This document shows, in pieces, positions 1 to 64,000 of a DNA stretch of 64,000 bases (its first letter is position 1; every line of letters begins with the position of its first letter). The notes beneath the pieces were generated by a model. The model was not told where the DNA came from, made no database searches, and was given only the letters and a program-made list of their open reading frames with translations. The position numbers were made by a program, and so were the translations under genes. The stretch spans positions 62,001-126,000 of the forward strand of contig QPGO01000142.1 in assembly GCA_008632985.1 (NCBI GenBank), read 5' to 3'. This DNA is from Psammoneis japonica. Its lineage: Eukaryota.

Positions 1-1800
1 TGATCCGCTTGTCTTTGACAAGGTCCGTTTTGTTTTTGTCATTCCGAAGAACAACACAGGCAGTTTTTGACTCCCAAGTGATTCTGATGATTTGGTTGCT
101 CGCAACCAACTGAGGGGATGACATTTTCCTGGGTTTGAGGTCTTGGGAGGCAAGTGGACTGTGGAAGAACACTGGTTTGCCTGAGACTGTTGGATGCAGC
201 AATTTTTGTTTCATGGCCAACCAGAGCCATGCAGTGGGCCCACTCATCTGCGTGTGTGATGGTTGCTGGCAGGCTCCCTTTGTTCAGCCAAATCATTTTG
301 CAAGCTCATCCATGTCAAAAAATCCAAGTCCATTTTGCAGTCCAGCTCAACAGTGGCATGGCCAGGGATGACCTTGCAGCCCATGGCGCCAAGGATGTCC
401 ACGATCTCTTCGACATCTTTCCTTCGTGCTTTTGCCATGGTGACGCCATGATTCTTTGCTGGTTTGGGTTTTCCATGAGGAGACAATCTTTGTAAACTTG
501 TTGGAAGAGTGACACAATGAGTGTGCTGTGCACCCTTTTGATCCAGTGAATGACTGGAAGAAGCAGGAGACAGGTCAGGAGAAGCTTGTCCCAAATGAGA
601 TGACCAGGTGCCTGTTGCTTTTTCCAACAGTGGGAGTGTTGTGGGTGACATTGAACCACAACCTGCAAGATTTTGCCACACACCTCTCCACTCAAGAGAA
701 CCATGAGTTTACATTGCCAACTCATCAAGACTCTTTTTTTGATGAGGACTCCTGCTTGCAAAAGTTTTCCGAAAATGGTGATGATCACTGTCGCGGACAG
801 AGTGGTTGCAAGTGACATGTTTAAGACTGAAGCAGAGCCAGCCCTGTGGCAAAAGGTTCATGGACAGATGTGCAATCATTGCACAAATGTTTTTCAACAA
901 TGACTCTCACACTCTGCAACATTGCCCATTTTTGGGCCCAACAACGAAAAATGAATGTCGCATGATGCGAACGTCTCACAAGTGCGAAAATGACATTGCA
1001 GAAAGCATGCCAAAGGAGAAGCCCCTCTGGCTGATCAGACTGATTGGATTCTTGTGGGCAACAACAGCACAGCAACAGCCCCATGACCGATGGGACAAAA
1101 TTTTAATGCGCACATTTTTCACACACACACCATCACACCACGCACCCTGTCTCTGACTGGCTCTGAGAATGCAGCCACACTCTTGTGTGATGCACCCATG
1201 TCTGTGTGGCCTTGATTGCTTGCAGTTGTTCTCATCAATTGCTTGAGAGATGGCAGTGACAGCCTCTGTGGGGAGAGATCCAGTCTTCCTTGTGCATCTC
1301 AACCCATTCGTCAAAGTCCCAGAGGCTCACACAAGCCCTCTTCTTCGTTGAGATTTTGTGGTGTGTGCGCACTGCTGCACACGACGGAGCTTGGATGGTC
1401 TTAATGAAATGACAGAAAAAGCTCCACAGCTGCATCGAGTTGTCGTGTTGGGTTTGGAAGTGAAGGCGACTTGCCTCCTGGTCCTGCCGTTTGGTCTCCT
1501 CGAACGCAGTCACCAAATCATGGATTCCCTCTCTCTCCTCTTGCTGTGCAGCTGGAAAAAACCACAAGATTTCATGGAAAATCAGCTGCACTGGCAAGCA
1601 AACACAACCGAGACAACCAAAAGCTGGAAAAACAGAACGATTGCAGTGCAGCAATCAACAGTTTCTCTACAATGTGTGATTTGTGACAGAGTTCAAAAAA
1701 GAGAAGATGCAGAGAGGCGCTTTTGCGGTGTGTTGTGAAAGATCTGGTGCTTGTTTTTCGTGGGTTTCTACGCAGTGGTTGGAGGGTCACCCGGAAATTG
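1..1800. other. Degenerate CpG- and TpA-depleted domain (decayed repeat or gene remnants, identity unresolved)
   Basis: CG and TA nearly absent, TG/CA in excess; ORF translations lack Tyr and are rich in C/H/Q/M; composition normalises gradually by ~1.8-2.2 kb. Confidence 0.7.
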
Positions 1801-3355
1801 GAACGCAGTTTTGCTTCTTCGGCAAGTCTTCGGTAATTTTACAAGACCGGCACATCTCCTGAGATGAGCTATCTCTCCTTTTCTATCAGCTCTTCCTGCT
1901 ATGTGAATTTGAAATGGCCACTGGGTTCCTTCCTTGCTGCAAAAGTGTCTGCTTGTTGGAATGTCACAGCGACGAATGTGTGCGATGTTTTGTGTGAATC
2001 GAGGCAACAACCTCGAGTTACGAGGGTGTGCGCCCATGAGACGTGTCACGGAGAAAAAGGATTCATTTTGGGACTAATGATTGGATGTGTTGCCACAACA
2101 TCCTGTCAAACATCTGTTGCAATGAACCCAAAGCTTTCATGGAATAGCATTTTGCCTGCAAGCTCCAAGCAATGCTCCTCATCTTTTCCTGATATCGGTC
2201 TTGAGGCGGGGCTTTTATGCGAAGTTTAGTGCTGACTTGGTTTCACAAGCTGGATTCTCGGTATGGAATAAAGACGTTGGAAGTCAACACAGGTTTCTAA
2301 GATGGTTACCTTGATTTGTTGGCGCGTCTTACAGTCGGTCTACAACTACGAAGACTGTCGACGTTCTCCGTGCTCTACTGCCTTACACAAATCACCACAC
2401 CAGCCTCTGGGGCATTGAGAGGGTCATCATATCCGAATTCTCTTTTTTATGGTCTATGGTCGAGTTAGGCTTGTACGGTATTGGTCATACCTAAAGGTGT
2501 CGGCTTTGCCGAGCTTTCAAGAATTTGCGCTGAAACAATATACAGTACCGGTACAGGGAACTCGGAACTCGAGCTCATCTACCAGGTGTAGGCCTTCTTG
2601 CCCAAGGTTTTTGAAATACTGTTCTTCTACCGGGACAAGCTTGGACTCTGGCAAAAGCATAGCGGGTGCTAACAATCACAGGAACAAGGTTCTCTGCGTT
2701 CTCACGGTGCGAGACTGTTCGTTTCAGAACGTCGTCGAAACAGAATTGCGGATTTTGAAATTTCAATCATTATTGACAAAAAAAATGTGGTGGATATGCA
2801 GTCAGAATCGGGACAGCGGTCCGAAGAGAAAAGCCATAAATCATATGAGCTGAGGTTCCTGCATGAATTTTGATTTTACAGAGTTAACCTGTACGGTGCC
2901 GATCTTCTGAGGGAGGTGTCTCATCAAACGTGTCGGGTACAGGCAAGCGAATCTTTCTTCTTTTCGATGCCAGATGACAAGTTCAAGATGAGAATCGAGG
3001 CCGTTGTTCCACATTGACGGTGACACAGGAAAGAAAGCAAAACAATAGCATGGTGCATCTCTACCAGAACGACTCGAGAAGGACCTACTGTAAGCTTTCA
3101 AATGACGGCTTCCGTGGGATTTCAAGATATCTGTCGTCGTACGGTATCCACGCTTCTCATCGCGCGAATCACGTGCGCCAAAATTTGCGAACCCTCCTCA
3201 CTTTTTCCAAGAACTTGCAGCGAAGTTCCATGCTTTCCCGACGACGCGAACCCTCACAACATCTTTACAATTGTTGCAAACAACACAAAAGACAACCTGA
3301 ACAACTTTTGCTACAAAATCACACAACAAGAGATCGGCTTTTCGTCTTTACCATC

Positions 3356-5308
3356 ATGCTCGTTCGATCTCGAGGTAGTGTCCCGTATCTGATATTCTTC
3401 TGCATCCTCGTCGGCGCCACCACAAAGCAAGGAGATGCCATTGTGATGGACGGCAAGGAAGGATTGGGTTTCATCGACCATCGTCACCGCCAGCAGGAGA
3501 AGGTCCAGTCGACTGCTTCATCTGTGGGTGATGTCGGTGACCTCCTCGAACGCGATCTCTTTGTTACCGCAGACGAGCAGCAATTTTGCATTAGTCGGGA
3601 AGCCTTTGAGATTGCCTTTGACGAGCCGTGTGGTCTGAACTGCTGTAGCACCAACCTGTATAATCGCACGGCGATCATTAATGGGAGGGAAACGACGTTG
3701 GAGAAAGATGATAGGATCTGCTGCTTTGACGCGTGTGGCCCCGGTCTTCACGACCACACTTCCTTTATTTCTTATACCGACCCTATTTTTGGTTATCTGA
3801 CCGAAGTTTCATGCTTTATCGAGGGATGTGGAGAGTATGATTGCAGCAAGTCTCGAAGCAAATGTAACGTTTGTGGATGTGAGGGTCCTTGCAGAACCTC
3901 CTTTAAAGGTTGCCAAGAGCACTTTGATGATGTAAACGTTTACGTCCGTGAGGTCTTGGAAGGGTTTGCCGCCCTCGACCCTCAGTGCTACGACCCCGAA
4001 TGCGAATGCGTGTACTGGTACAAAACTGGGCACTGTACGGCGGATCATATGGGAGCAGAGGCGGCGTGCAACAACCTAATTGACCTGGTCAACTGGTGGT
4101 GTCCTTTGTTGGATTTGTGTGGAGGAGCCAGTTTTCAAAACGTCTATGACATCTTCGCTGAAGGACGGGACAAATGGTGTCAGGAGGCTGGCATTGCACC
4201 AGTTGAAAACTGTCAATTGCTCGATAGCACCACGAGCCTTCCTACTAACCCTTCAACATATCCGCCGCAGACGCCCCCTCCTTCAGAACCAGCTACGCCC
4301 GAGCCTCCCACGGTTCCTCCGACGTCACCGTCCACAAGCCCTCCTACTAATCCTGCAACAGATCCGCCGCAAACGCCCCCTCCTTCAGAACCAGCTACGC
4401 CCGAACCTCCCACGGTTCCTCCGACGTCGCCGTCCACAAGCCCCCCTACTAATCCTTCAACAGATCCGCCGCAAACGCCGCCTCCTTCAGAACCAGCTAC
4501 GCCCGAGCCTCCCACGGTTCCTCCGACGTTGCCGTCCACAAGTCCTCCTACTAATCCTTCAACAGATCCACCGCAAACGCCACCTCCTTCAGAACCAGCT
4601 ACGCCCGAGCCGCCCACGAGCCCTCCGACTAATCCTTCAACAGATCCACCGTCTCCCATGTGGATCGAGCTTGAAGATTTTGTGTTGAGGTTCACTGCAG
4701 TTGACTTGGATAGGGCCGCACTCTCATTGATGACTTACGACTACCTCTTTGATCTCTTTCGTTCTGACTTTGAATCGTTTGTCGATATTTCGGTTTCGGA
4801 AACCGTAAGGCGCCGCAGGCTTCTTCGAGAGGCAGAGTCCATCACCTATTCTCTAGCTGCTGCCTTTGTTGACCCTGTTCCTGATGTCTCCTTGGTGGTA
4901 GCGAAGCAAGAAGAGTACCTCGCTGACACTGAATCATTGCAAGCCGCAATCGATGAAAATCCTTCTGTGGGGAGTGGCATTGTCTTGGACGATGTTCAGA
5001 TTAGGGACGGGCGTGCTACTAGCTCTCCAACGCAACCTCCTAATGACGCAGATGGCAGTGATAACAACAACACTGGAGTCATTGTTGGAGCAGTCCTTGG
5101 CAGCGTCTTTGCGTTGTTGATCATTGGCGGCTTGTGCTTTTGGCACGCGCGCCGCAAGAGAATGAAGAATCAAAACGAAATGTTTCCGCCAGGAGGAAAA
5201 GACTCTGAGCCTAACAAACCAGAGGCAGCGCTAGCACTAGACACCACCACAAAAACGGCCCCCTTTCAACGCCAGGCAAGCGAAGGACTCGAAGGCGTCA
5301 AGCTCTAA
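3356..5308 (+). CDS. Single-pass cell-surface protein: signal peptide, Cys-rich domain, Pro/Thr/Ser repeat stalk, TM helix, short tail
   Basis: Within ORF 3014-5308; ATG 3356 gives MLVRSRGSVPYLIFFCILVGA (signal-like); many Cys; RRRRLL motif; TM GVIVGAVLGSVFALLIIGGLCFW followed by basic residues. Confidence 0.85.
   Translation: MLVRSRGSVPYLIFFCILVGATTKQGDAIVMDGKEGLGFIDHRHRQQEKVQSTASSVGDVGDLLERDLFVTADEQQFCISREAFEIAFDEPCGLNCCSTNLYNRTAIINGRETTLEKDDRICCFDACGPGLHDHTSFISYTDPIFGYLTEVSCFIEGCGEYDCSKSRSKCNVCGCEGPCRTSFKGCQEHFDDVNVYVREVLEGFAALDPQCYDPECECVYWYKTGHCTADHMGAEAACNNLIDLVNWWCPLLDLCGGASFQNVYDIFAEGRDKWCQEAGIAPVENCQLLDSTTSLPTNPSTYPPQTPPPSEPATPEPPTVPPTSPSTSPPTNPATDPPQTPPPSEPATPEPPTVPPTSPSTSPPTNPSTDPPQTPPPSEPATPEPPTVPPTLPSTSPPTNPSTDPPQTPPPSEPATPEPPTSPPTNPSTDPPSPMWIELEDFVLRFTAVDLDRAALSLMTYDYLFDLFRSDFESFVDISVSETVRRRRLLREAESITYSLAAAFVDPVPDVSLVVAKQEEYLADTESLQAAIDENPSVGSGIVLDDVQIRDGRATSSPTQPPNDADGSDNNNTGVIVGAVLGSVFALLIIGGLCFWHARRKRMKNQNEMFPPGGKDSEPNKPEAALALDTTTKTAPFQRQASEGLEGVKL
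4241..4650 (+). repeat. Coding tandem repeat, 102 bp / 34 aa unit (PTNPSTDPPQTPPPSEPATPEPPTVPPTSPSTSP), about 4 copies
   Basis: cctactaa units start at 4241, 4343, 4445, 4547; last unit internally shortened. Confidence 0.95.
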
Positions 5309-5852
5309 AAAGAGTTTGACGACAGATGTGAAACCCGATTTAGACTTTTGTAGGCTTGGTGGCTCATATTTCATTAATTCTTATACTTACATGTGACATT
5401 CAATTCTACATATATTCAAAGAACCAGAGAAGAACCAAACGAAATCGTTCCTTCGATCAAAATCTCGTGCCGCACTCCCTGAGGTCTCCCAGCTCAAGCA
5501 CTTTTGATTTACATCCTCTTCCTTGTGCACGTGATTGTTGATCCAGCTGGCAAGGCAGACGCGGCTGCATTCAAAGCGACGGCTCCTTGAAAACTGTAGG
5601 GCCCTAGGCTCGGGACAAAGCGCATTGGAGCCCTTCGAGAGGCAGCGCCCCAGCTCCCCGTCGTATCAAAATTCTTTCTGCGCTCTCCGATGCGCGATGT
5701 TCGAATGTGTGACGAGCGACGAGCGACGACCGTCACATCAGAAAATGGCGCTGTTGTAGTTGTAACTGCCGTTTTTTGCAAACTGGACTCTAACTACTTA
5801 AAGAATAAATCTTCAAAATGATGAATATCAAAACGGATCTCTATGAGGTGGC

Positions 5853-5896
5853 GAGATCGCGGATCTAGATCGCGGATCCAGATCGCGGATCGCGGT
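5853..5896. repeat. Short tandem repeat of AGATCGCGGATC-like units upstream of the glycosyltransferase
   Basis: agatcgcggatct-agatcgcggatcc-agatcgcggatcgcggtc. Confidence 0.8.
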
Positions 5897-5986
5897 CACT
5901 TTTTGCTTCGTTTTGTTACCCCTCATCACCGCCTCGCTTCTAATGACTTGCAACTCACTTGCCACAGAATCAGTCCCCAGAGCAAA

Positions 5987-7375
5987 ATGAAAGATAACAA
6001 ACGAAGCGAGGATGTCAGACATTTTCAGGGAAGATGGGCGCTGATTCTTTGTTTGTTTGTAGGGTATTCGGCAGGTTTGTTGCGGACGATTCCGGTGAAC
6101 AACAACCCAAACAGCTCTGGCGATATCATCACCAAGATTTCTGACAAGGACGAATTCGCCACTGCTGCTAAAAGATCTGAAATACATGTCACTGACATCC
6201 ATGGACCCTTGGACACTGAAGTCGCAGCCTCAGACTGCATGAGGATATGCCCTCCACACGTAAGGCACCAAAATGCAATCATTTTCCTCGGCCCTGAAGG
6301 TGCAGGTCTCAAGGATGCGAGGAACACTATCAAGCACATGTTAAAGTATGCTGGCTATCTATGTGCCACATTGTATATTCCACCGCCACACTTCCAACTT
6401 CGGGCACAGCACAATGACAACAATTACGTCGATACGAGCATTCGTTGGTCGGACTTTTTCGACTTCAGGTTCAAGCAAGACAACTCTGTCGCTGTTTTCG
6501 ATTTGGAAGCTGCTAGGAATTTCACTCATGAATCAACAATTAGAGATGACTCTAGAAACGTTGAAGGATTTGTGGAACGACTGTTTCCGGATGGTCCAAA
6601 TCCATTGAGACTCAAGTCTCTAAACCCAGCCGAGGTGAGACGAGACTTTCTCTCAGCGGATAAATTTGTAAAGCAGCAGATAGGTGGTGACAATAAGGAA
6701 CAAAGATTTGTTTGGGAAATCCGAAAGAATTTCTACGTTTATCGTGAACAACTTGCTGACACTTTGGAGGAGGTCAAAAGGCAATCATCTAAACAAGAAG
6801 AGCTTTCTCTTCCTTACAACTGCGAGTACACTCAGCCAGACACCGTGCCAAAATTGATACGAACAATTTCCACAAACGTATGGGAACGCATTCGTCAAAA
6901 ATACCCCGATTCCATTTATGGCACAATGCACGTGAGAAGAGGTGACACCGTTGAATGGTGTGATACATCCGTGCGCCAACTTCAAAAATTCCTGGCATGC
7001 TCCTTCAACGGCACAGCTGCATTTGGAAAAAGCTTCACGGTACTCTTTCAGAGTGATGAAAGAGACATCACCTATCGGGACCAGGTGAAAGCATCAATTG
7101 AGGACCTCGGCGTGCAGTTTGTGGATTTGGATTTGATTGTACGGCAAGAAATAATGGGGAAACTTCCATCAGAAATGCATGACAATTACTACACATTCGC
7201 TGTGATAAAAGCTTTCGACGCGTATGTCAATGATGGCACGTTCCTATATCCTGGATACCCAGAGATATCCAAACATATGTTTTTTGTATTTAGGCACCAC
7301 AAACATATCTGTCCGCGATGCTCGCCCCTTGCATACGACGACAGGTTGAACAACAAACTTAAGAAAGGACCTTAG
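5987..7375 (+). CDS. Putative type II membrane glycosyltransferase, fucosyltransferase-like
   Basis: Likely ATG 5987 (MKDNK); N-terminal TM WALILCLFVGYSAGLL; GTMHVRRGD matches the HxRxxD GDP-sugar-binding motif; downstream FQSDE. Confidence 0.7.
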   Translation: MKDNKRSEDVRHFQGRWALILCLFVGYSAGLLRTIPVNNNPNSSGDIITKISDKDEFATAAKRSEIHVTDIHGPLDTEVAASDCMRICPPHVRHQNAIIFLGPEGAGLKDARNTIKHMLKYAGYLCATLYIPPPHFQLRAQHNDNNYVDTSIRWSDFFDFRFKQDNSVAVFDLEAARNFTHESTIRDDSRNVEGFVERLFPDGPNPLRLKSLNPAEVRRDFLSADKFVKQQIGGDNKEQRFVWEIRKNFYVYREQLADTLEEVKRQSSKQEELSLPYNCEYTQPDTVPKLIRTISTNVWERIRQKYPDSIYGTMHVRRGDTVEWCDTSVRQLQKFLACSFNGTAAFGKSFTVLFQSDERDITYRDQVKASIEDLGVQFVDLDLIVRQEIMGKLPSEMHDNYYTFAVIKAFDAYVNDGTFLYPGYPEISKHMFFVFRHHKHICPRCSPLAYDDRLNNKLKKGP

Positions 7376-7558
7376 ATGATGTCTTTGAAATAGAACCACG
7401 GTATGTTCCCTCTCTACTAGTAATAAACTCTGCGAGTAGCTGGACGTGTAGTCGGTACTGTACCTACCACACTACCGGTACCTAGAAGAGAGCAGTTACG
7501 AAACTCTAGTAGCGTGAGACTGTCTAGAGCTCCAGAGTAGTAGCCTCTACTCTAGTAC

Positions 7559-7561
<3 letters not shown>

Positions 7562-7591
<30 letters not shown>
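7562..7591. repeat. (AG)n microsatellite inside a TAG/CTA-rich low-complexity tract
   Basis: About 15 AG units read directly. Confidence 0.95.
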
Positions 7592-7597
<6 letters not shown>

Positions 7598-7909
7598 CTC
7601 TAGAGAGTAGCTACTCTAGCTACTCTCTAGAGTAGAGGTAGGGCCCTATACCGTACTCTTTGAGTGTAGAGAGAAGTGCCCTAAACGGACGACAGGCGGA
7701 CCTTACGATTGGCAAACGATGCGATCAGGATCTCCGATCTGTGCCGGAAAAAAGGAGCTCGTAGAACGAGTGACGACGTGACAACCGTTATGGTACATCA
7801 GACATCAGCCAATGGCGCTAGAGGGTAACTCCCGTTCTTTGCAAACTGGAACTTGATCACACTTTGCAAGACACAGGATGTGTTTTATTGCGCGCTTTGC
7901 CAGTTTACC

Positions 7910-9244
7910 ATGAGTTGTCGCCCTTCACGGGGAGCACCCGATCGAGGCTTGAGCGGCCATGGGTTCGACGTGGAAAACAAGCAGCAGCAAGGCTCCCTTC
8001 ACTCTGAGAAACAAGACCTGCATCGCAGATTGTCATTCTCCTCTCAACCACATAGTTTATTTCAAACAAAAAGTCTGCAAGCTTTGGCTGTTGTTGCCTT
8101 TTTGGTTACTTGGGTTGCAAACGGTGAGCTGCTGCAAGGCATCTCGAACGGATCCTTTGGACACACGGCACACAACAAGCCTGTCTTTTTGACCTGGTTT
8201 TCCTATAACTTTATGATTCTGAGTCTCATTCCGGTTTATCTGTACCTGCAAAAAGGTCGAAAGTGGACGCTGCGACACTATTTCTGTCATGTGTGGGCGG
8301 GGAAAATGGGAGTCAACTGGGCTGTGTTGTCGTGCGCAATCATTGGCGTTGTGCTTCAGGTTTTGAACTGGTTGTTGATTGTAGGACTTGAATGCATTTC
8401 CGTCTCACTCTCGAATGCAACATACCAGCTACAGACGGTCTTTACGTTAGCACTCTCTGTTTGCTGGCTCAAGGACCCGTTTGTCGCTGCGGAAGCCTGG
8501 GGGGTTCTAGTTTCAGTTTTGGGCGTTGCTTTGGTTGTGGTGCCACCACTTGTACTGCCAGGAGAAAAGAGCGGTGCGCAGGAAAAGACGTCATCAATAG
8601 ACTTGCATACAATGTCGTCTTGTCCATTTACACGGGCGCCTACATGCATGGGGATAGTAGCAACGCTTCTATCGGCTGCTATTGGCGGAGCCTATCTCGT
8701 GTCGTGGCGAGTCTTGGATCAACGACGCCATCACTCCACGTCGCCTAGCCGCCTTGAAGGCCTTATTGATACACAAATGACTGTGGCCTCGATTGGACTT
8801 TGTAATTTGTTGGTAGGATGGCCCTTGTGGATGATCATGGAGGGTACGGAAACAAGTAGTACTGCTGATTCTCCGGCGCCTTGGTGGCTCTTGGTCCTGA
8901 ATGGCATTGTAGAATACTTGTTTGACGCATCCTGCGCGATTGCCATCTACATGACTTCTCCCGTGGTGGTGGCCATTGTGTCGCCCTTGACTATACCTCT
9001 GTCGCTTTTTGTCGACTCGATTCTATGGACCGATGAATCGACTACTAGTGGTGCCGGAGGATTTCTGACCTGGCTCGGTGTAGCAGTGATTTGCTTTGGG
9101 GTGTGCCTGTTGGAAACCAAACCAACAAATCCTTTCCAGTGGTTCTGTTGTTGTTGGAACCATGACAACAAGGTGCGACCTACAGATGAACTTGATGTTG
9201 AAAATGGTATGACGACAGCGCTGCTCGGAAGAGCTGTACAGTAG
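7910..9244 (+). CDS. DMT superfamily (SLC35F/EamA-like) transporter
   Basis: About 10 hydrophobic segments; NKPVFLTWFSYNF and MTSPVVVAIVSPLTIPLSLFVD resemble SLC35F members; ATG 7910. Confidence 0.8.
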   Translation: MSCRPSRGAPDRGLSGHGFDVENKQQQGSLHSEKQDLHRRLSFSSQPHSLFQTKSLQALAVVAFLVTWVANGELLQGISNGSFGHTAHNKPVFLTWFSYNFMILSLIPVYLYLQKGRKWTLRHYFCHVWAGKMGVNWAVLSCAIIGVVLQVLNWLLIVGLECISVSLSNATYQLQTVFTLALSVCWLKDPFVAAEAWGVLVSVLGVALVVVPPLVLPGEKSGAQEKTSSIDLHTMSSCPFTRAPTCMGIVATLLSAAIGGAYLVSWRVLDQRRHHSTSPSRLEGLIDTQMTVASIGLCNLLVGWPLWMIMEGTETSSTADSPAPWWLLVLNGIVEYLFDASCAIAIYMTSPVVVAIVSPLTIPLSLFVDSILWTDESTTSGAGGFLTWLGVAVICFGVCLLETKPTNPFQWFCCCWNHDNKVRPTDELDVENGMTTALLGRAVQ

Positions 9245-9623
9245 GTTGAGAAGAAAGGCAATCCACTAAACCTCGGACGACACGACCTATTCCCATCCAA
9301 CTCCGCTCTCTCTAGATAGAGAGTCCGAAAAATATGCACCAAGTGTCAGCAGACAACTTTGAGGCAAGTGTGAGACGATGGAGAATAAGTCACTGAACTA
9401 CCAAAGCTCACGTACAGTTGTGCCACCTGTTTTGAACGAGGCAGATGCATGCCGCGTTTTGGATCCGCGAAACTGGGGAGACGCAAACAACAGTTCGCCA
9501 ACAAATTCAAACTGGTTAATCTTTTAAAACAGAGAGTCTAACACCGGTAACAAATAATTGAGTGTTACTTCGCTGTACTCTCTTGCTTGCTTTTGTTAGT
9601 TCGTCCATGATAGATCCAGCCCG

Positions 9624-9662
9624 CTATCCATCCATTCCATCCGTCCGTCCATCCATCCGTCC
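9624..9662. repeat. (CATC/CGTC)n imperfect microsatellite
   Basis: tatccatccattccatccgtccgtccatccatccgtcc. Confidence 0.75.
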
Positions 9663-10106
9663 AACTTCACTCGTTGCAGTAGCTCCCCCGCCGATCGCCG
9701 ATAGAAAAGATTTTCTGACGTCATGTTCGTCTATCCAGCCTACCGTCACTCTCTACGTGCGTCTGGTACAAACTCAACGTGGGTCGGTTCGGAGCCTCAC
9801 ACGCAAAATCTGTGTGTCGCGGCGGGCGGTGCACGACGAAGACAAAAGACCGATCCAACTGTGGTGAACAACAAGAGGGAAACGTTGGGCATTACAACCC
9901 GAGATCAAGGATACTGTCCAGAAAACCCATTGCTAGATAAGTCTCTGTAGATACTGAAACAGCTTTCGATTGATTCAGAAAGAGAGAAAGCGCTTCTGAA
10001 AATATTCGTGAGAAACGACCTTGAACGTTTTCAGCACGCAAATTCACGACTACTTGGTAGCAAAGCAAGCTTTGTAAACCAGCGTACATCTCTCTCGGGT
10101 GCGGAG

Positions 10107-11032
10107 ATGAGTGGTATGAGATGGGCCGATACGTCGTCGGACGAGGATGAGCATCATCACCACCATCATGATGATGAAGAAGAAATGCCCTCACCAGCTC
10201 TAAATGTATCACAGGTAAGTCTGACTTTAGCTGCGTATCGGCGAGTATGCCTGTACATGCCACGTTGTCCCCCATATTATATTCTGTTTCATCCCCTCGA
10301 TTCTGTCTGCTCGTGCCCTTTTTTAAAATCGGTCCTTCTCAACTTGCGTGCTCCTGTAATTCATCTCGTTTTTCATCCGAAATTGTTTGCCGTTTGCCTT
10401 CACAGATGCAAGCTCCGATAAAGCAACCGAAACCTGTATCCGTTCCCCAGGGTCGCTTTGACTTTGGAGATGATGACGAGAGTGATCACGAGAATGATGA
10501 AGAGGAAGACAATGAGAAAGAAGATGATTCCGAAAAGGAGGTTGAGGAGGAGTCCGAAGACGAGGAGGAACGAGAACGTAGACTAGAGGCTGCACGTTTG
10601 GCGGCGGCGAAAAAGAAGGAGGAAGAAAAAAAGAAAAAGAAGAAGGGTGGCGATTTGGATGATTTGGATGACATTCTCAATGAATTTGGTCTAACGCCTC
10701 AATCGGATGAAAAAGAAAAGCCTTCTTTGGATGATTCGAATGCACAGCCATCGATGACGACGGGTGCATCGAAAAAGAAGAGAAAGAAAAAGAAGAAGAA
10801 AGGAGGAGGAGGAGGCGGTGACGAGGACGCTTCTCCCGCGGTAGCAGAAGACGACACGGCGGGTACGGCGGATGTTGCGGCTGTTCTCAAAGCAAAGGCG
10901 AAAAAGAAAGAAAAGAGCGCATCCGAGATTGCCGCTGCTACCGCAGCCAAGGAGATGAAGGCAAAAAAGGAGCAAGGAAACAAAAAGAAGAAGAAAAAGG
11001 ACAAGTATGCGCATGGTGCACCCATGCGATAG
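10107..11032 (+). CDS. Acidic/Lys-rich uncharacterised protein, 2 exons (10107-10214, 10406-11032)
   Basis: MSGMRWADTSSDEDE; phase-0 intron GTAAGT(10215)...CACAG(10405) joins in frame; DLDDLDDILNEFG and C-terminal KKDKYAHGAPMR. Confidence 0.85.
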
Positions 11033-11459
11033 ACATCTTGCCTTTGTCAAGCCGTTGTGTACACGGGTTCTTGTGTGTGTGATAGAGAACATGATTCGAT
11101 TGTGTGTTCCCTGTGGATGCTCGGACTATATAGGATTCGGAGCGCGTGTGCTTTGACATCTTGAAAGGAATGAATTGATGGCTTTGTCTGCAGCTCTAGG
11201 TGCGTATCAAAGTACTTCCTGTAGGCAATGTCATCAGTATTAGCTAAAAATAATACATCGTACTTATCAGAGGCACACGCTTTTTGTATCGCAGCTCAGT
11301 TTGATTCTGTTGACTTGCATTACTTAGAGCAACCTGCATATCGGTACCAGGTATGTGAACTAGCGACAACTTTTGTTCCAGCGATGTTTCAATGCTTGCT
11401 TCTTAAAAGAGAATCTCACGAGTCCTGCCTCTAAAGCCTTACTCGAACTATGTCTAAGT

Positions 11460-14400
11460 CTAAGTATCGTCTCCTTCGTCATCTATTTCATCATAGAGCA
11501 CGTCGGACACTGCATCAATAATGGATTGTGTAGTTTCGGGTAGTGGTCTGCGCGGGTGCATCACCTTTCTGTCCAGAGCTGCGTTGATTTCGTGGCGAGC
11601 ACATGCGAGAAGATCAATTGTGTCTTGACACTGACCTTCCACAACAATCCAATCATCTAGGACATGTTGCGCATCTTGTTCTGATTCGGGATCGTCCACA
11701 AACCAATCATCCTCTCCTTGTTTGCTTGACTTGTATTCTGGCGCGTCAAGAGAGTACCCACCAAATAGCAATATCTGTTCAGGTTGCAATGCTGTACAGC
11801 CGCGAAGAAATACTTGTGACGACAATACCTTTTCGTGGTATACAAACCAACGAGGAAGATTCACTCGCTTGGGCTTACTTGGAGGCTTTCGGTGAAAGGC
11901 TACAGATGACGGGTGTAAGCCCGCGTGTTCCTCTGTGCGAGTACGAAGTGTCCCAAAGTGTCCTAGTTTGCGGCGTGCGGCAATGTTCTCAGGAAGGCCA
12001 GCCGCCCAAACAGCGCTGAACAATCCTTCTACGTGACCATTTTGGTTGACCAGAGCGTCTTCTTGGAGTTCTGTTGACCGTGTTCGGGCCCTGACTAGAT
12101 CATGCTTTGGTACCATTCCTATTCGATTCAACTCGTTGAGTAGCTGGGAACGCGTGGAGCGAATTGATTGCATTGCTGACAAACTGATGAAGTTCTCCGA
12201 AGCCCATGGCCTGGCGTAATCCCAACCTTCATTTTCAATAATTTGCTGCAGCCTATTGTATGCTCTGACGGTTGCCATCAGATCCGAAGAATCGCAGAAC
12301 GACTGTCTTACTCGCCGTGATTCTTCCCGCATTCCGAGAGGAGAATAGAACGCATCTCGGCTTCCCAAACAAGCCGCCGCCGTAAGAATAGGATCCAGGC
12401 AATTCATTACACAACCCATAATCAACATCCGTGCAATAGCAGGATCCAGTGGAAGACGAGAGAGACAACGACCGACGGGAGTAAGTACTTCGCGACGATG
12501 TCGGCCATTGGCAGTAATCACCTCGCTTTCGTCAATGGCGCCAAGTTTCATCAGGCGGTCCATTGCAAACGAGACGGATTCCTCGGCAGGTGGGTCCATC
12601 GCGCGACGTAAGAAATTTGCCACACCGTCGCTTCTCATGGAGCAGGTCTGCAAACAGGTTGCTTCCAAGGCGGTTCGTTGGATCTCAGGCATTGGACGCT
12701 CCAACATTGCCTGCAAAGAACCACGAGAGTAAATGCGATAACACTTGCCAGGAGCCACACGCCCGGCACGGCCCAATCGCTGCGTTGCCGATGCTCTTGA
12801 TGTAGGTACCGTCTCCATCGTAGACATGGCACTCTGTGCGTCATAGCTCATTTCACGTACGAGACCGCTGTCGATGACTGCGAGTACGTCGTCGATTGTC
12901 ACTGAGCTCTCGGCAATATTTGTGGCGAGGATCACTTTCACGGTTCCATCATCTGCTTGTTCGAATACTCTATGTTGATCCTCTTTCGGGACGGAAGAAT
13001 GGAGAGGGAGAATTCTCATCTTGCCCCGTAAAGGAGGAGCAGCCTCCTCCAATATCTCTTTTGCCGCCTTGATCTCGTCCAATCCAGGGAGAAAGCAAAG
13101 GATGCTGCCCTTTCTGCCAGAAGCCGTCTCCTGTTGAGCGACATGTGCTGCTAGTTGCGCCACCATGTTGACCGTCGTATCACCAATCTCACGTTTGGGA
13201 GCAATTGGGTATCTGTTGGGTGAACGCCCGATTGAACCACTTCGCATCGACAATGCCCGTCTTAACACGTCTGCTCTTGTTCTCGGTTGTTCGTCATCAG
13301 ACTCTGAGCCAGAGCTATCGCTATCAGATTCACTGTCGCTACTGCTGAGTATTTCACCTTCATCTTCCGCGTTCAAGCGAGCCTCTAACCGTGCCGAAGC
13401 CTTTTCTTCTGCATCCGCTTCATCCAAATCAAGCTGTAGTTGCTGGTCGTGCGCCTCGAGAAGGGTCGTGGCGAGTCCTTGCAATTCTTCTGGGAAATTC
13501 GCATCACCCACAAAGGCCGATTCTCCAGCCATATCTTCGAGGTGGATTACCTCTACAGGGTACAACGTCGTCGCTGGGACGCTCATCACAGGCACCAGCC
13601 TCATCATTTCGTTCGCTCGTCCCTGTGAGAAATATCTTCCAAAAGATTCTGCATCCAGGGTGGCTGACATGAGTATCACACGCAACTCAGGTCGTTTCTC
13701 CAGAAGCTCCTTCAACAGCACAAGAAGGAAATCAGTGTCAATATCCCGCTCGTGAACCTCATCAATCACCACGTGCGACACACCCTCGAGAGTGGGATCA
13801 TTCATTAGTCGTCTCAACAACACGCCGGTTGTGACAAACTCAATACTACCGCCAGCTTCTCTTGGAGGCTGGCGATTGAAACGCACAGTGTATCCAACCG
13901 AGTTGCCTATTGTTTCGTCACGTTCGTCTGCGACGCGCTCAGCGACAGAGATGGCAGCGATACGACGCGGCTGGGTGACGACGATTTCAGTCTCTGTCCC
14001 TTTTCCATTCAAAATGGCGTCTTCGAGTATGTACTGGGGACACTGAGTCGACTTGCCACTTCCTGTACCACCTGATACGACTACGACCTGCTCCTTCTTT
14101 AATGCATCAAGGAGTTGCTGCTTTATAGCTTTGATTGACAATGCATCGCGTATCGACTTCATGCGTCCTTGCCTTCCTTCTGGATTTTCCAAAGCTTTCT
14201 GAGCTCGAACTTTTTCCTCCTTAATGAAAGCTGCATTGGCGGCATCCACAGACTTGGGGTGTCTTTTTCGGTTACGCCTTGACCTGTCGACTCGTTTCTG
14301 TCTTGATAAGCGAAACTTAGCTTCAAATTCGGCCTTTGCACTGGCATGTTGATTCATACGTTCTTGGCGCTCTGACGGAGAGCCTAAGCACTCTACTAGA

Positions 14401-15404
14401 ATATCTTTTGACTCCTCTGAAAGAGCCTGTACATGTAGAGCAGCTACATGGCTGCCAGGTGACTCTTGAATCAAAGATTCATACGCTTCCACAAGTCCCT
14501 TCCCAACAGCATCCTGTAAAGGCGTCCCAGCGGCAGCAATCATGGCGTTACCTTCTGCTTCTTTTCTACTGCCGCCCGAAACACTGGCGGTTATTGCCTT
14601 ACCATGGTAGAAAAATGTAACAGTCGAGTGCGACGTATTGAATCTTTTCGTTTCTGTTTCAAATCGGGGATGCGAAACATGGCAAAGTTCCAGTAGCATT
14701 TGTGCCTTGCGCAAGTCCTCCTTGTGCTGTTCCTTGGCCTCCTGCTTACGAATGGCTTGAACGTCGGGAGGATTTCTCGCATCGATACCGTATTCTTGCA
14801 ACTGGACAAGTAAATCCATGGCAGCCAGTATTTCTGCTCGAGCCTTTCTCCTTGCCGCACCTGTACTAATGAGTTCCACAATGTCATCGTCATTGCTACT
14901 AGACGTACGGTCCAGACTCGGTACTACGCCTTGCTGAAGCCATTTCTGTTCAATGTTGATTTTAATTTGTGCAAGAAACAATTGTTCGTGGTGTGGTCCT
15001 ATGGCTTGATGTGTCATGGTCTGTCGAAATCCTAGTTTTTCGCCTACCCGATGCGAAAGATGTTTGGCATTTCGTGCATCGATTCCAAGGTCTTGAATGG
15101 CATTGTCGTTTCTTGCACGTTCCTCGGTCATGATGAGACGTCCATTCTCGCCGTGCTTAGGCAGACGCGGACCTTTTTGCTTTTTCTCATTCTTCTTTCT
15201 TTCAGCTGCTCTCTGCCGATGTTGTTTGCTTTTAAATCGCTTTTTAGAGGAACGAAATTGTCCTTTGTTTTGCGCCTTGTTTGCCTGTGAACCAAAGAAC
15301 GATTGCCTGCATAATTGGGTGCCACAGACTCGTCCACCACTCCTCCACGCGGACAAATGCCGGGAGCCTAACAAAGTGACGCGTTGCTGTGTGAGTCTGA
15401 GCAT
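11460..15404 (-). CDS. DEAH/RHA RNA helicase, DHX30/DHX36-like, with N-terminal dsRBD-like regions; probably organelle-targeted
   Basis: GGTGSGKST, TQPRRIAA, DEVHER, MSAT, ATNIAESSVTI, QRLGRAGRV, HA2/OB region; first ATG 15404; basic N-terminal presequence. Confidence 0.93.
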   Translation of the reverse strand: MLRLTQQRVTLLGSRHLSAWRSGGRVCGTQLCRQSFFGSQANKAQNKGQFRSSKKRFKSKQHRQRAAERKKNEKKQKGPRLPKHGENGRLIMTEERARNDNAIQDLGIDARNAKHLSHRVGEKLGFRQTMTHQAIGPHHEQLFLAQIKINIEQKWLQQGVVPSLDRTSSSNDDDIVELISTGAARRKARAEILAAMDLLVQLQEYGIDARNPPDVQAIRKQEAKEQHKEDLRKAQMLLELCHVSHPRFETETKRFNTSHSTVTFFYHGKAITASVSGGSRKEAEGNAMIAAAGTPLQDAVGKGLVEAYESLIQESPGSHVAALHVQALSEESKDILVECLGSPSERQERMNQHASAKAEFEAKFRLSRQKRVDRSRRNRKRHPKSVDAANAAFIKEEKVRAQKALENPEGRQGRMKSIRDALSIKAIKQQLLDALKKEQVVVVSGGTGSGKSTQCPQYILEDAILNGKGTETEIVVTQPRRIAAISVAERVADERDETIGNSVGYTVRFNRQPPREAGGSIEFVTTGVLLRRLMNDPTLEGVSHVVIDEVHERDIDTDFLLVLLKELLEKRPELRVILMSATLDAESFGRYFSQGRANEMMRLVPVMSVPATTLYPVEVIHLEDMAGESAFVGDANFPEELQGLATTLLEAHDQQLQLDLDEADAEEKASARLEARLNAEDEGEILSSSDSESDSDSSGSESDDEQPRTRADVLRRALSMRSGSIGRSPNRYPIAPKREIGDTTVNMVAQLAAHVAQQETASGRKGSILCFLPGLDEIKAAKEILEEAAPPLRGKMRILPLHSSVPKEDQHRVFEQADDGTVKVILATNIAESSVTIDDVLAVIDSGLVREMSYDAQSAMSTMETVPTSRASATQRLGRAGRVAPGKCYRIYSRGSLQAMLERPMPEIQRTALEATCLQTCSMRSDGVANFLRRAMDPPAEESVSFAMDRLMKLGAIDESEVITANGRHRREVLTPVGRCLSRLPLDPAIARMLIMGCVMNCLDPILTAAACLGSRDAFYSPLGMREESRRVRQSFCDSSDLMATVRAYNRLQQIIENEGWDYARPWASENFISLSAMQSIRSTRSQLLNELNRIGMVPKHDLVRARTRSTELQEDALVNQNGHVEGLFSAVWAAGLPENIAARRKLGHFGTLRTRTEEHAGLHPSSVAFHRKPPSKPKRVNLPRWFVYHEKVLSSQVFLRGCTALQPEQILLFGGYSLDAPEYKSSKQGEDDWFVDDPESEQDAQHVLDDWIVVEGQCQDTIDLLACARHEINAALDRKVMHPRRPLPETTQSIIDAVSDVLYDEIDDEGDDT

Positions 15405-15679
15405 GAGGAGAGTGTTGTGGGCCACAGCGGAGTTTGTGTTACCCTCATCATCATCGTGTGATGTGTTACTGAGGTTGAAGGTGTGCGGTGGTCGCGTCGG
15501 TGGTCCCGCCTCGGCTCGCTGGCGCCCTCTTCTTCCGTACCACTTACAGACCTCCCAGTTGGGAGTGGCGCGGCTGGCGCCGCTCCGCCCGCGGCATTTT
15601 TTGCCTCGCGCGTTGTCGCACGTTTCATTGGAACATAACCTAAAACATGAGTCCTAGGAATCGAATGTGACGTGGCTAC

Positions 15680-16690
15680 TTCAATTTGCTGACGTGTGCA
15701 ATGAGCAGCGGCAGAAATGTGAAGCTCATTTTGGTTCACACCAGTGCATGGTGCAGGACCATGATTTGCTCATGAGATCTCATTGGCACTGCCATGACCG
15801 GACACTTTAGCTCATTCTTGCTGTGGTGCACAATTTTTGTTTTGGTGCCCACATGGGCCCGGGGGCCTCTCTCAATTGTTGGCTGCCGGGCCGGGTGCCG
15901 CACACTTGCTTTGGAGCAGCCACAGTTGTTGGCGGCACTGTGGCTGTGTGCAATTTGCAGACACCCTGATTCAGTGGGAGTTGATGATTGGTGTTGTGCA
16001 AATGTTTCAAACATCATTTTGATTTTGAGTGTGTTGTTCAGAGTCAACCAGCTCTTTCCAATGTGTGTGCTCCCCCCCCCACACACACACACACACACAC
16101 ACAAAAGAAACAGCTTTTGCCGTGATGTTTTCTCTTTTTTGCAAGAGGCGCATGCTCTCTTTGCAGATCTCAAAAATGTCCTGCAGCAGCCCATGTGAGA
16201 CAGTGGTGCCAGGAGCAGAGGCGCACCCTTTTTCTTCCACAGCTGTCTGCGCACTTGTGTTTTTTTCGTTTTCTTGAGCATGCCCGGGTTCTCTGGATCT
16301 GCAAACTTGTGGTGGCAGCCAGTGGGCTGTGATTGATGAATCCAGAATCCACCACAGCATGCCAAGCAATTGCTTGTGGCATTTTTGTTTGCAATGGTTG
16401 GTGCAGTGCAGCCCTCCTCCTGAGAACTGAGAATTGAGCATGATTTTGTGAGGTGTGCTCAGTGATGCCGCCGCAGAGAGCACTGGGTTGTGAGGGGGGG
16501 GGGGGGGGGCAGGTTGAAAGCAGCACCAAGTGTTCAGGGTGTGAACAGGATTGCAGAAGAGATGATGTAAAAAGGGAAGGCATCCAAATGAGCACTGGCA
16601 CTGGAAAACTCCCCAGCAAAACCATCAATCATGCTGGGATTCTGGCATGGTTTGACACACAAAATTTTTGAACAAAGAATTGCCCTGCAC
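15680..16690. other. Degenerate CpG/TpA-depleted island containing poly-C+(CA)n (~16072-16102) and poly-G (~16494-16509)
   Basis: TA almost absent, TG/CA excess, simple repeats read directly. Confidence 0.75.
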
Positions 16691-16821
16691 AGTACATCTA
16701 GCTAATTTTTCTATGACACCTCAGCTACGACATCATTACACCTTTCCTGTCGGATAAAGTGCTCATACAGGCTAAAGCAGTCTAGACAGTGTACGGTCGA
16801 GCACAGCGTGTCTATTTTCGT

Positions 16822-17676
16822 TTATAGCATCTGCTTGATGATCTCATCCATTTGCTCACCCTTATCGCCATAGTCGTTTCGACCTTGCTTCTCGTTCAAT
16901 TGCTTGGTTTGAAATTTTGATTTAGGCGCCGACAATTGAAACGGCCACAAGAAGGTGTTGGCCTCGGCAAAGTTATCACCGACAGTCGTCAATTCATGCA
17001 CCAAATCTTCTACACAAATAATTCCTGTCGATTCTCCCAAGGCCTCTTCAATGATTGTATTGTTGGAGAGTGGGACGCGTTCTCCCTTGATTTTTCCGTG
17101 TCCTCGCCGATGAATCAAATCCTGCACTACGGCAGGAGACGCAATTCCGTAAATCACCCACGGCTCCACGAGATGAAGCAATTTCTTCATGGACGCATTG
17201 TACCGACAAAACACACCCTCGTGAATCTTATTGAGTCGAATTCGACAAAGTGCTGCCCTGACGTTTTTAGGACAACCAACTTGATCACGAATACGAACGC
17301 AAAACACCATGGGTGCTCCCACCGAATTCGCTTGGTACGTGATAGTCTTGGGTCGTTGCTTCTTGTCATCATCGTCCTCGTTTTGCACTTGCTTGCTTAC
17401 CATGATTTTCTTGTTGGACGCACGTTTCTGCATTCCCTTTTTCAAGACACGCTTGTATCGAATGTCATTGTTTCGACGAGCACGAGCATTCGCGATAAAC
17501 GTTTCCGCCTTGTTGACCTTGATCGCCTTGGTTGTAGAGTATTTTCTGCGTTTGCCACGAGGCAGTTGTGCGTCGCGTTTCGCCTTGAGCTCATCCAAAT
17601 CATGCTTGCGCTTCAAGACCGATTCAGGGACCAACTGTCCATTGTTGTTGTTGCTAGTCTGATTAGATTCGGGCAT
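16822..17676 (-). CDS. RLP7: uL30/RPL7-family ribosome biogenesis protein (RLP7-like)
   Basis: VPESVLKRK, LHLVEPWVIYG, RGHGKIKGERVPLSNNTIIEEALG, IICVEDLVHEL, NTFLWPFQL; divergence from canonical L7 favours RLP7; ATG 17676. Confidence 0.8.
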   Translation of the reverse strand: MPESNQTSNNNNGQLVPESVLKRKHDLDELKAKRDAQLPRGKRRKYSTTKAIKVNKAETFIANARARRNNDIRYKRVLKKGMQKRASNKKIMVSKQVQNEDDDDKKQRPKTITYQANSVGAPMVFCVRIRDQVGCPKNVRAALCRIRLNKIHEGVFCRYNASMKKLLHLVEPWVIYGIASPAVVQDLIHRRGHGKIKGERVPLSNNTIIEEALGESTGIICVEDLVHELTTVGDNFAEANTFLWPFQLSAPKSKFQTKQLNEKQGRNDYGDKGEQMDEIIKQML

Positions 17677-18099
17677 GTTGTTGCAGATGATGGATGACGC
17701 GTGACAAACTAGAGTGGGGTGTGTTATTCTGTCGCATACTCTAGAGTAGACTGTTGCAAGGGATTGGCCCTGCTCTCGTCGCGGTGATTTTCGTGAAGTT
17801 TTTTTCTTTTTTTTGTGTGGTTGCGAGCGAGTGAATGAACGAATGAATTCCAACGGTCTGTCTGTACCGTAAGAGTCAGTGAGGGCGGGCGGGCGGGCGG
17901 GATCGTGTCAGGTGATGGTCTGTCAGGCGTCGTGTCGTGGCATGTGCTGGGATGGCTCTCTCTCAGTTCTCTGTGAAACTCGGCTTCGGTCATAATTCAA
18001 ATCTTGCACCGCAATTGTGATGACATGTTGGAACATCCTAAGAGACCCAGAAGTGTGCCCATTGAAGTGAGGATGCCTCAGATCTTGATGCAGTGCATT

Positions 18100-19910
18100 T
18101 GGCGACACACGAACATGTGCCCACAAAAGGAAGAATTTCCGACACTTGCAGTCTCCACACACTGTCATGCAATGAAGAAACCTTGGCTGCAACAAACATT
18201 TTCAGCTCAAGTTTAGGGAACTCATCATTTCCCACAGAGAATGACAAGGTGGAAGCGTGTGTCTGCGACCGCGTTTCGACTCACCCAAGGGTGGTCACGC
18301 TGCACTGTGAACCTGGCTGCACACAGGGAAGACATTGAACCCCCACAAGACAGGGCATCAAGGACTGCAAGTTTGCAGGAAAGCATGAGAGAACAATCTG
18401 TGCAATGATGCTGACTGGACTGCAGGAGTGGATGACAATGAAATCAAAAGCAACAGCAATGGTGCAGCAATGATGACAGTGCAGCAAGTGAAAACAATGG
18501 TGTGTGCTGTGCAACCAAGAATCAGAACAAGAAGACTCTGTGAAGACAAGCCCGACTCAGACCATGAGCATGAGGAGGCCAACGAGATGCCAGCCAACAA
18601 AAGATTCAGCCCCAATTGACAGCATGAAGCTCAAGAGGAGCAAGAGGTCTAAGAGGACCCAGAAGACAACAGTCGCTGTGAGAGTGAAGAGTCTGAAATG
18701 GATGAAGAGAACCAGCAAGACCCAACAAGATGGGAGGGCAAATGAATGGAGCAAGAAGCAAATGCTCTGGAAGGAAGGGCAAAAAGAACTGGAAGATCCT
18801 TCAACATGATGTCACAGAGACACACAGAGAAGAAAATTTGCTTTGCAGGAGTGGCAGATGCTAGAAGGATGGCAAAGGAGCAATGCAAGCTTGAGAGCTG
18901 CCACCATTTGCAAGCCAATGTGAGTCCCAATCCAAAGCACAACCTGGAATGTGAAGCAGAAACAGCAATGGTGTTCACACACTTCATGTGTGAGATCAAT
19001 GACTGTTTCCACAGTGGAGAGAGTGCAAGTTTTGCCCAACAACATTTGCTCCATGAAGGCATCTGGCTAGAAGGGGCACGATGAACCACAAAAGGAAATC
19101 AAACAGTTGCACAACCAAGTGTGCTTTGCACCAATGTCAGTCAAGGACATGACTCCAACTGAAAGGACCAAGGCCAAGGCAGCCTTGATGTTCCCAACCA
19201 AGAAACAAGATGGTTGCATGAAGGGGCACATGGTCTGTGTTGGTGAACTGAACCAAGAATGGCTGGACAAGGATGAGTCTGCCAGCCCTGCTGCACCCCC
19301 AGAAGCTCAAGGGATGCTCATGGTGGCAGTTGTTGATGCCCATGAAGGATGCAACAACATGAGTGCCAACATTCCCAATGCATTGGTGTGGACCATGACA
19401 CCAGAGTCTGGAGAAGGCAAGAGGACCAGATTGTGATTCAGATTGTAGAAGTGCTGGTGAACATGCTTGTGATCATCAATCCCAACCTGTGTGTGGACCT
19501 CATGTGGTCCCAGAGAAAGGCAAAAGAGTCCTTTACATCCAAGTCATCCAAGCCATCAGTGGAGTGCCAATCATGGCTCTGCTGTGGCACAACAAGTTTT
19601 GAAAAGATTTGGAGAAGACAGGGTTTAAGTTCAACCCTTGTGATCCATGCATTGCAAATCATGTGGTGTCAACAGCAAGCAGCAGTGCACAATTTGATTT
19701 CACATGGACAACCTGTTGTCAAGCCACAAGAACCTAAAAGCAAACAACAAGTTCCTGGGCTGGCCAAACAAGATGTGTGGCAGCCATGGCAAGGTTGTTG
19801 CTGTCAAGGGAAGAGACATGACCATCTTGACATGACCCTCCCAGACTTCAGCCAAAAGGGCAAAGTGAAAGATGACATGGTGGACTGCATTTGCAAGATG
19901 ATTGAGCCAT
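18100..19910 (+). mobile_element. Decayed Ty1/Copia (diatom CoDi-type) pol fragment: post-integrase region and reverse transcriptase
   Basis: KQLHNQVCFAPMSVKDMTPTERTKAKAALMF, DGCMKGHMVC, ESASP, VDAHEG..MSANIPNA, LLWHNKF, GFKFNPCDPC, FHMDNLLSSH, RHDHLDM, KGKVK; multiple frameshifts; no LTR seen. Confidence 0.85.
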
Positions 19911-22900
19911 TGTGGGCTGTTAACTTCAAGCATGACAGGTGTGAGACCTGTTCTTTAGACAAGAGTTCTGATGCATGTGGGTGAAAGATCCCTGATGATT
20001 CAACGTTCAGTGCAAACATGAGGCAAGGAGAGCCTCAAAACCTGCACACCTTTGTCACATCAAAGAAAAACAATGTTGAAGGAGAGACACATGATCATTT
20101 GTGAGAAGAGTTTGTAGATGGACCTGACTTTGTGCCATTTGTGGCAATCAAAGACAAATGGCTTGTTGACTCTTGGTCATGGTTTCTTGGCTCATGGGAT
20201 CTGTCTGGACTGCCAATGACCAAGACACAGGACAACCCAAGCAAATGTGCCCAAGATGCCTCTGAGCAGCAGCATTGAGTTTCAAGCTTGAGAGATGAAC
20301 TCATGGATTGGCTGTCAACTGGCAGGGCAAATGTTGCCATTGACCCATTCATGAAACAGCATGTGGCCAACTTGCATTGGCTGATGATTGACACAGACAA
20401 AAGGAATGATGAGATGAGACTGATGGAATGCACAGAAATTGAGAACAAGCTGAGGGCATGGGTGGAACTGTGGAGGCAAAACCATTGTGCCATGAGAGAA
20501 TTGCATGACAGCAGCACAGTGAGACATTGGTGGACACGCGCTGGTCAGCCAAGGCATGTGACTGCTGTTGCACCAATGTTCTCCATGCACAATGGCAACA
20601 ATGTCAAGATGCACAGAATGAATGTGCACAAGACCAGAGAGTGCTGGCGGATGTTTTGCATTGATGCCAAGCTGGAGGGCAAGACATGTTGCTGACACTG
20701 CAGACTGAACAACAGATTTGAGAGGAGCACACCAGACTGACATGTTGCCAGATCCTGGAATGTGAATCTCCAACTCACATTGGACAAGCAAGATGTTCTT
20801 GCAAGTTGTGTTTGGAATGGTGAAATTGTGAACTGTCATCATCCCTGTGATGGTGGCAATGATGAGGATGATGTGACTCCTGCCAAAGCTGTGCACTTCT
20901 CTTTCTTCTGTCAAAGGATGGCACAAGTCCAATCCACTTCACCATGAAGTGCAAAGTTTGTTTCATTGTTCATTGAGAAAATCCTGCTGAGGAACAATCA
21001 ACTTTTCTGTGTCCTCTTGCCAGCTGGCAACCTTGCTTGCTGGTCAATGTGACATTGCCCATCTTGCACACGTTGTCCCCCTTTTGGCTCTGTTGCAGCA
21101 ACAGAGCAACTTGGGCTGCTTTGGGTGATGGGACAAAGATCAAGTTCTGGACCAACTCATCTGTGCCACCAAGCTTGACCATTGCCCAAAAAGTTTTAGA
21201 AAGCTCCCACACTTGGGTTCTGCTGCTCAACAGCGGGGCTGGCATTTCAAGCCTGCATCTCAGGCAAAAAACAACACATCAAATTGTCGTTGAAGAGGTT
21301 GACAGCAAAAGAATCACTCTTCAGACAGGTTGCTGTGGCAGCAGTCTGAGGCTGAGCACAGTGGATGCACCAGACTTCAACATCAGCAGCATGAGCCAGG
21401 AAACAGCAGATGAGCCACTCTCTTCTTTTCTCAGCACAAAAGGACAAAGCGGCACCCACTGACATCCAAGATCTTGTCATCACAGCACAACAAAGCAAGA
21501 AAGTCATAAAATTTGGCTTGCAGAACTGGCGGACATCAAAATCCTTGTCATTGAGGTCACGCAAACAATGCAATGCCAGCTTTCTGGACACTGTTTACCA
21601 CCACATGATTGTGCCTGTGAAAGATGTTGACAGGTGCCAACCAAGTGAAGCACATGTTGACAGCTGCACAGATTTTGGTGGGGAACCAAACATGAGAAGA
21701 TGTGAGAGTGCCCAGCACATCAGACAATGTCAGGGAGATCCTGGCTTTGACCAGCTTTGCTTGTTTGGAATCTCTTTTGTCATGTGCAGCTTTCTCAAGC
21801 TCTTCACACATGATGGCAAAGGGGATCATCCCTTTGCCAAAGGTCAGACAGTCCTTCTCAATGGCGGCATTTGTCATTGCCATTGTCATTGCCACCATTG
21901 TTGCTTTCTTGTTGTTGTTCATTGCCGCCATCAACATGATCATCAATGACATCAATGCTGTCTCTTGCTCTTGTTGCTGCTGTTGCTGTTGTTCTGCAAA
22001 CACACATTCTGGTCATCATGTTTTGCCCAGACCAAGTTGGCCAAGGCAGCAAAAGCATTTGGTGGCCATTTCATGTGAGGAGATTGTTGATGGCAAAAAA
22101 GCAAAAGGTTGTTCAAGAGAGAGAGAGAGAGAGAGAAAGAGAGAGGTTGGCCACAAAAGAATGGACAGTGAGAGAGATGCAGCACGCGGTGAACCAACTT
22201 GAAAAAATCATTCGTTCGAGTCAACTTGCCTGGCCTCCTCCACCACTTGGATCTTTTTAACACGACAACCTCAACCACGTAAACAGCAACAGCTGGCTGC
22301 TGATGAAGCCACCATGAAAGTCTCGCTCCTGACTTCGGCCAATGTTGTTGTGCCTGCCATTTGTCGAGTGGTTGGACAAACATCCGCACTGGTGGCTCCC
22401 ACCTAGCCACAAAAGAATGGACAGTGAATGCAACACAATCCAATGTCCATCACCCCACACATCACAGGAGCAAGTGGGGTGAGACAGATGGTGTGATGTT
22501 TTGCAGCTTGGAAGTGTGTGCAAAATCATTTTTCTCATCCACCACCAGCCTGTGTGATGCATGGCTGCAGTTCAATCTGTGTGAGCACCATTGCAGGCCA
22601 GAAGAAGCTGTTCTTTACAAGCAAGGATCACACTCATGTGGTTTCAAGCTGCTTGAGACAGTGCTCACAGTTCATGACTGTGCCATGGAAACTCAATGAG
22701 AGTGTCTGGTGCACTCAAGTGCTTTGATGCATGCTGCACCCATCAACAGGCACATGCAATGATCAATTTGAGCTGACAAATGGATGGTTTGGTCTTCACC
22801 ATGTGAGGCACATTCATGGATGATTGCAGTGATGTTCCCTTTTTAGGTGGGGACTGTTGAAGCTGGGCATTTTGGCCACTCTGCTGCATCAGTCTGCAAG

Positions 22901-22989
22901 GCCAATCTTCACTGAAACACTGTGATCCCTCTGTTTCTCAGTTGCAGTGCTGCCAATGCATGAAACAGTGAACCTTGTCTTTGACTTTT

Positions 22990-25100
22990 GATTGACCATT
23001 GTGGTCATTGCATCATTGGGTTCTCAGCTTGGATCTCATTCTGGTGCGCGTCTGGGTTCCCACATCTTGTGTCTTCCAGGACCCATTGCAACTGCTCACA
23101 ATCAGGACACAGCTGGTGTCCATTGGATGTTCCTCCATGGGTGAGGCCGGGGATGATGTGTGCTGAAACATCTCTTCTGCAAACACCTTTTCAGCTTCAA
23201 TTCTGTCTTTCAATGTCTTTGCATGAGCTGCAACCTGGCCTTCACCCACATCTGATGCAAACTTTGCCAAAATGGCTGGATCATGCAAGATGAGAAGATT
23301 CTGTCCCTCGTGGTTGCAAATCCCAACATGGCACCAGCAGACATCCTCTGGGCTGTGCATGATCCTGTTCTTGTGAAAGACATCAAGCAGCACCATTCCA
23401 CTGGACAGGATTTGCCTTCTTGGTCAAGTTTTGCCACTGGCCTGAAAAATGGCATGACAACACAATTGAATCCATTCAATTTGACATGGCACACCTTGCC
23501 TTGAAGACACCTGTGCAAATCTGGGAGACAATTCACCTCTTTCATTGTTGCCTCCAAACCCTGACTCATGAAACCTTTTTCATGAAGTGTGTTGCCATCA
23601 TTGTCAACATTTCTGATGCACATTTTGACAACAACCTTGATGCCATTTGAAGCCAATTGCATGCCACACATTTGAGGTTGCCCCACAGCAAAAAAAAGCC
23701 TGTCAAACAATGCATGTTGTTGTCCCCATTCAGCCCTTCTTTGCATTTTCCCTTTCTGTTTTCCCAGCCTTTGAGGTGCATTTGTGGGCAATGACACATG
23801 TGCCCAGATGAGCTGTCAGACTCCCCCAGTTGCACCCAGCCTTGCCTGCAACAAATTGAAGAATCCACAGGAATCAACAAACTGTGTTGAAGCTTGGTTC
23901 CCTGCCACAATCATGAATGGGTGGCACCTTTGGTGTTTGCATCATCTTGATGCCAAGGTTCAGTGCTGTGTGGAGCATCATGTGAACCAATTCATGAGGC
24001 TTGAAGACTTTGAGTTGACTCAGTCTTTGCTCATGAGTCAGAATGGAACCAAGGCTGGAGTTGTCATCAGAAACAATGTTTGGCATTTCCACAGAAGGTG
24101 GTGATGTTGAAGTCAAATGTTGCTGCTGGCTTTTTGTGAGTGGAGTGTTGACAGCAAGGAAACGTCAGTGCACTGCTCCTTGTCCATTTCTTTGTTGAAC
24201 ACATCATTCCAGCAGATGCATGTCTCATCCATGCTGGTCAAAACAACAAAGGGCAACTGATGCCCACTTGCACATTGACTTTTTCCACATTTGAAGACCT
24301 CTCCCAACACTTTTGGGTGCTCACACAGACTGGCTGAGTGCTCTCCACCAGAGTTTGTTGGCTTCTTCATTTCAATGACAAGCAATGGCAGAGAACATTT
24401 TGATTGATGCACAACCAGGGTGTTGGATCTCCCTGAAAGAAATTGCACACTGGGAACAGGGCAAGATTCTCCATGGCAGTGTGGTGAATGACTGCACCAA
24501 CCATCCTGGCAACATCAGATGAATTGCCACATTCAAGCACTTTGCATTTGTGACCACCAGGTGGGCTGTCAGTGCGCTGATCAACGAAATGCATCAGAAG
24601 TTGCAAAGCATTGTCCAGCAGCTCAGTTGACTCTTCTTTGATTTCCTGCATCTCAAAGGCACATTCCACTGCAGAAGCATCCTTGTGGCTGCCCTTCACA
24701 CATGTGTGATTGCTGCCCACTTGCTTGAGCACCATTCTTCCCTCCTCCAATGTCACAAGGGTGCAAAGACTCCATTGTTTTGCAACTTTGTGTCTTGCTG
24801 CAACTTTTCCTTGACTTTCTCATGAGCTTTCTTTTCTGCTCTAACTTTTTCCTTGACTTTCTCTTGAGCCTGCAAGCTTTCTTTTCCTCTGCTCCAAGTT
24901 TTTCCTTGACTTTCTCACAAGAAGTTTCCTTCTCTGCTTCAAGTGATTTCTCAAGTGCTGCAAGAAGTGCTTTCCATTGAGCTTTGGTGGGAGACTTTTT
25001 GTCTTGCTTGATGTTGCTGAAAGGAGACAACTCCTTGTCAACATGTTTGAGTTGTTTCAACTGCCTTTGGCCAGTTTCACTCATGTCCAGAGTGGCTTCT
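22990..25100 (-). pseudogene. Decayed gene: coiled coil, PD-(D/E)xK-like segment and kinase-like C-terminus (Crinkler-like architecture)
   Basis: Collinear fragments: EEKK-rich coil, LLVIEMKKP, KVLGEVF..GHQLPFVVLTSMDETCICW, VVVKMC, CVVMPFFRPV, EDVCWCHVG (read as mutated DVRWRHVG). Confidence 0.55.
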
Positions 25101-25279
25101 GTGGGAGAAAGTGAGTGCAACCCTTGACCCTTGACACAACACAGCAGCACAGGAGTTTGTTGTGACAAGTTGTGATCACTGATGATTGATCAATCAGCAA
25201 AAGCAAGTGACTGCCTGCATGAAGTGTGGAGTGTGGGGGGAGCACCACAAGCCATGCTTGTTTCTTGTGCTGTGCCATG

Positions 25280-27937
25280 AAATGCCCAACAATTGTCACA
25301 ATTGGAAGCATCAAATTTCTTTGACAATTTGTCAATCAACCTCAACAAAAGTTCAACAAAACTTGCAAGCTTCTGTTCACTCTCACACGGTGCACATCTG
25401 CCAAATTTGATGTGGGACAATCTCAACTCTCATCTCACTTCACTTGCAACCCAAACAGTGGAGCTTGCAATGCTCCAGGACATCACTTTCACATTGTCTG
25501 GAGACTGCCACAGCAGCCCAAAGATGGTCCTGTGAAGAGTGTGCCATTTGCCAGAACACAGACCGGCACAAGGACCAGCTTTTTCCATCAACAGCCTCCA
25601 TGACATGGAGCAACAAATCTGCGCGGTTGCTGTCCAAGAGTTGAATGGTGTTGACAATGCACTCCACAACTGTGGCTGCACAATTTGGAGCTGGTGCAAT
25701 GGAACAAAAACAAAACAGACAGAGGCCAACTCTGGAACATTTCTTTTGCCACTTGTTGCATGTCAAACCAATGTCAACTGGCATTGACAGCTTGTGCTGC
25801 TGCCAGTGTCATGAGAGGTGCCAACAAACAGATGCCACCTTTCATTCAAGTCTGCAGCCCATTGCACACACATGCAGTTGTGATGATTCTCTTGACTGCA
25901 GTGCAATCCAGATGAACCAAATGGCTGATGGCTTTAACCAGCTCAGCTCAAGGCTGATTTCCATGATGTCTTGTGACACCATTTCGTGCATGGCTTCACT
26001 CTTGGTGACGGAGGCAACCATTTCATCACCTTGAGCAAGATTGCAACAGAGGGTGTGGAGCTCTTTTCTCTCTGCAAAATGCAACACAATGGACAACAAG
26101 CAAGAACACAGATGTCAATTGCAAACAGAATGCCAACAAAACAAAAAGAAGAACAAGCTTGCCCAGATTTGTGTCAGACAAGTTGGTCATGTCACAAAGG
26201 GTTGCATCTATGACTTGTTCAGCCACACTCATCTTTGGAGTTTGGCATGCAGGAGGGAGTCACCAAGGCCTTGTCCAAAGCCTCTGGACTGCTGTCAAGC
26301 ATTGCAATTGCCTCATCTCTTGAGGTGGCAGATCTGGCAACCAAGGCTCCCTGACTGCCTGAGCAATGTGCTGCAACCAAAGGATCCAACTGATTGCAGC
26401 GAAGACAGCTGTTTGTGTCATGGCCACCAACACCTCTGGAGCCCTTGCTCTCAAGCTGCACATCTTCACTCACATGCCTGTGAGCATTGTCAATGTGCTC
26501 CCCACTGGCCAAATGACAGCAGGGCTCACCAACAGTTTCTGTGAGAAGCTTCTAAGCTCCTGCCACATTTGTGGAACAGCTCTGTTGGATGTGGCAGCAA
26601 ATCCTGCAACGCTGAGTCCAAAGTCCAAAGTGACATCATGTTGGCTCCTGCTCTCATCGCCACCTTGACTGGCATGCACCATGCCATTCCCAATGTTGTC
26701 ACCAGCAAGACCTTGTCATTCAGATGCTTTTTGCTCAAGGTGGGTGTCCTTCATGACCTTTGTTTTCTGCACACCAAGAAATGCAAATTACAGATTCAGT
26801 GGAGCCACAACAAAACATGAGCTGGCAAACAACATTGCTGTCAATGGACTTGCCTTGTGCAGCACACAACTTGCATCACATGGGCACAGCAGCAAACAGC
26901 ACAAGAGCACATCTGTCCATTGGGTCCACCATTTGGATCAGGTGCAAATCTGGGTTGTCTTTCAACCAACACACACATTGAAAGCAGCCTTTCCCATTGG
27001 GCCTCATTGGACAGTTTTGCTTGCAACAGTGGCACACAAGCAGTGCAGAATGAGTCTTGCCACACCTTGGCTTTTTGTCCTTCTTGCCATTTGCCATTCA
27101 TGCCACAACCACCTGCCTGCACTTCTCCTTCACCACTTTGTTCTTCCTGTCCACCTGTTCATTCATCTCTGCTTGCATCGCAGCATTGTGATTGCAGCAA
27201 GCACAGATGTCTGTGTGCCTTTTTTGTCTCATCCCACTTGACTGCATCATGAACTCTCCAGCATGTTGACTTGCTGTGTTCTTGCCAGATTTGACTGGCA
27301 CTTGGGGACTGGACCTTGTTCCTCCAGCAGTCTTCAACAAGCTTGACAAGCTGTGCAGCTTGCACGGCTCTGTTCTCCCATGTCCTGCTGTTCATTTGCT
27401 GTTTGAGCTTGGCTGACAGATCAATCAGTCTGCTCAGATCCAGAATGCATTGTGCGCAGAAGTCTGCACTCCAGCTGAGTTTGTGTGCTGCCAAAATTGC
27501 CCCTGAGATTTTGAGGTTGTGGATCTCAGCAACAGCATGCCCCTCCTTGGCCGGTCCTTGGAAGCCAGCCTTTGACCCTGCAGCTCAGCCAATGTCCTCT
27601 GCTCCAGTGATGGTGGTGGAGCAGATGCCGCAGATTCATCCCCGGCATGATTGGTTGAGGATGCCTCTGGTGCCTGTGTTGACAGCAAAGAAGTTTGTTG
27701 GGAGCTGCGACATTGTTGATGAAGAGTGTGGACAAGACAAGCAATGCCACCATCAAACTTCACACATGATTCTGCATTTTTCCTGGTCTGCCAGTTGTCA
27801 GAATCATGCGCACTGAGAAGTCCGCAGGTTCAATGGGATGCCAATCAAACTGCACTGCTTTTGTTGAACTTTTGTTGAGGTTGATTGACAAATTGTCAAA
27901 GAAATTTGCATTTGATTGTAAAAATTGTTGGGCATTT
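25280..27937. repeat. ~80-bp inverted repeat pair (25280-25362 and 27858-27937), possible TIRs of a decayed DNA transposon
   Basis: aaatgcccaacaatt...caaatttctttgacaatttgtcaatcaacctcaacaaaagttcaacaaaa occurs forward and reverse-complemented. Confidence 0.75.
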
Positions 27938-29288
27938 TGCAGCAATGACTCAGTGCATCACAGGAGTGACCTCCACACCAAGAGTTTCAATGTTTCGCAG
28001 CAGGTGCTTCCAGCGGCAGTGCCCCAGGTCTTTTCTGTTGACACTTTTTGTCTCAGAAATTTGGCACATGTCCAAACCATTGCAGTTGTGCAGTTTGCTG
28101 CCACATTGGCAGTCATCAGTGTCATCATCTTTCTAACTGGTGATGGACAAATTTTTGAACATGATTCTCAAATCATTCACTCAACACGGCATCCGACATC
28201 ACGGTGCTGATGTCAAGTGGGCTCAATCTTGGAGAGCTCTCACCTTGCACTAACATGTGCAAGGTGTGCCACTTTTGACCAGTTTGATTTTTTCATTGTT
28301 CAGCAGTGCTTGTGGTGCATCACTGCCATTGTCAAGCAGCAAAAGCTCTGAAAAACACTCGCAAGATTCTTTGCTGCACGAGCACCGTTTTCACAATGTT
28401 TTGCTTTCTTCTGCCCTTTCACCCAAAGAGTCACAGAGAACAGATAAAATGACATTCTGTCACATTGAGCTCTTCTCTGCAGAATGGCTGACAGTCATGG
28501 TCAGTTGGTGAAAGGGTGTTCTTGCACTTGCCCTGAGCAAAGAAGTTGTTGTGACCCATGCAGGTTTTTTTTGAGCACTTGGGCATGACAACTCATTGAT
28601 TGCAGACATTGTGAGGCTGTTCCACATGCAACTCATGCAGGTGCAACAGTGAGACATGCAGAGCTTGAGTCCCTGCATGACTGTGGTCACATTTGGTGCT
28701 GTGCAGATTTCACGCAGAGACCTCTCGCACAATGTGCTCAGTGGCCAGCCACCATGCCGTGACTCCATTGCATGTAAAGCTCCTGTGGCCTGTTGCAGGT
28801 TTCACACCAGGAGTTGCATTTTCCAACACATGCTTCTGCGTGATCAGCTGCAAACTGTGGACAGCCCACAGGCACAGGAAAGCAATTCAGAGCTCATGTC
28901 TGCTGCAGTGATCACAGCATTGGAAGCATCGCTCAGTCAAAACAGCAGCGACATGATTGCAGGGAAGCAATGAATGTCATGAGTGAGAACAGCTCATCCA
29001 AAAGTCTTTCTGATGAGACCTTCAGGACACCTGGTTGCATCTGCTAGTGGTGAAGGGTGTCCGTGATTTTGTAAATCCGGACCACAGCTGCTAGCTGGGT
29101 TACGAGTCACCTTAAGAGACGACGGACGGACGGAAGCGCCACAATTTTCTACATGTGCATCAACGTACTGTACAGTACGTTCGCGCATGAGTTTTGTTTT
29201 TACTTTGATAGGAGCACTTACTAACATGCTCCCGCGCCGCCCATCATCAGGCACAAACGCCGAGCAACGATCAAGTTTCACTAATCGA

Positions 29289-29580
29289 ACACTGGTGTGG
29301 GTTGTGAATCCCAAAAGAGACGGGAATCATATGGAGTGCACGGAGCCGGTCTTGTCGCAAGCACCTCTTTGTTGTTGTCTTGTCCTGTTCCAGTAAGTCC
29401 AAGCCCACGATGAGGATGATTCGAGGAGAACTTTAACCAAACACTTATGTTTGTTGTGAATCCAAAGCTTGCATTTAAAAAAGAGAAGTGTTTCATATTG
29501 AATATGGAGTGCACGGAGTCGGCCTTATTACAAGTACCGTTTCTTGTTGTCTTGTCCTCTCTTCCAGCAAGTCAAAGCCA
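29289..29580. repeat. Diverged direct duplication (~120-140 bp, 2 copies)
   Basis: ttgtgaatcc...atatggagtgcacggag...ttgttgtcttgtcct...ttccag.aagtc.aagcc at ~29289-29407 and ~29441-29580. Confidence 0.8.
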
Positions 29581-29654
29581 GCGACATCTTTCTTTCTCTA
29601 GAACAAATAAAAGAGTGCAATAAATGCTGACAGCAAGCTGCAACTAGTGCACTG

Positions 29655-31067
29655 TCATTCCCCTTCGTCATAAACGATTATGGTGCTGTTGTCACCACCG
29701 CTCGAAGCACCCCGCCACTGCAACAAAAGATTGGATCCCGGACGAGAAGGCGTACCCTGAGCCAATGCCAGTTCAGTTGAACTGAGCCTTTGCAAAAACG
29801 TCCCACATCCTCTTTCTGAATAATTCATAGCATGGATTGTGAAGGAACCCCGGCCCTTTTTGTTTGTTTTGGCCCCAACGAACAAAAGGTCAGGTGTTGG
29901 GTCAAACGGCGGAAGCCACCCTTCGGTTCTGCCATTCCTGTATAGACCCCTCTCAAACCTTCCAGCACAGTACCGGTAATTCTCCTCAAAGGTCCCTTCT
30001 TCATTGGTTTGGATGACATAAATGTCCATTAGTCCGTCACCATTCACGTCTAGAACCTCCAAATCCGGAGCAGCATGCGGCAACGATATATGATAGTACG
30101 GGCGACCCATGTCAAAATATGGCTTCTCTGGCAATCCTCGGAATATCTTTAATTTTTGATTGCCTGAATACCCAATAATGGCAAGTAGTTCCGGTACACC
30201 GTCTCCTGTCATATCGGCAGTACGGATGTTTCGAAACCGCTTGTTGGAGCGAGGCAGTTCATACGGAACAAATTTTTTGTTCTTTTTCTGTATGAGAACG
30301 GTTGCTCCAGCATTAGAGAATCTACCAGGGAAGAATAACAAATCATCGGCACCATCATTGTTGAAATCTGCAACAAGTGCTCGTGTCAGTTGGAGTTCCT
30401 TGTTGATATGCTTGTTTCGCACTTCCTTGAAAAGCCGACCGCTCTTCTTTTCGGGTATGACTTTGTACAACCGGTGCCAATTTGGAAGACCATCAGATCG
30501 TGGTGCGCCGTTGGTTGTGAGTAGCAAAAGTTTTGAGCCATCTGCACCTCTCAAAGGTATCGCGTCGCGAGATCGCATGGACGGAGTATCGTATAGACCA
30601 TGGTTGAATACTTTTTTGAGAGACCCATCTGACTGTGTAATGTAGACTTCGTTGTGTCCCTCCCCAGTCCCCATGACGGCCCCAACAGCACAAACCAAGT
30701 CCGCAAGGCCGTCATTGTTGGCGTCTATGGCTCCGCAACCGTGTCGATCAATCCGTTCCTTACCACCAACTTCATCACTCTCTGCAAGTCTTGCAACCTT
30801 GTTTTCTTCCCACACACCTTCACTCGTCTCACAATAAGGCGCCTCTAATATCTCATGACCGACCCACCAATATGTTCTAGCATTATCACACCATGGCGAT
30901 CCCTCTGGCATTATCATTGTAGGTCCGAACACGCGTGTCAACGGCTCAACAACCGTGACCTCAGGCTGGTACTCCTTGTCTGTTTTTACTAGTACCACCA
31001 CTACAGGGTGGGGCAGCAAAGATAATACAGTAGCTACAATCAACCAGTCGTTCCAAAAAAGTTTCAT
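29655..31067 (-). CDS. Secreted FG-GAP/VCBS repeat (beta-propeller-like) protein
   Basis: Hydrophobic N-terminus; DANNDGLADL, DFNNDGADDL, DMTGDGVPEL, DVNGDGLMDI Ca-binding repeats; intronless. Confidence 0.85.
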   Translation of the reverse strand: MKLFWNDWLIVATVLSLLPHPVVVVLVKTDKEYQPEVTVVEPLTRVFGPTMIMPEGSPWCDNARTYWWVGHEILEAPYCETSEGVWEENKVARLAESDEVGGKERIDRHGCGAIDANNDGLADLVCAVGAVMGTGEGHNEVYITQSDGSLKKVFNHGLYDTPSMRSRDAIPLRGADGSKLLLLTTNGAPRSDGLPNWHRLYKVIPEKKSGRLFKEVRNKHINKELQLTRALVADFNNDGADDLLFFPGRFSNAGATVLIQKKNKKFVPYELPRSNKRFRNIRTADMTGDGVPELLAIIGYSGNQKLKIFRGLPEKPYFDMGRPYYHISLPHAAPDLEVLDVNGDGLMDIYVIQTNEEGTFEENYRYCAGRFERGLYRNGRTEGWLPPFDPTPDLLFVGAKTNKKGRGSFTIHAMNYSERGCGTFLQRLSSTELALAQGTPSRPGSNLLLQWRGASSGGDNSTIIVYDEGE

Positions 31068-31129
31068 GGTCTCTCTGCCACAATAATCAACGACACGCGA
31101 GCTGTTTATTGCTTCAATGCAGGCTCACA

Positions 31130-34100
31130 TAATGGCAATGGAAAAAATGAAGCTTGACGATCTGAAATCTGATGAGATCAATGAGCACGAGCACGGCAAA
31201 ATGTGTGCGTCTTTGTTTGCCCGCACCCTGCTGAACGCCGCACCAGCGCACTCGCACATCGCGTTGAACGTTGAACTGGGCACCCGAAGTGCAGCTCCAT
31301 CAATGCGCTGCTCTTGGGCACTGAGGAGCATCGTGGGTCCAGAACTCAATCTTCTTCTGGCATCTTGGACAGTCTGTTTGGGATGTTTGGACCCCTCACT
31401 TGTTCATGAATCATGAAGGGATTCCTTCCACACTGGTGGCTCGCACCACCAGCTGCTGAGTCTGGCTGGACTGAGCAAGAGTGCTGGCCATGGTCTCTGC
31501 TGTGCCAGCTGCTTCAGATGATTTTGCATGGACAGATGTGTTGTGCATCATGGTCAGCAGTTCTCAGTGATTGAGCTGGTTGGGATGAGGCAGGGAGCTT
31601 GCTGACTGTGGCTTCTGATGCACCAGCTGTGCACTGTGCTCGCACACAGCAGGGAGAGGAGCAGCCACATTGAGGCAATTCACAGATGTGACAAAGTGGC
31701 CCAATCCAGATGTCTTTGCATTGGCAGAGTTGTTGTGCATCATGGTCAATCAAATCTTGTGAAGCAGCAACGAGGATGAGCAGTTTCAGGAAGACTTTTT
31801 GTGAGAGACCACCCAAAAAGCTCGTTGATCAAATTGGGGGCGCTGCAATGTTCAGGAAACAGCAGAGTCAACCCATGATGACTGCAGCAAGAAAAATGTT
31901 GCTTTTTGTGTGAAGAATTTCTGATGTCAAATGTGGCAATGTTCTTCAGATGCAATCTCATGCTTGGCATGGGGAGAAAGCAATTTTTGCAAACACAGCA
32001 TTGGTCTGAGAGGGTTGGCTTGGCCTGACAACAAGTGGTCTGCCAAGAAAGCACAGACAAGAATTTGGAAGTTAGCTCAATTGCAGAGCTCAACTGTCAA
32101 AAAGCAAAAGCAGACAAAGATGTGACAACTGCTTGGCAATGAGAAGAGCTCAAGACAGGCAACTTGGGGTTGTGCGGGAGTGTGGAGACGAAGATGCAGA
32201 GACGCTGCAAAACACACCGATGGCAGAGGGTGGTCTGTGCCCCCCCCCCCCCTGCACAAGTGGGGGGTTGTTTGCATGATGTGTGTCTGCATCACTTGTC
32301 ATGACACAGAAGCAGTGTGCGCAAGCCTGTGAGCACCATTTGAGCCACAGCAAGATCATCCCATTCTTTCATCAATGCTGCACTGCATGTTGATGACAGT
32401 TGAGAGTGAGTTTTTGCTTGCAGCACATGCTGCCCACCCTTTGCAACTCTCTCTGGCTGGAGAGCTCCATGTCTGGGCTCCCCTGATCTTGGTCTCAAGC
32501 TTGAGGTCTGGTGTGCACAGCTTGCACCACAACAAGCCCCAGAGAGCTCATCCAAGAACTCATCAGCCACCAGAGGAAGAAGAGTCAGAGAGCAGCAGAG
32601 GACAATCAACACATCAATTGCACCCACTTGCTGGCTGGAGACCATCCATGTGAGCTGCAGAGTTAGAGCAAAAAAGAAAGCCAGTTGTGTGCCCAATTGA
32701 TGCCATGAGTCATTTCCAAGCTCAACACAAGACAAGTGAAATGACTTGCTGTTCCCACCACCCAAATTGTTGTCTCCAGATGTGCCCAACAATGGAGCCA
32801 TTGAGAGCACCTGGTGCCATTGTTCCTTTGTCACAATGTGAGTTTTATGACCCACATCACTGCACCCTCAAAAACAAAATTGTCAAGACACAAGGCAAAG
32901 GTCATTTGTTGGAATTTTGTGGCTTGCCAACTGGCACACTGTGCTTGGTCTTGCCAATCCCTGAAGTCAGCATTGCATTGACTGCAAACACTTTTTTGTT
33001 GCTGTTGCCTCCACTGCCATGTCAGCCAGGTGCAGAAGCTGAAAAGTGAGCACAAGACCCACAACTCAACAGGGAGTTGCAAACATGCAAATTTGCCACA
33101 TCATCAATGATCGTCAGTGTGCCCTTCACTGCAATGTTGTCTCTGTCTTGTGAAAACCACCTCACACCCAACAAATGTTCCAACAAGGTTGCCATGTGCA
33201 GTTTTGTGGCAAAACCCATGATCCAGCCCAGTGGCCAAAGTCACAGATGCCTTGGCTCTTGGCTGTCAAGGTGTGTGTTGTCAAATTTGTCAAATGTGTC
33301 TGCGTTTCTGTCACAAAAAAGTGCGTGCAGCACAGACAGACAGAATGACCACAAGCACAAGAGAGCAGAGGTGGTTGAAAAACATTTGCAGTTTGTTGCC
33401 ACACATCACATCTGTGCTCATGTTTGCAGAAACAGAAGATGCTGTCAATGATGTGCAAGATGCAGCAGCTGCAATGGAGCCATTCTGGGAAATCTTGCCA
33501 TTGGCATCACTGTGGCAGCCATTGTTGTCATTGTGTGCAGCAGCAACCTCGTGCAAACATCTGGCAACCAATGCTGACAATGAAACAACAAGTTGCCACA
33601 AAGACCAATGATCTTTGACTTTTTGTCTTCACCCAGTGCCCAGCGCCCATGACTCAAACAGGGTGAAGCAAAAACTGCACCAAATCAACAAAACCCAGGT
33701 GCAAAAGCCATGGGCACTCACTTGTCCCTTGCACTCCTCACCAAAGAAGAAGAGCAACTCTCATTGTCTTTGTGGTGCTCTCTTTCACGAGGCACTTTTC
33801 TGCCATTGTGTTCTTTGATCAACTCATTGACTCATTTGCACAAGGTGGGTTGCCACAGGAGACTTTTGACCACACTGCAAAAAAGCAAAAGAGGCGGGGT
33901 CAATGTTGCCAGCTTTCTTGTGGCATGAGCTGGGGCTGACCAAGATCTGCAAGACAACCTCGCTGGCTCCTTGATGCAAAGGTGTGCAAGAAGAGCGCTG
34001 ACACCAACAAAAGAAGGGTGGTCGTTGCACCCAGTCTTTTGTGGAGAAGGAAATGACCGCATCCAAGATGTTTTTGAAGTGACATGGGCTGTCGCTCGTG

Positions 34101-34160
34101 CCAACTTGCATGTGCGAGCACTGACCTCCAGAAAGTGAAATCAAAATCGTCACCCTCGGG
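31130..34160. other. Degenerate CpG/TpA-depleted domain
   Basis: TA nearly absent throughout; CG absent in the core but retained at both edges; poly-C at ~32240. Confidence 0.85.
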
Positions 34161-34576
34161 CCTCTAAGTGTACCGCATGATAGAGAGATAGACGGGACTG
34201 GTTTTTTGAGTCCCATCTGGGCACAGATCTGGGAACCAAGCCAGTGCGCGATGTACAGAGCGCATCATTTCTTTTGGAGAAGCCGTACGTCCATGAATAA
34301 ATAAAATTTCAGATATGAATATAAACTTTTCGCAGCTTCCTCTCACAAGACTGATCGTCGCCATTCAACGCTCGTGACTCACAATTTGCCACGACAGAGG
34401 CGCCGAAAATTCCTTCCACTTCCACCACTGTTGCTCTCTTTGCTACCACGATTCACAGCTGTTTTGTTCTCTTGCGTTGCAGTACTCTCAACGACACAAA
34501 CAAACAAGAGCCTTGTTGTCGCGACTGACAGTCACGAGAGAGTCCCGGAAGAGAAGGAATTCATTTTTGAAAAACC

Positions 34577-35509
34577 ATGAAATACCACGCAACATTTACT
34601 CCGCTGGATCGCACTGTTTTCCAACACGACGAGGAAATGGTGGCCACCCCGATGGACGCAAGGCAGGAAATGAGCAGGGAGAGGCTTCACACTGCTGATA
34701 CCCTTGTTGTCCGGAACACACCACTTGATGGAAAGGTCATTGAAACGTCTCCCAAAGCTGACCCGGACGACTGCTCTCTTGTTTCCTCCCTCTCCAACGA
34801 TGATTCTCTGATTGGGCCTTCGCAATCACAAATTGAGACTGGATTGCGTGGATTGAGCATTGCTTCCCTAACACCAGAGGAAATCAATGTGGGCGAGAGC
34901 TCCATTCCACAATGGCTCGAGAATGGAGATCTCTTTCCTCCTGCGCCACAAGCAACCTCCAGACCCGATATCGTTCGAAGGGCAGAGACGGAACAGACCC
35001 CATACCACCACCGCTGTGTCAAGACATTGATACCGTCTCCAACCATACCACGACCCAGCTTTGGTAGAATCAAGTCGTGCCCTACAACAACGCTGGATTT
35101 CTCAGCAACGGGTACCCCACCAGCAAGTTTTCCTTTGGAATCATTGGACGAATCATCCTCACGCCTTGATTTCAGCAGAGCCGCCCCCGACCCGTGGTTG
35201 AGGAAGAAAGACTCGCAACTCCTTGGAAATCGCCCTCGTCGACATGTTCGAAACAAATCCGCAACGAGTGTCTCGAGTTCCATGTCCTTGACGGCTCCCT
35301 CGACCGCTTCTTCCATGTCACTACAAAACGCAAGCACATTGGACGATGAAACCGCTTCCACTCTTTCGTCACGAAAAAAGGCTGGTCGATACGTACGAAA
35401 AGAATTCAATTATGTCTTGAATCGACTAGGATCTCCTATTCAAAAGATTAAAAAGCGACAAGAAGCAGATAGCATTGACTGGAGGCGATCGAAGGGGTGC
35501 TTGACGTAG
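34577..35509 (+). CDS. Hypothetical Ser/Pro-rich, probably disordered protein
   Basis: 310-aa ATG ORF with normal dinucleotide content; no recognised motif. Confidence 0.65.
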   Translation: MKYHATFTPLDRTVFQHDEEMVATPMDARQEMSRERLHTADTLVVRNTPLDGKVIETSPKADPDDCSLVSSLSNDDSLIGPSQSQIETGLRGLSIASLTPEEINVGESSIPQWLENGDLFPPAPQATSRPDIVRRAETEQTPYHHRCVKTLIPSPTIPRPSFGRIKSCPTTTLDFSATGTPPASFPLESLDESSSRLDFSRAAPDPWLRKKDSQLLGNRPRRHVRNKSATSVSSSMSLTAPSTASSMSLQNASTLDDETASTLSSRKKAGRYVRKEFNYVLNRLGSPIQKIKKRQEADSIDWRRSKGCLT

Positions 35510-35937
35510 CGTGCTTTGAGGAGCTGCGATACACCGCCATTGACGTCCGCAAGTGCAGTCTTACCGAGCACACAAACTTACAGTCGCGGTATTTCAACGA
35601 GTCGTTGCACTATGTGCTCATAGGTTCAGTGGCTATATTTGTCCAAGTGCTTCTGTTGGAGACTCCTCGCGCGAGCAACGGAGAGTTTTATTGAAGAACC
35701 TGTACAAAGGCAAGCGCCCCCCCCCCCACACACACATTTATCGCGTTGCTAAACTTAATGCTAGCTTCAAGCCCATATGAAAATGATGCTACTTTAGGTC
35801 TAACTTAAGTTTTCTAAAAACGCACATTTTTATAAAAAATCTAAAGAACTTTATGAATATTGCTGGCATAAGGGCAAACAAAAGGGTGGATACAATCAAG
35901 GAAGTATGACCCTATCCTTGTTGACATTGGCACCACA

Positions 35938-38900
35938 TTACGGATTTTCGTTCACGCAGAAGTCGAGCTCTGAATCGTCTGAACAAATAGTCCCGCTTTC
36001 AGGAGTTGCCCCGGCTGTAAGAACTGTGTTGTAACAGTCAGGTATGCATGCGTCAATCGTTGCAGGTTCGAGCACACGAAAGGGCTGACCAGTAAAAAGG
36101 ACTAGTCTTGGGTCATTAGGATTCAAGCCTTCCAAAAGATCTCTGGTGGCCCCGTTGTACACTCGTCCAAACTCGGTGAGTCGGGCATTAGCGGTACCCG
36201 TGTTAATAACTTCGTAGCGAAATGAAGCGTCAACCAAACAATTCGAGTCAATACCAGCGCCTGCATCTCTGCATCTCTCAATCTGTAAGGCACCAAACTT
36301 ATCCTTGAGATTCAAGATCCCTTCTCCGGATGCGTCAAAGCTAACAACCTCGCTGACGGCGCCAGTCTCGGCATCGGCGACAGTGCAGGTAAGGTTATTT
36401 GGCAAGCAGGTGTCGTTGGCTGCTTGGATGGAAATGGTTTGATCAAGGAAAACGGTGCAGTTGCAGAAAACTCTCTCGGTATCGACACATGTAATCAGTG
36501 CAGCACCACCTTGGGGAATTGGGTTGTTGGGAAAGTCCTCGCATTGGGATTCGGGCTGTTGGTTAACTTCGTCATCGCAATCACAGTCTCTGTAAGAAAT
36601 GGTCAGACGGTCAATACAATCTCCTCCAGAGCAGCCTTCGGGCGGAGGTACAACATCTTCGCATGAAGATTCACCATCGATCAAGAAGCAGTCAATGTCG
36701 GTCTGGTTTTGATTGAAAGCAACATTTTAAAGTCATGAGAACGAGAAAGTTTGAAAAGAAGACAGGCAACACGAAATCATACCTCTAAATTGCAGGTGCG
36801 TTCAGGAATGCAGATATCAAGCGCATCTCTGTCTTCACAGATGGTCCCATCTTCGCCTTGTGCCACGGCGTCTACGGTTTTGTTGATACACAGGGCGGTA
36901 CAACTGTCAATCGTTCCAGGCTCGTTGACCCCAAATGCTTGACCTGGCTCAAGACTAAGGCTTGAGTTGTTCGGGTCTATACCTTCAAGTAGATTACGCT
37001 CTTCTCCGTTGCAAGTCCGGTCCAATGAAGTGACAACGGCATTGACGTTACCGGTATTGAATACATCGTATTTGTACGTAACGTCCACCAGACAGTTGGA
37101 ATCGATTTCCCCTGACTGATCTTGGCATCCCTCGATCTGCAACCTTCCAAACTTATCTTTAAGATTAAGGGGAGATCCACCCGATGCATCAAAGGTGACA
37201 TTTTGGTTGATAGCGCCAGTTTCGACATCGGATATAGTGCAGACCATGTCGACTGGAAGGCAAAGTCCATCGATATCTTGAAGTAAAACAATCTGTCCCT
37301 CAGTAACGGTACAATTGCAGTACACTCGTTCGGCCTTCTCACAAGTGATCTGTGCAGATCCGCCTTCGGGAATAGGGTTATTAGGAAAATCCACGCATAT
37401 TTCATCTTGTAGGTTATCGCTCTCTTCACAATTACAGCCTGTGAAAGACACCGTCAATCTATCAATGCATTGCCCACCAGTGCAACTTTCTTGGGGAGGT
37501 GTGATTACCTCGCAGGGTTCGTCACTCCCCACGACTGTGCAATCAACGCTTGTCTACGAGTATTGCAAGAGATACAAACGAATGTCAGTAAAATTTGAAA
37601 TGATATCAAGTGAAAAGTAAGCAACGCTGTGCAACATAAAACTTACATCGATGTCGCAAGGTAGTTCGACACAAAACTCGTAGGTGTCTGTGTCGTTGCA
37701 AGGAATAGCATCCGGAGGATTAGCTTGTACAACAACGGTAGTGTCGAAACAAGCCTCTTCACAGCGATCTAGCACTTGGGTTTCCATAGCCATGGTTGTA
37801 TCTCCGGGCTCAAGGAATGTTGGATCAACCGAAGAAATCAAATCGTCAGTTTCACCATTACGTGTGCGCAACAGCTCTGTGATGTCCATGTTGATGTCAC
37901 CAACGTTCTCCAGATTGTACGTGTACTTTACATCCAAGAAGCAATCTTGCTCGTTTCCGTCCTCGTCCTCGCAGCTCTTGAGAGTAATGCTACCAAACTT
38001 GTCCTGGAGGTCTAGATCGACAGTTCCTGATGCATCAAATGTCACTTCCTGACATGTCCTTTCTCCGTTTTGACTTGAGATGGTACACTGGATTGTGTCA
38101 GGAAGAGAAGAACCTTCATCAGCCTCGAGAGTGAATACGTTTTCCGGGAATGACTTTCGTATGTTGTTGTTTGTGTAAAAGAAATCCTCACCCTCACAGG
38201 TGACTTGGACACGGACAGATGTAGTACAAAACTCGAAATCCTCGCTATCTTCGCATGCAAAAGTACCGTCGTTCACTTGGCTGTTGATACTTGAATTGCA
38301 ATCACAGCTTTCGTAAATGAATGAAAGTTTCGTTAGCGGTTCACTGCCTGATGCACATTTCCCATTTATCGGAGGGATTTCCTGACAGCTGGTACCAGTT
38401 GGTACATCCTCCTGCATTTCTGTGGCAACGCAATCGATTTCTACGTCAACCAAACACTCTGGTATTGTAGTAGGAGATAACGTCGGAGGAGGCGTTGGAC
38501 TCGGAGAAGGTGCCGGGGTTGGTGACCGCGTAGGAGGTAGTGTCGGACCTGGTGTGGGGTCTGGTGTCGCAGGAACCGGTGTTGGGATTGGTGTGGGACT
38601 TGGCGTTGGAGCCGGAGTTGGCTGTGGTGTCGGACCCGGCGAAGGTGGTGGTGTAGGTTCAGGAGTTGGACTTGATGTAGGAGCCGGTGTTGGGCTTGGT
38701 GTTGGCGCTGGAGTCGGCTCTGACGTCGGAGGTGGAGATGGCTGTGGTGTCGGACCCGGCGACGGTGGAAGTGTAGGTCCAGGCGTTGGGCTTGGTGTTG
38801 ACGCTGAAGTTGGCTCTGACGTCGGAAGTGGAGATGGCTGTGGTGTCGGACCCGGCGACGGCGTAAGTGTAGGTTCAGGCGTTGGACTTGGTGTGGGAGG

Positions 38901-39485
38901 AGGTGTTGTGATTGGTGTTGGTGCTGAAGATGGCTCTGGCGTTGGAAGCGGAGTTGGTTGTGGTGTCGGACTCGGCGAAGGCGGAAGTGTAGGTTCAGGC
39001 GTTGGACTTGGTGTGGGAGCAGGTGTTGTGATTGGTGTTGGTGCTGAAGATGGCTCTGGCGTTGGAAGCGGAGTTGTCTCTGGCGTCGGACTAGGTGAAG
39101 GCGGAGGTGTAGGAGCTGGTGTCGGACCTGGTGAAGTAGGAACCGTTGTTGGGCCTGGTGTTGGGAGAGGAGTAGGCCCAGGTGAGGGTGGCGGAGTCGG
39201 TGTCGGGGTAGGCCCGGGCGTTGGTGGTGGAGACGGGGATGCGGTCGGTTCTGCCGTTGACGGTGCAGTGGGATTCGGCGTAGGCGGCGGTGAAGGTGGA
39301 GGAGTGATACTCATTTCCTCAGAGTCTTGAAGCAGACGAGCCCAGAAGTCTTTCTCATCATCTGAAAGGGTTGATATGGCTCGTTCAGCTTCCCGGAACA
39401 GGCCGCCACCAAAAAAGGCAACGTCTTGCGAAAAGGCAACATTAGCCGACGCGAGAACTAGAGAGACAATGCTCGAAACCTTCAT
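35938..39485 (-). CDS. Secreted protein with long Pro/Thr/Ser stalk and three Cys-rich ~250-aa modules; exons 39485-37647, 37553-36783, 36702-35938
   Basis: Signal [19 protein letters not shown]; two phase-0 GT-AG introns restore one frame; motif V(T/S)FDASG...L(Q/K)DKFG in each module. Confidence 0.88.
38470..39305 (-). repeat. Coding (TP/SP)-rich tandem repeats, including a near-perfect 120-bp duplication
   Basis: Lines starting 38881 and 39001 are nearly identical; PTPxPT units. Confidence 0.9.
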
Positions 39486-39889
39486 TTCTAACGCAGCTCC
39501 AAGCAGAGCCTGATGACCTGTACCTCTTTTACAACAACAATATGTAAGAGATGCTGTCTTGTATCTCTTTTTAGATGAGGAAACGCAACGCGGCTGGAAA
39601 CCACGATCTTTTTGATTGAGAGTTTGTGAGCAGTCGGTGTGAACAGCAGCAGTTCAGATTTTTTCTCTCTCGGAGTAGGCTTCGCTAATAAGTCGTGATG
39701 CGCTACCAAATTTAGACGGAATGAATGAAGTAATTTACTTTTTGCACGTATAGAAAACATATAGAGTTGAATAAAAAGAATATTTATTGCACTCGCTTTC
39801 TGCTACCCCTTTTGATAGTAATATTGTATGATAGATAATTGTCATTGGATATAGATAAAAATATTGATGTTGTCTATCACAGAAGAGAG

Positions 39890-40470
39890 CATGGCACATG
39901 GAACTCGATGCATGCTGTGTCGGCACAAAGGAAGGACCAACCTGAAGTGACGCACACACACGTGGGGCTTTCTAGACCCTGAGATTGTCATTTCCAATGC
40001 AGCTGTCTAGCCTCCATCTTATTTTGTACTGTCAACAAAATTGTGTGGTTGTGTGTTCTTCACAGCTGTTCTTTGCAAATTCAAGCTTCGCAACAACAAA
40101 AAAAGAGCCGCACGATGACATGCAGCGGCCCCAAAGCTGTGTGCGCAGCGCTGGGTGTTGCTCAAAGCCTTCACCACAGCCGCAAAAGCCATTTCCTCTC
40201 ATGGCATGCCCAAAGAATTTTTGTTTTAAAGGATTGAGTTTGACAGTGCCAGGCACCTGTGGAATTTTTGTGCCCAAAGGTTGTCTGTTTTCCACAGCAC
40301 AAAAAGCGGCAAAAGGAGAAATCATGTGTTGTCATTTTGGTGGAGCCCTCCTTGGAGCCAGCATTCATTGTTCTGTCAATGCTGCTCTTCAAAATGTGTG
40401 GCACCAGAGCAGCCATCTTTCTATTTTGAGTCTTGTTGGTGCTGTCCAGCTGAAGAGGTGCAACGAGGAG
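39890..40470. other. Small degenerate TpA/CpG-poor island
   Basis: TG/CA excess and few TA, flanked by AT-rich intergenic DNA. Confidence 0.55.
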
Positions 40471-40823
40471 CCGTCGTCGTCGTACGCTGAGAAATTGCGA
40501 AAAAGTGGAGAGAAAAGGAAATGTCCGAATTCGATCAAATATCTGACAAATATTTTCAGAAATTAGTAAAATATAATGTATTCAAACATGCATAAAGCAG
40601 TTATCGCCATTCCGTCGTTCGTAAATCATACGAGCATGAATAATGTTATAATGAATTCGGAAAAATTGACAAAATAACCCGGATCCAAACACACGACGCA
40701 CAACGCACAACAACGCTAACAAGCTAACAAAGCAACAACTGAACACGTCGGTGTCAAGACAAGTAGAACAACAATTCTCTTTCAGTTTACAGTTTTTCTT
40801 TTTGTTTATGGCATTTTGAAAAT

Positions 40824-43347
40824 ATGGCGTCACATCCACGGAACGATGAGGAAGATGCCTGGACGATTAGAGGCGGAAAAAGATCCTGGGGAGATGTGGA
40901 AGAGACGGAAAATAAGCAAGCCATTCGTCGAGCTCGTTCCGAGGAGGAAGAAGAACCATGCACCAAGATGGCTCGTTTACCAGTTTCTGCCGACAGCTCT
41001 ACCCCTAGCTCATCCTCGTCTTGGCCGTGTTTGGTGTCTCCTCCTCTTGTAGCAGCTGCTTCCAAGAGGGCCTTTGCGTTGCGTGAGCCTCATGCCAAAA
41101 AGTTACTTCACACATTTATGATGAACTCGTCCGTCATTACCACCTCTGGAACTATGGAAGCACGTGAAGAATCACCCCCATCTCAGTCCTTGCCGTATGC
41201 TCCCAGCTTGAAAGAGTATTGTGCACCTGGTGGAACAAGCAGATTTTTGCCAAAGCCAGAGTGGATTACTCCTCGGCGGCAGAGAAACTCTCGCTCGAAT
41301 GAACCTGGATTATGCAAAACTCACAAGGTGACAGATGTAGCTACAGGTGAAGGAGTACCTGATGCTCCACCGCTGCCTTTGCCGGTAGATACGCGAGAAA
41401 ATGGAAACGAGGCTCCCAGCGATGGCCTGTTACCGGATCACTTGTTTGGTGCCTGGTCGTCTCCTCGGCAGCGTGAACAGTCCAGATCCGGCATTGTATC
41501 TCCAGCTAGAGATGGAGCCGCCGCTGCTGCTGAAACCAATGTTGATGCCTTTCCACCTTCGGGAGTATTTACGAATAGTAAGGTCAATGCAATTGCTTAT
41601 GCCCGACAAAGAGAAAGATCACCAGAGGCACACGTGACAAGGGCGGAGTTTGGGAAGGACAAGGACACGGCGCTTCACGTGGCAATTCGGGAAGGAGCCA
41701 CGGAAGCTGCTCTCGATTTGCTCGACAAGGGTACCTTGGTAGATGCCGAAAACAACAAGGGCGTGACACCCCTGATACTCGCAAGTCAAAAAGGTAATCT
41801 GGACGTGGTGCAAGCGCTTTTGGATCGCAGAGCTAGTCCTCTGGAAGCGTCCAGAACGGGTTGTACCCCCTTGCTACAAGCTTCTCATTTTGGTCATGGC
41901 AATGTTGTAAACCTGTTGCTCCGACATGGTGCTAGGATTGAATTTGCCAACAACAAGAATACTACGGCGTTAATGCGAGCATCGCAAGAAGGCCACAGCC
42001 ATATTGTTGAAACGTTGTTGCGCCACGGGGCACAGGCAAATCGACGAAACAATGAACAAATGAGCGCCCTCATGTTGGCTTCCCAACGAGGTCATGCCTC
42101 GGTGGTGAAGCAACTTGTAGATGCCGAAGCCGATCTCGACGTCAAGACTCCACAGAATTCAACGGCGCTCATGTTGGCGTGTAAACGGGGGCACATGGAC
42201 GTGGTCAAGGTATTGGTCGTTTCCGGCTGCGAATTGCAGCATCGAGACGCCCGTGGTCGTACGGCACGTGACATGGCACAACGCAAAAACCACAAGGAGC
42301 TGGTGGACCTCTTGACGCCCACCATGCAGGTTGAACTCATGCGAAGAGAATCGAGGTGTGAACGAAGCCATGTCATGATTCAACTGTGGCAGCTACTCCA
42401 AAAAGAACGTGCGCTTGTGAAGCATCCGGTGGAAGACATTGCAATCACGATTCATCAACTATACGATCATCCAAAGCGTCTACAGGTGCTTTCGTGTATG
42501 CCCAAAACTGTGAGTTTGTTGGTGCAGGCCATGATGCTTCCGGCTCCGCTATTGCAAAACATTGCTGCGTTTTTGCCGTTACCCCGAATGTGGGATCGAA
42601 GAATCGGGTTGATTACCAGAAGGTGCGGTGTTGACGCTGATTCGTCAGTTTCATGTACCATGGATCTTATCGATGAAATATTGGAAGAGGGTGGCTTTGT
42701 TGAAGCGTGTGATGTGGCAGGAGTGACACCACCAACCAACTTTGCAAATTGGGTACGTTCAGAGTTTTTTGATTTTGCCGTTACGATAGAGCATTGCCTC
42801 AGCCTTTGCATTTTCGTTTTGCTTTTCGTGCAATCAGAAAGAATGGAAATCCTGGGGGAAGCGGTGTGATGTGAAGCACAAGGCGTCCTCCGAGGACTTG
42901 ACCGCCTCTTACGGTTACCAGGCCAGTGCTACCGGCAGCACACTCCCCGCACTCTTGCCAAGTGACCCTGTTTCATCGTCATCAACATGTTCTTCTTCTA
43001 CACATCATTTACCCAACAGCCACACAAATCCTCAACAGGGTGAATCGGCTAATGTCAGCAATAGCGAACCTTTGCGTCGTTTGTCATCTGTCCAAATGAG
43101 ACGTGAGGTTTGCTTTTTACAACTCTTGGCTTATCGGTCACCCATGTTGGCAAGAACCTTGGCGTTGCCACCCTACAACATGTCACCAGTGCTTTTACAG
43201 CAATTGAAGAACATTAATGATATTCAATCGCTCGTAAGACGAATGGGGTCGAAGGGAGTTCATTTTGAAGCGAGTGTAGCTATTGAACTGGTCTTGTTGG
43301 CTGGTACGCTTGCAAATTGGTATCACAGAGAACGAGCAGAGTGTTGA
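40824..43347 (+). CDS. Ankyrin-repeat protein, 2 exons (40824-42752, 42838-43347)
   Basis: About six ANK repeats (TALHVA, TPLILA, TPLLQA, TALMRA, SALMLA, TALMLA); phase-0 intron GTACGT...TCAG joins the downstream ORF. Confidence 0.9.
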
Positions 43348-43960
43348 CGAATGAGCTCGTATTTTCAATTGTTCCAACCTACGCTACTGTGGGCTAAGTT
43401 AAGTTGTCCATTCTCAGCAGAATACATTGCATCCGCGTCTCCCGTCACCGCTCTAGGGTTTCTGCATTGCACTTCATGGCGATTCTCCTGGAGATGCTGT
43501 TGAGTCGTAGTTGCGGTTGAACCGCGGTTGTTCCAGTAACGTCTTGCTCTAGAGTATGAGTTAGCCCACTAGTTTGCGCTGATGAAAATGGAGAACAACT
43601 TGTCGAAACCTGGGCATTGGTTGTATCGGACGGGAGAGTAACACATCAGGTAGAATGCTCTTGCAATTGAACTGCATTGCTCCTGGATGTCTTGTTGCAC
43701 AACGTGATCAAGTTCAAAGTTCGTACATCATATGCTCTAGCCTTAACGATCCCGTGTCATTCCGTCATAGTATCGTGCCGCATTTTGTTTCATCTAGTAG
43801 TAGCTCTAGAGTAGAGAGTAGAGACTATCTATCGCATCGCGGATATCTATCGCTGCCTCTGGAAACGAATAGCGCGCCCGCCTATGAATGGTAGGATTGC
43901 CGCTGCACCTCGCACCTCGCCTTCAACAGAAACATCAACAAAACAACAAAACAATGCACC

Positions 43961-45723
43961 ATGAACAACAACAACCTTAGCTTTGAATTACACGACGCTC
44001 TGCAGACGTGTATGCGCTTACTGCTACAACAGCGAGATGGGTCTGCAGCTGTGTTGCTTTCATCTTCGTCGTCGTCTGGTTCTTCTTCTAATGGCCGCGA
44101 ACGCAACACTTACGAGATTCGTCGTGCGATTCGAAGTCTCGGGCGTGTCGTTGATAGTCTGGAAGAACGGTTGTTTTGCGAGCATGACTACAATGACTTT
44201 CAGCACGTTGGTAATGATTTGGTTACCATTTTGACAGAGTTTGGACAAGCCATTGGTGCTGTCATGGAGTCGTCGTCCTTGGCGGTGTCGAGCGTCGAGT
44301 TTTGGATGCTGTATTACCAAATTGCACAGGAGGCCAGTCGCAATGTACAGATCATGATGCTGGAGGGCAACACCGAAACTGCTCAGTCTACTAATTTATC
44401 GTTTGTATTGGAAACGACCCAAGTGGATGCCTTGATGGATCGAGTCGCGACGCTACTCTTGTGGTATCAACAGAGCACGCAGTACGGAGGAGGCGCACCG
44501 CCGACCGAGACTCTCCTTCTTCTGGGTTCATTGGCAATGCTCATCAATACACATCTTGCTATTTTGAAGGATCAACGACAAGCAGTGCTCTTGTTGAAAC
44601 CACTCGAGACGGTTCAACTACTTCAACTCGCGATCCTCAATGTATGCAACACTTGCTTGTTCGGTGGGACGCGGCATCTCTTCAACAACAATACCGGGAC
44701 AAGCAAGAGCTCGTATGCAACTCTGCATGCTTGTCGCAAACTTGTTTCAACATTAGCAGTCTCCACGAGGAAGCGACAGCTAACGAGCATCATCCCTACC
44801 AACGAAAGCAACCGACTTCAATCACGAGTTGGTTGGAAGACGTGCTATCTCAAGCACCCCAAGAACACAACCCGACCGTATATCAAGGAGCGCAGAAATT
44901 CTTGAGTACCAGTCACGACTTTGGACTCGAGGTCACCGAGTATGCATTGGATGTTTTGGACGGCGCGTCTCTTGTCTTGAACTCGGAAACAAACCATCAT
45001 CAAAACCAATTGCTTGTTGTACCCGTTTTGAGGGATGCAATCCAGAATGTATCCTTGGCTACCACTCTCATTTCCATACTGACACAGTTTGAGAGCATCG
45101 AGCACATTTCGACTCGGTCTCTCTTGGTCAATTACTCGACCTTTGTGACATCCACGTGTCACCAAGCCCTGTCGAACCTTGATCCTGAACTGGAGGATGT
45201 CGATGGGATTCGTCATACAGTCAGCGAACTACTCCTTCAGTTGGCGCAAGTCGTCGTTCTTCAGCAGCAAGGCACGGGCGATGCAAAAGCGATTTTGGAA
45301 GATTCTGCCATGGAGAATGCCATTGCTATTGCAGTCTTCAAGGGTCTGGAAGTTCCTAGTGCGTCGCAGGATCTAGCCATCATTTTACAGTGTATCGGCA
45401 AGTCGTCGTCGTCGTCAAGTGGCTCGCCGCACCAACAAGACACGCGTCCGTCCAAGAGGCACCGATCTGTATCGGCACATGGCCCTTCCATCGAAACAAC
45501 AATAGCACCATGTTGCACGTCTTGCAAGCGGCAGCCATGTCGGCCTTGGTATTACCCAGTCACGGGGACGTTTCGTCCAAGAAATCAAGCAGCATCAAGT
45601 CCAAACACTCTTGGAAACAATCGCAGCAGCACAGCCCCGTCCCCTGATCCGTGGCAGGCTCTCTTGGCCAACAAGATTTCCGAGAACCAAGTCAATATTA
45701 CGCACCGTTGTGAAAACGAATGA
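43961..45723 (+). CDS. Hypothetical protein, apparently one gene split by a frameshift near 44760-44800
   Basis: Overlapping ORFs 43961-44905 and 44461-45723 are each protein-like on opposite sides of the switch. Confidence 0.55.
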
Positions 45724-45866
45724 ACGTAGGGGTAGGTACGAAGCTTGCATTCGGCTGCAGTGATTATTGGGGGTGATTATTGCAACAAAGATTCTTCAAT
45801 AGACCATTCCATTTTACTTCATACCGCCTTGTTAGCGCTGCTGGATCGCCTAGTAGTAGTGTGCTC

Positions 45867-46409
45867 TTACGATTTGCTTTCTTGTAGCATGCCCTGGCTT
45901 GCTAAATAGGCAGCTCCCGAATCCGCCCACACCTTGTACACTGTAATTTTGGCTTGTTGTCAAACTCGAGTCGATAGGTAAAGACTTCGTCCCATGTATT
46001 GCCTGTGGACTTCCACTCAAAGGTTGCCTTGCCCTCGACACAAACGGTGGAATGCTCTTCATCGCAAATGTACCAGAAAACTCCATGTTTTTGTAATTTA
46101 AGAGATTCGCAATAGTGATAAAGTAATCCCGTGCCTGTGAATGAAAACAAGAGATAGTCTTTATTGGGTAAGCATTTGATCAACAAGGAAGCAACACAAA
46201 ACCACAAGAAAATAAGACACGTACTCCGTCCATCCCAACATATTTCTTGTTGAGAAAGGGTGCAAGTTGCGTGAGCCCATGCTCGAAACATAGGACGTTT
46301 TCCGTCGTCGAAAAGTTGTCTAGGACCTTGTCGAGGGATTGTTTGTTGCAAAGGCATCACAGAGCGACCTTGCGGTGCGGAGCATTGCCTCCCGGCGTCG
46401 GTCCGACAT
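45867..46409 (-). CDS. Small SnoaL/NTF2-like protein with one intron and apparent single-base frameshifts
   Basis: Reconstructed pieces: MSDRRREAMLRTARSLCDAFA / LDNFSTTENVLCFEHGLTQLAPFLNKKYVG / VEGKATFEWKSTGNTWDEVFTYRLEFD / VYKVWADSGAAYLASQG. Confidence 0.7.
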
Positions 46410-46897
46410 GGTCAATGTTGAAGCGAAATCCAAATTTTTTCAAGTTTGGAATTTTTGGTCGAGTGATGTTTTTCAGTTCGACAATTTCGATATTGCCCAA
46501 AATGTAGGTATTAATTCCATCGTTGTTGTATATAAATTTTTGTATTCTTGATTGACAACGACCACTATCTTTAGGTGTGAAATATCATCAATTAAATTCT
46601 GATGACGTTCGTGTCAGCCTTATTTAACGCAAGGCACACGTCAGCGCCTAATTGAAGGGGTGATGCGACGTTGAAGCGATCTCCATCACTTATTTAACAT
46701 TCATTTCTATTTATCATATTATACGTGTGTTTCTGACGGTTGTTGAAAGTGGATGGATCTCGAGCTCGCCTGGCGGCATACGGACTGCCAACGAACACGA
46801 CTGGTCTACATACGTGGAGCAATGTACTGATTCTACGTAGAACGTCCGTGGCCCACTTTTGAAAAGCTGCGCGCTCGCACGAGTCTGAGCGCAGAGC

Positions 46898-49064
46898 ATG
46901 AGAGAGGAACTCCAACCGCATCGCTTCGTGGCCATGGCTCGAGACTGTAATAGCAACAACAACATCACCGACAGCGCCATGTCGACATCTTCTGATACTA
47001 CATCGCATCCCCCAATACAACAAAAGAAGGGTGGTAAGCCCAACAATAAGAATTATCATCGTGGTAAGAACAACGGTAGCAATCGTAGGAGAGGCGGCGG
47101 AACACATCAGCAGCAGCACTCTCCTCCGAACCCTCATAGTCATTACAACAACAGCCAGAGCAGGAGAAGACACAACCATCACGCTCAGGTCCATCCGCAT
47201 AATCCTTCTACTACTACTTCTATCACCGCTTCTGTACATGCCCCGCAACAGTCACAAGAACTACGACAAACTCTCGTCTCGTTGGAGTTGCATGATTCCC
47301 CCGAAGGCCTTTCTCGTAGGCAAGCAGCTCTCCAGGCTCTTCAAGACATTTTGGGACAATGGTCGGATGGACTCGCATCGTATGCCGCTTCTTCTAACAA
47401 GTGGTCACGCCCACGAGTATCACTGATTGCGTTTGGGTCGTTTCGATTGGGTGTGCACCGTCCCGACGCCGACATGGATCTCCTGGCTCTGTCCCCGCCG
47501 CACTGTTCACGAGAGGACTTTTTTTCAAGTTTGCCCCGCTTACTGTCGCTCGACACGCGAGTCACCGACTTGCATCCCATTCCCGGAGCGTACACGCCCG
47601 TTATTAAGTTTTCCATGCTGGGTGTCGCGATTGACTTGCTCTTTGCGAGACTTGCTCACACCAAGTCTAGCAGCATTTTGATTCCTGCTCCGGCGGTGGA
47701 ACAACGGTATCAGCTGCGTATTCAAGACTCGGATTGATTGGAATGGATGAAGCAGGGATCCGGTCCTTGAATGGAGTGCGAGTGCACAGATGTTGCTGGA
47801 GATTGTGCCAATCTGGATCATTTCAGAACCGTTCTGAGGGCCATCAAGGAGTGGGCGCTGGTGCATGGACTGTACTCGAACGTATTGGGCTTTTTGGGTG
47901 GAATCAACTGGGCCATTATGGTGGCGTTTATTTGCAAGGCCAACCCAGACGCGTTGCCATCGACGCTTTTGAGAATATTTTTCCATACCTTTGCGCACTG
48001 GAACTGGCCGCATCCAGTCACGCTGGCGGAGATTGCTCATGTACCGCCAGAGGGAGGTGAGTGTGGTCTGCAGAAGCTACTATAAGTGTATCAGTGCTTG
48101 GTTTGGTATCTAACACTCACACTTGCTTCGTCTCCTTTTCTGTTCCTTAGTAACTCCACAACCGGTCTGGAACCCAGACAACTATGCTAGTCGAGATAGC
48201 TCTCACGTTATGCCCATCATTACGCCCGCGTATCCAAGCATGAACTCCTCCTACAATGTGGGTTATCCGCAGCTGAGGAGGATATCCATGGAACTTACCG
48301 AGGCTAACCGTATCGTGGCCAACATTGAAGAGGGAAAGGCGACTTGGGACGACTTGTTTCGCGGGAGCAACTTTTTCCGTCAACACGTTCAGTTCTTGCA
48401 GGTACGGAGTGCTGTTGAGTAGCTTTCTCCAGTCGTATCCTTGCCCGTATGGAAGGTTTTCTCACGCTTGATCCCGTTTCATTATTTCTAGATTAATATC
48501 TCTGCCAAGAACGGACAGGATTTTTTGGAATGGTTTCGATTGTGTGAGTCTAGAATGAGGCTTTTGTTTGCCGGTCTTGAGACTTTTTCGTTTACTTTGA
48601 ACGGAGAACGGACGTTTGGAGTTCAGGCGTATCCATTTGCAAAATTCTTTGACCAGAAATACAACCACAATGGCAAATATATGGGAGTGGGAAAGAGTGC
48701 CGACAAGTGCAAACACGAGTCGTGTTTGTTTGTGGCACTGCGGTTCGCACATGGACTCGAGAGTGCAAACCTGGGAAACTCGTGTTCGGAGTTTTTGCAC
48801 CGCCTCAATAGTTGGGAAGGGCGTCGTGAGGGAATGCTAATCACCATTGAGCACGTGCAGCAAAAGGATTTGCCATCATTTGTACACGATGAGCACCATC
48901 CACAGGACATGTCGTCGTCAGACGACAGCATGGATGTGTCTTCTGCTACTACTACTACTAACGGCATGCCGCCGCCGAGTATGCCATCCGAGAATCCGTT
49001 ACAGGGAAAATTTGTGGGACCGTCGATACAGGTTCCATCACCTGCTAAACGTGCAAGGACCTGA
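46898..49064 (+). CDS. PAP1: Canonical poly(A) polymerase; introns 48057-48150 and 48402-48491; frameshifts near 47735-47795
   Basis: FGSFRLGVHRPDADMD, AYTPVIKF, IRSLNGVRV, WALVHGLYSNVLGFLGGINWA, MPIITPAYPSMNSSYNV. Confidence 0.92.
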
Positions 49065-49529
49065 GGGTAGGAGGAAAAGTGAGGATACAATCTCGATGTT
49101 GTGCTTTTCGATGAGCTGGGTCCGGCCTTCCGTGCAGGGCTCCCGGTTACTCGCTGAGTACTTTTATTCATTGCATCTCGTGTCTGCTGTCTGAAGAAAG
49201 AATACAGATACAATTGCTATTCAGACACTGCTGCGAGAAGCTGCGTTCTCCGTATTATACAAGATTGGTCGGAACATTTTGGACCAAGACACGCATAGCT
49301 TCTTGGGGGCCTTAGTGTTTCTACTGCTGCCCGTTTTGTGTTATATTTTCCTGTGGTTCTTCATGTCATTCCATTTCTCTACTTTTTATAACCTTAGAAG
49401 AAATATAGTATTTGTGACGCTGTATTTACTTCTAGACCGACGATTGCAACCACTCGATCGGCGATTCTGCAGCCAAACGCCGCAAAAAGAAAAAGCAAAT
49501 AACATGTTTGGTTGGTACAGCATGTATTT

Positions 49530-52226
49530 CTAATTTAACGATCGCAACGTTGGTTGCCCGTTAGTATTGAAGGATCGCAGGGAAATTTCATCACCGGTGG
49601 AGGCATCATCATCATCTTGTTCAATCTCTGCTTCCTCCACTGCATTCTCCGCGACAATCTTTCTTGACAGACCGTCCCAATCCGACAATATCAACAGATA
49701 CGTTAGTGCTGTGCCCGCAACCGAATATCCAATCACCACCGCGGAAGTGATGCCTTGTAGGTTGATATTGAACGGGAAGGTAAACAGGGCCGCCAACGGC
49801 AACGTCACCCCCCAACTAGAAAGGGCAAACACAATGGTGGCAAGTCGGTATCGGCCTTGCGCACCAACTAGTGCCCAGCTCACACTGCCAGCAGTGAGTG
49901 CAACGTTTCCAAGGCCCACAAGAGGAATCACATCAACAATGATTCTTTGAAGGGTCGGGTCGGATGTGAACCAGATGGCCATGTTCTCTCCAAAAATGAA
50001 CATGATTGAAGTTAGTAAAGAGGCCATAGCAAACGAAATGAGAATGCATTTGTATCCAGAAGACTTGGCCCTGCTGGGACGCCCCCCGCCCAGATGATAC
50101 GCCGTGCGAATTTCACCTAAGAATAAAGAGGATAAGCGCGTGAGTCTTTATCCACCAAAGCAAACGTAAAATCTGAATTTGACAATTGTCAGTGGTCAAA
50201 TTGACACGTACCTGCATCAGCGAATCCAGTCGACGTTGCCTCGATAGCCTCCCAGAGTATCCCAACGATCCCCCATGCAGCAGTTTCAGCGGGACCAATG
50301 TGCGCCACAAAAAATGTTAAAACTTCCCACTAAGAGTTATCGAGATAAATAACAATGAAAGGTTACGATAGCAACGCACGCAAGGAAATACGTGGATTAA
50401 AACAACTTACTTCTCCATTGGCCAGCAACTCTCCGATACATAAGGGAATTGCGGTTTTTACCACTTTCTTGACAGCTGTAGTATTCTATGATTTTTCAAC
50501 GGTTCAACAACGACTTAGAAGCGTCCACAACGAAAAACAGCGTACTTCCTTGCCAAACACTTACCTTCAATGCACACGCACCGGCCATACCCTTGAGATA
50601 GTCTCTGACCCAGCCCTTCATCACAGGAAAACCGATGACAAAAACAGAGAAAATCAAACCAATCAGAAGATCAAAGAGTGCCACTTCCGTCAGTGTGGGG
50701 TTTTCTTTAAGTGTCAGAAGGAGAACCAAAGCCATACCACCTATGAATTCTTCAGTAACGTCCATCAAAAAGAGAAACTTTTCCATGTCAATGCAGTCCA
50801 ACAAGTTGCAGAACGCCTCCACAACTCCTTCTGCCAAACCGGTGAACACAGCGATATTGGCATAGTTTTGAGCCATTCTGGCAGTCTCTTGATCCAATCC
50901 CAACGCAAGTACCAAATGTCTGTGAACGCGAGCCAAATACAAATGCATGGTAACATTGAAGCTGCAAAAAGAACGGCGGTGATCTGAACATATTGACCAG
51001 CCAATACGTTGTTGCCGGCACCGATTGCGTGCGGGCAAAGAACAGAGACGGTCTCGACAATTCCCCAAAGAAGTTCCTCTGTAAGTGAAATAAAGATATC
51101 TGCAAGGGTATAGGCTGCTACAGCTCGAGTTCCAATATAGTGAGCAATCAGAGAAACAATCACCAGCTCCCAAACGCCACTAATGACTTCCGATAAGCAA
51201 AAGGAACTGCAAGCTGCATCAATCGCTTCGAATCTTTATCGTATTCTGCCAACTGCAGGAAGTCGTCAAACATTTGAGAAATCATGGAAGGCCTCCACCA
51301 AGCACGTTCCCCGCAACAGATATCACATTCTCTGCGGCAAAGTCTTCAACGACGGCTGGCTCATCTGGATCCTGCAATCCGGTTCCAACGCAGCAGCGTC
51401 CACCTCACTTTGCTCGTGCTGCCAAACCGACATTTTAGCCGTCCTCGAATGCTTCTTACGTCTGAGTGGACCTCCTGGAAGACTCTGGGTCGCCGGGATG
51501 ATGCTACACTGCCACTGACTTCACTAGCGGCGTATTCAGACAGCGGATGCGCCGCCGGGCTTGACACTTGTTCAAACTCATTGTTTCGCATCGAATTGAA
51601 TTGCTCAACTTGCAGTGCTCGGCGACGAGCCACCGCTCCACGCCTGCGACGGCCTCCACGATGAACGGGAGCAATGTAGCCACCCTCAAGCACGGACGAA
51701 GATGCGGTCCTTGTGGTCGATCTCGACATGTGTGAAAACGTGGAGGAAGAGCCGGCACGAAAGTAGGGATCGTTGTTTGTGAATCTCGCCAACGCACCTC
51801 GCGTTAAAGCATGCTCCTTGCAAGAACAATGAAGAATACATACAATGTGAGATTCAAGCGTGGAATCACAATTCAACATGTTTCGTCAACACATACGAGA
51901 GTTACATACCTCCTGTTCAAGTGTTGAGCCGGTTTTGCATCAACGCGGCTCTCCGTCTGCCCCCCGATTGGTACGTCCTGACCCTCTCCTAGTCCTCCTC
52001 TCGCTCCTCTTTTTATCCTCCATTTCTTCTTCCGTCTGGAAACTCTACCTTGTGGGTCCAAACCACCTTCTCCCCACGATACAAAACAGGGCAACATCAT
52101 GTTGGACACGAGACAAAAGATGGCCGTAAACAGCAGCAAGTAGTAGGATGGATCTACCGCAGTGCTCTCATACACCTCGATAGCATCATCATCATCATCG
52201 TAGTAGTAATCGTCTTGTGCTGCCAT
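49530..52226 (-). CDS. MATE family transporter, multi-exon, with apparent frameshifts
   Basis: LIAHYIGTRAVAAY, CPHAIGAGNNVLAGQYVQ, IWFTSDPTLQ, LVGAQGRYRLA, several minus-strand GT-AG introns; start uncertain. Confidence 0.82.
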
Positions 52227-52718
52227 GATTGGAACAATGCAACTCCTCAAAAGAAAGGGGAAATGTTACGGTTTTATTTCACTACGTTATTGTCGTCGAT
52301 AATGCCTCTGCGAAAAAATTGCGTGAAATCACGCAGAATGGAATATGAAAACTGAAATAATTCATTTATGTCGATACTAATTCGCCACTATCTCATATGT
52401 GTACTTTATTATGAGCTACAACGGATGAAGTCCTTTTGATAATTATTAAGATTGAATATATTCATTATCCGTTGAAATGCGTATGTTTCATATAGCATTC
52501 ATTGCATATAATATTGAAGAATAACATATAATCAGTTGAAAGATTTCGCGGTGCGGCGCCATGACGCCTGTTGCCGGTTTCCTGGGAAAGTCGCCCCAAC
52601 GTTGCCGACAAGCAGCCCAGTGTTAGCTTCTTGCTTGACTAAGGCTTCATTATTATTTGTATCACAACTGGTTCCCGAAATGACGCATACATCACTGACG
52701 ACTCCTCCCTGAGCTACA

Positions 52719-54365
52719 ATGCTGACTCATCGACTCATCGGATGTCGTCACGCGCCTCCGAGCGATCTGCGCCATTTTCCTTTCAACTCCCAAGTAGTCG
52801 CGTCGTTTGAAGTTCTTGGGTAAGGCGTAGTTCCAGGAGCAGCGGAACGATTCCACGTTACTTCACAAGGATCAAGATGCCAAGAAGAGTCTGCTTTCTT
52901 CGTATGCTGCTCGTTCTGGCAGCAACCGACGCTACTACTAGATGTTGTTCCGCGTTTCAGCACTGCCAGGACCACCGAAAATAGCAAGGCTGAGAGCACC
53001 CTTTCTTTTCGCAACCGCACCCAACGAACCAGGGGATCTAAAAAATGGCAAAGAAGGCAACTTTTTGATTGCGGCGAGAAACACTCTGAAGCATGTCATG
53101 CTTCCCACCGTCGTTGTCGCTAGCACTCTATTGTCACCGTGGGGACTGGAACTCACCTGAATTCCCCAGCTACGCATCAGGCAGTGGCAAACGAATATAC
53201 TGCTACAGCAGTCATTTCGGTACAACGATCCAACGCAGCCTGGGCCTTGACGAAAACCAACAGTTGGTGGACGAGTTGGAAGGAAGTCACTAGACAATTT
53301 GTCGATCGAGACTTTGCTGGAATGGGCGAAGAAGGCTGGCGTCAAAAGCGTCTCGATGCCATTAAAAAGGTTTCCCAATACAACACACCCGATGATGCAA
53401 AGCAAGTTCACGACATTATCCGTAGCATGCTGGAGAATCTCAAGGACCCTTACCCGTTATCTCGATCCCGATCAATTCGAGTCTCTAACAGCTTATGCCA
53501 AGGGAACAACCACAACGGGGATTGGCGTTCAACTCATTGTCGAACCAATAACGGGTGAGATTGCCGTGGTAAACACTACCCGGATGGACCTGCTAAAAAG
53601 CTGGAGTCTCCCAGGCGATATCCTTCTTTCGGTGGACGGCGACCCTGTGAGTGGTACCACCGCCGAAGTGGCAGCTGCCAAGTGCCGCGGAACGTGGGCA
53701 CGGACCTTGTCGTGGAAGTACGACACGAGGGTCAAACGTCAAACTCGAGGCTTGTCATTACAAGAGCTCCGATTCAGAATAATCCTGTACAAGCTCCACA
53801 TTCACAGCGAGCTCGGGCAAAAAGGTTGGGTTGCTCAAGCTCACGTCCTTTAGTCAAGAGACGGTCAAACAAGTGAGTGAGGCTCTCGACAAGAAATTGG
53901 AAAAGTATCGGCACTCGTCATTGATTTGCGCGGAAATGCGGGTGGTTACATGCCGGCTGGAGTGGACCTTGCCAAGCTCTTCTTGCCGCCCCAATCTCGC
54001 ATCATATCGGAACTAGACAAGAACGGCCGTACCACCATTTTTATCAATGATGGTGTTGGCAGCGAGAGCGAGACACCGCTGTATCTTGTTGTTGATAAGA
54101 GAACTGCCAGTGCGTCCGAGATTTTTGCTGCTGCGATTCAAGACAATCATCGAGGATCATTGTGGGATCCACAAAAACATTTGGCAAGGGTCGGATACAG
54201 AACGTTCTACCTCTCTCGGACGACGGAGGCGTCGCTGTGACCAAGGCCAAGTACATCACACCAAGTGGCAAAGATATTCATGGAGTGGGAATCACACCGG
54301 ACAAGGAACCAATGTCTTGTGAAGACAATGCTTCGGCGTCATTGTGTGTGGCTAACTTTCTCTGA
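52719..54365 (+). CDS. ctpA: C-terminal processing peptidase (S41A, PDZ-containing), broken by multiple frameshifts; start uncertain
   Basis: MLENLKDPY, TGIGVQL, PGDILLSVDG, DLRGNAGG, TASASEIFAAAIQDN, KTFGKGRIQ, KYITPSGKDIHGVGITPD in successive frames. Confidence 0.85.
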
Positions 54366-54718
54366 GAAAAATCCTACTTGATGGAACCCGGATGTAGCGT
54401 GACACATCCCGAACTCCGAACTCGAAATCACAATGAAGACATCAAACATCAACGCCGCTTGATGTCAGCCTCAACACAGAAAGAACCGCAACGAGGCTTA
54501 GTTACGCTAGAGCTATATTATCTACCCGTCAAGAAAAAAGCTTATGTTTCGTCTGTCTCGAGGCGCCTCCTGTTATTGCTTCTAAACACATCCTTCTTTC
54601 TTCGCAAAGCGAAGCCTCTCGGTATAAATTGTTCACTTCCAATCTCTAGACCAGCGTTTCTGGGACAAGCCACTCTCTTTGCAACATCCTTCTCTCAACA
54701 AACCATTCGTTTGGTAAC

Positions 54719-55788
54719 ATGGACGACGCTGTGAAATTGCTGACAGACGTTTATGGCCCGGTAGACGATCCAGATTTCCCGTTGCCCATGCCTGCTGACG
54801 AAGCCGGTCTTTGCGGCGACGAAACCAACGACGGTATCTTTGGACTGACGCTTTCGGTGTTCTGGCGTTTGTATCCATTGCAGACCGCTTCGAAAAACAA
54901 GGCAACAAGTCCGAAGCCGATAAATACCGACATGCCGCCGACACACTGGTTCGAACGGTTCACAAATGTCTTGGATCTCCGCGGTCTAACAAGCCACAAG
55001 ACGCCATGACGAAATCTGAAGCTTCTCCCACGGGCCATGTGGGACTTCGTATCGGCAAGGTTTCCAGCAAAAAGGTGACCGATTACGGCATGAGCTACGA
55101 CGGGATGTACTTCCACTACGTAGACAAGTGGCTGCTGGCTCTCGCTCGATCCGGGCATGTCAAGGATGGTATTACGATCGCCAAGACGTGCTTTCCTGCC
55201 TTTTTTGACAATGGAGACGGGACAGGAAGGAACGGAGGAATTCGTTGGAAACTTTCTGTGGACGCGAGCCCCCCGCCTTCGCTTCGAAGTGCCACAGCAA
55301 GTGATGACACGCTGGTGGCGCTCATTGTGTTTTCAATCCTTGAGGCACACCGAACAGATGATATGCCGAGTCTCAAGGACGAAATTGGTCAGCTAAAGGT
55401 TGCGTTGAGGGGTTACAGACCGCGTGTCACGGACGATCCCCTCGGATGGGGACTCGAGGCAATGTACGATCAGTGGATCAGGGGAAGTCCTCGAAAGCAT
55501 GCTCTGGCGTCTATCCAGTCAAGTGCTTTGCACCCTTCCCACCTGTCTTTGCCGTTTCGCCTATACGGTGCCATGATTGGTGCTCGGGTGGCAGGAGAAT
55601 CTGTTGCACCTCCAGAGAAGGTTGACCGGTTGGTAGAACTCTCTCTGCGGCATGAATCTCAAGCTGCCGCCAATGGATTTGAAGAGCACTCCTCCATCAA
55701 CCGAGTCATGTTGGCTATGTGCCTGTTGTGTCCAGGGGCTTTAAAGAAAGACAACGGTGACCCGATTGTTTCGATTGAAGAAAATTAA
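54719..55788 (+). CDS. Uncharacterised RYLWTDAFG-motif protein, frameshift near 54810
   Basis: QRRYLWTDAFGV, GLRIGK, DGMYFHYVDKWLLALAR, WKLSVD. Confidence 0.7.
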
Positions 55789-56152
55789 CCGCGAAAATCT
55801 GTTCTTGTAGAGGTGTGCTGCAATGTGAGAAAAGGAGACCGTTGAGAAAAAGACACATGTCGTACAATTCTCATGGATCAAGCACTCGTACCAATTTATA
55901 TCAAGCTGCTTCTAAACTTAATACTGGGTGAAAGCTCCACGGACATTCAACGGGCATGGTGAAACACTTACAGTGCTCGGCGGTAAATTTTAATTGTTAC
56001 AATTAGACGGCTTGATAGTTTTTCAGCAAAGTTTCAATGCCGGTAACGCAGTAGAGTGAAATGATCACTTATCCCTGGGAGCGAACATTTGAACTTTTGG
56101 AAAGGAACCTTCTCATAGGTAAGCGTCAACAGTTCGGTAAGCAGTGATGCAC

Positions 56153-56301
56153 AAAATGGAGAGTGGAACAGGTGGCATTCATCCGCTCTCCCGCTGAGCT
56201 ACACATCAGCCTTGGGCTGTGGTTGGAGTCGAACCAACGACCTGTTTCCTAGACTGGAAAGATTGAATTGGATTGCTGTTGGGGCCACCTGCCTCTCGCC
56301 A
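56153..56301 (-). ncRNA. Circularly permuted tRNA-like RNA, probable Pol III transcript
   Basis: T arm GTTGG-TTCGACT-CCAAC (56238-56222) precedes D arm TAGCTCAGCGGGAGAGC (56201-56185); acceptor-like stem closed by CAA; ends pair (CAGGTGGC/GCCACCTG); TTTT downstream; TATA-like tract upstream. Confidence 0.75.
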
Positions 56302-56743
56302 AGTTCGTTGAAATATATAAATTTCTTTTAGGCAGATAGAAGCAACGATACCTACAGTACGGTAGTCTTATCTTAGAGAGTACAGTACAGTAGAGTAGGA
56401 CCCCTCTCTATTTCGATAGCTCTCTAAAGCTACTGTAGTAGATTTAGGTACCGGGATCGATTGACGCACGAGCGACAGACTCAACCATTCATTCAGCGGC
56501 GCGGGCGGGCGGAGCCTGGTCAGGGGTGAGTGCTCCGGACATGTTGTATGCACAGAATCACAGCATGCGACGGACGGATAAGCTTACCGGTAAACAGTCT
56601 AACAGAGCACCACAACATTGGCAAGGTTGGAAAGTCTTTTGACGATTAGCTCGTTGTGTACATTGCGCTGGATTGTATCGTTTATTGTGAAATCTAAAGA
56701 AAGAGGGTGTAGAGAAACCAGTAAAAAAGAATCGCTGTAAAAA

Positions 56744-57256
56744 ATGAGTAGCGCTCGCCTCAAACTCATGAAGGAACTCACAAAGTTCCCGAGGCAAACG
56801 TCGGCGCAAGTCAAGGAGGCTGCCAAGAAGACGCGGTGGAATATTGTACGGGGTGACAAGGTTCAAGTTATCGGTAATCACCCCGAACGTGGTAAGCAGG
56901 GCATTGTCACAAAGGTGATTCGAGAAAAAGACCGGGTTCTGGTGGAGGGGGTGAATCTCGGCCCCAAGCGCATTAAAGGCGACGCTGATCGCGGCATCAA
57001 GGGCCGGACTATCCAAAAGGAACGAACCATTCACTATTCCAAGGTTAGCTTGGTGGATCCTGTGACAGGCTTCCCCACGCGTGTGATTCGAAAATACTTG
57101 GATGATGGATCAAAGGTGCGTGTTGCCAAGAAGAGCGGTGCCATCATACCCCGGCCCGCAATTTTGACGCAACGGAAGCGTCCTGTAAATCAGATTGTCA
57201 CGGAATCTGACACTTTGGATGAGGATGTGTGGGAAGTAACGTACAACCCAAACTAG
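56744..57256 (+). CDS. MRPL24: Mitochondrial ribosomal protein uL24m
   Basis: KOW motif WNIVRGDKVQVI..ERGKQG, VLVEGVNL, ERTIHYSKVSLVDP, KVRVAKKSGAIIP. Confidence 0.92.
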   Translation: MSSARLKLMKELTKFPRQTSAQVKEAAKKTRWNIVRGDKVQVIGNHPERGKQGIVTKVIREKDRVLVEGVNLGPKRIKGDADRGIKGRTIQKERTIHYSKVSLVDPVTGFPTRVIRKYLDDGSKVRVAKKSGAIIPRPAILTQRKRPVNQIVTESDTLDEDVWEVTYNPN

Positions 57257-57520
57257 TCTAATGAAACTCTAGTGGAGTCAACAAATCGCTCCGCATATGC
57301 AGATGCTTTTCTGACCAAAAGTCGCAGGCATTACTCTTACTCATAGATGTGCCCATAAGTTATTGATTATTTATCATCTAGCGAAGAGAGAATTGTTAGG
57401 GTCAGATGAAAGTTGTGAAATGCTCATCGCTCATCGGGCGGCCAGCTACAGCCCGTAGCCATGAGCATCGAATTGAAGATGAACTTTGGAACACATCCTG
57501 CATACTATAGATGAGTAGAT

Positions 57521-59061
57521 TCACCGGAGGCGAAACTTCAGTCCGAAATCGTCGGAAGGTATCTTGATCGGAATCTCAGTGTACGCAACTGCACCTTTCT
57601 TGTCAAACCATCACCACTGTATTCCCAACCGTCAAATCTCGACGCCATCTTGCCGACGAAAAGCGTTGCTACTAATTCTGCAAGGGGGATTCCAGGGCAT
57701 CCATGAGCGCCTATACCACCAGGAAACCATGCCGTCGGGCCCTTACCAAGGGCTGACCCACGAAAAGGACATTTGGAGGGAACGTTCTTGCTCTCCGGCA
57801 TCCATCGTTCAGGTTCAAAGCTTTCAGGGTTAGGATATAGAGTTGGATCTTTGTTGCCGATGCGTGGTTCCAAGGTGACAGCAGTGCCGGCAGGAATTCG
57901 AAAGCCGCATAACTCAAAGTCCTCATCACCGTATCGAAAACCGCCTCCAACTTGTGGAATAAGCCGAAGAGATTCACGGACAGTGCCGTGTGTGTAGGGC
58001 AAGTCCGAGATTTTTGTCGACCCCTTCTCGACAGCTGACGCAGTTTCAAACTCTTTTCGAATCGCATCGACCGATCCATTATCTTGTCGCAATAGAATCA
58101 GAGAGTTGGCCATGAGGGCTGCCGTCTCAGCGTACGCGCCCCAAATAAACAAAAGAGATGCCACGGCTCGCCGATCTATATTATTCGAAAACCCATAGAT
58201 GCTGTTGACCTTGTCGAAATAAAATTTGCCCGGTCCCTCCTTGCTCGCTAAACGTTCGTGGCGGTCAGTCATTTCTGTTCGCAACGTCTCCAACGCATGC
58301 TTGCCCCTTTTGTATGCCGGTAACAATTTTGATGCTGCAAGCAGACCATAGTTGTAATCCACAAAGTCTTGGACTTGTTCAGGAGACAGCTTTTCACCAG
58401 AAAATATCTGAGCAAAGAGTTGGAGGCAGACGGTAGAGAATTCTGGAGTAACAAAGACTGAGGTATCTGGATTTTCCCTTATACGCTGCTCCAAATCATC
58501 AATGTAATTGTCGAGTTCAGCATTTACAATACTCGCGTAGTGTTCCAACGCGCTCTTTCCCAGAATTTCGGCAAAGAGAGTACGAGCTTGTTTGTGAAGG
58601 ACGTCGGTCGAATCGAGATTCAATGCCCCCCATTCGGTGTGGAGTGTTGAAAAGGTATCAGGCAAGGCTGAGTGAACGACTCTGCTCGTCAATTCCTTGT
58701 CTCTGATGAATTCTCCAACGGCATCAGGCCCACCAACAACCACAGCTGGCTTCAAAAAGAGATTTGTCATAAAAACAGGACCGAGCTCTTTTGATCTAAC
58801 TTCAATGAATTCTTCAGGATTCTTCAAGTACGAAACAAAATCCTTTATTTTCCGAAATGGACCTCGGGGGCGATGTGGTGGTAGGGGAAGCGAGGACAGA
58901 TCAGTAGATGATAATGTCTTTGTGTCATGCGCTGCTAAGACAGTAGATTCTCTGCGAGGATCCTGCAACACCTGCAATCCCTGCAATGCCTGAGGCGAAA
59001 ACGCCTCAGCCGTCAAAAAAGTGACAACCACGCTAGTTCCTAGTGTGCGGAGCCTGACCAT
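57521..59061 (-). CDS. Cytochrome P450, probably plastid-targeted; apparent frameshift near 57596
   Basis: Signal followed by AEAFSP; I-helix GAYAETA, ESLR, FEPERW, heme motif FPGGIGAHGCPG; alternative frame gives IPIKIPSDDFGLKFRLR-stop at 57521. Confidence 0.92.
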
Positions 59062-59419
59062 TCTATCTTCTCCTGCTTTGTAATCGCCAAGCCGATTGCC
59101 TTCTGTCGTTCTCCACCTCTCTCTCTTTTCTTTCTCTTGTGTGAGATCACTCCCAGCTTGGGAGGTGCGAGATGAGCTAAACGAGGGTATGGAATACCGG
59201 TACGACCCACAACATGGTTTGTGTCCCGACTCAGCGCGCGGTGTCATCACGCATCGAATAATCTACGATCAACTCGACTCAGCTCGTCCTTCGCACGTAG
59301 ATACGGATGACTGACGGACGCTGTCGTTGCCTCTCCCGCCGCCGCCCTCGCCCCGCCCTTTCCAAAGAACAGGCTCTCACAGCGCAGAAGCCAGCGGGTG
59401 GGATGCGTCCTCCCATGCT

Positions 59420-61280
59420 CTTAACAGGATCATATGAAAATTTTCTAGAGCCAACCTGTCCCACAGTCTTCACACCTGTCACAACTGGCAGAGCCACATC
59501 AGATGCCTCAAGGTTCCAAAATGGTGTGTGGAACAGCGTTGAGCTCTGAAAGATGATGTTGCACTTGTCGCAACTCTCACACCAGACACACCCATGCTGC
59601 ACTGCACTCACAGCACTGAATCCTCACAATTGCGCCCTTCTAGCCCTTCACAGTGGTGGAATCAAACCACTGAGCGAGGCATCCAGAGCAGCTCAATGAA
59701 CAAAATTTGGGTGTGAGTTGGGCTCATCTCGCACCTGGCAAACAGCTCCAGATGTCAGAGTGTTTAGACCTGGGGCATCAACTCCCAAGCCAACTGCTCT
59801 GCAGTCACAGACTGGATGAAAAGCACCCAAGCTGGCACCTGAAGCAGCCCCACAATGCAAAATGTCAGACTGAAAAGAAGAAAGAACACAGTGCACAGAA
59901 TGCATTTCTCCCGACCTGGCAACCACCAGTCTGGAACATGCCCCACACATTGTGACAAAACAAGACAAAACTTCAAAGCTTCTTTCATTGAAAAAAAATC
60001 AGTGCAATGGACATCAGAGACTGCTTGAGGATGCTCATGACCTTGAAGCCCAACAGTTGCTTTGCACAAATCACAAGTGGTCCTGCCACAAAATGTCCAG
60101 CCAAAGGAAAAGGAGCAGAAGGCCAAACTCTAGAGAGCAATTTGTTGCCAGAATTTCACTCACCTTCTGAGGCCTGACAGGAAAAGGCTCTGGCTCTTGC
60201 AATTATCAGCATGAAGCTTGCAAACAAAAGGCCAGAGTCCGCTGATGGTCAAAAGGTGCAAAAATGCCATTGCAGCATCAGAGAGTGCATCACTGGAACA
60301 ATCTTGTGTTCAGCACTTCAATCATCCCCACAGAGTGCACCACCCATGTCAACTGCAGAATTGCAAATTTTTGGATGGTGCTGTTTTCATGTGGTTCATT
60401 GCTGGAGTCACACAATGGGTTGGCAAATCCTGACACTGTGTGCAAACTCAAGCTTTTGCATGGCTGCAGCGCATGCACAAAAACACTTGCACCCAGCCAT
60501 TGCACCACCATGGCATCATGAGCCACACTCTCCACTTGCCATCATGGGTGGGAGGAAGTGACAACAGCAGCAAGTTTGCTGGACAGCCTCTCTCCCAGAC
60601 TGTGCCAGCTTGCTGGGCACAGTCTTCTCGCGTGCAAACAGGGGCTCTGGCTCCGCCCTTCTCCTCGCAGCTGCCCATCTGTCCTCTGCTTGTTGGATCC
60701 ATGCAACAGCCAACCAGGGCACATCCAGCCAATGTGACATCTTCTTGCTCTTGCTTGATTGACTTGGAGCCTCAGCTGTGTGAGTCTCTTGGGGCTCCAT
60801 GTCGTGAGAGGCGCAACAGCAATTGAGAAGTTGAGCCTTTTGTGCCATGTGACACCCTTTTTGTTTCATGATGTCATCACACAGCCTCTCAAGATACCAT
60901 GATCATGCAGGGCAACAACACTTGGGAGATCTGCACCTGTTTGGCAACTTTAGCAATTTGTGCAGGTTGCCGGTCTTTGCGGTTGGCGAAAAAAGCCAGG
61001 GCCTTCAGCCCGCACCTCGTGTCTCTTTGGGCAGCACCTTGCGAAGACAGGAGAAAATCCATCACTCAGACCGCTTTGAGGGCTTGTTCCAGATCAGCCA
61101 GGACATCCCACAGGTGCTCCAGACATGCGGAGATGCGCACCTTGTCAGCACTGTCACATGACTTGGATGAGGCCGTTCCTTGTGGTTCCACCGCCGCCGT
61201 CATCCGCATGGTCTGTCAGTCAGTCATCCGCAGGCATTCTGACACGTGCATTTTGCGAGAGAGAGAGAAGCAACAACATG
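59420..61280. other. Degenerate CpG/TpA-depleted domain
   Basis: TA rare throughout; CG reappears at 60960-61260 while TA stays absent. Confidence 0.85.
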
Positions 61281-61401
61281 CGCCGCATAGCGCATAGACC
61301 ATGGACATCATGGCATAGACTAGAGCACATCACGCCGAGCAAAAGCAGCGGCGAGTTTTTGGTTTGGTGATTGAAACAATCATCGAGTAATCATCGAAAT
61401 C

Positions 61402-62635
61402 ATGAGCTGGCTGACCGATTCCCCCGACTTAGAAACCCTGTCAAGGATGGTCTTGACACTCCTTACACTTGCCGTAACATGGTGGAGTCTGCCACTAGTG
61501 AAACGATTCTACCGTGTCAGATTTGACGCTTATCGGTTTTCGAGACTGCAGCTACGGACCCAACTTCCCGAAAACCTTCTACACCGTCATGGTGTTTTTG
61601 ATTCCTTTAGAGCTGCTTTGGAAGACCCGGATTTCAATACGGTGATGCTGTACGGTACTCGCGGTGCTGGAAAAACAACGGCGATCGAAAGTGTGTTACA
61701 AAAGCAAAGGGGAGTTGTGGCTTGGAGTCTCACGGCCAACACCTACGAATCTGCAACTGCCGAAATGAAGGAGTACTGGAAAGAATTGTTTGATCCTCTG
61801 GATAGAACTTTATGTAGAGGATGTATGCCTTCTTATATTGCACAAATACGGTCGTCCGCTAATTGTAGTGGTTTCCGTGGAAGCACAGGCAAAACCAACC
61901 GCACTGAGAAGTTTGTTGCATTTCTGCAAGGCAATGTCGTATAACACAAAATTCGTTCGATTCGTTGTGGATGTTGCGGCTTCTCGTGTCGCTCTGGACA
62001 TGAGAACAGATTTTGTGAAACTGCGACTGCGCAAGGTTTTAGTAGGTCCTTTGACGCTACCGGAAGCTCATTCCTTCTTGATGAAGCAGCTACCAGCGGG
62101 ATGGACTGATGTCCAGAAACAAACAGTATCGCAGGAGGTCACATCAAAACTTGGATGTGTTGTTCTTATTCTAACCGATATCTGCAAGGAATTTACTGAA
62201 GGAATGAGAACGGACGACTCGCTGAACATTGTGCGGAATACCCACAAAGCCAAAAAGACCCAAGTTTTTAATCGACTCAAAGAATTTGATTCTCTTGTGG
62301 CCACGAAGCTAGGGGAATTGCCAAACAAACCACCTGCTCCATCGTTCAAGACGGAAGGCGGTCTGGATGAAGAGGGCTTGGGAAAGCTCACAGGATATTT
62401 GACCTTCTCTGGGTTTATAAGGCTGATTGAAGAAATTGGATCACCCTACATCTTTGAAATCGACCCGTTCACTGAACAAGTGACATTAGGTGGTCCAGTT
62501 GTGAAGGAAGCTTTCATGGAGCATTATACGTTGCATAAAAAACTGTGCATTTTTGTTAGAGACGCTAAGTCTTACGTGACGAGAGCGCCCGGCCTAGTCA
62601 TGTCAGCCCCCAAATGTCTGCTGCTTCATCAATGA
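61402..62635 (+). CDS. P-loop NTPase with N-terminal TM segment, frameshift near 61800
   Basis: VMLYGTRGAGKTT Walker A; downstream PLIVVVSVE, RFVVDVA, VGPLTLPEAHSFL; normal CG/TA content. Confidence 0.65.
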
Positions 62636-62739
62636 ATTTTTGGTGCTGTATCTTGACCTCCTCGACGGTCCACGCCTCATTTTCGGCCACTTCACGTGTC
62701 GTAGGCCCTCCCCATCATTTTGTAGGCCCAAAAGATGCC

Positions 62740-64000
62740 CATCGTGAGGAAGGCATCACTTGGGCTGGGATGCTCCCCAAGGCCTGCAGCAGCCAGCACT
62801 TCTTTGGCTTGTGCTGTGGCTTTCTTCAGGTTCATTGTGGTGCCCCATGCTTGCATGGGGACCCCTCTGTGCAGAGGTCTACATGCATTTTTGCATGTGG
62901 CGCTGAAACATGAAGCCTGCATGCACAAAAGTGGCGCAGTTTCTGCTGCAAAAATCCAAAAAAAGCCTGGTTTGTGAGAGAAACACTGGAAGAAAATGCG
63001 TGCAGACTGCTGCAGTGGGTTCCCATGTGCACATGGGGTGCCATGACAAAGGTGGTCCAGCTGCTCTTCTGTGGGTGAGAGCCAAAAATCAAGAACTCCA
63101 GTGGCCGCTGACAAAACTGCATCTTGAAGTTGGCTTGGGACAAGTGCCCAAAAACATGCCAACAACCACAACAGTGGTGGTGGTGGAAGTGGGAGTCAGA
63201 GAGAGAGAGAGAGAGGGCAAATGAGCAATGCACAAGATGGGAAGTCATCTCAAGCAACATTCAAAAAACAACAACAGCGCAACAACGGTGCCCAAAAGCA
63301 CCTGCTTGGCATCAATGCGTGCATGCCCAACTTTTGTTGGGAGACTGTGCAAAGTTAAACCACCCATGTTGAGTGCTTTTGAGCAAAAGTGGCAACTTGG
63401 TCTGCTGATTGTCCACTCACAGGGGTCTGAACCACCAACCTGCTGCACAGCATGACTTGGTGCTCCTTGAGTGCACTCAAGTGGGTGCCCGATCATGGTC
63501 ACAATCTGTCGAGGTTCGCTGCACCCAAATTCTCAGGCCAGCACATCATCTCATCCAGCTTTTTTATCCAATGTTTTGGCTCCAGCTTTCTTGCAACCAT
63601 TGTCACATTTAGCAGTGAACATGTGGCATCCGTCTTTGGCCCAACAGATGGCAGTCGATGCAATGCCACATCTGCGATGAGCCCATCTTGTTTACATTTT
63701 CCAAATGCCAAGCCTGCGCAGTCAATGCTGCACTTCTCTTGAGCATTTCTGTTTTGCACAGTCAGGCATCAGATGTGCAACAAATGAAGAAAGAAGCAAC
63801 AAGCATGCTTGGTGCTGCACTTGTTGAGAACATCTGTGTTTGTCAGTCTGCTGTTGTCTTGTTGCAATGGAATCAGAGAGTCAGCCATGAGGGCTGCCGT
63901 CTCAGTGTGCACACCCCAAACAAACAAAAGAGATGCCACGGCTTGCCAATCTACATTGTTCAAAAACCCATTGATGCTGTTGACCTTGTTGAAACAAAAC
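62740..64000. other. Degenerate CpG/TpA-depleted domain running off the window
   Basis: TG/CA excess; (GA)n at ~63198-63215. Confidence 0.85.
63851..64000 (-). pseudogene. Hypermutated fragment of the P450 gene (copy of 58076-58225)
   Basis: Ungapped 150-nt alignment with 21 differences; GAYAETAALM becomes GVHTETAALM. Confidence 0.95.

Follow-up and report, generated by a model that had tools for sequence, protein, structure and literature searches.

Kilobase domains nearly free of TA and CG beside intact genes in a diatom-like genome: probable in-place rewriting by two transition processes

The window, that is the whole stretch of 64,000 nucleotides analysed here, contains domains that have lost almost all of their TA and CG dinucleotides. 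Two superimposed transition processes have probably rewritten these domains where they lie, acting on the DNA itself. The data below demonstrate the direction of change, its restriction to TA and CG, its action on both strands, a preference for a 3' pyrimidine, the fact that the two losses can be separated and the sharpness of the gene-side edges. To our knowledge, nature offers hardly any case of targeted A:T to G:C mutation of DNA. The window presents the end state of such mutation in a diatom-like genome, with kilobase-long, nearly TA-free blocks adjoining working genes.

Erased domains and their borders

A 200-bp scan (TA+CG <= 6) delimits seven domains poor in both TA and CG, totalling 19,960 bp or 31% of the 64-kb window (Table 1). 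The observed/expected ratio (o/e) of TA is 0.05 in the domains vs 0.57 in the remaining window, and that of CG is 0.17 vs 0.96. TG and CA are raised (TG o/e 1.87 vs 1.18; CA o/e 1.83 vs 1.17), and G+C is 0.48 both inside and outside. The TpA/ApT ratio, from dinucleotide counts, is 0.06 in the domains vs 0.63 outside. Expressed as a mass balance, 81 TA+CG per kb are lost and 84 TG+CA per kb are gained. In the main domain, 32 TA and 77 CG are present where 420 and 626 are predicted from genic density. The longest run without TA in the window is 1,998 bp. In every domain, CG is retained in larger proportion than TA.

A sequence-only reading of this DNA had described a two-state genome. In 300-bp windows across the 64 kb, TA o/e is indeed bimodal rather than unimodal, as is CG o/e, with r = 0.73 between the two. 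The counts given in that reading are exact (0 TA and 1 CG at 24001-24300; 9 TA and 16 CG at 12001-12300), its limits for the main domain, 18000-29040, fall within about 40 bp of the change points, and its seven domains covering about a third of the window agree with the scan. The neighbouring genes that it considered intact, RLP7, FG-GAP and P450, all have Pfam matches and lie 100-600 bp from the domains. The best named relatives of the uL30/RLP7-like gene are from diatoms; the FG-GAP gene has family-level matches only in the protein atlas.

Table 1 Features of the window. Strand is given as + or -, or as a dot for domains and flanks
Feature	Coordinates	Strand	Basis and remarks
Erased domain, truncated by window start	1..1760	.	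6 TA, 37 CG; CG back at ~1309, TA only at ~1769
Erased domain between the DEAH helicase and uL30/RLP7-like genes	15681..16720	.	Scan and change points
uL30/RLP7-like host gene, intact, flanked by two erased domains	16822..17853	-	Pfam match
Main erased domain	18001..29080	.	11,080 bp; change points TA 18040..29045, CG 18011..29062
Decayed copia-type reverse-transcriptase relic, at least 4 frame pieces	19053..19906	+	phmmer, RVT_2, tblastn
FG-GAP repeat host gene, intact, flanked by two erased domains	29655..31067	-	Pfam match
Erased domain	31261..34100	.	3 TA, 28 CG
Small erased island	40121..40480	.	360 bp; 2 TA, 9 CG
Cytochrome P450 host gene, intact	57538..59250	-	Pfam match
Reference state of the fragment copy: matching part of the intact P450 gene, unmutated	58079..58224	-	9 TA, 10 CG kept
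Erased domain, onset ~150 bp from P450 ORF	59401..60980	.	Scan and change points
Flank with TA erasure without CG erasure	60971..61288	.	Upstream of ORF 61375-62635
Erased domain, truncated by window end; holds the P450 fragment copy	62701..64000	.	Scan
Mutated P450 gene-fragment copy	63854..63999	-	146 positions compared with the gene

The borders of the domains are sharp, to within tens of bp, and are located 100-600 bp away from intact genes. Ten edges were placed by maximum-likelihood change points, for TA and CG separately. The two change points agree within 40 bp at four edges. At four others the TA-free zone reaches 200-460 bp past the CG-free zone, and at the remaining two the CG-free zone extends about 100 bp past the TA-free zone. 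Both edges of the domain at 31261-34100 illustrate the offset. On the left, the TA-free zone begins at ~31131, 200 bp ahead of the CG-free zone at ~31333; on the right, CG is back at ~33961 and TA at ~34165. Between 60951 and 61288, there is no TA over 337 bp and CG is at a normal 5.6 per 100 bp.

Open reading frames are affected as well. Stop-to-stop ORFs of at least 70 aa number 8.4 per kb in the domains vs 4.8 elsewhere, a real but moderate excess. Per kb of strand, the domains carry 1.4 TAA, 1.1 TAG and 26.1 TGA, compared with 7.7, 8.7 and 18.5 in the rest. In six-frame translation, Tyr makes up 0.1% in the domains vs 2.2% elsewhere, and the domains are richer in each of C, H, Q, M and W. 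These three sets of counts bear out the earlier proposal that the thicket of C/H/Q/M/W-rich ORFs arises because TAA, TAG and Tyr codons have been lost. Erased blocks of this kind defeat Pfam-based annotation of transposons and generate many false ORFs. Gene prediction in such genomes needs a dinucleotide filter. Contigs from a small share of run X2 match gene bodies only and none falls on a domain, which we do not count as evidence of silence. In one of these contigs, a piece of 75 nt bounded by GT..AG (29392/29468) is missing. Run X3 gave no contig matching the window.

Read support and variants

Heavily modified DNA can give systematic base-calling errors in some long-read methods, and the sequencing platform of the assembly and of the public run X1 is not on record. 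Mis-called modified bases could thus mimic erasure. Nevertheless, Logan contigs of run X1 reproduce the erased domains over 20 kb, with a word depth of ~52-75 (about 65x) in genes and domains alike. X1 probably derives from the same sample as the assembly, so that its contigs exclude an artefact only given accurate reads; we take the reads as accurate because they build long contigs at uniform word depth. On that proviso, the erased domains are not a base-calling artefact. Metagenome assemblies from other sources, described below, show the same state. It is hardly credible that the domains reflect either such an artefact or a native composition, whether of foreign DNA or of DNA under selection avoiding TA and CG.

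The X1 contigs differ from the assembly by 33 single letters across the 20 kb, 31 of which are inside erased domains (Fisher p = 0.008). They include 12 exchanges between CG and TG/CA, 3 between TA and CA, one of which fits TAY, and 3 tandem swaps between TG and CA. Two haplotypes or copies struck on opposite strands would give such tandem swaps. The concentration of these variants at exchanges of CG or TA with TG or CA is a hint that the mutation rate may be elevated in real time.

P450 fragment and copia relic

Two internal controls are available: a host gene fragment whose intact parent lies 5.8 kb away, and a recognisable reverse-transcriptase (RT) relic. The P450 fragment differs from the gene at 18 of 146 positions. 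TA has become TG four times, CA three times and TT once; CG has become TG four times and CA four times. Besides these changes there is one tandem TG to CA change, covering 2 positions, and nothing further. The fragment has therefore lost 8 of the 9 TA and 8 of the 10 CG of the gene (16 of 19 together), and 7 of the 8 lost TA are now TG or CA. Four of the five informative TA changes are on the TAY strand, which is not significant. CG was lost at least ~30 times faster than non-target positions changed. The functional copy is unmutated at its 5.8-kb distance from the mutated fragment inside a domain. This contrast hints that targeting may be by place and not by sequence duplication, on the basis of a pair of which 146 bp are visible and whose gene copy is protected by selection.

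The copia relic is the sole recognisable transposon coding remnant in the window. It has 626 phmmer matches (best E 3.6e-23), and RVT_2 was detected at E <= 1e-5 in 11 of the 13 relatives scanned. At seven columns where the relatives conserve Arg, the relic reads Q, Q, Q, H, C, stop and R; the retained Arg is encoded by AGG, a codon without CG, and the Arg CGN columns are now CAN or TGN. Five conserved Tyr columns read H, H, C, Y and S, and seven conserved Ile columns read M three times, V twice and I twice. Gly is kept at 10 of 11 conserved columns and Pro at 6 of 7. The Tyr and Arg codons of the RT have been converted, as have 16 of 19 TA and CG of the host gene fragment, a conversion that neither composition nor selection can explain. 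An ARAGORN prediction of tRNA-Phe at 19573-19650 falls within the relic, has no Rfam support and was rejected as spurious.

Search with copia relatives by tblastn gave no match in the window beyond 18776-19972. Pfam identified no family in the six read-through frames of 18001-29081 and no credible match in 142 ORF fragments of at least 76 aa from the domains; the 13 matches of these fragments are at chance level (E 0.005-0.05), all under the curated cut-offs. Apart from the P450 piece and an inverted repeat of 82 nt, self-comparison of the window revealed no similarity between domains. Some bins have extra word depth in the Logan contigs of run X1. Because of this extra depth, and by analogy, most domain DNA would be of repeat origin, and we infer that the domains are old, silenced and probably largely transposon-derived DNA.

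Context and strand of TA loss

Among the 50 TA surviving in domain cores, none is in the RTAY context, vs 517 of 1668 genic TA. Conversely, 29 of the 50 are YTAR, vs 293 of 1668 (chi-square over context classes, p = 2e-13). TAY trinucleotides are at 3-5% of their genic frequency and TAR at 13-18%. The most enriched trinucleotide in the domains is TGC/GCA, at 1.85x. These window data describe surviving sites, not observed mutation events, and a lesion on T in 5'-RTA would look the same as a lesion on A in 5'-TAY. The domains hold 2286 TG vs 2321 CA.

Mutation events can be followed in metagenome copies of a related copia family. The contigs were found with one Tyr-less relative as query; they come from few related samples. 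TA-normal, half-erased and erased states all occur (TA o/e 0.01 to 0.75). In the aligned family region, CG o/e is 0.30-0.48 in 19 of 19 copies, whatever the TA state. One erased copy, L019, keeps 3 of 48 ancestral TA, the others having become TG (15), CA (20) or another dinucleotide (10), and keeps 21 of 34 ancestral CG; this copy is partly misaligned, with 25.9% of other dinucleotides differing. L024 and L004, oriented like L019 with the RT on the + strand, show 17 TG vs 10 CA and 15 TG vs 12 CA, respectively. Reverse changes, from TG or CA to TA, amount to 0-6 per 89-403 sites. In four independent mutated copies, the share mutated is 82% for RTAY, 57% for mixed and 31% for YTAR sites. At the mixed sites, 39 changes are on the TAY strand vs 17 on the other (p = 0.0046). 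The four copies show 102 transitions vs 17 other outcomes. Strand-coordinated clusters of the kind left as tracts by APOBEC were sought in eight mutated metagenome rows, two pairs of which share an identical pattern, and none was found (runs-test p 0.19-0.71).

These data bear on the origin of the TA changes. In antibody hypermutation, the A:T mutator polymerase-eta acts at WA motifs and favours A:T to G:C at an A preceded by T. Error-prone repair synthesis, in which a low-fidelity polymerase would mis-pair at TA in silent or damaged DNA, with polymerase-eta as a model, would match this preference and could tie TA loss to repair of deaminated CpG. However, the other WA motif, AA, is not depleted (o/e 1.14 in domains vs 1.15 outside). 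Nearly all outcomes are transitions, both in the P450 copy and in the metagenome copies. Moreover, TA is erased in L019 with CG unchanged. We consider this explanation very unlikely.

Another possibility is ADAR-like hyper-editing of retrotransposon transcripts before reverse transcription and integration. The sole recognisable element is a retrotransposon, and according to the discussion of a preprint on Bigelowiella natans (B. natans), ADAR favours an A that follows U (Mettrop et al., bioRxiv 10.64898/2026.01.13.699255). But editing of the sense RNA yields TA to TG only, and TG and CA are about equal in the domains, in the P450 copy and in L019, L024 and L004. In addition, a host gene fragment and flanks that belong to no element, such as 60971-61288, are also erased. 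RNA editing prior to integration is thus most improbable, and rewriting of the DNA itself is preferred.

Two superimposed processes

The P450 fragment, the RT relic and the mass balance uphold the earlier view that the domains represent mutation near saturation and not a native composition. The domains may be chromatin-defined, as that view further proposed. That view also treated the TA and CG losses as a single process, and on this point it must be amended. At 4 of 10 edges, the footprints of TA and CG loss end 200-460 bp apart, and in the metagenome copies TA erasure occurs without additional CG loss; therefore, two processes are at work.

A single bifunctional deaminase directed to chromatin and stripping both CG and TA, for instance an ADAT2-like enzyme with both C and A of DNA as substrates, has to be weighed against two processes. 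In its favour, the o/e values of TA and CG rise and fall together, four of the ten edges have TA and CG change points within 40 bp of each other, and the P450 copy has lost ~80-90% of both dinucleotides with the background unchanged. The B. natans preprint relays, second-hand, that ADAT2 of amphioxus edits both A and C in DNA and that its trypanosome counterpart deaminates C there (bioRxiv 10.64898/2026.01.13.699255). In contrast, the edges are offset in both directions, with CG loss reaching farther at two of them, every domain keeps proportionally more CG, and CG o/e in the metagenome copies stays in the same range at any TA state, L019 keeping most of its CG. In B. natans, events are at TpA only, and CpG is absent from the main text of the preprint. 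A single enzyme for both losses is therefore unlikely.

Two distinct processes probably account for these observations. The first produces A:T to G:C transitions at TpA, turning TA into TG, or into CA if the opposite strand is struck. It is restricted to the domains and to a flank of up to a few hundred bp, acts about equally on both strands and prefers an A before a pyrimidine (5'-TAY). The second is decay of CpG to TpG or CpA. Its most economical cause would be deamination of methylated cytosine; since CG was lost from the P450 copy at ~30 times the non-target rate or more, plain decay of 5-methylcytosine may be too modest for it. Both processes converge on TG and CA. As for the first, an ADAT2/TadA-type polynucleotide adenosine deaminase, converting adenine to inosine in DNA, is a candidate enzyme class that we propose with some reserve. 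The putative adenine deaminase would target silent chromatin and serve to defend the genome.

Comparison with known systems

Repeat-induced point mutation (RIP) of ascomycete fungi also inactivates repeats by dinucleotide-specific transitions, spares genes and produces a two-compartment genome. By C-to-T change at CpA, or at another CpN, RIP makes TpA from CpA, and it strikes both copies of a duplicated segment. Here the direction is opposite: TpA is destroyed, and CpA and TpG are created. RIP raises TpA and lowers G+C, whereas in the domains TA o/e is 0.05, TpA/ApT is 0.06 and G+C is unchanged. Not all copies are mutated either, as the gene stretch at 58079-58224 keeps its 9 TA and 10 CG, over 146 bp of a gene under selection.

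CpG decay of methylated transposons resembles the CG half of the pattern, with CG to TG or CA changes on both strands, in repeat DNA only; the P450 copy shows four of each. Such decay is without effect on TA. In diatoms, methylation is mainly at CpG (PMC5124317). Two further signatures differ from what is observed. ADAR would give A to G on the sense strand only; here TG and CA are about equal and there is no clustering in strand runs. Polymerase-eta would affect TA and AA (the WA motif) with frequent transversions, a pattern not seen here.

In tRNA, the target of ADAT2/TadA, A34, follows U33, and C comes next in bacterial tRNA-Arg, giving 5'-UAC. By analogy, this context would fit the 5'-TAY preference described above, and conversion of A to inosine, read as G, is common to ADAT2/TadA and to TadA-derived adenine base editors.

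In our literature search, TpA-specific erasure in diatoms or other stramenopiles was not found, and the only relevant match was the B. natans preprint. In that chlorarachniophyte, mutation-accumulation lines revealed de novo mutations at TpA only, to TpG or CpA, in integrated viral DNA, namely giant-virus and virophage DNA, with a raised rate in only some of the lines, and an ADAT2-type deaminase was proposed (bioRxiv 10.64898/2026.01.13.699255). Of the systems compared, this one is the nearest. There, A:T to G:C changes occur at TpA only, the struck strand deciding between TpG and CpA; they concern foreign or transposon-like DNA only, the remaining genome being normal; and the long-term signature consists of clustered blocks in which TpA is depleted and CpA+TpG are enriched. 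Here, TpA-restricted transitions are found likewise, with 7 of 8 lost TA in the P450 copy and 35 of 48 ancestral TA in L019 now TG or CA, and the changes are confined to seven blocks beside normal host DNA. The low-TpA subset of B. natans coding sequences is enriched for reverse transcriptase and DDE; here one block carries the copia RT relic.

There are also differences. The host is a chlorarachniophyte there and diatom-like here. The Rho value of the B. natans viral region is 0.45, whereas here erasure is saturated over kilobases. CpG is erased too in our case, and their main text says nothing of it. Nor does that text describe a 3'-pyrimidine preference or TA/CG edge offsets such as those seen here; it has no instance of the words "context", "flanking" or "trinucleotide". 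Finally, de novo events were recorded there, and the window offers end-state sequence only. The strand-specific 5'-TAY preference, the separability from CpG loss and the intermediate environmental states should help in the search for the mechanism.

It is conceivable, and we put it forward tentatively, that a chromatin-directed defence by adenine deamination of DNA, a "reverse RIP", is common to diatoms (stramenopiles) and chlorarachniophytes (rhizarians). Such a system would have TadA-like 5'-TAY specificity, would strike either strand of silenced DNA whatever its cytosine methylation and would drive transposons to complete loss of TA; the environmental footprints would make it widespread in marine protists. 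If true, a natural DNA adenine deaminase would be the counterpart of laboratory adenine base editors and would represent a new class of eukaryotic genome defence.

TA and CG depletion in seven domains

A 200-bp scan delineated seven depleted domains that cover 19,960 bp, or 31% of the window, in agreement with the sequence-only reading, which had counted seven over roughly one third. Its example counts were also exact on recounting (TA=0 and CG=1 at 24001-24300; TA=9 and CG=16 at genic 12001-12300). Across the window, the observed/expected ratio (o/e) of TA is 0.05 in the domains vs 0.57 outside, and that of CG is 0.17 vs 0.96. In 300-bp windows of this stretch, both distributions are bimodal. 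TG/CA o/e rises from 1.18/1.17 outside to 1.87/1.83 in the domains, and the other dinucleotides are little altered except GC (1.25 in the domains vs 1.01). G+C is 0.48 inside and outside. Losses and gains balance: TA+CG falls by 81 per kb and TG+CA rises by 84 per kb. The 11-kb domain contains 32 TA and 77 CG, vs 420 and 626 expected at genic density. The longest TA-free run in the window is 1,998 bp.

Change points and Pfam-matched ORFs place the domains close to intact genes, as first claimed, with sharp edges 100-600 bp from ORFs. The intact neighbors match DEAH helicase, uL30/RLP7-like, FG-GAP, ankyrin, poly(A) polymerase and P450 families. For the uL30/RLP7-like protein, the best named relatives are from diatoms (54-57% identity), and on this basis the host is termed diatom-like. 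Purine-rich region 10501-11000 (A 194, G 164 of 500; TA 6, CG 33), within ORF 10247-11032(+), resembles coding sequence of low complexity rather than an erased domain. Two repeat arrays and, in the main domain, one inverted repeat were also seen. The latter could correspond to DNA transposon termini or to an inverted duplication.

Coordinates of features in the window
Feature	Coordinates	Method or remark
Depleted domain	1-1760	200-bp scan
Depleted domain	15681-16720	200-bp scan
Depleted domain (flagged, 11 kb)	18001-29080	200-bp scan; change-point fit TA 18040..29045, CG 18011..29062
Depleted domain	31261-34100	200-bp scan
Depleted domain	40121-40480	200-bp scan
Depleted domain	59401-60980	200-bp scan
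Depleted domain	62701-64000	200-bp scan
Offset edges, TA-free zone further	1309/1769, 31131/31333, 33961/34165, 60971/61288	change points
P450 gene piece, 146 bp	58079-58224	intact reference
Copy of P450 piece	63854-63999	window's end, inside domain
Copia RT relic	19053-19906	tblastn; several frames
tRNA-Phe (GAA) call	19573-19650(+)	ARAGORN; within copia RT relic
Inverted repeat	25280-25361 / 27859-27937	50 nt perfect, 82 nt at 89%; arms 2.5 kb apart; perfect core without TA or CG
G-rich array, 24-nt period	38491-39227	in 643-aa ORF 37554-39485(-) with DUF7467
Tandem array, 102-nt units	4230-4637	in 764-aa ORF 3014-5308(+) without Pfam match

Direction of change

Two internal controls, a P450 fragment and a copia reverse transcriptase (RT) relic, establish that the domains are the product of mutation from TA and CG to TG and CA. 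The P450 copy differs from the gene at 18 positions of 146 bp. It has lost 8 of 9 TA (TA->TG 4, TA->CA 3, TA->TT 1) and 8 of 10 CG (CG->TG 4, CG->CA 4) and shows one tandem TG->CA; positions outside these dinucleotides are identical. The functional copy is that of the gene, which makes the polarity clear. The rate of change at target sites is at least roughly 30-fold that at the remaining positions. Since the functional copy is unaltered and the fragment within a domain is erased, the sequences point to targeting that would depend on place, not on duplication as in repeat-induced point mutation (RIP); this argument is weakened by selection on the P450 gene and by how little of the overlap is visible. 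The place may be set by chromatin, as the sequence-only reading proposed, by small RNA or by element boundaries.

A Pfam search of the domains gave no match. An exhaustive phmmer search with ORF 19071-19433 retrieved 626 relatives (best E 3.6e-23), and 11 of the 13 scanned match RVT_2, the copia RT family (E <= 1e-5). With tblastn, the relic was found at no other place in the window. The columns scored have 20 or more relatives, at least half of which share a residue. At seven Arg columns, the relic has Q (three times), H, C, a stop and, once, the conserved R, encoded by the CG-free codon AGG. Five Tyr columns read H, H, C, Y and S, and seven Ile columns read M (three), V (two) and I (two). 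Gly, Pro, Ala and Lys columns are mostly unchanged. These codon changes are those expected from CGN->CAN/TGN, TAY->CAY/TGY and ATA->ATG. The tRNA-Phe called within the relic is probably spurious; Rfam gave no match at gathering score over the whole window.

TA and CG losses are separable

The two controls uphold mutation to near saturation, as proposed by the sequence-only reading, but not as one process, TA and CG losses being separable. In every domain, a larger share of CG than of TA survives. At 4 of 10 edges, the TA-free zone extends 200-460 bp past the CG-free one; at four others, the two agree within 40 bp, and at the remaining two, CG loss goes about 100 bp further. At 60951-61288, TA is absent over 337 bp and CG is at genic density (5.6 per 100 bp).

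Metagenome copies of a related copia family are stronger evidence for two processes than the window edges. Among the matches listed, 22 of 150 RT relatives have less than 1% Tyr; all ten Tyr-poor relatives traced come from ENA, JGI or Logan assemblies. With P0072, one of the Tyr-poor relatives, as query, a scan of metagenome contigs gave 29 loci. TA o/e is lowest in L002 (0.01), L001 (0.08) and L019 (0.10), followed by loci at 0.2-0.4, then 0.5-0.75. CG o/e is 0.30-0.48 in 19 of 19 copies over the aligned family region. With the majority of 11 TA-normal copies taken as ancestral, L019 keeps 3 of 48 TA (15 TG, 20 CA, 10 other, the last inflated by partial misalignment, as 25.9% of other dinucleotides differ) and 21 of 34 CG. 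L024 keeps 18 of 50 TA and L004 35 of 63, vs mostly about 85-100% in normal copies (about 75% in three short ones). These graded TA states, with most CG kept in L019, show that TA erasure is stepwise and proceeds without extra CG loss. With TA-normal, half-erased and fully erased copies at constant CG o/e over the aligned family region, the TA-erasing process is thus visible in environmental DNA. The copies are from microbial-mat and sediment assemblies.

Strand and context of the TA process

Hits on the two strands are about equal in number: 2286 TG vs 2321 CA in the domains, 4 TG vs 3 CA in the P450 copy and, in oriented element copies, TG/CA of 15/20, 17/10 and 15/12. Runs of same-strand hits were sought in the mutated metagenome copies and none was seen, the two strands being interspersed. 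Editing of a sense RNA ahead of reverse transcription is therefore disfavored, as are long single-strand tracts.

Of the 50 TA left in domain cores, RTAY makes up none and YTAR 29, vs genic shares of 31% and 18% (p = 2e-13). TAC, TAT, TAG and TAA occur in the domains at 5%, 3%, 13% and 18% of their genic frequency, and the strongest trinucleotide enrichment is that of TGC/GCA. In four independent mutated metagenome copies (L003 and L009 were left out, their rows duplicating the patterns of L004 and L010), the mutated fraction is 82% for RTAY, 57% for mixed and 31% for YTAR sites. At mixed sites, the TAY strand was hit 39 times vs 17 (p = 0.0046). Per-strand hit rates by the base 3' of A are C 0.43, T 0.37, A 0.19 and G 0.15. 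This neighbor effect at surviving and mutated sites defines the recognition unit, which can be written 5'-T-A-Y for one strand or, with the same meaning, 5'-R-T-A for its complement. tRNA adenosine deaminases naturally act on A34 after U33, with C35 next in bacterial tRNA-Arg, and this U-A-C matches the 5'-TAY unit. A deaminase of this type is a candidate enzyme for the TA process.

Reproduction in sequencing reads

Public run X1 contains 91% of the 31-mers sampled from 24000-33000. Its Logan contigs span 15001-35000 with a word depth of about 52-75, similar in genes and domains; bins of greater depth suggest multi-copy DNA in parts of the domains. Over these 20 kb, the window and the contigs differ by only 33 single letters. 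The erased state is not an artefact, as kilobase contigs at such depth need accurate reads (library type unrecorded). X1 probably comes from the sample that was assembled.

The erased 14,960 bp carry 31 of the 33 differences (Fisher p = 0.008). By context, 12 are CG<->TG/CA, 3 TA<->CA and 3 tandem TG<->CA swaps, the latter being what two haplotypes or copies look like after opposite-strand hits on one ancestral TA or CG. This suggests that the processes were still active after those sequences diverged, alleles, near-identical paralogues and assembly errors being indistinguishable here. The six small insertions of X1 contigs relative to the window all lie in erased domains (18133, 18463, 19133-19134, 25579, 32899); they could be heterozygous indels or, this being repeat DNA, errors of assembly. 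Summed X1 word depth reaches 816 at 15001-15667 and 515 at 33010-33676, vs about 65 elsewhere, and numerous loose contig ends lie near 15528-15568 and 33029-33069. Both look like short, highly repeated genome segments; one lies in otherwise normal DNA, at the helicase gene 5' end.

Contigs of a second run, X2, are confined to gene bodies. One omits 75 nt with GT..AG ends (29392-29468), just downstream of the FG-GAP ORF region. The gap looks like a spliced intron and suggests that X2 is cDNA-like despite its 'DNA?' listing.

Comparison with known systems

Fungal RIP is a functional analogue of opposite direction, and its defining features, checked in the window, were not found there. Diatom methylation is reported to occur chiefly at CpG (PMC5124317), and CpG decay of methylated repeats would account for the CG half of the signature. 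A literature search for a description in diatoms found none. The nearest known system, measured in mutation-accumulation lines of Bigelowiella natans, is a hypermutation of integrated giant-virus and virophage DNA that affects TpA only (bioRxiv 10.64898/2026.01.13.699255); the preprint's main text mentions neither diatoms, nor CpG, nor flanking context. The 5'-TAY unit fits the ADAT2-type proposal outlined there. The TA process of the window is of this kind, described once, in 2026, but in a new lineage and at saturation.

Follow-up and report, generated by a model that had tools for sequence, protein, structure and literature searches.

Discrete tracts depleted of both CpG and TpA in a diatom-type nuclear genome, and a decayed cytochrome P450 copy in which these dinucleotides became TpG or CpA

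The window (the whole stretch of DNA analysed here, 64 kb) consists of two kinds of DNA that differ in their content of CG and TA dinucleotides. The number of CG plus TA per 100 bp is bimodal, at about 9 over most of the window and 0 to 2 in six tracts, which together make up about 19 kb or about 30% of its length. Beside one of these tracts lies an intact cytochrome P450 gene, and inside another lies a decayed copy of the same gene. The features used below are as follows:

1..1285, no strand: tract truncated at the start of the window; of the ten borders, the one on its right is the weakest
15709..16687, no strand: tract between a DEAH helicase gene and an L7/L30 ribosomal protein gene; its borders switch within about 10 bp
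17936..29058, no strand: largest tract (about 11 kb); no protein domain was recognised in it
31285..34092, no strand: tract
57538..59250, minus strand: intact cytochrome P450 gene
58076..58225, minus strand: counterpart of the decayed copy within the intact gene, taken as the ancestral state
59446..61125, no strand: tract that separates the P450 gene from the next one; conversion is only partial over its final ~300 bp
62743..64000, no strand: tract with the decayed P450 copy; its left border lies about 108 bp past the stop of the gene at 61402–62635
63851..64000, minus strand: decayed, 3′-truncated P450 copy, which runs on past the window end

A sequence-only reading had described the loss of CG and TA from the last 150 nt of the window. 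The pattern is not confined to these positions and extends over the about 19 kb of tracts. In the largest tract, 49 CG and 22 TA were counted between 18301 and 28100, against 1139 TG and 1149 CA, and positions 31301–34000 contain 21 CG and 3 TA, against 318 TG and 324 CA. The tracts can be compared with the two classes of normal DNA in the window:

Tracts: CG O/E 0.17, TA 0.05, TG 1.87, CA 1.84, G+C 0.481
Long ORFs: CG O/E 0.95, TA 0.51, TG 1.19, CA 1.18, G+C 0.495
Non-ORF, non-tract DNA (15.8 kb): CG O/E 0.93, TA 0.64, TG 1.20, CA 1.17, G+C 0.467

The AT dinucleotide is close to expectation in the tracts (O/E 0.85). When 95% of the CG and TA in the normal DNA of the window were converted in silico, half to TG and half to CA, the predicted frequencies (CA 0.1182, TG 0.1181) were close to those observed in the tracts (0.1181 and 0.1157, respectively), and the distance to the tract composition dropped from 0.088 to 0.020. 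No tri- or tetranucleotide of normal abundance was strongly low in the tracts once the loss of CG and TA was allowed for. Both dinucleotides change at the same borders: averaged over the 10 borders, CG rises from 1.2 per 100 bp to 7.0, and TA, in the same 100-bp bin, from 0.3 to 3.1; at 15709, 16687 and 62743, about 10 bp suffice for the switch. Judged from coordinates, the borders sit 56–600 bp outside the neighbouring ORFs.

None of the 149 stop-to-stop ORFs (≥70 aa) of the tracts matched a Pfam family at the curated cut-off, the sole weak row being DUF4644 (E = 0.005; 17 bits, where the cut-off is 27). At the 4 complete tracts, no terminal repeats were found in either direct or inverted orientation. 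The 11-kb tract contains one inverted-repeat pair of about 89 nt (25273–25361 and 27859–27944), and self-comparison in purine/pyrimidine coding otherwise returned only low-complexity matches. A genome-wide neutral mutation bias was considered as a source of the tract composition and excluded, as the non-ORF, non-tract DNA is normal (CG O/E 0.93, TA 0.64).

The intact P450 gene contains a 570-aa ORF (Pfam p450, E = 9.1e-37) with 62 homologues at E ≤ 1e-10, the best of them at 54% identity. The named organisms among the 40 homologues at E ≤ 1e-68 are Chaetoceros tenuissimus, Nitzschia inconspicua and three bacterial MAGs, two of which are cyanobacterial and one Hylemonella. On this basis, the window is treated as part of a diatom-type nuclear genome. 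Dinucleotides are normal both in the gene as a whole (CG O/E 0.95, TA O/E 0.52) and in the part homologous to the copy, 58076–58986 (0.90 and 0.54). The decayed copy, at a distance of 5.8 kb, corresponds to codons 343–391 and all that lies upstream, and is missing the C-terminal third with the haem-binding site; therefore, it would have been non-functional from birth.

Positions 58076–58225 and 63851–64000 align without gaps and differ at 21 of 150 nt, by 20 transitions and one A>T. Between the intact and the decayed state, CG drops from 10 sites to 2 and TA from 9 to 1. TG doubles, from 9 to 18, CA grows from 9 to 16, and AA stands at 17 before and 19 after. Sixteen of the 21 differences lie within a CG or TA, two CA<->TG swaps (58077–78 and 58107–08) account for four more, and the remaining one is a T>C at 58225/64000, the last base of the window. 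In purine/pyrimidine coding, 149 of the 150 positions are identical, and the match begins exactly at 58076/63851. Changed bases are concentrated in CG and TA (16/38 vs 5/112 elsewhere; Fisher p = 1.4e-7), an enrichment that is therefore not attributable to chance, and a similar contrast is seen for YpR steps (20/74 vs 1/76 outside). Eight of the 10 CG sites were converted, four by C>T and four by G>A. Eight of the nine TA sites changed, seven of these by transition (A>G 4, T>C 3). Of the 20 transitions in the pair, C>T and G>A together account for 10, and A>G and T>C for the other 10. At most one of the 21 changes falls in an AA/TT context; no A following an A was changed, and there is one T>C in TT. 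On realignment, every count given for this pair in the sequence-only reading (21 differences, 20 transitions, the CG and TA losses) proved correct. Each CA<->TG swap may have taken two steps in the copy; alternatively, an ancestral CG or TA may have changed once in each of the two lineages. Before/after evidence within the window is this single pair of 150 nt: self-BLAST of the window, at the nucleotide level and in purine/pyrimidine coding, returned, besides a single short inverted repeat inside a tract, no pair other than the P450 one.

To orient these changes, we compared the pair with other P450 sequences. In an alignment with 24 homologues, no variation is seen at residues W370, A372 and Y373 and almost none at R360; against the 25 P450 sequences, the decayed copy alone departs, with R360W (CGG>TGG), A372V (GCG>GTG) and Y373H (TAC>CAC). 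L007, a metagenomic sequence that is more closely related (67% identity over residues 124–398), agrees with the intact gene at codons 3, 15, 17, 18, 29, 30, 31, 39, 43 and 45, and differs from the decayed copy as follows:

Codon 17: L007 CGA, decayed copy TGG
Codon 18: L007 CGA, decayed copy CAA
Codon 29: L007 GCG, decayed copy GTG
Codon 30: L007 TAT, decayed copy CAC
Codon 43: L007 CTA, decayed copy CCA
Codon 45: L007 CGA, decayed copy CAA

Codon 26 (I/V) is ambiguous in this comparison. At codon 39, L007 favours N (AAY) as ancestral, which does not settle the route of the swap. Since the intact gene sides with both the 24 homologues and L007, CG and TA are ancestral and TG and CA derived in the decayed copy; judged by these sequences, the ancestral state is that of the intact gene at R360, A372, Y373 and six further codons. 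The directional conversion of CG and TA to TG/CA proposed earlier is thus borne out by conserved P450 residues and by the codons of L007, and outgroup polarisation placed TG/CA on the derived side.

The decayed letters are also present in sequencing reads. A contig from a k-mer assembly of a public run, X1 (4278 nt, depth 63), spans 60401–63158 and 63225–64000, in all 3534 nt of tract and gene, with one other letter in each piece and hence 2 in total; it contains the decayed bases and connects the tract with the normal gene at 61402–62635. An assembly slip is therefore excluded for the bases in question, although an independent individual is not represented: the read support comes from one study, and X1 may be the source sample of the assembly itself. 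Past the window end, the X1 contig jumps back by 5775 to P450 homology, matching 58226–58556 and 58661–58986, and thus the decayed copy extends at least 760 nt beyond the window. Over these two stretches, 39/331 and 37/326 positions differ from the intact gene, although the first stretch has only 31 CG+TA and the second only 20; the copy must therefore carry other changes too. Consequently, the excess of the CG/TA rate over that of other sites is probably tens-fold and not the roughly 70-fold that the 150 nt imply. The copy beyond the window also contains deletions, with skips of 104, 42 and 232 nt. The joints of a further contig at depth 58 (58992>59035 and 59124>59357), together with the indels, suggest that the copy extends, with deletions, into the P450 promoter. 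Loose ends of X1 contigs at 62870 (6), 62887 (3) and 62921 (2) hint at a dispersed repeat inside the tract. The summed X1 depths of about 118–131 over 59342–60675 and 62677–63343 are not copy numbers. The joints of a second run, X2, are spliced GT..AG introns of 79–95 nt, so that this run resembles RNA; X2 has zero cover in bins 59342–60675 and 62677–64000, and this missing cover says nothing on expression of the tract.

Several properties of the tracts constrain the process that could have produced them. TG and CA are about equally frequent and follow one another in random order (runs-test z = 0.19, 0.03, −0.10, 1.35 and 0.37 in five tracts), in contrast to normal, mostly coding DNA (z = −4.1 and −4.5). 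The balance of strands in both the pair and the tracts argues against a processive single-strand deaminase and against RNA editing of one strand. Survival differs between the two dinucleotides, with 5–7% of TA and 14–17% of CG left in the tracts, and in the partly converted edge at 60901–61374 the loss of TA is ahead of that of CG (TA O/E 0.20, CG O/E 0.69). Flanking bases matter as well. CG survival is 0.25, 0.126 and 0.095 with 0, 1 and 2 A/T flanks, respectively (chi-square p = 1.2e-5), and surviving TA is found in RTAY once against 14.9 expected and in YTAR 26 times against 8.4 expected (p = 1e-11). As a control, 45958–57599 of the window was compared with the run contigs: among the 40 of 359 differences that are shown, 22 are transitions and 9 (22.5%) lie in CG/TA, which make up 19.7% of the bases there. 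Ordinary variation in normal DNA is without the CG/TA signature. Because the other non-coding DNA and the parent gene are normal, and the simulated conversion fits, the process is local, acts at the DNA level and is strand-symmetric.

We therefore propose, as the account that we consider the probable one, a domain-limited, strand-symmetric process of DNA mutation that removes CpG and TpA from silent domains. Its targets would be the two self-complementary pyrimidine-purine dinucleotides in discrete gene-free domains of a diatom-type nuclear genome, where a single transition would turn each CpG or TpA into TpG or CpA. A truncated P450 duplicate would have arisen, non-functional, beside such a domain, been taken into it and then been converted in place, with the transcribed parent gene and ordinary intergenic DNA remaining outside. 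The loss of CpG would be explained most simply by deamination of 5-methylcytosine in silent DNA that is presumably methylated; in diatoms, cytosine methylation of transposable elements via DNMT5 is reported in PMC9998398. Decay driven by 5mC resembles the present pattern in being strand-symmetric (CG>TG/CA, here 4 C>T and 4 G>A, with a tract CG O/E of 0.17), in being slower in G+C-rich flanks (survival 0.25 with S and 0.095 with W flanks) and in being limited to silent domains. However, it spares TpA, which is here removed even more fully than CpG. The CpG-directed hypermutation of basidiomycete repeats, in TCG/CGA context, is likewise repeat-associated and CpG-centred but is without an A:T>G:C component. 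Since the loss of TpA uses the same borders, and A:T to G:C changes are beyond cytosine chemistry, a second activity would be needed, coupled to the same domains as the loss of CpG.

Targeted point mutation of silent DNA invites comparison with RIP, and the sequence-only reading had called the process RIP-like and repeat-targeted. RIP (Neurospora and other ascomycetes; RID/DIM-2) is alike in consisting of transitions only, in being dinucleotide-specific, in affecting a sharply bounded segment and in ruining the reading frames of duplicated DNA. It is premeiotic and depends on a RID/DNMT4-type enzyme, changes only C:G to T:A with a preference for CpA that creates TpA, hits both copies and lowers G+C. 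None of the four sequence-level hallmarks tested is found here. A:T>G:C is as frequent as C:G>T:A (10 vs 10 transitions); TpA is lost and not created (9 before and 1 after in the pair; tract TA O/E 0.05); the parent P450 is untouched; and tract G+C, at 0.481, lies between the 0.467 of normal non-ORF DNA and the 0.495 of ORFs. RIP of fungal repeats is treated with RIPCAL in PMC2621366. A homology-triggered burst, in which duplicates are recognised by pairing and a mutator then acts on CpG and TpA of the repeat, could still be imagined, although we regard it as unlikely. In its favour, tract borders at 15709, 16687 and 62743 are abrupt to within about 10 bp, as the edges of RIP-mutated segments also are, the converted P450 fragment is a duplicate, and the X1 contig ends at 62870–62921 hint at dispersed repeats in the tract. 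Moreover, a DNMT4 that groups with the fungal RID is reported from many diatoms in PMC9998398. The main counter-argument, which also speaks against repeat targeting as such, is that CG and TA are normal in the parent copy, 5.8 kb from the fragment; this argument is weakened in that lineages with a hit on the gene might, in principle, have been lost through selection. The 11-kb tract further offers only one short inverted-repeat pair and otherwise low-complexity matches, with no terminal repeats at the four complete tracts and no Pfam domain among the 149 tract ORFs. Targeting by domain, through chromatin or methylation state, is more likely than targeting by pairwise homology as in RIP, although borders sharp to about 10 bp are also compatible with element- or homology-defined targeting.

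The remaining alternatives are considerably less probable. The sequence-only reading had suggested error-prone patch repair of Pol eta type. In one form of it, mismatch repair of deaminated 5mC would let a Pol eta-type polymerase mutate nearby A:T. This would link the A:T changes to domains of CpG methylation, and Pol eta “phase 2” of somatic hypermutation is alike in coupling A:T mutations to cytosine deamination. However, phase 2 is strand-biased, and the Pol eta hotspot WA includes AA and yields many transversions. Here, changes are strand-balanced and at TA only, with 8 of 9 TA changed, 7 of these 8 by transition, whereas AA/TT is nearly untouched (no more than 1 of 21 changes; AA count 17 before and 19 after), and at 60901–61374 it is TA loss that leads. 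Patch repair is thus very unlikely, even though error-prone repair around deaminated 5mC is proposed for human variation in PMC3409255. Equally little can be said for selection or constraint against CG and TA, or for foreign DNA naturally of such composition, a reading likened to the CpG/UpA suppression of RNA viruses and cytoplasmic mRNAs. Joint scarcity of CpG and UpA with an excess of TG and CA is described at the RNA level in PMC3829696, but here a host gene fragment gained the composition in place, its reading-frame sense being lost, the depletion is extreme (tract TA O/E 0.05), the tract composition equals that of converted host DNA, and a run contig joins tract to normal genes. Both RNA editing and an artefact seem barely credible. 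Editing of RNA (ADAR-like A>I and APOBEC-like C>U) followed by reverse transcription and reinsertion would predict strand bias, but the four transition types are balanced in the pair and the TG/CA order in the tracts is without strand runs; moreover, the copy lies 5.8 kb from its parent, and AA is untouched although ADAR also accepts a 5′ A neighbour. Footprints of RNA editing in retroelements are nevertheless described in PMC4866542. A sequencing or assembly artefact, such as misread modified bases, draws what plausibility it has from the single study behind all read support, possibly that of the assembly; against it stand the X1 assembly at a depth of about 63 and a conversion that is specific to dinucleotides and domains, with neighbouring genes intact.

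As these known A:T mutators fit poorly, the proposed domain-limited process would require a second, domain-tied activity for TpA, which could take two forms: (i) the adenine at TpA may be deaminated to inosine or (ii) T or A at TpA may carry a symmetric, mutagenic modification. An adenine deaminase acting at TpA, as suggested in the sequence-only reading, is possible. Among known marks, 5hmU prefers TpA in dinoflagellates, although we found no supporting paper for this preference. The symmetric N6-adenine methylation of ApT by AMT1 in eukaryotes resembles form (ii) in being a maintained mark on a self-complementary A/T dinucleotide; it differs in being placed on ApT and not TpA and, according to 10.1101/2024.10.28.620566, it lies at active gene starts and is not mutagenic. 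In the same source, P. tricornutum is described as having 5mC only, with 6mA absent.

A bolder version of the proposal, which we put forward tentatively and with less than even confidence, is that this diatom lineage possesses a second mutagenic pathway at TpA, confined to the silent domains of CpG methylation. This pathway could rest on a naturally occurring deaminase for adenine in duplex DNA, or else on a maintained symmetric T/A mark at TpA that decays as T>C or A>G. Together with the decay of 5mC, it would erase CG and TA from silenced DNA at constant base composition, and the RTAY/YTAR bias of the surviving TA would be the footprint of the sequence preference of the TpA activity.

The tract pattern amounts to targeted point mutation, or decay, of silent DNA, of which the TpA>TpG/CpA part is without a known mechanism. 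To our knowledge, targeted point mutation of silent DNA occurs only as C-to-T change, through RIP or 5mC decay, and the only adenine base editors are engineered ones. Full-text searches covering about 8.1 million PMC papers and 0.36 million preprints returned no account of a combined loss of CG and TA from the DNA of diatoms or other algae. A scan of metagenomes with the P450 alignment yielded 50 loci (390,751 nt), most of them bacterial or 1.6–7.8 kb long; 0/50 had a 500-nt window with ≤8 CG+TA, a result with too little power to judge other diatoms. If true, an equally efficient, domain-restricted A:T>G:C change at TpA would be a new mutational signature and could be the trace of an activity that naturally modifies or deaminates adenine in DNA, or of a DNA mark based on TpA that has so far gone unrecognised. 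It would account for a region of which about 30% is free of CG and TA with G+C unshifted, and the density of CG+TA would offer a simple genome-wide marker for mapping silent domains in diatoms. The same loss would also remove tyrosine codons and two of the three stop codons from the tracts; in translation, the tract ORFs have 0.1% Tyr and an abundance of Cys, His, Gln and Trp.

Across the six gene-free tracts of the window, in which CG and TA have nearly disappeared in favor of TG/CA, the few TA sites that survive are strongly biased by their flanking context. ATAT and ATAC/GTAT have no survivors at all within the tracts, compared with 366 such sites in the normal DNA outside them, while among the surviving TA sites TTAA is enriched 4.6-fold and CTAA/TTAG 3-fold. 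This bias could be attributed to either of the following: (i) a substrate preference in the conversion of TA or (ii) TA that has been freshly made from TG/CA. Outside the main tracts, CG+TA falls to just 1 per 100 nt in a 200-nt patch (40201-40400) inside the ORF at 39976-40563; the patch may represent a small island of conversion or simply a dip that arose by chance.

A closer relative of the intact P450 was found on a 1.6-kb metagenome contig (L007), which encodes a P450 at its positions 775-1596. The two proteins are 67% identical across residues 124-398 of the window P450, far closer than the best protein in the large database (54% identity). The tract carrying the decayed P450 fragment (62743-64000) probably also holds a dispersed multi-copy element. 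Within this tract, contigs assembled from sequencing run X1 have loose ends at 62870 (six), 62887 (three), and 62921 (two), and a 66-nt simple repeat (63159-63224) was passed over in the comparison of these contigs with the window.

In the 11-kb tract (17936-29058), an inverted repeat of ~85 nt has its arms at 25273-25361 and 27859-27944, spaced 2.6 kb apart. The arms share more than 50 consecutive identical bases and are 89% identical in nucleotides and 94% identical when coded as purine/pyrimidine; they may be the termini of a small DNA transposon.

Within the genes for poly(A) polymerase and MatE, joints in the contigs of a second run from the same study, X2, skip 79-95 nt with ends GT..AG or CT..AC:

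48054-48149, X2 joint
48399-48490, X2 joint
50114-50565, stretch with X2 joint(s)
51815-51909, X2 joint

The skipped segments are short spliceosomal introns of these genes, and X2 is therefore probably RNA, despite its label "DNA?".

Elsewhere, three neighboring ORFs at 35941-39653 (-) each contain a DUF7467 domain (E = 7e-12, 2e-12, and 5e-10) and form an uncharacterized family of tandem genes. In-frame tandem repeats were also observed within two long ORFs:

4230-4650, in ORF 2978-5305, period 102 nt, identity up to 91%
38460-39310, in ORF 37557-39653, period 123 nt, identity ~72%
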